A stretch of DNA of 63,976 nucleotides, the filler included, from Octopus bimaculoides (lineage: Eukaryota): assembly GCF_001194135.2 (NCBI RefSeq). It is 6 parts of 6 records of this genome, joined end to end, with 100 filler letters (N's around TTAATTAATTAA, not from the genome) between each part and the next. Parts side by side here need not be neighbours in the genome. Positions count along the whole stretch, not along the records: positions 21,693 to 53,238 come from NC_068982.1; 5 more parts are not named here. One strand, written 5' to 3'. The notes beneath the pieces were generated by a model. The model saw nothing but the letters and a program-made list of their open reading frames with translations. It ran no database searches and had not been told where the DNA came from. The position numbers and the translations under genes were made by a program. This document shows, one piece after another, positions 1 through 63,976 of this stretch; within the stretch, counting starts at the first letter, position 1, and every line of letters starts with the position of its first letter.

Positions 1-9
1 TATGAATCG

Positions 10-170
10 GACTTTATCAGTTCTTGTCTAGCAAATCCACTCACAAGGCTTTGGTTTACCCAAGTCTATAATAGAAGACACTCACCCAAGGTACCACGCA
101 GTGAGACTGAACCCGGAACCATGTGCCTAAGAAGCACGCTTCTCACCACACAGTCACTCCTGTGCCTGCA
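10..170 (-). mobile_element. tRNA-derived CORE-like SINE (family A), 5' part
   Basis: Reverse complement reads gcacaggagtgactgtgtggtgagaagcgtgct...ggttccgggttcagtctcactgcgtggtaccttgggtgagtgtcttct, matching copies at 20632, 36151, 54850 and 61975. Confidence 0.85.
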
Positions 171-1884
171 CAGAGCCACTCCTGGGGATATATGACTCTC
201 GTTGCTCACACATGACCAGCGGCTATCTCTCTCTCTCTCTGTCTTCCTCTTGCTTCACAAGAGACAAGGCACACTTTTGTGTGTCTCCTGTCATAGCTCG
301 TTTCAAGTGAAATAAATTCACTGATCTACAAAATTAGAAATATTGCATCTCGAAATGTCTCAGAGAGACTTATACAGTAGCAGCACGATAAAGTGATAGT
401 TTGTTGCCAACTTAAAGCGGCAGTCCCATGAAAGGGAAGAATGCTACTGCTATTTAGCCCCAAGGAACATCGTTTCCAGTTGGCTACGTGACACAAGCGT
501 TCTGTGTCCTTAAGTTTTCAAACAGGGGAGATAAGCACCTCCACCCAGTTCTTGAATGGAAGAAAGAAACTGGGTAACAGTGTGGTAAGCGATCTTTTTA
601 ACCACACAGCCATACCCGTGCCTATGTGAGTCATATTTCCTGACTTATTATAACAACCAACTAATTATCACATGTTATATATATATATATGCATATATAT
701 GTATATATNNNNNNNNNNNNNNNNNNNNNNNNNNNNNNNNNNNNNNNNNNNNNNNNNNNNNNNNNNNNNNNNNNNNNNNNNNNNNNNNNNNNNNNNNNNN
801 NNNNNNNNNNNNNNNNNNNNNNNNNNNNNNNNNNNNNNNNNNNNNNNNNNNNNTATATATATATATATATATATTCAATTTTAAAAGATAATCAGTAATG
901 ATATCGTATGAAAAGTTTATACCAAACTTTGATCGAAAAAATTTACCATTAATAAAACCAGTATTAATGCATGTTGCATTAATAACAAATGTAATTAAAA
1001 AAACAAGCTAGTTGTTAAAATCTATTGCTTTGTCTAAATCATTAAGAATTAATCGATTATCAATTAATTACAAATTAGTTCGGGTACATTATTTTTGTAA
1101 AAGAACCTAGATTTAATATATTTTCACAATTTTCTTTTTATCCAATTAAGAATTCAAAATATATTTTCCATCGTCAAAAATATTGCGATATTTTAATTTT
1201 CTGTCTAAACCATGTTTAGGAACTTAAAAATACTAGGAAATAATGCCTGGAGTCCACGCAGAATCTCAACAATAGCGTGTCTATTCTTTCTTAATAGATT
1301 CTGGTAGATTCCGACTGGAATATCCGATGGGAGAGCTTTGATTGAAGAGACACACAATTAACTTGCAACAGTGAGATGTCTCAAAGTCCCATTACGCCGG
1401 TAAATCGCATATGTTCTGAAGACATGTCGTCAAAAATGGAGAAAAACTTCTCCTATGATGAAAAACAGCAGCGATCAGATATTCACGTTTGGATCTCTGA
1501 GAACGTATTGTGAGAACGAACGGATACTTCATAGTTTGGTTTCTCACTATTTTATATTATTATCAGTTTTGGCAAGCATCAGCAAATAATTTGTTTATTG
1601 ATTTCTATAAACAAGAGCCTGTATTCTTGTAAGATTCATCGGTCCGGTGGGGTAGCTTTAACCGAGAAGGCACACAATAAGGTCGAAACACATTGTGTCT
1701 CAAAGTCCTCTTACACTGATGGATCATGTGTGCCATGAATAAACATCAACTAAAGAAGGAGGTGTCCTCTGGTGAGGAAAAATAACAACGACCAGATATT
1801 CACGTTCGAATTTGCCAAACCTTATCAAGAAGAGATATAAGGAGTTTTTCTTATATTTCTCCTTCTTAACCCTTCTGTTTATAA

Positions 1885-2035
1885 GCGGTGAAGGCACGTT
1901 ACTTAATGGTTAGGGTATTCGGTTCACGACCATAAGATCGTGTGTTCGATTCCCAGCAACACTTTGTGTCCTTGACCAAGACATTTCATTTTACATTGCT
2001 GCAGTTCACTCGTATGACAAAACAACTTTGGCGTT
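1885..2035 (+). mobile_element. tRNA-derived SINE head plus central domain (family D)
   Basis: A-box-like taatggttagg and B-box-like gttcgattccc, followed by gtgtccttgaccaagacatttc. Confidence 0.65.
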
Positions 2036-2878
2036 TTACACCTTTTTGCCAAAAACGAGAATTTTTCTCCGTGGCTAACTGTAGTGAAAATGACCCTTTT
2101 CCCTGGTCAAATATATCCTAAACATATTTGAACTCATCGAAATGTTTATTTCACAACAATGCTTTGCGTGTCAGTCATGTATAAAAATAAATGCTTTAAA
2201 ATAATTTGTAATCATAAGTTTTGGGCTTCAAAGCAGATTATTTCTTGAAGACTAAATCTAGACTATTTCCATCTCACAGTCATGGGTTGGAGATAAAACA
2301 TATTGTTCTGAACCAATCTCTAATGTGCGGTTGCAAACAAATATCACTTGTCTGTCTAGATGTAGTAAAGTAGGATGATGATAGTCTGTTCATAATAAAT
2401 ATATCACTGCCTGAGTCGTAACCTGGATGCGGCTTGGCCTCTTTAATATATAATGAGTTAAAAACCGAAACACTCGCGTAAAGTGGAGTTTCTTCCTTGG
2501 AGACCATCTATAATTCAACACTCACTATATTTTCTTATTACCTTATTTAAATATCCTATTCGGCAGCACAAGTTGTTGACGATTATCATACCAATTATTT
2601 CATAGCAATACATAACTGCAGATATCTCTTAAGTGTGTTTTTCACAATAACCGCATCAGTACAATAGTAATTATAAAATTTTCCAATACGTATTATCGCA
2701 TATTTTCACATAATCTCCAAAGATGTCGGTATCTTTAAACGTAACAATACTTGTAGTTGTTATCTTTCCCACTTACTCGAGACAAGAATGCTCTTTTGTT
2801 TAACATTATTTTAAAGAAAGCAGACATTTTCTTCTCAGTCTTAAATTGTGTTTTAGAAGCTGCATATATATATTAAAG

Positions 2879-3410
2879 GCGTAGGCATGGCTCTGTGGTT
2901 ACGAAGCTCGCTTAGCAACGATGTGATTTCTAGTTCAATCCCGCTGCATGGCACCTTGGGCAAGTGTCTTCTTTTATAGCTCCCGGTTGACTAATGCCTT
3001 TTGAGTGAATTTGGTCGACGGAAACTATGTAGAATTCCGTCGTGTGTGTGTGTCTTATATTTGTTTTTGTCTTCCACCATTGGTTGACAGTCGGTGTTGG
3101 TTTGTCTACGTCCTCGTAACTTAGCGGTTTGGAGAAGACACCGACAGAATAAGTACAAAATTTTAAAAATACAAATATTTAGGAGTGTATATGGCAAACG
3201 GAAACTGAAAGATCATCATCGTGTCTATATGTATATATATATGTACGTCCATATGTGTTTGCGCATGCATATATGTATAAAACGATAGAATAAGTACCAG
3301 AGTTTGACAAATTAAAAAGTACTGAGGCTGATTTGTTCGATTGAAGCATTCACGGTGGTGCACCAGCTTGGCCGCAGTCCAATAACTGCAACAAGCAAGA
3401 ACAAAAAAAA
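2879..3410 (+). mobile_element. SINE family A, near full length, degraded
   Basis: tRNA-like head, gcaccttgggcaagtgtcttct core, internal (GT)n and 3' module ttagcggtt...gatagaataagtac...ggccgcagtc. Confidence 0.85.
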
Positions 3411-3536
3411 ATACAGATCTTACAGTCCTCACTGTCGAATTAGTTTTATGCGAAGATTCATAGGTATTACATACAATTAAACAACAGTGGCGGTAATGAC
3501 ATTGATGTCGGTGGTTCGTTCATACATTTCTAGCGT

Positions 3537-3580
<44 letters not shown>

Positions 3581-3599
3581 CAGCCTTTGCTGCTTTTGG

Positions 3600-4060
3600 A
3601 TGTCTTCAGAAAACTACCATCACAAGAGTTAAGATAACAATTGCCATCTACGTGTGTGCAGCAGCCGTTTTTCAAGCAACGAAAGATGCGTATTGTGTAA
3701 GTCTTTTAACGATTAAGAAGTTTATGTTCGGATGGAGTTCATTTCAGAAATTCTTTAACCGCTTTAGATAGCCAACAGATGGATTTTCATTTGCTTCTTG
3801 ATAGCAACGGAGTAAATCTTGATTTGAATGTAAAGATCCAGTGAAGTGAAACGAATTCTTTCGCTATCTTTGAAAGCTCACAGATTTGTTAGTACGTTTG
3901 ATGTCGGTATTAGAGTTTCTGTTATTAGCGTCAGCCATTTTTCGTACGAGCAAAACCCCGAAAAGTAATAAGTAACTTTGTATGTAATTCAATCTGAATA
4001 ACATCTTGTGGTTGAATGAAAGCTGACTCTTGTTTATGGCAGAAAAATATCTGTTACTCA
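3600..4060 (-). mobile_element. Highly decayed N-terminal ORF fragment of an R4/Dong-like LINE
   Basis: Minus frame DLLRCYQEANENPSVGYLKRLKNF*NELHP resembles the CY..S.P...GY.KRM...W motif I recall from RLE-LINE N-termini; contains stops. Confidence 0.35.
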
Positions 4061-4109
4061 TTTAAACGGAGTTAGCTCTCCATAATCTTTTAATCTTTTA
4101 ATCTCTTAA

Positions 4110-4285
4110 TCTTTTACTTGTTTCAGTCATTAGACTACGGCCACGCTGGGGTACCACCTTGAAGAAGTTATGTCAAACGAATAAATCTCAGTACTTATTC
4201 TTTTTTTTTTAAGCTTGATACTTATTCTTGCGTTCTCTTTTGTCGAACCGCTAAGTTACGGGGACATAAACACACCAACACTGAT
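4110..4285 (-). mobile_element. SINE family A, 3' module
   Basis: cttttacttgtttcagtcattagactacggcc...gaaccgctaagttacggggacataaacacaccaacac is the reverse complement of the family A tail. Confidence 0.8.
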
Positions 4286-4544
4286 TAAGTTTAATTTAAG
4301 TTCATAAGAAACTTCAAGACGGTTGCTTACAAAGCAACAAGATTTTTTTGATTAAAAAAGAGTTCCCGGTGTTTGTAAACATGGGGTTGAGTTGGCCTGT
4401 TGGTTGGACTGTTGATGCATACACCTGAGTGTGTGTATCTATTCACATAAGAATTTCAGATGAAGAACTTTTGGAATGTTTTGCAAATCATCACTAGGCC
4501 ACTAATAGACAAGATTTCGAGAATCCGCGTCAGTTTTTTTCTTT

Positions 4545-4583
<39 letters not shown>

Positions 4584-4979
4584 CTTTTTCACGAAACAGA
4601 GTATTTTAAGGTTTTTGCGCAAATTTCTCGGTACACAACCTAATGTATGCATGTAGGCATGAATGTATGTATGAATGTATGCATTATGTATATATGTATG
4701 TATATATGTGCATGTATATATGAATCTGATTATGTATGTATGGAAGTTTGTACATAAGTATATGGATACGTGTGTGTGTGCGCGCGCGCACAAATGTGTC
4801 TGTTTATCCTATGACTATCAGTTCACTTATTCTCTAACGAAGTGATGTCTGTTTCTTCTATCTTGTCGTCATTTCTAAGCAATCGCCAAGGAAACTGACT
4901 TTCCAAGTATAACTTCATTGATTCAATCGTCATTATGAGCAAAAGAAAATAAAGTAAAGCAATGAACTCAATTGCACAA

Positions 4980-5017
<38 letters not shown>

Positions 5018-5699
5018 GTATGTATGTATGTATGTATGCATATGTATATGTATAGAGAGAGAGAGAGACAAATAATATATAAATTGTAGATAAATAGATA
5101 GATAGATATGAATATGCAAAAATATTGAATATATATGAACATACAAGTGCACGCATATGTGTGCATCTATACATTGTGAGTACACCTCTATGTGCCTGCG
5201 TATATGTATGATATAATGTACAGTATGTACACTTAATAGATTTAATGTATCTGATACATTTAATAGTTTTCTTTATATCTATCATGTTTTATTTTTTTAT
5301 CGTATTTATTTGCGTATTTGGTTCAAGAAGTAAATTCGGGCAAAACACTTCACGATGGAATAGAACTAAAATTTCCCTTATTACAACAAAACTACTTTGA
5401 GAATTTGTTCTTCATTCTTTTTTTTTTTTTTTTTTTTTCTGTGGTTAAGAATGAAACAATGTTTCAGCATGGATTCAGAAGAATTCGATTACTGCCACAA
5501 TATATCGGTTTAAAATGCACGCGATATTGACTTTTCTTTCCTACTTAGTAGAGAGCTGAGCTGCAGGTGAGCGGAGTCGAGGGCTGAGCCAATAAAATGG
5601 TAAACAGTAGCAGTTCGTGTTCCTACGATTAGAACGTTGCACTGGGTCTCTCTCTAGTATTGCATAAATGTTCAGACCTAGCAATATTAAATTCTGTAA

Positions 5700-5950
5700 G
5701 TGTATGCACAACCTAAGCGCAACATGTATGCACAATGCTTTGATTACAACGTTTTGCTGTGTGTGAAATGATGTGAGTACAGCTTGTTGCTCTGTGCACA
5801 ATGCTCTGAGTACAACATGCTATTGTGTGGAATTCATGTGAGTGCAACTTCTTGTTTCTGCAACGCTGTAAGTGCAACTTGTTGCGGCATGCACAATGAT
5901 GGGAGTACGACTTGGTATTGTATGTGCAATATTCTAAGTGTAACTCGTTG
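5700..5950. repeat. Degenerate ~30-bp minisatellite (tgcacaatgc...gagtacaac)
   Basis: The motifs tgcacaatg, gagtacaac and agtgcaact recur at roughly 30-bp spacing. Confidence 0.5.
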
Positions 5951-6090
5951 CAGTATTTGTTTAACTTAGGATAAGGAAAGTTGAGCAGCCACATATCTTA
6001 TCTTTTACTTGTTTTAGTCATTAGACTGCGGCCAAGCTGAGGCCTCTATTGGCAAGAAATCTTGAAATAAACCTTAACAGTGTCATACAT

Positions 6091-6125
<35 letters not shown>

Positions 6126-6143
6126 TACATACACCTACACACG

Positions 6144-6194
<51 letters not shown>

Positions 6195-6419
6195 GGGGTA
6201 AAGTCTATATATTATACCCAATATACAAACATATACACATTAATACAGTTTCCATCTACCACATTCACTCACAAAGCATATAGTAGAAACTATAGTAGAA
6301 AACTCCTGCCCAAGGTTCCACTTCGTGGAATTCATCCAGAACCCACGTGGTTGTAAAGCGTGCCTTTTAACCATACAGTTATTACTGCACCTACCTTCCT
6401 ACCTTCCTACCTTCCTACC

Positions 6420-6465
<46 letters not shown>

Positions 6466-7453
6466 NNNNNNNNNNNNNNNNNNNNNNNNNNNNNNNNNNN
6501 NNNNNNNNNNNNNNNNNNNNNNNNNNNNNNNNNNNNNNNNNNNNNNNNNNNNNNNNNNNNNNNNNNNNNNNNNNNNNNNNNNNNNNNNNNNNNNNNNNNN
6601 NNNNNNNNNNNNNNNNNNNNNNNNNNNNNNNNNNNNNNNNNNNNNNNNNNNNNNNNNNNNNNNNNNNNNNNNNNNNNNNNNNNNNNNNNNNNNNNNNNNN
6701 NNNNNNNNNNNNNNNNNNNNNNNNNNNNNNNNNNNNNNNNNNNNNNNNNNNNNNNNNNNNNNNNNNNNNNNNNNNNNNNNNNNNNNNNNNNNNNNNNNNN
6801 NNNNNNNNNNNNNNNNNNNNNNNNNNNNNNNNNNNNNNNNNNNNNNNNNNNNNNNNNNNNNNNNNNNNNNNNNNNNNNNNNNNNNNNNNNNNNNNNNNNN
6901 NNNNNNNNNNNNNNNNNNNNNNNNNNNNNNNNNNNNNNNNNNNNNNNNNNNNNNNNNNNNNNNNNNNNNNNNNNNNNNNNNNNNNNNNNNNNNNNNNNNN
7001 NNNNNNNNNNNNNNNNNNNNNNNNNNNNNNNNNNNNNNNNNNNNNNNNNNNNNNNNNNNNNNNNNNNNNNNNNNNNNNNNNNNNNNNNNNNNNNNNNNNN
7101 NNNNNNNNNNNNNNNNNNNNNNNNNNNNNNNNNNNNNNNNNNNNNNNNNNNNNNNNNNNNNNNNNNNNNNNNNNNNNNNNNNNNNNNNNNNNNNNNNNNN
7201 NNNNNNNNNNNNNNNNNNNNNNNNNNNNNNNNNNNNNNNNNNNNNNNNNNNNNNNNNNNNNNNNNNNNNNNNNNNNNNNNNNNNNNNNNNNNNNNNNNNN
7301 NNNNNNNNNNNNNNNNNNNNNNNNNNNNNNNNNNNNNNNNNNNNNNNNNNNNNNNNNNNNNNNNNNNNNNNNNNNNNNNNNNNNNNNNNNNNNNNNNNNN
7401 NNNNNNNNNNNNNNNNNNNNNNNNNNNNNNNNTATATATATATATATATATAT

Positions 7454-7484
<31 letters not shown>

Positions 7485-7776
7485 CATACATATACATATA
7501 TAAACATACATACATGTGTGTGTCTATATATATATATATATACCCACTACCCACAAATGTGTAGATATATATGTATAGATAGATTTGTATGCATATACGA
7601 TACATATATTTGTATGTATATGTAGATTTAGATAAATTGTGTATATATGATGTGATGTATGTATATACATACATATAAGGAAATAAATTGATATGATGAA
7701 GAAAATTATTCATAAAAGAAAAGTTAAAACTAGTGGGCAATCCTGTTTTCAATGCAAAAGCAGATGTTTCTCCACT

Positions 7777-7815
<39 letters not shown>

Positions 7816-7904
7816 GTTTAGAACAATAAATTTCCTTGATCCACCCACGTTTCAAGACAGAAATCTTCCTGTTTTCTGCTTACTGAAATGAATTATTTTT
7901 TTGC

Positions 7905-8345
<441 letters not shown>

Positions 8346-8763
8346 GTATCATTGTTATTATTAATGGCTGTTTCATTTATTGTAGTTGTATTGTAGGAGC
8401 GAGTCACGGTTAAGATGGCGTCTTTGTCTCGTATTTATTATGTCTTAAAAGTGTTCCTGTCAGGTTTCTTTTCGGCCATCAAGATTCACTTGAGAACGGA
8501 AGACCGGAGTCAGTTCTTGTTTTGGTTGTTGCTGTTATTGCTCTCATTGTTGTTGTTGCTGTTGATGTTACTGCTGTGGTTGCTGTCCTTGTTTTATTTA
8601 ATCATTTTTTTTTGTACTTGCTACAGTCATTTGACTGCGGTCATGCTGGAGCATGTATAATTTGTCGCAAATTTACGATGGGAAGGATGACTTCCCTTTG
8701 CAAAAACCGACAGGGCACAGAAAGTGTGTCAATAGCCAGCTGGAGGAGATGTTNNNNNNNNNN

Positions 8764-8795
<32 letters not shown>

Positions 8796-9064
8796 ATACG
8801 CATATGTATGCGTGTGTGAAATAAATATGCAACTGCATATATACATGTAGATATACATATGCACGCAAATGCACCGGCATGCATGAACCACTTTCATGCA
8901 AAAATACTTGTAATATAATACGTGTGTAATAGACACATGGAAATATAGAAGAAATATACGAAAAATTGTGATAAAAATGATAAGCGATATAATAGTTGTA
9001 TTGTTTTTGACTGGAGGGCATGTTCAGCTGGAATTCACTTCGAACACATTTCATATTCACGATC

Positions 9065-9115
<51 letters not shown>

Positions 9116-10090
9116 NNNNNNNNNNTGTGTATATGTATGTATGTATATAAATATATATATACATATATATATATATATGATATGCATATGTATATATATA
9201 CATATATATATGTATATATACATATATATGTATATATATATTTATATATATGCGTATATATACTTATATATATGTATACATATATGCATATATATATATA
9301 TGTATATATACATATATATATAGGTATGTATATATACATATAGGTATGTATATATATATATATGTGTATGTATATATANNNNNNNNNNNNNNNNNNNNNN
9401 NNNNNNNNNNNNNNNNNNNNNNNNNNNNNNNNNNNNNNNNNNNNNNNNNNNNNNNNNNNNNNNNNNNNNNNNNNNNNNNNNNNNNNNNNNNNNNNNNNNN
9501 NNNNNNNNNNNNNNNNNNNNNNNNNNNNNNNNNNNNNNNNNNNNNNNNNNNNNNNNNNNNNNNNNNNNNNNNNNNNNNNNNNNNNNNNNNNNNNNNNNNN
9601 NNNNNNNNNNNNNNNNNNNNNNNNNNNNNNNNNNNNNNNNNNNNNNNNNNNNNNNNNNNNNNNNNNNNNNNNNNNNNNNNNNNNNNNNNNNNNNNNNNNN
9701 NNNNNNNNNNNNNNNNNNNNNNNNNNNNNNNNNNNNNNNNNNNNNNNNNNNNNNNNNNNNNNNNNNNNNNNNNNNNNNNNNNNNNNNNNNNNNNNNNNNN
9801 NNNNNNNNNNNNNNNNNNNNNNNNNNNNNNNNNNNNNNNNNNNNNNNNNNNNNNNNNNNNNNNNNNNNNNNNNNNNNNNNNNNNNNNNNNNNNNNNNNNN
9901 NNNNNNNNNNNNNNNNNNNNNNNNNNNNNNNNNNNNNNNNNNNNNNNNNNNNNNNNNNNNNNNNNNNNNNNNNNNNNNNNNNNNNNNNNNNNNNNNNNNN
10001 NNNNNNNNNNNNNNNNNNNNNNNNNNNNNNNNNNNNNNNNNNNNNNNNNTATATATATATATGCCTGTATGTGTATACGTGTTTCTATAC

Positions 10091-10127
<37 letters not shown>

Positions 10128-11400
10128 TTACCTCCGAAGAAGATAACTTAGGTGTCGGTTCCCAATATTTTCACTTGATCAATCGATCGATTCATAAGAT
10201 CGAACCATCAGTACACTCAAGTATGATCTGAAACATATGTAGGCCTTTAACGAAGAGATATATTCATATAACCCATTACTTCTGTTTCTTATATATCTAC
10301 ATACATACACACACACATACACACAAACTTATACACACACACTTATACACACACACGCACACAGACACACATATATATATATATACGAGATGTATTAGTT
10401 TATAGTTTATGCGTATATGTTCGCATAAATAAATACCAAAATAATTTCGTACATAACATGCACAAATGCATATATTCATTCACACATACTTACAAAAATA
10501 CATACAAATATATATGCATGCATAAATGCTTATACACATGCATATATACACACATGCTTGCGTGCAAACATACATGCACACACATACATACATACATGCA
10601 TAAATTCATACATACATACATAGATACACATTGCTTATTATCATCATGATATACAAATGAACTTCCAATCTCTCGTCAACGTAAAATGTCGGAATGCCTC
10701 AGTCAACTCAAATTAACCTTTGAGATTTCTCATATAATTTTTACAAAAGACAGTAACTTCGAACTAACATACCATTTCTAGATTCGTTTCATTAATACTT
10801 ATAGCTAATCTATATGCGTCTTCGCTTTGTATTCTTCAAAATCTGTAAAAAGGTGACAAGAAAATAAAACAAAGAATTAGTAAGACTACAACACATCGTC
10901 GTATCGTTGTGATAACTGTTGTTGCTACAATGTCTTCGAGATTTTTTCAAAGTAACTTAACAATAAATCTCGTATCATCACTTGCTTTTTTTATTTTATT
11001 TTTATATATTTATTTTTTCATTTTTTTAAAATATTATTCTTTGTTGAGAGCGATAAAGACTATTGAGATGTATGGCGAAATGTCATATATGAATATGTAA
11101 ATCTCCAGTCGGTTTTTAGTTGTCAATGTCTGTCTTTCATATCTGTAATGGAGCAGAAGTAAAAGATACGATAAATATGACATCGCAAATAACATTCTGC
11201 TGGAATTGTTCCGTTTGTTTCTCGATGGCTAGACACGTCATTTTTGTCTCTCGTTTCGTATTTATGATAGAATGTCATAGTTCGTCTGTCCCTCCATATC
11301 ACTCTATATCTATCTACTTGTCTCTTCCTGTCTCACTGTGTGTGTGAATGTGTAAGTGTGTCAAGATTTATATATATATATATATACATATATTTATATT

Positions 11401-11456
<56 letters not shown>

Positions 11457-11815
11457 AATACATATATATACTTATATTTATATTTGTATATATATATATG
11501 TGTGTGTGTGTGTGCCTGTATATATATACATACGCACAAATATAAATATATGTATATGAATGTATCTTTATAATATATATGTAACTACATATGCACATAT
11601 ATACGTATCGATAGATTGTCTGTTTATACACACACACACACACCCTCATACATATTTATATATACACACATATACATATATATTTATATATTTATATATC
11701 CCTTCATACTTAATCCACCATTAGTATATATACATTCATATGTGTGAACATATACCTGTATGTATGTATGTATATATGAATATGTATATATGTATATGGA
11801 TATATATACATATGA

Positions 11816-11846
<31 letters not shown>

Positions 11847-12181
11847 TAAGTATGTAAAATGTGAGTTAAAACCTTGCAGGGTCGACTTTGCTATTAATTT
11901 TTCGCGCAAAATAACATTATTCAAGATTTGATTTAATTGATGAGACTTTCTTTCAAATTTGGTGACCTTGTGGCAAAATTTTGATTCATTAATATTATTA
12001 TTAGAGAACTACAATATACTACAGAAATGTAGCCAACATGATTGATAATTATCGGTTCATAACTCTGCTAAATATAAAGTTAGAATGTGCTAGCGCGGAG
12101 GGAACGTCTGTTCTTCGTAATACAGCCCAGCTATATTTTTGCATGATTCGGTAAGAAGCCGAAAGAGTCGTAGAAGATAGA

Positions 12182-12600
12182 GCGGCGAGCTGGCAGAAAC
12201 GTTAGTACGTCGAGCGAAATGCTTAGTGCTAGTTCGTCTGTCTTTTACGTTCTGAGTTCAAATTCTGCCGAGGTCGACTTTGCCTTTCATCCTTTCGGGG
12301 TTGATAAATTAAGTACCAGTTACGCACTGGGGTTGATGTAATCGACTTAATCCCTTTGTCTGTCCTTATTTGTCCCCTCTATGTTTAGCCCCTTGTGGGC
12401 AATAAAGAAATAAGAAACGTTAGCACGTCGTGCGAAATGCTTAGTGGTATGTCGTCTGTCTTTACGTTCTGAGTTCAAATTCCGCTGAGGTCGACTTTGC
12501 CTTTTATCCTTTCGGGGTTGATTGCTTACCAGGATCGATCTAATCGACTGGCCCCTTTCCCAAAAAATTTCGGGCCTTGTGCCTAGAGTAGAAAAGAATT
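12182..12600 (+). mobile_element. Two tandem tRNA-derived SINEs (family B, Meta/MESC-like central domain)
   Basis: Head ggcgagctggcagaaacgttag...gagttcaaattc and central gaggtcgactttgcctttcatcctttcggggttgataaattaagtaccagt; a second, 5'-truncated copy starts at ~12414. Domain name is from memory. Confidence 0.85.
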
Positions 12601-12834
12601 AGACGAAGATTTGAATCTGGATCAATTTAAAACTTCCGGTGGAATCGTTTATATCTGACCGGTGGCTGTTCTACGTGCAACCAGATTTGATTGCAAAAGT
12701 CCATAGCGTGGATAACGTTATTCTACAGTGCGGATTCTGCTCTGCGCACACAGACTGTCCTGCTCTCGCTGAGTGACTGACTGTACGTGTGCAGGAGCAA
12801 ATTAATAAAATTTACAAATGTAATGTCGAATACT

Positions 12835-12848
12835 TGATGATGGTGGCG

Positions 12849-12928
<80 letters not shown>

Positions 12929-12993
12929 TGTGGTGGTGGTGGTCATGGTGGTGGTGGTGGTGGTGGTCATGGTGGTGGTGGTGGTGGTGGTAA

Positions 12994-13027
<34 letters not shown>

Positions 13028-13108
13028 GGTGGTGGTGGTGGTGGTGGTGATCGTCGTCGTTGTGATGATGATCGCGATCTAGAAACAATTATTCTTACAA
13101 TCACAACC

Positions 13109-13142
<34 letters not shown>

Positions 13143-13166
13143 TCGTCATCATCATCATCATCGTCG

Positions 13167-13201
<35 letters not shown>

Positions 13202-13250
13202 GTCGTCATCATCATCATCATCATCATCATCATCGTCATCATCATCACTG
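12835..13250. repeat. Compound (GTA/GTG)n then (CAC/CAT)n microsatellites
   Basis: Directly visible. Confidence 0.95.
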
Positions 13251-13325
13251 TATTTGCAGTCACAAAAATCTTAGCTCTTAAACATTCGCTGTAACACACA
13301 TCCACACTCACATTCACACACACGT

Positions 13326-13363
<38 letters not shown>

Positions 13364-13596
13364 ACACGCATACACACACACACATACACACACGCATACA
13401 GCAGCAGAAATTAACGTTCAAGGTGTTTGTTCGATATAAAAATAAAACTGATTTTAATCGATTCCTTAATCAAGGTTTCTGTTTTTCTAGCTGTTACGTA
13501 TGAATCTCTAGCAGTTCATAACGCCACTAATGATGGCATTCGTTCTAATTTATGCTTGGTATGTTTTATTACTATTACTACTACTACTACTACTAC

Positions 13597-13644
<48 letters not shown>

Positions 13645-13715
13645 TAATAATAAAAATAATGATGATGATGATGATAATATCATCTTCATCATCATCACCA
13701 TCATCGCCATCATGC

Positions 13716-13755
<40 letters not shown>

Positions 13756-13892
13756 ATATTCACTTGGTTTACTGCAAGTTTTCCACTTCAATAGTAAATA
13801 TGTCTTTCAAACTTAAACATTGCAATTACAATTAAAACTATTCGGTTTGTATTGAATACAGTTTCCATTTTGTTTTGTTCGTATGTTCCTTG

Positions 13893-13924
<32 letters not shown>

Positions 13925-14523
13925 GNNNNNNNNNNNNNNNNNNNNNNNNNNNNNNNNNNNNNNNNNNNNNNNNNNNNNNNNNNNNNNNNNNNNNNNNNNN
14001 NNNNNNNNNNNNNNNNNNNNNNNNNNNNNNNNNNNNNNNNNNNNNNNNNNNNNNNNNNNNNNNNNNNNNNNNNNNNNNNNNNNNNNNNNNNNNNNNNNNN
14101 NNNNNNNNNNNNNNNNNNNNNNNNNNNNNNNNNNNNNNNNNNNNNNNNNNNNNNNNNNNNNNNNNNNNNNNNNNNNNNNNNNNNNNNNNNNNNNNNNNNN
14201 NNNNNNNNNNNNNNNNNNNNNNNNNNNNNNNNNNNNNNNNNNNNNNNNNNNNNNNNNNNNNNNNNNNNNNNNNNNNNNNNNNNNNNNNNNNNNNNNNNNN
14301 NNNNNNNNNNNNNNNNNNNNNNNNNNNNNNNNNNNNNNNNNNNNNNNNNNNNNNNNNNNNNNNNNNNNNNNNNNNNNNNNNNNNNNNNNNNNNNNNNNNN
14401 NNNNNNNNNNNNNNNNNNNNNNNNNNNNNNNNNNNNNNNNNNNNNNNNNNNNNNNNNNNNNNNNNNNNNNNNNNNNNNNNNNNNNNNTATAATATAAAGG
14501 ATTATTATTTTTATTTATTATTA

Positions 14524-14645
14524 TTGAGAGAGCAGCGCATGCCATCAAAGTGGCACTGGGGTACACAAATATACGACGCCCAATGTACCCATCATGACTA
14601 CCCATCTGATAAGGGTACACCAGGCACATGCATCACAACGATATC
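14524..14645 (-). mobile_element. Terminal fragment of the ~560-bp AAT-flanked interspersed element
   Basis: Reverse complement of the 3' end of the copy at 44717-45267, flanked by (TTA)n. Confidence 0.8.
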
Positions 14646-14801
14646 TATATGGCTGTGTGGTATGACGCTAGCTTTCCAACCACATGGTTCCAGGTTCAGT
14701 CCCACTGCGCGTGACACCTTGAGCAAGTGTCTTCTACTTTAACCTCGGGCCGACCAAAGCCTTGTGAGTAAATTTGGCAGATGGAAATAGAAAGAAACCT
14801 G

Positions 14802-14853
<52 letters not shown>

Positions 14854-15135
14854 GTGCGCGTGTGTCTGTGTCTATGTGTTTGTCTCGCCACCATCGCTTA
14901 TATGTGTATGTATGTATGTATATATCTATGTGCGTAGTTCTTAATATTATGTTTGTCTCCCACCACCGCTTGACAACCTGTGTTGCTGTGTTTACGTCCC
15001 TGTAAATTAGCGGTTCGGCAAAGAGAAACCGATAGAATTAATATCAGACTTAAAGAAAAAAAAGTCGTGGCGTCGATTTGTTCGACTAAAACCCTTCAAG
15101 GTGGTGCCCCAGCATGGCCGCAGTAAAAAAAAAAC
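14646..15135 (+). mobile_element. SINE family A
   Basis: ggctgtgtggt head, cttgagcaagtgtcttctact core, (GT)n and 3' module. Confidence 0.85.
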
Positions 15136-15651
15136 AAGTGTAATAGAGCACAAGAATACATGCATACGCACTCACATTTGTATAAATGTACACATATTTA
15201 AAAGTACAAAACACATATTTAAAAGTACAAAACACATATTTAAAAGTATAGTGTATATATATGACAGAATCACACAAACACACGCATGCGAATATACGCA
15301 TGTGTTTGTGTGTGTGTGTGACTATATAGGCGTGAGGTATATGCACCTCCTATTATGTATCTGACGAATTACAGACGTACAGATATAGCGATGCAGAGCG
15401 AGTTCAGTTTAAATTCAAATGTTACTTTATTAATCAAGCATTACTAATAATCGAATAAAAGACTTGTGAAAAAGACGCCAACGTTTCTCTGCTCTGCTCT
15501 GAGACTTCATTTGGTGCCGACAATATCTTTGAGAAAATGCTAACGTGTAACTAATACGACAGACGTATGGCTCCTTCGAATTTCTTGGATCAATATTATC
15601 GAATCTAAATAATCATCATTAATCACCTTTAAATATGTGTATGTGTGGCTA

Positions 15652-15685
<34 letters not shown>

Positions 15686-15978
15686 NNNNNNNNNNNNNNN
15701 NNNNNNNNNNNNNNNNNNNNNNNNNNNNNNNNNNNNNNNNNNNNNNNNNNNNNNNNNNNNNNNNNNNNNNNNNNNNNNNNNNNNNNNNNNNNNNNNNNNN
15801 NNNNNNNNNNNNNNNNNNNNNNNNNNNNNNNNNNNNNNNNNNNNNNNNNNNNNNNNNNNNNNNNNNNNNNNNATATGTATATATATATATATACATACAT
15901 ATATATATATACATACATATATATATATACATACATATGTATATATATATATATAGTGTATATATATATATTCATATA

Positions 15979-16010
<32 letters not shown>

Positions 16011-16165
16011 CATATTTGTGTGTATATATACATATATGTATGTATGCATGTACATATGCGTGTATACACATACAGGTATGTATATACGTAATAATATGTG
16101 TGAATGTATACACATACAGACACGCGCGCGCGAACAGTCACACACGGTCACACACATATACATAA

Positions 16166-16233
<68 letters not shown>

Positions 16234-17479
16234 GTCTTTATATGTACATATACAAACATGCACACACACATACATACATAGTAAAACATACATACATATA
16301 TATGTGTGTGTGTGAATTGTTTAGGAATATGTCACTCGAACGCAAAATAGTCTTACGATATTGATGACAGGATATTTGGACGACTCACTCTATAACACAT
16401 TATTCTACAACGTCTTAGAGGTTTCAGCGCAAGCAGGTGGGCAGCGAAGAAATGCACCGACTCGAATTAAGATCGCTGCAATATGATGTCGGGGCTGGAA
16501 TATAATAATAGTGAAATCATTATTTGTTAAATTAGCTCTCAGGTTAACTGCAACATCTTGTGTAAATCCCTAGATATCTTTTATACATTTGTATATATAG
16601 TTGTACCCATCACTCCTCTCTCTCTCTCTCTCTCCTTGTATATATATNNNNNNNNNNNNNNNNNNNNNNNNNNNNNNNNNNNNNNNNNNNNNNNNNNNNN
16701 NNNNNNNNNNNNNNNNNNNNNNNNNNNNNNNNNNNNNNNNNNNNNNNNNNNNNNNNNNNNNNNNNNNNNNNNNNNNNNNNNNNNNNNNNNNNNNNNNNNN
16801 NNNNNNNNNNNNNNNNNNNNNNNNNNNNNNNNNNNNNNNNNNNNNNNNNNNNNNNNNNNNNNNNNNNNNNNNNNNNNNNNNNNNNNNNNNNNNNNNNNNN
16901 NNNNNNNNNNNNNNNNNNNNNNNNNNNNNNNNNNNNNNNNNNNNNNNNNNNNNNNNNNNNNNNNNNNNNNNNNNNNNNNNNNNNNNNNNNNNNNNNNNNN
17001 NNNNNNNNNNNNNNNNNNNNNNNNNNNNNNNNNNNNNNNNNNNNNNNNNNNNNNNNNNNNNNNNNNNNNNNNNNNNNNNNNNNNNNNNNNNNNNNNNNNN
17101 NNNNNNNNNNNNNNNNNNNNNNNNNNNNNNNNNNAAAGTTATAACCCTCTTTTTCTCTCAGAGAAATACAATAATATTGTGTAAGATTTCAAGGTATTTA
17201 ATGCTACAAAAATACAAGAAGTGTTGTAGAATTGCATAAAGACATATAAACACAGTTCGCTAATTTTCTGTGCGGTTACTAACAGGTTAGTTTCTGGGTG
17301 GGTAAGTGGGTGGGTGGACGGACGGACGGACGGACGGACGGACAGACGGATGGATGGATGGATGGATGGGTGGATGGGTGATTTCTTGGAGTGGTGAAGC
17401 TTTATTTAAATTAAACGGCTCGATTCCACAGGGGCACCAACTGGGTACCTGAGAATGCACATATTACGGAGGAAGTCGC

Positions 17480-17897
17480 GTTAATTTACCACGAGTAACA
17501 GAATGGTGCAGCTTATCATCAAAAGGATTAACTGGACTAATTTTTTTCTAACGGCATTGTGACGGTCTGTCATGCCAAACCATTCATTGAAGATGTGGAG
17601 TTTTGTTTCCAGAAAAATGGAGCACTTCACACTGCCATATTAATGTAAGTACCTACATTGAAGAGATTGGACGAAGAATAACCTTCCGCGATTTCTTTTA
17701 ATGAGAATACTTAAAAAATAAAGTTCACGCTGCAAAACTGTCGACGAATTGAGGGCAGCCATTAAACGAGGATGCACACAAATACGAAACGAAGTGTTCC
17801 GTGAAGTTTGTGATACCATTGCCTCGCGTTTTCAGCTGTGCCTCGACTAGAACAGTCATCGGTTTTAAAACAGGCGTTCAGAGAAAACTAAACCCTG
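17480..17897 (+). mobile_element. Tc1/mariner transposase C-terminal remnant with probable right TIR
   Basis: Frameshifted FQKNGALHTA...DFF**EYLKNKVHA/TVDELRAAIKRGCTQIRNEVFREVCDTIASRFQLCLD matches the FQQDGA..H and DFFLWGYLK.KVY motifs; ends ...aaaccctg. Confidence 0.75.
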
Positions 17898-18045
17898 TCA
17901 GTGGATTCTTTTAAATTTTATAACTTAGACTTTTTAATAAGCACTGAAAGAAATTATAATTACTCGATGTGTGTATATATTATTTTGGAACATCACATAT
18001 ATTTATAAATATATAGGTACATATAAATATTGATGCGTGTGTATA

Positions 18046-18099
<54 letters not shown>

Positions 18100-18529
18100 A
18101 TATATGAGGACAGAAGAAATGTGATAGCGAGAGGGGGAAACTAACTGAGCGAGGTTGAGGAGCAAACTTGACAGAATCCATACAATTGTTATAATTATTT
18201 AAACGCAGGTGGCCGAATGTCTCTCAATAGTTCCAAGTGGCTAATGATACTAATTATCTCAATGATTTTTAACTTCACCTTTCATCTTCTTCAACTTTAG
18301 CCTTTCAAATATACGGTAGCACATCATTGTAAGAAACAACGTTACTGTAAGCATCACACAACGAGGAAACTAATTAATATTGAATTTAATAGTAAAAGTA
18401 TACGGCATTCATATCTTGTGTTGCTCGTTGTTGTTGCTGATGTTTAGCCAAAGGTCAGTCCTTATTGATCAACCCTACCCTCAAAAGACTTCCTACCATG
18501 ACCATCCAATATGTTTCATACAACTAGAA

Positions 18530-18954
18530 CAGAGGTTTTCAACGTGTGCGGTACCGCTCCAAGAGGGCGCTGGGCATGTCGAAGGAAGCGTTAGGCTTTT
18601 GGGGGCGGTGAGGTAATATAATTAACATACTAAATTTTACCTGTTGTAGTAATTATATTATATTATATATAATTAACCTAGCAGAGGTTATCAAAATAAA
18701 ATGAGGTCTCATCAGGCACAAGGAAGTCATTAACTTGCAATGTACAAAGTAAATTTACTTTTGTTTTTTTTTTTTTTTTATCTTTTATCATTTCACTGCA
18801 AAAAGCTCATACAATCCATTTTTAGAGTAAAATTTCTAAATTATCATCCATGTTAAGTTAGTTTAGCCGTGATACCTCACTTGCCACTTGGGCGGGTGCT
18901 AAGCTTAACAACTACTTAAAAAGAGGCGCTACATAAAATGGTAAAGAACCACTG
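18530..18954. mobile_element. hAT-type non-autonomous element (MITE), 425 bp
   Basis: Imperfect TIRs cagaggttttcaac / gtaaagaaccactg; 8-bp TSD-like flanks aactagaa / atttagaa (6 of 8 match). Confidence 0.65.
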
Positions 18955-20631
18955 ATTTAGAACAATAATGTCCCATGTATTTTTCCCTTTGTTTTTTTTT
19001 TCTATAACCTTAAGCTGTGTTTTGAAGGAGATTTGGTCACTGTTTCTTTATGGCGGGCCTAACTACTGCATATAGGTATAATTGATGGCTCGTTCAAAGT
19101 AGTTAGTTATTAATTATAAATAGCTGTGTGGATCACCTTCATCTTTATGTTGGTAGTATCCGATGAAGAACCTGTATGCTGGATAATAGTCATTACGAAA
19201 TGATTAACACCATTATCTGAATTCTGTGTCAGTCTAAGACAAGCCATGTGGTAACTATAGGAATCAATATGTCACAAAGAGGAACTTAGGGATCAAAGGT
19301 ACACTTGCGTTTCAGAATATTTCCTCAGTTGCATCTGCCATATGCTATGAAGTCGTATGCAGACGCAGATATAACCTCTTGGAACTTCCAGCCCCTGAAT
19401 AAGTGGAACATTCGGAATGTGACAGCTATTGAAAGAGATACCTGCATCAGCTGAGTTCTCACGCAGATATCTCACTCGGTTGATACTCATTTACAGCCAA
19501 GTAGAGTGGAGCAAATGAAAAGAAAAGAAAATACATTACATTCAGTGCATTCAAGAATTGAACTAACAAGCCTATGGTAGAGAACATAAAGCCTTACCCA
19601 CTGGACCACGGTACTTCCAAAGAACAGAGCAGGTTAAATAATATTGGCCTTAATACACAATATGATGGGATTGTCATGGTTAGAATGAGTTCGAACATAG
19701 TGCCGCTCGGTTAGAGTTGATTTAGTATTATATAGCAGCAACGACTACAAATTAAGTTTATGCATACTGCTTTTTCCAGTTTTCAAGCAAAACATTTGTT
19801 TTTCCTAAGCCGTGCTAAGATATAAATCTCTGAGATTCACTGAATGCTCACAACTATCAAAGAGACAGTCTGAATGCTATGCATTCGGTGTTAGGTTTAC
19901 GCTTTTTTATTTTCTTCCAACTCCGAAGACAACACAGCATAGACATTGATTAGAATCAGAAATTTCAAGTTTTAAATGAAATTTCTTTCTTCAGGCCTCA
20001 ATCCGATAGTTTCTTGTTCGTTCAGAAGCGATAAGAAGTAAATATTGATCCACACACAGCAGTTTTCGTGCGTACATGTGTTCAGAAGCATGAATATGTA
20101 TGTATGTTTGCATGTATGTATGTATCTATGTATCCATGTATGTATGTATGTATGTAATGTATGAATGTATGTATGTGTGTATATATGTTCTCTTCTATTT
20201 TTAATCATTTAAATTCTTCCTCAGAGGAAGGAGTAAGTTTCTTAACTAAGATACAAAACTCTATCGTTGGAAAGTAGATAATGAAAATAATGTTACATCT
20301 TAAACTTGAGAGAACAGTCTTGCAATATTTTTTTACTGTTCCACCTACACACATATATTTATATATAAGTATATATACATATATTTATATATATGCATGT
20401 TTGTATGTGTGTACATGTGTGCGTGTGTGTATGTATGTATGGATGGATGGATGGATGGATGGATGGATGGATGGATGGATACATACATATATATATACAC
20501 CCATATACACGTGTACGTATAATTTCGGAATTTGTTTCCAAAACTTCCAAGGATAACTATATACAATTATACACGCACTCTCAGTCTCTTTCACTATGTA
20601 TGCGTGTGTGTATATATATATATATATATAT

Positions 20632-21024
20632 AGGCACAGGAGTAGCTCTGTGGTAAGAAGCTTCCTTCCCAACCACTTGGTTCCGGGCTCAGTTCCACTG
20701 TGTGGCACCTTGGCCAAGTGTCTTCTACTATAGCCAAAGCCTTGTGAGTAGATCTGGTAGACGAAAACTGAACGAAGCACGTCGTAATTATCTATATACG
20801 TATGTGTGTATGTGTGTGTGTGGTTGTGTGTCTGTGATTGGGCCCCACTATCACTTGACCACCGGTGTTGGTGTGTTTACGGCCCTGTAACTTAGCGGAT
20901 CGGTGAAAGAGACCAATAGAATAAGCACAAGGCTTAGAAAGAACCAGACCTGGTGTGGATTTGTTCGACTAAAGGCAGTGCTCCAGCATGGTCGTAGTCA
21001 AATGCTTGAAACAAGTAAAAGAGT
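20632..21024 (+). mobile_element. SINE family A, full length
   Basis: aggcacaggagtagctctgtggtaagaag head through aaacaagtaaaagag tail. Confidence 0.9.
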
Positions 21025-21064
21025 ATAGATAGATAGATAGATAGATAGATATAATGATGCATAC

Positions 21065-21120
<56 letters not shown>

Positions 21121-21407
21121 ATATATATGCGTGTATGTATATATGGGTATGGGTGTGTATGTACAACACATATATATGTTTATGTGAATCAATGAATATG
21201 TGTGCGTGCGTGAGTGTGTGCGTGTATGTGTGTGTGTATGTGTGTATGTGTACTGTATGTTTTACATTCATATAGAAGTTCACTCTGGTATCGATTGTGC
21301 TCTCTATGTTTGCATGGCCATAAACAGCAAATGTAAAATTAATATATTTGTGCCGTTTCTGCAAATTGCTACTACGAGGCGCATCTCCCCCACCTCACGC
21401 TCTCGGG

Positions 21408-21506
<99 letters not shown>

Positions 21507-21592
21507 GTGTGTAAACGTTGGATGTGTAAATGCGGAGATATGAATTTTCATGATTCATCTAAAGAAATCAGCTTGGAAGTTTATTCGTTTCT

Positions 21593-21692
21593 NNNNNNNN
21601 NNNNNNNNNNNNNNNNNNNNNNNNNNNNNNNNNNNNTTAATTAATTAANNNNNNNNNNNNNNNNNNNNNNNNNNNNNNNNNNNNNNNNNNNN
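21593..21692. other. Artificial scaffold join (44 N + TTAATTAATTAA + 44 N); also at 53239-53338, 55333-55432, 59177-59276 and 60869-60968
   Basis: Identical 100-bp construct with a six-frame stop linker. Confidence 0.95.
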
Positions 21693-21960
21693 AGTTACAT
21701 ACACTGAAGTTACATGCACTGAAGTTACATGCACTGAAGTTACATACACTGAAGTTACATACACTGAAGTTACATACACTGAAGTTACATACACTGAAGT
21801 TACATACACTGAAGTTACATACACTGAAGTTACAGGCACTGAAGTTACATGCACTGAAGTTACATACACTGAAGTTACATACACTGAAGTTACATGCACT
21901 GAAGTTACATGCACTGAAGTTACATACACTGAAGTTACATACACTGAAGTTACATACACT
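21693..21960. repeat. 15-bp minisatellite (gaagttacat[a/g]cact) x ~18
   Basis: Near-perfect tandem array abutting a linker gap. Confidence 0.95.
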
Positions 21961-23065
21961 GGTATCGTAGAATGACAACACACAGTATTGCTGGGTAATT
22001 TGAACTATAATATGTGGTGCACATTTTTTTTTATTAAGCATACAATGCAATTCTCGTTGAGAAAAAAATTGTTACACTATAGGTTTTTATATATCATTGG
22101 GAAAAAAACCCAGATCGGTCAAATTAGTTTCTACTACATTCCCTCACATCGAAGACCCTTTCTCTCTCATCGAAATTCGAGAAATTCAAATAAATCTGTA
22201 TGTACATTCAAATCTTGAATACTGCACTAATTTCAAATTTCAATTTCTTCACAACAGGTAGCATAAATTACATAGAGACTATCGCTTTGTAAGTGCAGTG
22301 TAAATGCTATTGTCAATGACATTGCATTCATTACGCGTGGTTATTATTAGTATTTTTTTTTTTTATAAATTCTCATTCACCCCAGCTTCGAATCACAGAA
22401 AATAATGAGTGGAACAAGTACTGATGGTGATAATAGAAATCGTCTTACTATCTCATGCTGGAAACGACTGTGAATATTGTAAAGACCAAGAATGCGACAA
22501 GAAAATGATAAACAGAGTAGATGCTTTTTATCAATGTTTCTATTGTCGCGGCACATGTAAGACACAAAGAGTACTTTATGCAATATACAAAGTAATTCTT
22601 CGTTAAGCTGTGTGTGACACTGAGCCGAAGTTGGCTCATGACTAATTTAGACTGACACATAAGCTCCACGAATATATCATGTTCGTATGTAGAGATGTTG
22701 TATCGTGATTATTCACCAAAGCGACTATTTATACGTCTTCCATTTCGTTACTATACAGGCCAATCAAACATACATCAGTCTGATTACATTTAAGATTAGT
22801 GAATAAATCAAGCAGATTATCATAAAATTAATTACAATATTACACTCGAAATTAATTCAGAGAAATGATTTAGATAGAAGATTCAGATTAAGCATCTTAT
22901 AGTAATTACTATCGTCGCTTTGCGCTTAAACTTCAAATCGAGCTGGAACTATTGTGATTACCCTGACAAACAAGTCTACAATATATTTATCAATGATCCA
23001 AGTTTTGATTTCCGTCGTTTATAAATTGTCTCTTGAAAAAAATAAATTCGATGATTATCACATTT

Positions 23066-23121
23066 CTATTGTCTAAAATATTTGATGTCTTTCACATTTC
23101 CATTTGCCAAAATATATTCTT
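23066..23121 (-). CDS. Candidate terminal coding exon after exon B (E-EYILANGNVKDIKYFRQ*)
   Basis: Acceptor cactatttcag|AA is phase-1 compatible and lies 364 bp downstream of the exon B donor. Confidence 0.3.
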
Positions 23122-23485
23122 CTGAAATAGTGTTTTTCCAAACTTCTGACAAAAATAATATAACAGTGTTGTTGTTAATGAAAACTAAAGATACACTGAG
23201 GTTTAAAGAATGATTAGTAGTGATCATGACACGCGCTTTTTATTTTCATCCATTCAACGATCCCCTTAACCGATTTATAAATAGAGAAGACAATACATAC
23301 AATATTACAACATTCAATTTGTGCATTTTAACGGCAATACAAGCATGATGCTACTGTAACAAAATTACTCAAGGAAAGCAGTTTTGAAATTCATGGATAT
23401 AGTTAAGCTATTTATTTATAGTTGTTTTTCTAATCTGAATATTGGATGCAATCGAGCACTTTCAACAGCAAATATAAATACCTAC

Positions 23486-23611
23486 CATATTCTTCTATAT
23501 CCCAGGAAGGAAAGGCTACACTCTTATTAATCTTGCAACGCAAAACAAGACAAGTTTTCTTCGTCAACCTTTTCGAGCCAACAGGATAACACCCATGCTT
23601 ATACTTACAAC
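23486..23611 (-). CDS. Internal coding exon B (126 nt, phase 1-1) encoding a 4-Cys module GCKYKHGCYPVGSKRLTKKTCLVLRCKINKSVAFPSWDIEEY
   Basis: Minus strand reads ttttcttttgtttgtag|GT TGT ... TAT G|gtaggt. C1/C7/Y8/G11/C20/C25, the aromatic at 33 and W35/36 align with exon A. Confidence 0.8.
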
Positions 23612-25768
23612 CTACAAACAAAAGAAAATCATTGCAATAATTGTAAGAGAAACTATTCACAATTATGTCAAGATATTGTTCCCATATTAAATATATGAAG
23701 CATACGATATTTACTCAGATATACACAAAGTAAATAACATTTAAAATTTCAATGGTGTTTACTTCTTAATGCGTTTTACACTCCTGTAAACATAACAATT
23801 CGTTCCACATCTTTGAGGGATGTATTCGTACGTACGCACGTACGCACGGACGTTCAATGGTTGATTAGCTGCATATTTGATATCTTTACAGATCTTTTTT
23901 TAATTGAAATCCTCAACATTAATAAGGCAAAATTAGTAATCAGCAGAATGTATCTCGCCAAGCCATTGGAGCTCCAAGTGGCATTTGTTTCAGCTTGCCA
24001 CCAGACTACAAGTAAAGATGAGACTCATTACTGCAAACTTTGTATACAGTACGAGGTGCAAAACATGTAACTTGGTCTCAAATTTTTATTTTGAAGTAAT
24101 CCTTGTCTCTTGCTTGTATGAGCACGCGATGTTTCTCCTACAGCCCTCGAATGGATATTCCCAACAGATGTAGCAGAAGTGATTTTGGCCATTGCGACAT
24201 ACACGCTATGAAAATCGAAGCAAATTGAAGTGAAGAAATCAAAGCAGTCCACAGTGGACAGAGCAATTACCAATTTGATTGTCACAATAACATCCGAGAC
24301 TCGCATTACGTCAAAGTATTCTAAGAATAGTTATGATCTAAAATGTGCTATAGCTACAATTAAAGCGGTCTTATTAAATAATCACAGGTATTCTAAAAGG
24401 ACAAATAGGATCACATTACATGCTGCATTCTACATTACATTTCTGTAAATTTGGCATATAATGGGTATCTTGTATATGAAAATCTTGATGTGATGGAGCA
24501 AAACTGAATGGCATTTTCAGAAAGAGCACCTTAAAATTAACTAAAATCATCGTCAATATCTCTTGCTATAGAAACCTTTTTTTTAAAAAAACATGTGAAT
24601 TATATTTGGTTTCAAAATGTTGAAAATCATTGCAAAAATATGAAAATTTGATATAAACTACCTCTATGGTTATAAGCTAATGCAATTTACCGTATTGAAT
24701 TTCATACTTTTACCCAAGAAAATGTCTAAAAAATTAATGAGTCCTTCATTCGAATTTGTGCTTATATTACATGCTTTAATTCACTAAAAGCATTTTTCCT
24801 GAATATGCACTGCTGAAACTGGAGTGCGACCAATATGCCTGAGCGTCTTTTATGTCATCAAATCCATAAGAAAAGGAAATTTCTTGATAATGGTCTAAGT
24901 ATTTATATTTCAAGATATGCCGAAGTTTTGCGATCGTATTTTGCAAGGCACATCAAACCTTAGTTTACAAAGAGAAAAATTAATCTGCATCATATTATTA
25001 CATTCGCACATTATTCGAGTAGATATTTTTTCAACTTTCGGTACTTTGTTGGTACCTGTTAAACTTTCGTTATGTTGACGCATGATATTTTAACAGCAGA
25101 CTGATGACTAATTATTAATATAAAAGTTCCTCATCATTATTCACCTTGATAGCATGAATCATTACCAAGCGTTCAGTCGAGAATCTAGGCATCGTATGTA
25201 TTCATCGCAGTAAGATAATTTCCTTTACACATTAGTACAAATTAGCAAGACAAAAAATTTATCGATTTTATAGCACAATTCTTTCTCCATTGAATGGATA
25301 TTTCATTTTACTTCAACAAATAAATAACTACAGACATTTATTCAGAAAATCTTATTAAAAGAAAGTAATTTGAGCATTGAACAAAATTGTGAATACGATA
25401 TCCTACGTAGTAGCAGTTAACCACAATTAAATTATTACCAGACTATTAATATCATTGAGGCATTATCACATATGATAGCTAGGGCATATTGACTAAGCGT
25501 ATTCTTATTTATGTATCTATATAGTTTTAATAACTGAAACTATTCATCATTCTTCACGAGGATTTGTTTCTGAGTATCTATGTGCCAAATTCATCATACA
25601 GTAAAGCAAGGTCAGAAATTTCTATTTGTAAGCTAAAAATGTCTGATTAAAGTCAACCAAAATAAAGGGAGTTTTATTACTGTATTAGAAACATTAGTTG
25701 AGATTCACAAACCTTTGAGCATCGAAAAAGGTGCTTTACGGTAATCAGTTATCATTAGTTTCGGCCAT

Positions 25769-25985
25769 AAGGCGACGAGCTGTCAGAATTGTTAGCATGC
25801 CGGGCAAAATCCTTCGCGGTATTTCGCCTGTCTTTACGTTCTGAGTTCGAATTCCGCCGGAGCTGACTTTGCCTTACATCTTTCAGGGTCGATAAATCAA
25901 GTACCAGTGAAACACTGGGATCGATGTAATCGGCTGGTCCCCTCCGACTAAAATTTCAGGCCATGTGCCTATAGTCGAAAGGATT
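25769..25985 (+). mobile_element. SINE family B with 15-bp target-site duplication
   Basis: TSD attagtttcggccat at 25754-25768 and 25986-26000. Confidence 0.9.
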
Positions 25986-26599
25986 ATTAGTTTCGGCCAT
26001 TACTTTCTTATTTTTAATCATACGGAATACAATTTAACATTTCTCTTCGTTAGAATCTATGAAATACATACCAGCGAGGTATTGAGATTGTCGTAGTGAA
26101 CAATTTACTAGTTTTTTGTGCTTCTGTCAGAATTAATCTTTATAAGGTCTGTTGTACCTGAAACATACTTCATCTAAATACAAGCAACACAGGGAAATTT
26201 TTACGTGTTACATTTCTTATAAATGTTAGGAAAGTCGAGTGAAAACATCGAATCCTATACGTAACAGAAATATAAAGAAAATACAGAAAGTTGTAATTTA
26301 GAGAAGCATCATTATAAATGTATACATTTCACTAATTCAATTACATATTACTATTGTTCTTTAGCTACTGGTAAACATTGATCGAACATAACTATGATGA
26401 AAGATATTTCAACAGTAATTAAGTCTAATAGTTGCCTGTCGAAGAATATATTGTCAAATACGTACTTCAGTTTTTTGTTCATTGGTAGTGGTAGAGAGTA
26501 TATAACTTTGATAACTTTGATAGGTTTCGGCCAGTATGGGCCCAGACCATGTCTAACTTAATAGCACCTCTTGCTGAAGTCTTTTAGTCATACATGAGG

Positions 26600-26941
26600 C
26601 ACCATGGCCCACTCTAGCAAAGAGTTATTATTGTTGGAGACATATCCGGGTGTAGGAGGTTGGTCCGGGATTTTTTGAAGATATTTCTCCAGTGAACGTT
26701 TGAATTTTATGGCATCCGTTTTGACGTATTTTGGTATGGTATTAAAGATAGCTGACCAGTTGAGGTGAAGTAATTGTGACGCAATATTGCTATGTGTACC
26801 GAATTCGATTTTTGTAGTGGGCGGATAGCATGGGGGCCAAGTCTTGGATGGATTTCAAAATTGATGCCAACATCATTTGTGCAATACTGATGGAATATTT
26901 TCCAAATCATACAAATGAGTAGCGCTTCCGGCGGTGTTGGA

Positions 26942-26942
<1 letters not shown>
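26600..26942 (-). mobile_element. CR1-group LINE 3' ORF fragment
   Basis: Minus frames RRKRY..IWKIFHQYCTND...HPRLGP...KFKRSLEKYLQKIPDQPPTPGY, homologous to the copy at 27240. Confidence 0.7.
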
Positions 26943-26983
<41 letters not shown>

Positions 26984-27239
26984 NNNNNNNNNNATATACA
27001 ACTTGTGTATGTATGTATGTATATATGTGTGTGTGTTTGTGTGCGTATGCATGTATATATATATACACACACACACACATATATATATAAATAATTAGAA
27101 AATTGAGAACAAATTTGATTAACCAGTACATCGATAGGACCGCATTTAAAGGTTAAATAAACTTTAAAGGTGGTCCTATCAATGTACTGGTTAATCTATG
27201 ATTTTTTTCCATTTTTTAGATTATTTGCATTGGTTCCTG

Positions 27240-28260
27240 ATTTTTTTTTGATGCGGTCATGCTGATGATGCACCGCCATTTTGCTACACTTTTATTACTG
27301 AGCTATTCCTCCGACATGTGGCACTTGGTGAAGAATGGAGTTTGATATAGCTACCCTCATCTGCACCTCTTGCCGTGAGGTAGGTTCATCTGGGACTCTC
27401 GACAGGAAGAGGTCCAGCTTTGAATTAAAAACGCCTACATCTACTTTTTGCAGGTTCCTAAGGCTTTTTGGAAGAATATTAAAAAGCTGTGCGCCCCTGA
27501 AACTCAGGATGTTGCAGTAAATGGTTCTGAAGCATGATGGCGTTGCTGGGATCTTTGGCACTATGCAGTGTCGTCCCGTTTGGGCATTGCTGTAGCTTTC
27601 AATGCCAAAATTTGGCACAATACTTTCCAGGATCTTCCAGATGTATATTATAGCATACCTCTCCCATCTTTGCTCCAGGGAGTAGAGTCTTAGCTGTTTC
27701 AGCCTTTTCTCAGTAGCTGAGCAGTTGCAAAGAGATGATCTTCCTTGTGAATCTTCTCTAGATTACTTCAAAGTCCGCTGTTAATTTCACACTGGTGGGT
27801 GACCATAGCTACGAGCAGTAATCCAGGCGTCTGAGAACGAATTCCTCTGGAGAACCATCATGGCTTCCTTCTCTCTGGTTCTGAATGTTCTCAAGATCCA
27901 TCCAGCCAGTCATCTGCACTTTGTCGCCATCCTGGTAATGTGCACAGGGAAAGAGGTATCATCACTCATGTCAATACCCAGGCCCCTCACTGATTTCGGC
28001 TCTGGGATTGAAATTCCTTGTGGACCAGTGTACTCTGTAAGTTTCATATTCAGTTTTGGACGCTATAGCGCAGGGCTTGGAATTTTTCAGCATTCAACTG
28101 CATATTATTATCCTCAGCCCATCTGTAAACTGAGTCCAACTCTTGCTGCAGATGTGCTGACCACCAAAGTTCTTGATAGAAACAGATCACAAGCCTATAC
28201 TACCACTGCTAAAAACTCCAAGAATCCAGATTTGATTTGACTCCAAGAATCTAGCGTTTC
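27240..28260 (-). mobile_element. CR1-group LINE, RT C-terminus to 3' end, decayed
   Basis: HLQQELDSVYRWAEDNNMQLNAEKFQALRY...LAGWILRTF...LRLYSLEQRWERYAIIYIWKILE...LFNILPKSLRN...LDLFLSRVPDEP; A-rich tail at ~27241-27249. Confidence 0.85.
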
Positions 28261-28289
28261 CGCATGCGCCTAATGAGATTCACCTATGA

Positions 28290-29740
28290 GATCACACACA
28301 CTGCAGGATAAACCTCATTACAGCAAATATCCTATCCAGGGCTCCTGGCAGAATACCAACGAAACAAGAGTTCCAGCAGGAGACAGAGTCAGACATGTTC
28401 ATCCGTACTATCATAGAGAACATCTCCGTGAGTGACAAACGACTGGAGGAAATCAGGCAGAAACAAGACACTAATAAAATCCGTGGTCAAATTATCAACT
28501 TCTACAAGATGGACCACTGGCCTGAAGCAGTCACACAATATCTTACTGGTTTGTACGGCAGTACCTAACAGTTTATCAGGGACTCTTACTGTATCAGAGC
28601 CGACTCATCATCCCCGCAGACCTCCAGAAAGACATCTTGGATCGTCTACACGAAGGATACCAAGGTATCGTCAAATGCCAACACTGGCGTGAGACAATGT
28701 TTGGTGGTCAGGTTTTTCCAAGCAAATTGCTGAGAACATAGGAGGGTGTAGTATCTGTGAGAAGGAAAAGAAATATCCACCAGAACCACTACGACCTACC
28801 GAGTTACCTGACTTTCCATGGCAGAAGGTAGGAATGGACTTGTTCGAATTGAAAAGACACAGATATCTATTAGTCATTGACTACTATTCTAGATGGATAG
28901 AGTTATCTCATCTACAGACAACAATATCAAGCATTATCGTTGACAACTGCAAATCAATATTTGCTAGATATGGTATACCGGAGGTTGTCATTTCGGATAA
29001 TGGTTCTCAATTCATATTGAAGGAGTTCTGGGATTTTTCAAATGTTTTTGGCTTTTTACACCTCGCCAGTCGTCTCCATTATCCACAAGGAAACGGAGAA
29101 GCTGAGCGTGCAGTTCAGATAGGTAAAAACTTTCTAAAAAAAGAAGAAAAGCAAATGATCCATATATCGCAGTGCTTAATTATCGCATTACTCCACTACA
29201 ACATGGCAAGAGTCCTGAAGAGTTGTTGATGAACAGGAAACTCAGGAGTTGCATTCCAACAATTTCTTATAAAAATGTATCCTGCCAAGAAAATGTTGAG
29301 CAACACAAAAATGCACTCTCAGCTCAAATTGAAACAATAAGTCAATTTCGACAAACGTCATTGAGTATCTTTTACTGAAGAACAGCCAGTTTGGGTGAAG
29401 ACACCTAAAACCAGTCCAGCCAAAGTGGTGAAACCTATCACCAAGGTCAATACTTGTCGAGGCAGATTCAGGACTACTTCGACGAATCAGAAGCCATCTT
29501 CGCAATAGAAGTGAGAAAACCAAGTTTCCTCAGGTAGCTACTCCAATAGAATTGTCCATCTTACCAACCACACCCAGAAATGTTCCCGAGTACAGCCGCG
29601 ATATTTCAGCAGAACATCTCACCGAACAAATTGACCAAACAAAGACCCAGTTCCCTGCGCACAGGGATGTCCCTGTGTTGACAAATCGGGAATTACCAAG
29701 CCGGCAGTGTACACTAAGAGTGAACTCATAACCTGAAAGG
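28290..29740 (+). mobile_element. Ty3/Gypsy pol remnant (RNase H end, zinc-binding region, rve integrase)
   Basis: ILSRAP; LDRLHEGYQG..C; PWQKVGMDLFE...VIDYYSRW...FARYGIPEVVISDNGSQF...YPQGNGEAERAV; frameshifts and stops. Confidence 0.92.
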
Positions 29741-29744
29741 GGGA

Positions 29745-29934
29745 TCTCGTGTTATCTCCATTAGATTAGTCACCGACCATTACGTGGACTCTCTAGTTTA
29801 AAAGAACACATTCGTTTCCCTAATAGGAAGAGCCCATTACTGTGTATGCTTTGCTAATAAACGGGCATATCTTATCGCACGCTGAATTCTCTTTCTGTTT
29901 ATTAACCAATATCGTCAACGTTCATTATACCACA
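29745..29934 (+). repeat. Probable 3' LTR of the Gypsy remnant
   Basis: Polypurine tract aaaggggga just upstream, internal AATAAA, ends in CA; no matching 5' LTR in the window. Confidence 0.5.
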
Positions 29935-30447
29935 CATGCATGTATGTATGTTTGTATTCATATGTGTACGTGTGTGCATATGTACATATATTTGTATGTG
30001 TGTCTACGTGTGCACGTGCGCGCATATATCTGTATGTTTGTATATATATATATATATATATATATATNNNNNNNNNNNNNNNNNNNNNNNNNNNNNNNNN
30101 NNNNNNNNNNNNNNNNNNNNNNNNNNNNNNNNNNNNNNNNNNNNNNNNNNNNNNNNNNNNNNNNNNNNNNNNNNNNNNNNNNNNNNNNNNNNNNNNNNNN
30201 NNNNNNNNNNNNNNNNNNNNNNNNNNNNNNNNNNNNNNNNNNNNNNNNNNNNNNNNNNNNNNNNNNNNNNNNNNNNNNNNNNNNNNNNNNNNNNNNNNNN
30301 NNNNNNNNNNNNNNNNNNNNNNNNNNNNNNNNNNNNNNNNNNNNNNNNNNNNNNNNNNNNNNNNNNNNNNNNNNNNNNNNNNNNNNNNNNNNNNNNNNNN
30401 NNNNNNNNNNNNNNNNNNNNNNNNNNNNNNNNNNNNNNNNNNNNNNA

Positions 30448-30632
30448 ATTCACTAAAAAAACAACAGACGAGGACAGGTGGTGTAAACAACAAAAGGATG
30501 TATTAGTTTAACGCTCGGGAATAGAGAAAGTCTTTAACGTTTCGAGCTACGCTCTTCAACAGAAAGAATACGGAGAAAACAAGGAGAAAATCACGGAGAA
30601 AAAAAAAATTGAATGTGTTGGTCAGCGATCTA
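30448..30632 (-). mobile_element. Penelope-like element terminal repeat fragment
   Basis: Reverse-complement homolog of 36318-36510; contains a hammerhead-like motif. Confidence 0.6.
30532..30566 (-). ncRNA. Minimal type I hammerhead-like motif (CUGUUGA core variant)
   Basis: Minus strand: cttt CTGTTGA a gagc gta gctc GAAA CGTT aaag; stem I cttt/aaag, stem II gagc/gctc, palindromic ACGT stem III. Confidence 0.5.
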
Positions 30633-30642
30633 TCATGGTGAC

Positions 30643-30679
<37 letters not shown>

Positions 30680-31314
30680 CTTGCGTGTGTGAGTATTTGT
30701 GCGTGTATCTGTGTGTGTATGTGTGTGTCCAAACATGGGTATGTATATAAATGTATATGTGTGTGGGGGCATGTATGTGTACGTATTGGCGTATATAAAT
30801 GTAGATATAGACAAAATGATGTACGTGTACATGTAAGCCATCAAACTAAAAGACCAGTGAATTCTTATAGATCAGCCAAGTACAATCGAAAGTGTAGCCT
30901 ACTATGATGAATAAATCAACACTACAAAGTAATCAAATGCCAATGCCTTTAAAACGGCAGTCCCTTTAATAGCAAAACTATTTAATAGCAAAACCACCAT
31001 CCCACTAAATCCATTTCTTCAATGCAGTTTACCAACAGACTTTCACCCGCAACACGTCTCTTGATACACTCAGTGGCTACTACTAACTTGTATGCCGCGT
31101 CAGACGGATAGGATGCGCCTGAAGCTGAGAATTTGATTTTATGGAGACGATATTTATATATCACAAGGAAACACAACTGGATCTCATAATGCAGGGAAAC
31201 GGTTACATAACCAAATACCTGCAAGCATGGAGAATTACTCTGCGCGGAAACAATTGTAAATATCTAACCGTCCTCCTTCCTGTTGACTCCAACTTTTTCA
31301 AAATTTATATATAT

Positions 31315-31350
31315 ATTAGCAGCTAAGCCCGATTTCACCCGGTTGGTTTT
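31315..31350 (-). mobile_element. Possible Helitron-type 3' terminus of a non-autonomous element
   Basis: Minus strand: accgggtgaaatcgggc weak hairpin, then ctgctaata (CTRR-like) inserted in (TA)n. Confidence 0.3.
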
Positions 31351-32106
31351 GATGATGTGGCTGTGAAACCTGCTCTGTGTAAGCATTCGACTTGTTTGGG
31401 CACACTTCCGTTAAAAAACAATTTTAGAATGACTTTTTTCTGTCAAAACGCTAAAAATAACTGACCAAAAAAAAAAACCAACCAAGATTCAACCAAATCA
31501 AAAAATAAATGCAAATATTAAGCGAACAAAGATGAACCATCTCACTTCCGTTGCGTGCACACACACACACACACNNNNNNNNNNNNNNNNNNNNNNNNNN
31601 NNNNNNNNNNNNNNNNNNNNNNNNNNNNNNNNNNNNNNNNNNNNNNNNNNNNNNNNNNNNNNNNNNNNNNNNNNNNNNNNNNNNNNNNNNNNNNNNNNNN
31701 NNNNNNNNNNNNNNNNNNNNNNNNNNNNNNNNNNNNNNNNNNNNNNNNNNNNNNNNNNNNNNNNNNNNNNNNNNNNNNNNNNNNNNNNNNNNNNNNNNNN
31801 NNNNNNNNNNNNNNNNNNNNNNNNNNNNNNNNNNNNNNNNNNNNNNNNNNNNNNNNNNNNNNNNNNNNNNNNNNNNNNNNNNNNNNNNNNNNNNNNNNNN
31901 NNNNNNNNNNNNNNNNNNNNNNNNNNNNNNNNNNNNNNNNNNNNNNNNNNNNNNNNNNNNNNNNNGAATCGCCCATGTCAAATTTATATGTCTGTAGTTC
32001 ATTGTTCTAACGTCCTGTACCCTGATATGCATCTATATACACATGTAGATGTAAGTATATACATATATGTGTGTATACATGCATATATATTCTTTGTATT
32101 ATATAT

Positions 32107-32152
<46 letters not shown>

Positions 32153-32239
32153 AACAATAAAACCAAGTCGTAGCAAAAACGAAAAAAAGGCACAACAGAT
32201 GATAATCGTAACGTCAAAACTGATAATATCGGACGAATC

Positions 32240-34075
32240 CTAATCATACCATATAGTGCTCATCAGTCAGAACTATTTCACCTTCGGATCCTCCTTCAAC
32301 ATATGCGACCAGCTTTGATGAACTGAAGACCGTGGAGGGAAATGCATGTTCAACATTTCAGGAGGCCTGCAAGAAAACTGGTCTGATATCGGACGACCAA
32401 AAAATACACCGTGCAATGGGGGAAGCAGCTAGTATTCGCTTCGGAGATTCGCTACGCGACTTCTTCGCCATCATGTTTATTTACTGCCGGCCACCTGATC
32501 CGATGAACTTTCGGGAAGAATGAAAAACTGAACCAGGACGAAACCTCATGCAAAGAAACAACATTAAAGCTCTTACCTCTCGCATTGAAAATAAAATATT
32601 GATTCGTCTGCAGGAGCGAATGCAAAGAGATAAACTTGACCTGGTTCGAAATTTCCCACTGCCTCAACCTGAATATAACGAAACTAATCAACTGATACCA
32701 AAGATTATCGCAGAAGAATGTAACTATAACACAGAGTGCCTTCGAATAGTGTCTACAGACATCTACAATACTCTAAATATTGACCAAAAGCACAACTTTC
32801 ATATGGTTGTAAACTCAGTTTTACAAAAGGAAAACAAGGTTTTCGCCTTAAGCGCGAATGGTGGAACTAGCAAAACATATCTTATCAAGGCCATCGTAGA
32901 TTTTCTACGTTCGGAGAAAAAAACAATCGTACTCGCCACAGCTCTGTTTGATATTGTGGCAACATTGCTGCACAATGACCGGATATTTCATTCTTGGTTC
33001 AATGTGCCTATAAACATAATACCGGACTCCTGCTGCAATGTGTCATCTCAGGATGCAACTGCACAACTCTTCAGAATGACCAGTCTATGAAGTCAGCCAA
33101 GGCGACAGGCTCATATACGAATACTTGGATCGTTTCCTACGCAACTCTGTTTGGAGGAGTATTGGTTCTTTTTGTAGGCGACAGGAAGCAGATTCTACCT
33201 GTTGTTAAACGTGGTGGTCGAGCCCAAATAGAGCAAGCCACTTTGAAAACTTCGTAAATCTGGAGGTCTTTGACGGAGTTGAGTCTAAAGAAAAACATGA
33301 GGGTACGAAATTCATCAGATGCAACTTTAGCAACCTATTTAAGCGACATCGGTTCCGAACAATGTCCGTTCTCCGACCCACTGAAGAATGTGATTCAAAT
33401 TTGGCTAGAATCCAAATTCGTCTTTAATGATTTAAGTGAAAACTACAAAATCGTATCATAGCTGTGTTCACAAGCTGTCAACGCCTCAACCAATGAAGAG
33501 GTAAACAGTGTGAATGAGCATATGATTAGCAACTTCCCTCGGGAAAGTCGAGAGTACTGTAGTTCAGATACAACAGCTGACGAAAATTACCACCACTACC
33601 CACAGGATTTCTTGAACCACTTAAATCCATCGGGATTGCCACTCCATAAAATTCAATTGAAAAAGAACTGTCCGATAATGTTCCTTATGAATCTTGATCC
33701 AAGCAATGGACATTGCAGTGGAACGAGATACAAGGTACCAGAACTAAATTCCAAGGTTATTGAAGCAGTGATTGCAACTGGCCCCCACAATGGTAAACGC
33801 CTGTTCATTCCGCAGATACCCCTTATACCAACCGATAACCAGTTTTCGTTCCAATTAAGACGCAGGCAGTCTCCTATGTAACTGGCATTCTCATCTACAG
33901 CAAACAAGGCACAGGGCCATACTTAAGATCGTGTAGGTGTACTTTTACCGACTCCAATGTTTACACGCGGCCAGTTATACGTCGCTATGCGTACAGCACG
34001 GACTCCAGTAACTTGAAAATTAGTGTTGACCCAACACAAAAGAATGTCTACAAAGAAGTTTTGCAATCATATTGA
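32240..34075 (+). mobile_element. Helitron RepHel PIF1-type helicase, decayed
   Basis: SFDELKTVEG..CSTFQEAC; ANGGTSKTYL (Walker A remnant); VGDRKQILPVV; PSGLPLHKIQLKKNCPIM..NLDPSNGHCSGTR; RRRQSP...NKAQG...FTRGQLYVA; many stops and frameshifts. Confidence 0.92.
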
Positions 34076-34193
34076 TATTAAAATCCATTTACATATTTTT
34101 CAGTACATACTGTTGATATGATTTTCGTCCCTCGTTTTATGCCTTCATCGTAGATGGATGGATTTGAGGATGATGATGATGATGATGATGATG

Positions 34194-34232
<39 letters not shown>

Positions 34233-34393
34233 TATAATATATAATAATAATATATATTATATAATATATTAATAATATATTTTTTGGCTCCATGCGATGT
34301 CTTTATTTCCGATGTTTTTGGATAAGTTTCGGAGCAGTGATTTATCGTTCTCACATGTTAAACTTCCTCGGTGTTCTCTCCTTATTCCTGAAC

Positions 34394-34467
<74 letters not shown>

Positions 34468-34469
<2 letters not shown>

Positions 34470-34950
34470 GCCCTGATGCAGTACCAGGCAGTGGCTCTCA
34501 TGGCTTCTGATGTTAATTGATTGGATGTGTTATCATGTACATTGTTTTGTCTTGGTATAAAAGATGGGCTACAGCAAATATTCTGCTTAATACTACAGAT
34601 TTGTTGTCAATTATTTGATCTTAACTATTTGTGCATGTCCCTTAGTGTTTGACGATATGTGCATCTCTGATCACGAGCAGAGGTACTGGGGAAGCATCAT
34701 AGCCATGTGTTGAGAGGAATCCTTTGGGGTTCGAATAATTTACCTTTGGAAAGTTGGGTGTTTTGTTCATCATCCTTAAACAAACCATACAGGGACCTTT
34801 CGAGTTGAAGAAAATTTTAACAGGGCCCCACCTGGAAGGTTATGCGCTGTTAATCTTGACATGAGATCATCTTGTCGCGCACATATGGCTGTCATGAACA
34901 TGCCCGGTGTATCTTTATCAGGCGGATAGTCATGATGGGTATATTGGGTT
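34468..34950 (+). mobile_element. ~560-bp AAT-flanked non-autonomous interspersed element (unclassified), 3'-truncated copy
   Basis: Starts atgccctgatgcagtaccaggcagtggctctcatggc right after (AAT)n; homologous to 43573 and 44717. Confidence 0.85.
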
Positions 34951-36150
34951 TCGTATATGTTGTTTCTGGTTGCCAAGTCCTCGCTGTAAAGGAGTACCTC
35001 ATAAGACATGACAGACTAGGGTAGTACAACCACTAGAATGCTTGTAAATACTACAAAATTAAATCCCATGATAAATGGTACAGGCACCATCCAGAGGATG
35101 TTGTAAATAGCAAGGGCGTCACCGTCCTTTGGAACTTCCCAATATAGATAGACAAAAAAATTTACTCCAATTGACCAGACATTATCAGAAAAACTTATCT
35201 GTTAATTGATATGTCTGTCCCACAGATCAAAAATGTCTCAAGAAAGGAATACAAAAATCTTTCTTACAACAAAGATCTGCAAATTGAAATCGCAAAAATG
35301 TGGAAGTTTGGTACTATGATAATACCAGTAGTAATTGGTACATTGGGAATGATAAAGAAGGGAGTTGAGAAATATATTAAGCAATTTCCTGGTAACTCCA
35401 GTCTCCGTGAGCTACAAAAGATAACCTTGATGGATACAGCCCATTTACTACAGAAAACACTCTTCATCTAAAATAGAATAAATGCGGTGATAGTTTTAGC
35501 AAAAATAGCAAAACAAAAGTGCCCTCGCTACTCTTGGCCTCCGGTGGATACCTGGTAATACGGCAGCTGAAATAAAATTATAATGAAAGGAAACCATAAA
35601 TGATAAAAAGAGAAAAGATTGATAAATATCGAGACCTGAGAATCGAGATCGATAAGATGTGGCAGCTACGAGAGTCAAACATAAAGGGTATCCCTATTGC
35701 CAACGGAGCATTGGGTTCAATGCCACCCAATCTGAAAAAAATATATCTAAAAACTTTAGAAATATACTACCAGCCCTGAGAGGAATCGATAGAAGAACCT
35801 GATTGAAAGCTAAAGAGAGACATTGAAATAAGATAGAGAAATGCTAATTATATCCCATCAAACAGTACAAAACTGATAAAGCAATCATCGACAAAAGTCA
35901 GTTAGACATCAAATGTAAGATGTATAAGAAAGAGAAAAAAATATCAACCATTTTCAGCGTGAGTGCAGGACAGTAGCACAATAGAAGTATGAAAGCAGAC
36001 ATGACTGTTTAGGTAAAAGAATGCATTGGGATGTTAACCGAGTACGTGGCTTCACAACAACAGAAAACTAGTATGAACACGAACCACAGTCTGTGATAGA
36101 AAATTAGTATTAAGACATCTTGAGAAACTTCCCCATAAAGACTAGACATA

Positions 36151-36746
36151 TAGGTGCAGAAGTGACTGTGTGGTAAGTAGCTTGCTTACGAACCACATGG
36201 TTCCGGGTTCAGTCCCACTGCGTGGCACTTTGACCAAGTGTCTTCTACTATAGCCTCGAGCCGACTAAAGCCTTGTGAGTGGATTTTGGCTGACAGAAAC
36301 TGAAAGAAGCCCGTCGTATATATAAATAGATCGCTAACCACTAAATCTTTTTTATTATTTTCTCTCCCTGTTTATCTCTGTGTCCCTTTCTGTCGAAGAG
36401 CGTAGGCTCGAAACGTAAAAGACTGTCTCACTTCCCGAGCGCTAAACTAAGACATATGTTTGTTGTTTACGCACCCGTCTTCGTCTTTTATTTTTTGTAA
36501 ATTCTCACTATGTGCGTGTGTGTGTGTTTGTGTGTCTGTGTTTGTCCCCCCACCATCGCTTGACAACCGATGCTGGCGTGTTTACGTCCCCGTATCTTAG
36601 CGGTTCGGCAAAAAGATTCGATAGAATAAGTACTAGCCTTACAAAGAATAAGTCCTAGAGTCGCTTTGCTCGACTAAAGACGGTAATCCAGCATGGCTGC
36701 AATCAAATGACTGACACAAGTAAAAGAATAGAAAAATAAAAGAATA
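36151..36746 (+). mobile_element. SINE family A with a nested Penelope-like fragment (36318-36510)
   Basis: Full head and tail present; the internal microsatellite position is occupied by a sequence homologous to 30448-30632. Confidence 0.85.
36386..36421 (+). ncRNA. Minimal type I hammerhead-like motif (CUGUCGA core variant)
   Basis: cttt CTGTCGA a gagc gtag gctc GAAA CGTA aaag; GUA cleavage triplet. Confidence 0.55.
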
Positions 36747-37355
36747 CTAATTAAGTAAGAAGATCAGATATGCTGATAGAGGACAAACTAAACAAATACT
36801 ATAAGATTACAGAGTTTGCAATTCCCTACAATAGCAGAGGTAATACCAAAGAAATAATTGAGAGATATCAGGATCTAGCTCGAGAGCTGAGGAAACTGTA
36901 GAAGAACTAAACAACAATTATTCCTTGCCTCCCACGTTGGGATAGTGATTAAGTAGATTACATCGAAGTTCAAGTAGTACTTAATTTATTGACCTGTAAA
37001 AGGAGGAATGGCAAAGTCAACCTCTGGGACTAAATCGTATTTGGAAACTATCGTACAAAAGATATGAACTTATGATGAACTTATGTATACATAAATTGAT
37101 TAGTAAAATGTCCGACATCATGTTTGAATAATGAAAATTCTAGAAATATACAATATCTTTTCCGTAACTTTTATCTTCGACGTAGTTTGCTAAGCTAGAC
37201 ATCTGCACAACAACAGAGTCATGCAATCAAACAAAATCAACATAAGCTGCGGAATTTCCAAGAGGTCTTTCATTCACCTCTCTTGCTTTATAAATATTCT
37301 TCCATTTACTTGTGAACCGAATAATACAGAGGGCGACTACGAATTACAATACAAT

Positions 37356-37444
<89 letters not shown>

Positions 37445-39102
37445 CTGTCTGTCTGTCTATCTATATCTCTCTCTCTCTATATATATATATCTGTCTGTCT
37501 GTTTATTTGTCTGTCTGTCTGTCTATATATCAATCTATATATATATATGTATATATATATGTGTGTGTGTATATATATACACACATACACACACACACAC
37601 ATATATATATATACAAAGAAAATAGAGAGATAATTAAATTAATAATTATCTATTAATTATAAAATTGGACATCATCTCTGACAGCTATTTCGGTTCAAGA
37701 CTTTAGAAATTGATTAACATAATTTAAAACATATTAAACCTGAATCTCATCAGAGTTGGCTAAAAATATGTCATTACATTTTCATGTTCCACTGTATACG
37801 GCTCCAAACCGTTAATTGATAAATGCTATATAGAAAGAACATGGTATGGACCCTATAAAGCGAAGAGAGGTAGTATATTTATCGAAGTAATTACAAAAAT
37901 AAAGAATATGATATGATATTAAAACAATATATCTCTCTAGAGTATTAAATGAAAGAAATTGTGAAGGTGGTTATAAGAATGTGATAGCAGTATATCATAA
38001 ATAATTAACATTATTATTGTTGTTGTTGGCGATCCTATGACCGTGAGTCCGCTGCTCTAACCACTGGGCCATTGCGCCTCCAGTTAACATTATAGATAAG
38101 CAGTATCTAAAATTAATATAATATTATAGTATTATAGTGAACTAATAAAAATACATTCCTTTAGGTGCATTACAACATATAAATACAATAGAGATCAAAT
38201 AAAAATGCAAGATGATATAAATAAAATAAAGTAATAAGATAATGAAAAGTAAAGAATATATTATTGAATAGACAAGTGAGAATTTGTTTTTATGTAAGTA
38301 TAAACATAAAACAGAAGACAACACGCATCTATATACGAAATATAATTAATTAGTTAATTATATGCAAAAGACATGCTAAAAAGTCGGAATTCATTTAAAA
38401 ACAAGATGGAGGTGGGAGAATAATAATATAATTAGGAATTTATGTAATTATATAAGTTAGAAGCTTCTCATTGAAGTAACATAGTCAAATTAAGGCTTAT
38501 ATGATAAAATGCAATATTTGCTATTGAAAACATTAAAAATATAGGTTGTTATCAATACAATTAAATAAAAAGTTTGATAAACAAATTAACAAGAAAAAGA
38601 AAAAAAAATGCGATTCAGATTCCTAATATAGTGTATATTGAGATAATTTACAATCAAAGGGAGGTTAGTAAAATACATGAAATTAATGAAATTAAGTGAC
38701 TAGTATGAGTTGGTTGGATGTTTTAGAGCAGATAAACTTTGTTACAGCATATACAAAGGTTTAAAATTATGGACAGGCAGAAATAGATACGAATGGGCAG
38801 GGAAGAAAGAGGAAGAATTCCATATCAATTGATCAATATATCATTACTTCATATTTCAATATGTCAATATATCAATATAGAGCGAGAAGATGTGGGAAAC
38901 AAATATATAAGTTAATTTAATAATAAATAATTTTTTAAAAAATGTATATATGTATAGAAATGAATGAATAAATAAATAAATAAACAAAAAAGCAATTAAA
39001 TAAAGGTAATAAGATGGCTTGATAAGAAAATATAAATCACCATTCTATAAGATGGGTGAAAGGTATAATGTAAGTAGAAAAAAGTGTATAACGGTCTAAA
39101 AT

Positions 39103-39426
39103 GATGAGTTGTTGGCACTTCGTCGTTTACGAGGTCGAGGGTTCCAGTTGATTTGATCAACGGAACAGCCTGCTCGTGAAATTAACGTGCAAGTGGCTGA
39201 GCACTCCACAGATACGTGTACCCTTAACGTAGTTCTCGGGGATATTCAGCGTGACACAGTGTGACAAGGCTGACCCTTTGAATTACAGGCACAACAAAAA
39301 CAGTGAGAGAAAGTTGTGGTGAAAGAGTACAGCAGGGTTCGCCACCATCCCCTGCCGGAGCCTCGTGGACGTTTAGGTGTTTTCGCTCAATAAACACTCA
39401 CAACGCCCGGTCTGGGAATCGAAACC
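39103..39426 (-). mobile_element. tRNA-derived SINE family C (OK-like), truncated by a gap
   Basis: High identity to 60969-61353. Confidence 0.85.
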
Positions 39427-39726
39427 NNNNNNNNNNNNNNNNNNNNNNNNNNNNNNNNNNNNNNNNNNNNNNNNNNNNNNNNNNNNNNNNNNNNNNNNNN
39501 NNNNNNNNNNNNNNNNNNNNNNNNNNNNNNNNNNNNNNNNNNNNNNNNNNNNNNNNNNNNNNNNNNNNNNNNNNNNNNNNNNNNNNNNNNNNNNNNNNNN
39601 NNNNNNNNNNNNNNNNNNNNNNNNNNNNNNNNNNNNNNNNNNNNNNNNNNNNNNNNNNNNNNNNNNNNNNNNNNNNNTGTAGATGTGTAGACTAGACTGC
39701 TGATACCAGTCAATATGGTATTTTCT

Positions 39727-39755
39727 TCATCTCCTACTCTTGTTTTTGTACACAT
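39727..39755 (-). CDS. Candidate terminal coding exon after exon A (D-VYKNKSRR*)
   Basis: Acceptor cattttgtag|AT is phase-1 compatible and lies 432 bp downstream of the exon A donor. Short enough to be chance. Confidence 0.3.
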
Positions 39756-40187
39756 CTACAAAATGACTTTCTAAAATGAACTTCCATTATGCAGCTGAGG
39801 AGTACATTTTCATTGCACATCTTATGTGGTGTTCTCACTACATAAATAAATGAAGTTTGTACGAAACGTACGTACTGCTATAATCTGATGAATTATTGTT
39901 GCTTTTCTTCATATTTTATTCACCAAATCTCTTGATTTTGTTATTGGTTTTTATCCTACCAAATGCTGGTGCCTCAAACATTTTAAGTACCACATTTAAT
40001 CTTTTGATTAAATTTATATTATTATCATAATTTATATAGAGAGAGAAAAATTGGGCGGAGGGAGAAGCAGAGAGAGAGAGGGGGAGATAGAGAGAGGGGA
40101 GAGAGAATGAGGGATACAGAGAAATAGAGAGGGGGTAGCGGGAGAGGGAGACAGAGAGAAATAATGTAAAGTAATATTTTAACATAC

Positions 40188-40310
40188 CGGCATGTGTGGT
40201 TTCCCACTCATATCTTCTATCTCCTAAATTAGTGCAGGTATGTTTAACACAGTCATTTTTATCGTCAATTGTCCGACCAGCTGTATAGCATATACCATTC
40301 ATAAAACATC
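40188..40310 (-). CDS. Internal coding exon A (123 nt, phase 1-1) encoding a 4-Cys module GCFMNGICYTAGRTIDDKNDCVKHTCTNLGDRRYEWETTHA; probable secreted disulfide-rich protein
   Basis: Minus strand reads tttttatttgtaacttctag|GA TGT ... GCC G|gtatgt. Open frame, length divisible by 3, same Cys spacing as exon B at 23486-23611. Confidence 0.8.
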
Positions 40311-40656
40311 CTAGAAGTTACAAATAAAAACATTTTGTTTTAATCAAAAACTATTGGTTGGGGAGTATAGAATTCTTTTCGAAAAGATTACATCCGTGTA
40401 TTTTCATTTACATTTACTTAAGATAAAAATACTTATTATGCTACTTCTGATGTCAATGTCCCGGTATAATTACAGGGACGTTGATGGTGCTTTACAATCG
40501 AATAAGAGAAAATGGGAAATCAATGTTCGTATCCAGTTGGGCCATGTGTAGATTTCACACATTCACACACATCCGCAAACAGCGCTCACACAAAGTCGCA
40601 TACGCAGACACATATATATTTATAGCTGGACACACACGCATACGCGCCCACACACT

Positions 40657-40705
<49 letters not shown>

Positions 40706-41081
40706 ACACATATATAGATTCCACCACAGTTGACTTAGCCCTTCATTATTTCGAGGTGAATAAAATAAGTATTAGTTGTCTACAAAGCTCAACATATTCG
40801 ACTTAAACCATCCATTGAAATTGCAATCCTCGTTCTAAAATTTCGAACCAATATACATTATGTATGTAATATTTTCTGAGGATTAATGGCCTAGCGGTCA
40901 TAAGATCATGATTTCAATTCCTAGACCATCTGGTGCCTGGTGTTCATCAGCAAAACACTTGACCTCACGTTGCTCCGCAACCACTTCGACGCCTGATGCG
41001 CGGTACATCATGTACCTGTTCAGGCAACATCGGGTTTGAGGAGGAGAGAGATAAAGTAGTAGAGAGAAAAAGAGGTAGAGG

Positions 41082-41112
<31 letters not shown>

Positions 41113-52968: not shown

Positions 52969-53238
52969 ATGGACACCCTAGATGTTATAATCGAAAACCA
53001 TTGTGGAAAGGCTGATAAGGATGGAGAGGAGGAAAAGGAAAAGGAAAAGGAAAAAACACCCGGAAGTCTCTCTGACCCAGTGGCTCCTCAAAAGAATGGA
53101 TCACCCACACCTATGAACAACCAGGCAGAAAAGGATAGTGGAGCCAAGGAAGCAGCAAATAGAAGCCCCTCTGTGCCAGTGGTCCTACAAAGGAAAGGAG
53201 CCCTCACCCCAATAGATAACCAGTGGAAAATAGTACCC
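52969..53238 (+). mobile_element. Probable LINE ORF1 low-complexity fragment, cut by a gap
   Basis: Open frame MDTLD...EEEKEKEKEK...QWKIVP, composition typical of ORF1 tails; no diagnostic domain. Confidence 0.35.
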
Positions 53239-53559
53239 NNNNNNNNNNNNNNNNNNNNNNNNNNNNNNNNNNNNNNNNNNNNTTAATTAATTAANNNNNN
53301 NNNNNNNNNNNNNNNNNNNNNNNNNNNNNNNNNNNNNNGGTTGTAAATAGGCAACATATAACAGGATGGTCACAGTTGGATTGCCTTCCATAAAAGGAAT
53401 CATCAACCAGGTCTGAGCTGAGCGCCCAAACAGTAGCAAGAACTTTGAACATGAACATATAACTGAATCTCTGTGTGGTAGTTTGATTGGCTGGAAATAG
53501 CAGCCGAATCTCCCTCAAATCACAGCTTGCCCCATTGATAAGCGACAAACAAAAAACAC

Positions 53560-53760
53560 GGAGTAAGATGGAGTGAGTGTTATGCAAGACATGTTACAGT
53601 GTGTTTGACAGGAGCTGCACTATCAACTTGACGTGTGCCATGACCACAGGCAGTGCACATATTGAAGATTTGTGACGTGTGTCGTGTCACAGGTGGTGTA
53701 CACATGGAACATCTGTGACGTGTGTTATGTCACAAGCGGTGCGCATATTGAACACACTCG
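53560..53760 (+). mobile_element. Tc1/mariner transposase C-terminus with its last ~43 bp triplicated
   Basis: DMLQCV*QELHYQLDVC..GSAHIEDL*, then two more VC.VT.G.H.EH units. Confidence 0.65.
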
Positions 53761-54849
53761 TCAAGCTTTGTGAAATCGGTCATAAAACTTACATCGCTCC
53801 GAATCTTCTTCGAATTTTGGTAAATAAATCTCTTATTTACATTATTTACATTTGACGGATATTNNNNNNNNNNNNNNNNNNNNNNNNNNNNNNNNNNNNN
53901 NNNNNNNNNNNNNNNNNNNNNNNNNNNNNNNNNNNNNNNNNNNNNNNNNNNNNNNNNNNNNNNNNNNNNNNNNNNNNNNNNNNNNNNNNNNNNNNNNNNN
54001 NNNNNNNNNNNNNNNNNNNNNNNNNNNNNNNNNNNNNNNNNNNNNNNNNNNNNNNNNNNNNNNNNNNNNNNNNNNNNNNNNNNNNNNNNNNNNNNNNNNN
54101 NNNNNNNNNNNNNNNNNNNNNNNNNNNNNNNNNNNNNNNNNNNNNNNNNNNNNNNNNNNNNNNNNNNNNNNNNNNNNNNNNNNNNNNNNNNNNNNNNNNN
54201 NNNNNNNNNNNNNNNNNNNNNNNNNNNNNNNNNNNNNNNNNNNNNNNNNNNNNNNNNNNNNNNNNNNNNNNNNNNNNNNNNNNNNNNNNNNNNNNNNNNN
54301 NNNNNNNNNNNNNNNNNNNNNNNNNNNNNNNNNNNNNNNNNNNNNNNNNNNNNNNNNNNNNNNNNNNNNNNNNNNNNNNNNNNNNNNNNNNNNNNNNNNN
54401 NNNNNNNNNNNNNNNNNNNNNNNNNNNNNNNNNNNNNNNNNNNNNNNNNNNNNNNNNNNNNNNNNNNNNNNNNNNNNNNNNNNNNNNNNNNNNNNNNNNN
54501 NNNNNNNNNNNNNNNNNNNNNNNNNNNNNNNNNNNNNNNNNNNNNNNNNNNNNNNNNNNNNNNNNNNNNNNNNNNNNNNNNNNNNNNNNNNNNNNNNNNN
54601 NNNNNNNNNNNNNNNNNNNNNNNNNNNNNNNNNNNNNNNNNNNNNNNNNNNNNNNNNNNNNNNNNNNNNNNNNNNNNNNNNNNNNNNNNNNNNNNNNNNN
54701 NNNNNNNNNNNNNNNNNNNNNNNNNNNNNNNNNNNNNNNNNNNNNNNNNNNNNNNNNNNNNNNNNNNNNNNNNNNNNNNNNNNNNNNNNNNNNNNCAAAC
54801 ACAGACAAACATACACAGACATACATATATATATGTATATATACATATA

Positions 54850-55017
54850 TACGACAGGCTTCTTTCAGTTTCCGTCTACCAAATCCACTCACAAGGCTTT
54901 GGTCGGCCCGAGGCTATAGTAGAAGACACTTGCCCAAGGTGCCACGTAGTGGGAATGAACCCAGAACCATGTGGTTGGTAAGCAAGCTACTTACCACACA
55001 GCCGCTCCTATGCCTAT
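54850..55017 (-). mobile_element. SINE family A, 5' half
   Basis: Near-consensus head and core. Confidence 0.9.
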
Positions 55018-55432
55018 AGTCGCGGAACTTTATAAAATACAACAAGGTAAAGACCACCCCCCTTTGGTCATGAATGACCATGGGATTGCACCTAGGAAGT
55101 TCTCCTCTGAGGCACGAGTCTAACAGTCTACCTGTCTATTTGTATATGTGTGTGCATGTACATGGATTGATGCATGTGTGTATGGATGGATGGATAGACA
55201 GGTGGCTATGCCGTGCAATAAATGCACACGTATATATCTAACTATCCATGCAAAAACACACACACACACACACACATTGACCTCTCACCCCAAACACCAT
55301 CTACTCAACCAAGTGACTCATGACTTACTACANNNNNNNNNNNNNNNNNNNNNNNNNNNNNNNNNNNNNNNNNNNNTTAATTAATTAANNNNNNNNNNNN
55401 NNNNNNNNNNNNNNNNNNNNNNNNNNNNNNNN

Positions 55433-58400
55433 TAATTCTTTCGTTCGTTCGTTCGTGTTTACGTACGTATGTACGTTCGTTTGTTCTTTCTTTCGTTCGT
55501 ATTTAAGTACGTATGTACGTTCGTTTGTTCTTTCTTTCGTTCGTACGCACGTTCGTTCATTCGTTCTTTCGTACGTACATTCGTCCGGTCAATCTTTCGT
55601 TCGTTCTTACGTACGTACGTACCTTCGTTCGTTCATTCGTTCGTACGTAGGTTCGTTTGTTCATTCGTTGGTTCATTCTTTCGTTAGTTGTTTCGTTCTT
55701 TCGTTAGATCGTTCGTTCGATCGATTGTTCGTTTGTACATCCGTACGTCCGTACGTTCGTTCTTTACTTCGATCTTTCGGAAGTTCGTTCTTTCGTTCAT
55801 TCGTACGTACNNNNNNNNNNNNNNNNNNNNNNNNNNNNNNNNNNNNNNNNNNNNNNNNNNNNNNNNNNNNNNNNNNNNNNNNNNNNNNNNNNNNNNNNNN
55901 NNNNNNNNNNNNNNNNNNNNNNNNNNNNNNNNNNNNNNNNNNNNNNNNNNNNNNNNNNNNNNNNNNNNNNNNNNNNNNNNNNNNNNNNNNNNNNNNNNNN
56001 NNNNNNNNNNNNNNNNNNNNNNNNNNNNNNNNNNNNNNNNNNNNNNNNNNNNNNNNNNNNNNNNNNNNNNNNNNNNNNNNNNNNNNNNNNNNNNNNNNNN
56101 NNNNNNNNNNNNNNNNNNNNNNNNNNNNNNNNNNNNNNNNNNNNNNNNNNNNNNNNNNNNNNNNNNNNNNNNNNNNNNNNNNNNNNNNNNNNNNNNNNNN
56201 NNNNNNNNNNNNNNNNNNNNNNNNNNNNNNNNNNNNNNNNNNNNNNNNNNNNNNNNNNNNNNNNNNNNNNNNNNNNNNNNNNNNNNNNNNNNNNNNNNNN
56301 NNNNNNNNNNNNNNNNNNNNNNNNNNNNNNNNNNNNNNNNNNNNNNNNNNNNNNNNNNNNNNNNNNNNNNNNNNNNNNNNNNNNNNNNNNNNNNNNNNNN
56401 NNNNNNNNNNNNNNNNNNNNNNNNNNNNNNNNNNNNNNNNNNNNNNNNNNNNNNNNNNNNNNNNNNNNNNNAGTTCGTAGGTACGCATGTACGTACGTAC
56501 ACACGTTGGTCCGCAGGTACGTACGTAAGTACGCACGTCGTAGGTACGTATGTTCGTTCCTTCGTACGTAAGTACGTATGTACGTAACTTCGTTAGTTCT
56601 TTCGTTCTTTCATTAGTTCGTTCGTTCGTACTACGTTCGTTTGTTCGATCGTTCGTTTGTACGTCCGTACGATTGTTCGTGCGTACGTATGTTCGTTCTT
56701 TCGTTCGTTCCTTCGATCGTTCGTTCGTACGTATTTACGACCGTATGTACGTTCGTTTTTTCTTTATTTCGTTCTTTAGTTCGTTTGTTCTTTCTTTCGT
56801 TTGTGCGCACGTACGTTCGTTCGTACATACATACGTACTTTCATTCGTTCAATCTTTCGTTCGTCCGTCCGTACGTACGTACGTACTGAGGTACGTACTT
56901 ACGTACGATCTTTCGTTCGTTCGTACCTACGTTCATTCGTTCGTACTTACGTTCGTTCGTACGTACGTTTGTTCGTTCGAACGTTCGTTTGTACGTCCTT
57001 ACGTACATACGTAGGTACGATTGTTCGTGCGTACGTACGTACGTACGTTCGTTCTTTCGTTCGTTCCTTCGTTAGTTCGTTTGTTTGTTCACTCGTACGT
57101 ATATACGTATTTTCGTTCGTTCTACCTGTCGTTCGTTCGTTTTTACGTCCGTACGTACATACGTACTTTCGTTCGTTCGGGCGTTCGTACGTACGTAAGT
57201 ATCTTCGTTAGTCCTTTCGTTGTTTCGTTCGTTCCTTCGATCGTTCGTTCATTTGTACATACGTACGTACGTACGCACGTTCATTCATTCGTCCGTTCGT
57301 TTGTACGTACGTTTGTTCATTAATTCTTTCGTACGATCGTTCATTCGTTCGCACCTACTTATCTACGTACGTACGTTCGTTCGTTAGTTCGTATGTACGC
57401 ATGTACGTACGTACAGACGTTGGTACGGGGGTACGTACGTACGTACGTTCGTTCGGGTTTTCTTACGTACTTACGTATGTACGTACCTTAGTTAGTTCTT
57501 TCGTTTTTTCGTTAGATCGTTCGTTCGTACGTATGTTATTTCGTTCGATCGTTCGTTTGTACGTCCGTACTTACATACGCACGTACGATTGTTCGTGCGT
57601 ACGTACGTACGTACATTCGTTCTTTCGTTCGTTCCTTCGCTCGTTCGTTCCTTATACGTTTGTTCGTTAATTCCTTCGTTCGATCGTTCGTTCGTTCGTT
57701 CGTACGTATTTTCGTTCGTTCTTTCGTTCTTTCCTTCGATCGTTCGGCCGTTCCTTCGATGGTTCATTCGTACATACGTACGTACGTACGTTCGTTCGGG
57801 TTTTCTTACGTACTTACGTATGTACGTACCTTAGTTAGTTCTTTCGTTTTTTCGTTAGATCGTTCGTTCGTACGTATGTTATTTCGTTCGATCGTTCGTT
57901 TGTACGTCCGTACTTACATACGCACGTACGATTGTTCGTGCGTACGTACGTACGTACATTCGNNNNNNNNNNNNNNNNNNNNNNNNNNNNNNNNNNNNNN
58001 NNNNNNNNNNNNNNNNNNNNNNNNNNNNNNNNNNNNNNNNNNNNNNNNNNNNNNNNNNNNNNNNNNNNNNNNNNNNNNNNNNNNNNNNNNNNNNNNNNNN
58101 NNNNNNNNNNNNNNNNNNNNNNNNNNNNNNNNNNNNNNNNNNNNNNNNNNNNNNNNNNNNNNNNNNNNNNNNNNNNNNNNNNNNNNNNNNNNNNNNNNNN
58201 NNNNNNNNNNNNNNNNNNNNNNNNNNNNNNNNNNNNNNNNNNNNNNNNNNNNNNNNNNNNNNNNNNNNNNNNNNNNNNNNNNNNNNNNNNNNNNNNNNNN
58301 NNNNNNNNNNNNNNNNNNNNNNNNNNNNNNNNNNNNNNNNNNNNNNNNNNNNNNNNNNNNNNNNNNNNNNNNNNNNNNNNNNNNNNNNNNNNNNNNNNNN

Positions 58401-59176
58401 NNNNNNNNNNNNNNNNNNNNNNNNNNNNNNNNNNNNNNNNNNNNNNNNNNNNNNNNNNNNNNNNNNNNNNNNNNNNNNNNNNNNNNNNNNNNNNNNNNNN
58501 NNNNNNNNNNNNNNNNNNNNNNNNNNNNNNNNNNNNNNNNNNNNNNNNNNNNNNNNNNNNNNNNNNNNNNNNNNNNNNNNNNNNNNNNNNNNNNNNNNNN
58601 NNNNNNNNNNNNNNNNNNNNNNNNNNNNNNNNNNNNNNNNNNNNNACGAACGAACAAACGACCGAACGATCGAAAGAAAGTAAGTACGTACGTACGTACG
58701 AACAAACGAAAGGTTGAACGAACGAAAGAACGTATGTACGTACGAACGAACGAACGAACGAACGTACGTGCGTATGAACGAAAGAAAGAAAACCGAACTA
58801 AAGAATGAAATAAAGAAAAAACGAACGTACATACGTACGTAAACACGCACGAACGTACAAACGAACGGTTGAACAGAACGAACGTACGCACGATCGAACG
58901 AACGAACAAAAAAACGAAAGAACCAACGTAGGTACGTAAATAAGTACGCAAGACGTGCGTACGTACGACGTTCGTACGTACGTACCTGCGTACCAACGTG
59001 TGTACGTACTTACATGCGTACGTAGGAACTAACGAACGAATGTACGTACGTAGATAAGTACATACGAACGAACGATCTTACGTAAGTACGTACCTAAGTA
59101 CGTACGCACGAATGAACGATCTTCCGTAAGTACGTACCTAAGTACGTACGCACGAATGAACGAACAAACGTACATA
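55433..59176. repeat. Complex (TTCG/TACG)n satellite with higher-order ~340-bp duplications
   Basis: 57434-57620 duplicated at 57776-57962; orientation inverted after the gap ending at 58645. Confidence 0.9.
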
Positions 59177-59276
59177 NNNNNNNNNNNNNNNNNNNNNNNN
59201 NNNNNNNNNNNNNNNNNNNNTTAATTAATTAANNNNNNNNNNNNNNNNNNNNNNNNNNNNNNNNNNNNNNNNNNNN

Positions 59277-60868
59277 ACGGAAACCGAACGGACGAACGTA
59301 CGTTCGAATTCCGCTCGAACGGCGCAGAGGGAAGCCGAACGGATGCACGTATGTTCGAATTCCGCTCGAACGGTACAGAGGGACGCCGAACAGACATACG
59401 TAGTTCCAATTCCGCTCGAACGGCTCCAAGGCAGGACGAACGGACGCATGTACGTAAGAATTCCGCTCGAACGGTGCAGAGGGAGCCCGAAGGTACGCAC
59501 GTACGTTCGAATTCCTCTCGGACGGTGCAGAGGAAACCGAACGGACGAACGTACGTTCAAATTCCGCTAGAACGGCGCAGAGGGAGGCCGAACGGATCAC
59601 ATACGTTCGAATTCCGCTCGAACAGTGCAGTGGGAAGCCGAACGGACGCACGTACTTTCGAATACCGCTCGAACGGTGCAGAGGGAGGCCGAACGGACGC
59701 ACTTACGTTCGAATTCCGCTCGAGCGGTGCAGCGGGAGTCTGAACGGACTCATGAACATTCGAATTCCTCTCGAACGGTGAAGAGGGAGGCCGAACGGAC
59801 GCACGTGCGTTCGAATTCCTCTCGAACCGTGCAGACGGAGGCCGAACGGACGCACGTACTTTCAAATACCGCTCGAACCGTGTAGAGGGAGGCTGAAAGG
59901 ACGCACGTACACTCGAATTGCGCTCGAGCGGTGCAGAGGGAGGCCGAACGGACGCACGTACGTTCGAATTCCGCTCGAACGGTTAAGACGGAGGCCGTAC
60001 GTACGCACGTACCATCGAATTCCGCTCGAACTTTGCACAGTGAGGCCGAACGGACGCACGTACGTTCGAATTCCGTTCGCACGGTGCAGAGGGAGGCCGA
60101 ATGGACGCATGTACGTTCGATTTGCGCTCGAACGGTGCAGAGGGAGGCCAAACGGACGCACGTACGATCGAATTCTGTCAAACGGTGCAGAGGGAGGCCG
60201 AACGGACGCACGTACATTCGAATTTCGTTCGAACGGTGCAGATGGAGGCCGAACGTACACACGTCCGTTCGAATTGCGCTCGAACAGTGCAGAGAAAGGC
60301 CGAACGATAACGTACGTTCGAATTCCGCTCGAACGGTTTAGAGGAAAGCCGAACGAACGCACGTACGTTCGATTTCCTCTCGAACCGTGCAGAGGAGGCC
60401 GAAAGGACGCACGTAAGCTCGAATTCCGCGCAAACGGTGCAGAAGGAGGTCGAACGGACGCACGTAAGTACGAATTCGCTCGAACGGTGCAGAGAGATGA
60501 CGAACGGACGCACGAACGTTCGAATTACACTCGAACGGTGCAGCGGGAGGCCGAACGGATGCACGTACGATCGAATTCTGCTCGAACGTTGCAGACGAAA
60601 GCCGAACGGACGCAAGTACGTTCGAGTTCCGCTCGCACGGTAAAGAGGGAGGCCGAACGGACGCATGTACTTTCGATTTGCGCTCGAACGGTGCAGAGTG
60701 AGGCCAAACGGACGCACGTACGATCGAATTCTGCTCGAACGGTGCAGAGGAAGGCCGAACGGACGTACGTACGTTCGTATTGCGCTCGAACGGAGCAGAG
60801 GAACGCCGAACGGACGCACGAACGTTTGAATTCCAGTCGAACTGTGCAGAGAGAGGCCGAACGGACGC
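59277..60868. repeat. 51-bp CpG-rich minisatellite, ~31 copies
   Basis: Consensus gaattccgctcgaacggtgcagagggaggccgaacggacgcacgtacgttc; period confirmed at 59941/59992. Confidence 0.95.
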
Positions 60869-60968
60869 NNNNNNNNNNNNNNNNNNNNNNNNNNNNNNNN
60901 NNNNNNNNNNNNTTAATTAATTAANNNNNNNNNNNNNNNNNNNNNNNNNNNNNNNNNNNNNNNNNNNN

Positions 60969-61353
60969 ATTGTTGTTGTTGGTACTCCGTCGCTTACGAC
61001 GTTGAGGGTTCCAGTTGATCCGATCAACGGAACAGCCTGCTCGTGAAATTAACGTGCAAGTGGCTGAGCACTCCACAGACATGTGTACCCTTAATGTAGT
61101 TCTCGGGGATATTCAGCATGACACAGTGTGACAAGGCTGACCCTTTGAATTACAGGCACAACAGAAACAGGAAGTGAGAGAAAGCTGTGGCGAAAGAGTA
61201 CAGTAGGGTTCACCACCATCCCCTGCTGGAGCCTCGTGGAGCTTTTAAGTGTTTTCGCTCTATAAACACTCACAATGCCCGATCTGGGAATTGAAACCGC
61301 GATCCTCTGACCGCAAGTCCGCTGCCCTAACCACTGGGCCATTGCGCCTCCAC
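60969..61353 (-). mobile_element. tRNA-derived SINE family C (OK-like), full length
   Basis: Minus head gtggaggcgcaatggcccagtggttagggcagcggac...ggtttcaattccc (A and B boxes); (aac)n tail. Confidence 0.9.
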
Positions 61354-61468
61354 ATACATACATACATACATACATACATACATACATACATACATACATA
61401 CATACATACATACATANNNNNNNNNNNNNNNNNNNNNNNNNNNNNNNNNNNNNNNNNNNNNNNNNNNN

Positions 61469-61530
61469 CAAATCGTCCAACCCATGCTAGCATGGAAAGC
61501 GGACGTTAAACGATGATGATGATGATGATG
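61469..61530 (+). mobile_element. 3' end of an RTE-tailed SINE (family E)
   Basis: ccaacccatgctagcatggaaagcggacgttaaac(gat)n; reverse complement of 63767-63830. Confidence 0.8.
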
Positions 61531-61974
61531 ATATATATATATATATATACATATACCCTCTGTCACTTTAGTGACATCGATAAATCTGCCTTTAGGTTGT
61601 TAAATTGCTAATAAACCACCCATATTATTTATAGTTTTCACTTCTACAGCTTTTCAAATATGTGCATGAGTTCAATGGTTTTCTTATAAGCTGACAAGGT
61701 GAGTTGAGTTTAAACCTAGGCACGGTAAGAGCCATTGATGAGAATTAAGATGCTCTTCATCAAAATTCGGAATCACCAGTGAGCTTGTCTCACTTGTAAG
61801 TTATTAAGATAGTGCTCTTGTGGCTAATGAGTCAGTTTGACTCTTATTTCTAGCAATGCCGGTACTACTTAGTACTCTGTCACTTTATTGACATGTAGAA
61901 ATTTGCCATTAGGTTGTTAAATTGCTAATAAGCCACCCATATTATTTATATATATATATTCTTTTATTTTTTGT

Positions 61975-62372
61975 ATTCTTTTATTTGTTTAAGTCATTTG
62001 ACTGTGGCAATGCTGGAGCACCACCTTTAGCTGAGCAAATCTTATTCTTTGTAACCTTAGTACTTATTCTATCGGTCACTTTTGCCAAATCGCTAAGTTG
62101 TGGGGATATAAACACACCGACATCAGTTGTCAAGCGATGGTGATGGGGACAAACACAGACACAAACAAAAACACACACACACACACATACACACACACAC
62201 ACACACACATGACGGGCTTCTTTCAGTTTCCGTCTATCAAATCCACTCACAAGGCTTTGGTCGGCCTGAGGCTATAGTAGAAGACACTTGCCCAAAGTGC
62301 TATGCAGTGGGACTGAACCTGGAACAATGTAGTTGGGAAGCAAATTTCATACCACATAGCCACTCCTGCACC
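61975..62372 (-). mobile_element. SINE family A, full length
   Basis: Head at 62372, core, (CA)n and 3' module. Confidence 0.9.
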
Positions 62373-62388
62373 TACAAAAGTGTGAGAT

Positions 62389-62506
62389 GCTTACAACACC
62401 TAGGTTTCCCAAGCAGTCACCTATCTAAGTACTCACTAGGCTCGACATTGCTTCAATTTGGTGATTGGATGAGAACCAGTGAATTCAGTGTGATATGGCC
62501 ATAAGC
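62389..62506 (-). pseudogene. 5S rRNA pseudogene
   Basis: Minus strand gcttatggccatatcacactgaattcactggttctcatccaatcaccaaattgaagcaatgtcgagcctagtgagtacttagataggtgactgcttgggaaacctaggtgttgtaagc is colinear with metazoan 5S (118 nt), with many CpG-to-TpG/CpA changes. Confidence 0.85.
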
Positions 62507-62529
62507 TATATATACATAATTTACATATA

Positions 62530-62800
62530 TGTGGTCTGATCAATAAATATCCGGACTGTTGCCATAACAACGAAGCTAAAGCATGCAAAGTGAAGCTGCT
62601 TGGCACAGACAGACCTTGAACTCTGCTGCACATGTACACTAAATTTTAGCTCATTGCCACTGCTTACAGCAGTGCTTGGAAGTAATGTGTGTAGCATGTG
62701 ATTGTTGCATTTACCATGACAGAAAAATTTGAGCGGAGAATTTGCATCAAATTCTGCCAAAAGCTTGATGATACCTGCTCAGAAGCCTACACAAAGTTTT
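62530..62800 (+). mobile_element. Mariner element left end and transposase N-terminus
   Basis: TA|tgtggtctgatcaataaatatccggact TIR-like start; MTEKFERRICIKFCQKL at 62716. Confidence 0.75.
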
Positions 62801-63766
62801 CAACAAGTTTTCATCATTCTCGATACAATCAAGGAGATCTTATGCAACTGAAACCTGAATGTGAGAGGTCAGCAGCAAGTCAGCAGCAGGTGTGTGAATG
62901 GGTGAGTGTGGCTCTGTGTGTGAGTTTGTATGTGTGCATAGTGGAAAAGTGTGAATGTGAGTGTGTGTATGTGCATATGGGTGCATTTGTGGATCTCTCT
63001 GTGTATCACTCTCTTTCTCTCTATATATGTGTATGTGTGTGCATGTAGATATGTATGTGTGTCTCTGTGTATGTGAGTGCGTGCATTGTGTGTGGGGGTA
63101 TATGTGTGTGTGTGTGTATACATGCGTGTATGCATGTCTGTGGGTGCGTTGGTAGCCAAGTGTGTGGGTTTTGTGTGCATATGTGCATGTATGGGAGTGT
63201 ATATATGTGTGTGTGTAGGAGTGGTCGTACATGTGTGTGTACGTTTGTGGAAGTATACATATGTGTGCGTGTGTGTCTACTATGAGTATGAGTATGTGTA
63301 AGATTTTTCAAAAAGGTTTAGCCATAGATCAATTGTTTCTCGTTCAGGGATATAACTTCCTTTACTGTCATCAGTATGACATAATGGAATGTACATAATT
63401 ATAAACATTAATACTTGATAAAATCCTATATGGATTTTATCCTAGATTATAATAAAAATAAATATAAATTCACTTAAATCAATTTATTCGATGCTGAATT
63501 ATTTTGGTTATTCACACGTGACTGAGATAAGCGATCTAGATTTAAACTGTGAATATATACGCAAGAACATTTTTAGATGCACTGGGGATACATTTGTGTT
63601 CAGATGGTATTCTTTTATTCTTTTATTCTTTTATTCTTTTACTTGCTTCAGTCATTTGACTGTGGCCATGCTGGAGCATATATTCTCCAGTGTTCTGAAT
63701 TTTCTACACAAGTGGATAAGTCAACTGTTGTGGACAATCAATGCTTGATGATGGTATCATCATCAT

Positions 63767-63976
63767 CATCATCATCATCGTTTAACGTCCGCTTTCCATG
63801 CTAGCATGGGTTGGACGATTTGACTGAGGACTGGTGAAACCGGATGGCAACACCAGGCTCCAATCTAATTTGGCAGAGTTTCTACAGCTGGATGCCCTTC
63901 CTAACGCCAACCACTCAGAGAGTGTAGTGGGTGCTTTTACGTGTCACCCGCACGAAAACGGCCACGCTCGAAATGG
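63767..63976 (-). mobile_element. RTE-tailed SINE (family E), 3' part
   Basis: Minus strand ggttggcgttaggaagggcatccagc central domain and (gat)n tail. Confidence 0.8.

Follow-up and report, generated by a model that had tools for sequence, protein, structure and literature searches.

Consecutive exons of an octopus gene encode four-Cys modules of an unnamed mollusc family, with a predicted finger fold close to fibronectin type I and VWC

Two minus-strand exons, A and B, of the Octopus bimaculoides gene LOC106869870 are real, consecutive exons, and splicing joins them directly over an intron of 16.6 kb. Each encodes one copy of a four-Cys module which, judged by sequence comparison, is part of an unnamed mollusc-wide family, and whose modelled fold is most likely not new: a variant of the finger of fibronectin type I (FN1) and of the VWC N-terminal subdomain. 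We consider it probable that A and B are constitutive-looking module exons of a secreted, FN1/VWC-finger-like array protein, likely with a role in matrix, mucus or adhesion.

Exons A and B within LOC106869870

The window analysed is a stretch of 63,976 nucleotides joined from six parts of the O. bimaculoides genome, and both exons lie in its 31.5-kb piece from NC_068982.1. This piece matches the chromosome-level sequence CM046602.1 of GCA_001194135.2 base for base, gaps included. Neither exon is touched by a gap. The features of the piece are listed in Table 1.

Table 1. Exons A and B, their introns, and gaps and repeats around them (window position = 84715 - L001 position).
Feature	Window positions	Strand	L001 positions	Remarks
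Exon A, coding exon 4 of 9	40188-40310	minus	44405-44527	123 nt, phase 1-1, module 2 of 6
Exon B, coding exon 5 of 9	23486-23611	minus	61104-61229	126 nt, phase 1-1, module 3 of 6
Intron 4, between A and B	23612-40187	minus		16,576 nt; four gaps, microsatellites, transposon remnants
Intron 3, 3' part	40311-53238	minus		whole intron ~23.3 kb; dispersed repeats
Intron 5, 5' part	21693-23485	minus		~4.6 kb in all
rve integrase fragment, intron 4	28693-29226	plus		
PIF1-helicase/Helitron-like ORFs, intron 4	32524-33878	plus		
15-bp minisatellite, end of the intron 5 part	21693-21961			
Gaps within intron 4	26984-26993, 30068-30446, 31575-31965, 39427-39677			three of the four adjoined by (TA)n or (CA)n microsatellites
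Gap within intron 3	43811-44242			

Exon A is entered through the acceptor ...tttttatttgtaacttctag/GA, left through the donor CCG/gtatgt, and encodes (G)CFMNGICYTAGRTIDDKNDCVKHTCTNLGDRRYEWETTHA(G). The corresponding sites of exon B are ...ttttcttttgtttgtag/GT and ATG/gtaggt, and its peptide is (G)CKYKHGCYPVGSKRLTKKTCLVLRCKINKSVAFPSWDIEEY(G); the codon split over the A/B junction, g+gt, encodes Gly. In tblastn, the two exons correspond with 100% identity to residues 81-122 (A) and 122-164 (B) of XP_014771277.1. A HMMER search of the full library likewise returned XP_014771277.1 (E 4.8e-61); in its alignment, residues 1-84 of the query run without a break along residues 81-164 of the protein.

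Both peptides have the spacing C-x5-C-x12-C-x4-C together with Y8, G11, an aromatic residue at 33 and W35/W36, while their net charges are -1 (A) and +6 (B). With the 31.5-kb piece read in all six frames, this exact Cys pattern turns up in two places only, namely exons A and B. Mononucleotide shuffling gave a chance expectation of 0.025 per shuffle (200 shuffles, maximum 1), which is 80-fold below the observed count. The preliminary description, made from the DNA sequence by itself, had the exon boundaries, splice sites and phase 1 at both ends exactly right, and every residue it had named as conserved is present in both exons. Its proposals that A and B would splice in frame and are homologous are also borne out: the contiguous residues 81-164 map at 100% to the two exons, which carry the same four-Cys module.

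The gene itself is not a discovery. It is already annotated, as RefSeq LOC106869870 and UniProt A0A0L8HM43, and its product is an "uncharacterized protein" of 282 aa whose identical sequence is recorded under the RefSeq (XP_014771277.1) and UniProt/GenBank accessions. Nine coding exons with AG/GT boundaries rebuild XP_014771277.1 exactly. Every internal exon is of phase 1-1 and the modules come one per exon, the six module exons being 111-126 nt long. The protein starts with a signal peptide (exon 1) and a beta-hairpin of 20 residues that holds a single Cys (exon 2), followed by six tandem modules of ~40 aa each (C-x5-C-x10-12-C-x4-C) and a lone Cys. It is ~29 kDa in size, and the net charges of its modules add up to +16. 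The modules have diverged to 10-30% identity outside the Cys residues, a comparison between old paralogous modules; the diversifying family with hypervariable loops suggested in the preliminary description is a putative one. The protein is probably secreted, and the predicted signal peptide and six four-Cys modules agree with the secreted, disulfide-rich, multi-module product that had been anticipated.

The exon of module 1 lies outside the piece, behind a gap of 5,064 N, and that of module 4 lies past a gap of 2,011 N. As far as the 84.6-kb locus is sequenced, it shows no extra module exon, and no further module-like ORF was found in intron 4. One product is on record for LOC106869870. Paralogs in Octopus sinensis are recorded as isoforms X2 and X3, the only hint towards alternative exon use, and the "cassette" label that the preliminary description gave to A and B is putative.

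A family of tandem four-Cys modules in molluscs

A search covering 1.84 billion proteins returned significant relatives in molluscs only (E 3.7e-21 to 1.3e-5), namely: Argopecten (XP_069114568.1), Ylistrum (XP_060063141.1), Pinctada (KAK3086679.1), Patella (KAK6173882.1 / XP_050416036.1) and two genes of Octopus sinensis (XP_029648495.1 and XP_036354653.1). One sequence-read-archive transcript was also among the family matches. We define the family, which has no name, as tandem units of 34-46 aa with the pattern C-x(4-6)-C-x(7-14)-C-x4-C and usually a G before the next C. This spacing is found in 93 of the 93 modules gathered by that pattern, and all four Cys are kept in 135 of 154 aligned module copies. 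Exons A and B show the pattern and the tandem arrangement, and score 35.1 and 38.9 bits, respectively, against an HMM of 89 modules.

With the HMM, 5-6 module copies are counted per octopus protein and 9-29 per protein elsewhere in the family. In their whole architecture (signal peptide, one-Cys hairpin, modules and terminal Cys) the O. sinensis proteins agree with XP_014771277.1, and, leaving aside the Cys, 44-53% of the residues of their first module are identical; these octopus paralogs are small, with five modules. The bivalve and limpet proteins have the same tandem four-Cys module but are much longer, at 800-1,700 aa with 16-29 modules, and none has a studied function. Two of these large relatives are headed by a VWA domain (P0005, E 1.7e-31; P0008, E 1.1e-29). 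The names that the relatives carry in databases ("G surface protein-like", "prestalk protein", "extracellular matrix protein A") were assigned automatically by similarity.

Relation to FN1 and VWC fingers

No Pfam family claimed the module at its gathering score, whether in the exon peptides, in the proteins P0001-P0009 or in the 89 single modules, in keeping with the earlier statement that the module belongs to no assigned family. The fn1 family (PF00039) was not matched at E up to 10 by the exon peptides or P0001-P0009, nor does it figure in the list of families matched by the 89 modules (25 of 26 shown). Below threshold, the single modules matched SVWC (5), VWC (2), Fn1_2 (2), FnI_RECK (1) and VWC2L_C (1), alongside scattered single matches to unrelated families. 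The SVWC matches (PF15430) reach 13.8-15.1 bits, where the cut-off is 27, and cover profile positions 1-33 of 66; the sole Pfam match of exon A is of this kind, at positions 1-31 of 66. A VWC match (PF00093) scores 14.4 bits against 27.6 over positions 1-27 of 57. Where coordinates were seen, the SVWC and VWC matches cover the N-terminal half of the profiles only. Fn1_2 (PF23003) is matched by the Ylistrum protein (E 0.002, in four stretches) and by P0006, at 18.7 against 27 bits, and FnI_RECK (PF25028) by one module at E 4.7e-5; neither matched the octopus protein itself.

A profile search of all PDB sequences returned no match, and hhalign of the 89-module profile with fibronectin 1-5F1 gave a probability of 14.8% over 15 columns. 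We also built an HMM from the five human fibronectin 1-5F1 sequences, checked against the PDB. With this HMM, one Pinctada module aligned end to end (20.1 bits, E 2.6e-6 among the 89), and exon A scored only 5.9 bits. The motif spacing C-x6-Y-x2-G-x2-W is the same as in 1F1 and 3F1, and CTNLGDRRYEW of exon A aligns with CVCLGNGKGEW of 3F1. The aromatic residue of FN1 strand B is Y8 in both exons (pattern C-x6-8-[LFY]-x5-[FYW] of the verified 1F1 and 3F1), while the Trp position of strand C holds I in exon A, R in exon B and W in many bivalve modules, e.g. CEYKDKCYKIGANW. The profile tools thus return the picture drawn in the preliminary description, of a VWC/FN1-like start with a CY placement and a C-x4-C spacing that do not fit.

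A C2H2 zinc finger was considered and rejected. PRDM9 arrays were hit by phmmer against the PDB, with a score summed over repeats whose individual E-values are 74-140. Of the ligands C-x2-4-C-x12-H-x3-5-H, exon A has A for the second Cys and N for the second His, and exon B has no match.

Structure prediction with AF2, using alignments put together from the module copies of eight proteins only, gave a pLDDT of 91.4 for the single module of exon A (strands 2-3, 6-7, 13-16, 21-29 and 32-39) and 83.6 for the full-length protein, with five strands per module and residues 1-18 disordered, as for a signal peptide. In Foldseek against the PDB, the best match of the full model was fibronectin FnI6-FnII-FnI7-9 (E 3e-5, probability 1.00), followed by FnI7-9 (E 6.4e-4, probability 1.00) and the VWC-containing NEL (2.9e-3), with 3mql at 5.5e-3. 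The crystal structures 3mql, 3gxe and 3ejh were among the best matches, FnI2-3 and FnI8-9 pairs were matched with probabilities of 0.97-0.99, and the remaining matches were low-probability beta-propellers. Differing angles between the modules keep the TM-scores of the full model low (0.24-0.44). The single module had no match below E = 1, and CsrA ranked beside FnI. At the level of fold, the candidate novelty raised earlier is probably not upheld, as the models match fibronectin type I arrays.

FN1 modules (PF00039; fibronectin, tPA and factor XII) resemble the octopus module in length (~40-45 residues), in tandem arrangement and in the spacing of the C-x6-[YF]-x2-G-x2-W motif (strands B and C), whose Trp is kept in many bivalve modules; exon A also has the L-G-x-x-[RK]-x-E-W turn into strand E. 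The predicted AF2 model has the A-B sheet stacked on a C-D-E sheet that characterizes the ~45-residue FN1 fold, and strand A opens with the first Cys. FN1 modules are encoded one per symmetric phase 1-1 exon, and the octopus modules are laid out in the same manner. The difference lies in the Cys residues, which are spaced C-x5-C-x10-12-C-x4-C in the octopus modules and C-x~25-C-x-C-x~9-C in FN1 (C...C-x-C...C, with 1-3 and 2-4 disulfides). The octopus modules lack a C-x-C, and their strand E is free of Cys; the third and fourth Cys of FN1 are missing, and new ones stand beside the strand-B aromatic residue and in the C-D loop. With two FN1 Cys absent and two others present, the disulfide pattern cannot be that of FN1. 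The two also differ in distribution: the module occurs in molluscs, while FN1, a building block of the extracellular matrix, is described as restricted wholly or for the most part to chordates (Hynes 2012, PMC3308698).

In VWC and SVWC (Vago-type) domains, the likeness is to the C..G..Y..G..W...C part of the N-terminal subdomain, which is FN1-like in structure. The module corresponds to only half of a VWC domain: it lacks the C-terminal subdomain as well as the motifs C2xxC3xC4 and C8C9xxC10 (C-x2-C-x-C and C-C-x2-C), and it has 4 Cys per ~40-aa unit instead of 8-10. Each unit is a whole exon and is confidently folded by itself in AF2. From these likenesses we infer that the module is homologous to FN1/VWC.

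Proposed role and alternative readings

Each module would form a small two-layer beta finger, in which the A-B hairpin packs on the C-D-E sheet and two predicted disulfides both link the hairpin region to the C-D loop and strand D, with none reaching strand E. With one disulfide-locked finger per module, the whole chain would therefore resemble beads on a string, each bead a rigid beta module whose surface varies. Such a chain could serve as a binding protein of the extracellular matrix, mucus or adhesive type, meeting its ligands via exposed beta-strand edges. By analogy with FN1/VWC arrays and with mollusc relatives that have VWA plus 25-29 modules, a binding role of this type is the most likely one. 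Through the conserved lone Cys residues at its two ends, the molecule may be closed, or linked end to end with others.

That the FN1-like shape arose by convergence, in an independent small disulfide-rich beta fold, is doubtful but deserves weight; the "novel family" of the preliminary description would then be fully right. Small beta-hairpin domains easily converge, no profile match reached threshold, the hhalign probability is 15%, the PDB profile search was empty, single-module Foldseek was not significant, and the Cys pattern is unlike that of FN1. Against this, the weak matches that name a family are of independent kinds and mostly of FN1/VWC type, beside scattered unrelated ones and CsrA, and both the C-x6-Y-x2-G-x2-W spacing and the layout of one module per phase 1-1 exon are shared with verified FN1 modules. 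Conversely, the homology might be taken further: an ancient mollusc-wide, possibly lophotrochozoan-wide, module truly homologous to the FN1/VWC finger with a rewired disulfide pair, the octopus proteins of 5-6 modules polymerising head to tail via the conserved free Cys at their ends and so building a fibre or gel for secretion (in mucus, suckers, egg cases or the like), with module number varied by phase 1-1 exon skipping. We regard this whole scheme as unlikely.

It is improbable that the protein is a secreted effector, i.e. a cytokine-like or immune factor in the manner of Vago-type single-VWC proteins, an antimicrobial, or a salivary or venom component. A predicted product that is secreted, ~29 kDa, basic (+16) and Cys-rich, with several divergent octopus paralogs and weak SVWC matches, would suit such a role, but these matches are far below threshold (~14 vs 27 bits) and cover half the domain, and in bivalves and limpets the relatives are giant proteins with many modules and VWA domains, as is typical of matrix proteins. 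By this analogy, the VWA domain and the dozens of modules in the bivalve relatives would favour a matrix-type protein over a toxin or protease inhibitor. Very improbable is that the ORFs are no functional exons at all, but rather an artefact of the gene model, pseudo-exons or a C2H2 zinc finger in decay. It is true that the protein was predicted computationally, that transposon remnants surround both exons, and that the PRDM9 arrays were matched at E 0.0011; yet that score is a sum over individually poor repeats, exon A is without the C-x2-C...H-x3-H ligands, and both exons have canonical splice sites and matching phase. The rarity of the Cys pattern by chance, the complete ORF that six such exons give in order from signal peptide to stop, and the homologs of the same architecture in a second octopus species and in further classes of molluscs likewise speak against it.

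For the octopus genome, the gain of the favoured array-protein reading is modest: an annotated "uncharacterized protein" receives a domain description and a hypothesis. Pearl oyster, scallops and limpets are studied for shell, byssus and adhesive biology, and the module definition would name and model dozens of unassigned repeats in their large matrix-type proteins. If the module is homologous to the FN1/VWC finger, then chordates did not invent the FN1-type finger. A module spread across molluscs that has the predicted FN1 fold, motif spacing and exon design but another disulfide pair would provide a protostome relative of FN1 or, alternatively, an intermediate towards the VWC N-terminal subdomain from which the origin of that fold could be traced.

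Gene structure of LOC106869870

Read on the minus strand, exons A and B have the coordinates, splice sites, phases, Cys spacing and conserved residues that the preliminary description had given them. The two peptides have in common C-x5-C-x12-C-x4-C, Y8, G11, an aromatic at position 33 and W at 35/36. A six-frame search of the 31.5-kb piece that holds them (21693-53238) turned up the exact Cys pattern at no other place, against 0.025 occurrences expected per shuffle. Outside the Cys they have 8/26 identities (E 0.013 in a pairwise test), and their net charges are -1 (exon A) and +6 (exon B). A DNA alignment of both exons with their flanks gave no sign of a recent duplication, and a scan of the piece for further Cys-rich AG...GT ORFs gave no additional module exon.

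A full HMMER scan of the A+B peptide against 1.84 billion representatives yielded nine proteins, with the LOC106869870 product XP_014771277.1 (UniProt A0A0L8HM43; 282 aa) as the top match (E 4.8e-61). Its residues 81-122 and 122-164 match exons A and B, respectively, at 100% identity each, and A and B are therefore neighbours in the mRNA. These contiguous matches bear out the in-frame splicing of A to B that had been proposed, in which the junction codon G|GT encodes glycine. LOC106869870 spans 64.6 kb of the fetched 84.6-kb locus, and nine coding exons with AG/GT borders give back the 282-aa protein exactly. One exon encodes the signal peptide, the next a 20-residue N-terminal piece carrying a single Cys, and six (111-126 nt, every one phase 1-1) a module each; the last is only 8 nt long and supplies Q, C and the stop. 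The protein thus has a secretory-type N-terminus, encoded by a separate exon, and contains six consecutive modules that are autonomous and disulfide-rich, numbers 2 and 3 of which come from exons A and B. The remaining exons lie outside the piece, past 5-kb and 2-kb gaps. An HMM built from 89 modules of the family, run on every frame of the 84.6-kb locus, matched the six module exons only. We regard the nine-exon, six-module structure as highly likely.

RefSeq and UniProt both already list the gene, as uncharacterised. Literature searches by accession, locus name and description found no paper on LOC106869870 or its module family, and the family is not described in the limpet adhesive paper PMC7333891. 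A weak module-like ORF, YKDGRNKIRHENKCYTGKCQKS, was also observed outside the piece, ~2.8 kb upstream of the LOC106869870 ATG (positions 7177-7242 of the fetched locus, plus strand); it scores 13.7 bits (E 0.006) with the module HMM and may be what is left of another module or of a neighbouring paralog.

Gaps and repeats around the exons

Down to its N runs, the piece is the same sequence as positions 31477-63022 (reverse strand) of the fetched locus in GCA_001194135.2 (CM046602.1), the chromosome-level Octopus bimaculoides assembly, and the gap contents are therefore not readable from the public assembly. Four gaps lie within intron 4, between A and B, and a fifth (43811-44242) lies in the upstream intron. 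No gap interrupts exon A or exon B, so frame continuity across the gaps is not at stake for either. Assembly breaks of this kind usually stem from (TA)n or (CA)n tracts, and three of the four intron-4 gaps adjoin one. An extra exon could conceivably be hidden within a 251-391-N gap of this intron.

The introns within the piece are otherwise typical repeat-rich octopus DNA, with micro- and minisatellites and several dispersed and inverted repeats (see the table). On the minus strand, the minisatellite at the piece edge reads as long Cys-rich ORFs (CNFSV repeats), which are spurious. Two tandem copies of the 173-199-nt element directly adjoin the upstream gap. Furthermore, similar ORF-like sequence and microsatellites follow ~1.2 kb downstream of each 239-nt repeat copy, which suggests that these repeats are parts of two copies of a larger element. 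Neither Rfam families nor tRNAs turned up when the piece was scanned for them.

Exons, repeats and ORFs in the piece (positions along the whole stretch)
Feature	Position	Strand	Description
Exon A	40310..40188	-	123 nt; polypyrimidine-AG acceptor, donor gtatgt; phase 1 at both ends
Exon B	23611..23486	-	126 nt; polypyrimidine-AG acceptor, donor gtaggt; phase 1 at both ends
Integrase core (Pfam rve)	28693-29226	+	Stop-free ORF, E 1.2e-10; intron 4, strand opposite LOC106869870; retroelement or transposon remnant
PIF1-like helicase and Pif1 2B domain	32257-33878	+	E 4.4e-21 and 1.7e-12; several ORFs/frames; intron 4; looks like a decayed Helitron-type element
15-bp minisatellite AGTTACATACACTGA	21693-21961		17.9 copies, 96% matches; piece edge, adjoins 2,011-N gap
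173-199-nt element, three copies	42444-42616, 44243-44415, 44442-44614		98% and 84% identity; probably an assembly-breaking repeat, short interspersed or tandem
Dispersed 239-nt repeat	35912-36150 and 51240-51478		89% identical, 15.3 kb apart
129-nt inverted repeat	52134-52262 / 52352-52480		93% complementary, 89-nt spacer; with the next, a MITE- or foldback-like structure
160-nt direct repeat	52257-52416 / 52727-52886		93%; overlaps the 129-nt inverted repeat
Long stop-free ORF	45840-46493	+	No Pfam match at E <= 0.01; by eye, together with the next ORF, putative C-/N-terminal parts of non-LTR retrotransposon ORF2
Long stop-free ORF	47587-48078	-	No Pfam match at E <= 0.01

The module family in molluscs

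Homologs with the four-Cys module, which the preliminary description had proposed to seek, are present in other molluscs. The other significant matches of the HMMER scan that can be placed in a species are all molluscan, and there is one read-archive transcript besides; word-index homology searches, whether with the A+B peptide (84 aa), with the full protein or with the 89-module alignment, gave nothing useful. Two Octopus sinensis genes have the small architecture of LOC106869870, with five modules. The large relatives, from Argopecten (920 aa), Ylistrum (1,495 aa), Patella (1,208 aa) and Pinctada (1,709 aa), carry 16-29 module copies according to the module HMM, and Pfam places a VWA domain at the head of the Ylistrum (E 1.7e-31) and Pinctada (E 1.1e-29) proteins.

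The four Cys are the sole invariant positions across the 89 non-redundant modules, and 5/12/4 is the most frequent spacing. The first module is positionally conserved in the three octopus proteins (44-53% identity outside Cys), and the inner octopus modules, A and B included, have 10-30% identity to all others. Nearly all modules departing from the four-Cys pattern are partial alignments, and inferring disulfide pairs from Cys losses is uninformative. Outside the modules, the N-terminal piece has one Cys in XP_014771277.1 (residue 25), one in XP_029648495.1 and two in XP_036354653.1, and a lone Cys is the last or near-last residue of all three (residue 282 in XP_014771277.1). Mature XP_014771277.1 has 26 Cys, and XP_036354653.1 has 23, an odd number, after the signal peptide and leaving out an upstream MCVCVCV extension. 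These extra Cys suggest that the protein closes into a ring or is linked to other molecules: through its two conserved lone cysteines, a molecule could be closed on itself or joined end to end with others.

Two further features of the large relatives were observed. The last modules of the Patella, Argopecten (XP_069114568.1) and Pinctada proteins have five Cys and a C-x-C...C ending (e.g. CRYGGECFSPGVKWVNANGLQCTCYRGLGPVC) resembling that of canonical fibronectin type I (FN1) modules. They have no match to Pfam fn1 and score only 1.5-6.9 bits with the Fn1 HMM; as a lead, they could be a bridge between the module family and FN1. In addition, Pfam DUF7210 (a 38-position profile; cut-off 27 bits) reaches 25.5 bits on the Argopecten protein, summed over many short matches that fall on the C-Y-K-I-G-D hairpin, and is weak on the Ylistrum protein and a further family member (P0006) too.

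Predicted fold and possible function

A Pfam scan of XP_014771277.1 gave no match. Exon A alone scores 13.9 bits with SVWC (cut-off 27), over the first half of the profile only, and the 89 modules taken one by one have weak matches to SVWC (5), VWC (2), Fn1_2 (2), FnI_RECK (1; E 4.7e-5) and VWC2L_C (1), the others being scattered, single or double, and to unrelated families. No Pfam model covers the module. AlphaFold2 with exon A and the module alignment predicted five strands (2-3, 6-7, 13-16, 21-29 and 32-39) at pLDDT 91.4, and the full-length model (pLDDT 83.6) has the same five strands in each module and a disordered signal peptide. In Foldseek, the two top matches of the full model are FN1 arrays (E 3e-5 and 6.4e-4, probability 1.00), followed by the VWC-containing NEL and the FnI-containing crystal fragments 3mql, 3gxe and 3ejh, the remainder being low-probability propellers; a 41-residue single module has no power (best E >1), with FnI pairs within its top ten. 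The preliminary description had left the module unassigned, which stands as far as Pfam families go, but Foldseek of the predicted full-length model favours an FN1/VWC-like finger.

For comparison with FN1 we used fibronectin modules 1-5F1, whose sequences were confirmed against PDB chains. With hhalign the module profile reaches a probability of 15%, and only the G-x-x-Y-x-x-G-x-x-W hairpin is aligned. With the five-module FN1 HMM, one Pinctada module is aligned end to end (20.1 bits, E 2.6e-6 among 89) and exon A gets only 5.9 bits, and BLASTP pairs CTNLGDRRYEW of exon A with CVCLGNGKGEW of 3F1 (E 0.027). Searching PDB with a profile of the module alignment gave no match. In the HMM alignment, the first and second Cys of FN1 correspond to the first and fourth of the module, whereas the third and fourth Cys of FN1 are absent and two new Cys appear, one beside the strand-B aromatic and one in the C-D loop. 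On both profile score and cysteine pattern, the module falls outside FN1 and VWC as defined.

These converging lines of evidence, the models among them, indicate that the module is probably a finger of the FN1/VWC-N-terminal-subdomain type; whether it is truly homologous to FN1/VWC is an even call. All sequence links to FN1/VWC are weak, which leaves some room for an independent new fold merely converging on FN1, a reading that we consider rather unlikely. We can practically dismiss the alternative that the exons are an artefact or derive from a decayed zinc finger: the Cys pattern occurs twice in the piece against its shuffled expectation, homologs exist in other molluscs, the nine bordered exons give the protein exactly, and the PRDM9 zinc-finger arrays that are the sole PDB sequence matches of A+B were rejected as a repeat-summed artefact. 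As to function, an effector, i.e. a Vago-like cytokine, an antimicrobial or a salivary protein, would suit the small, basic and paralog-rich octopus proteins but does not fit the giant relatives, and we think it improbable.

Each module is predicted to be a rigid beta finger, and the LOC106869870 protein would form an extracellular rod-like array whose constant scaffold presents variable surfaces. Beta-strand addition is how FN1 arrays bind their partners, and growth factors are ligands of VWC domains. These binding modes, and the matrix-like architecture of the mollusc relatives, with VWA and dozens of modules, lead us to a tentative assignment by analogy, as a secreted binding protein of matrix, mucus or adhesive type.

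According to the literature (PMC3308698), FN1 occurs only, or for the most part, in chordates, and thus a mollusc-wide FN1-like module with a putatively rewired disulfide pair would be a new variant. Such a module is not categorically new, and is of interest to specialists in matrix evolution and mollusc biomaterials.
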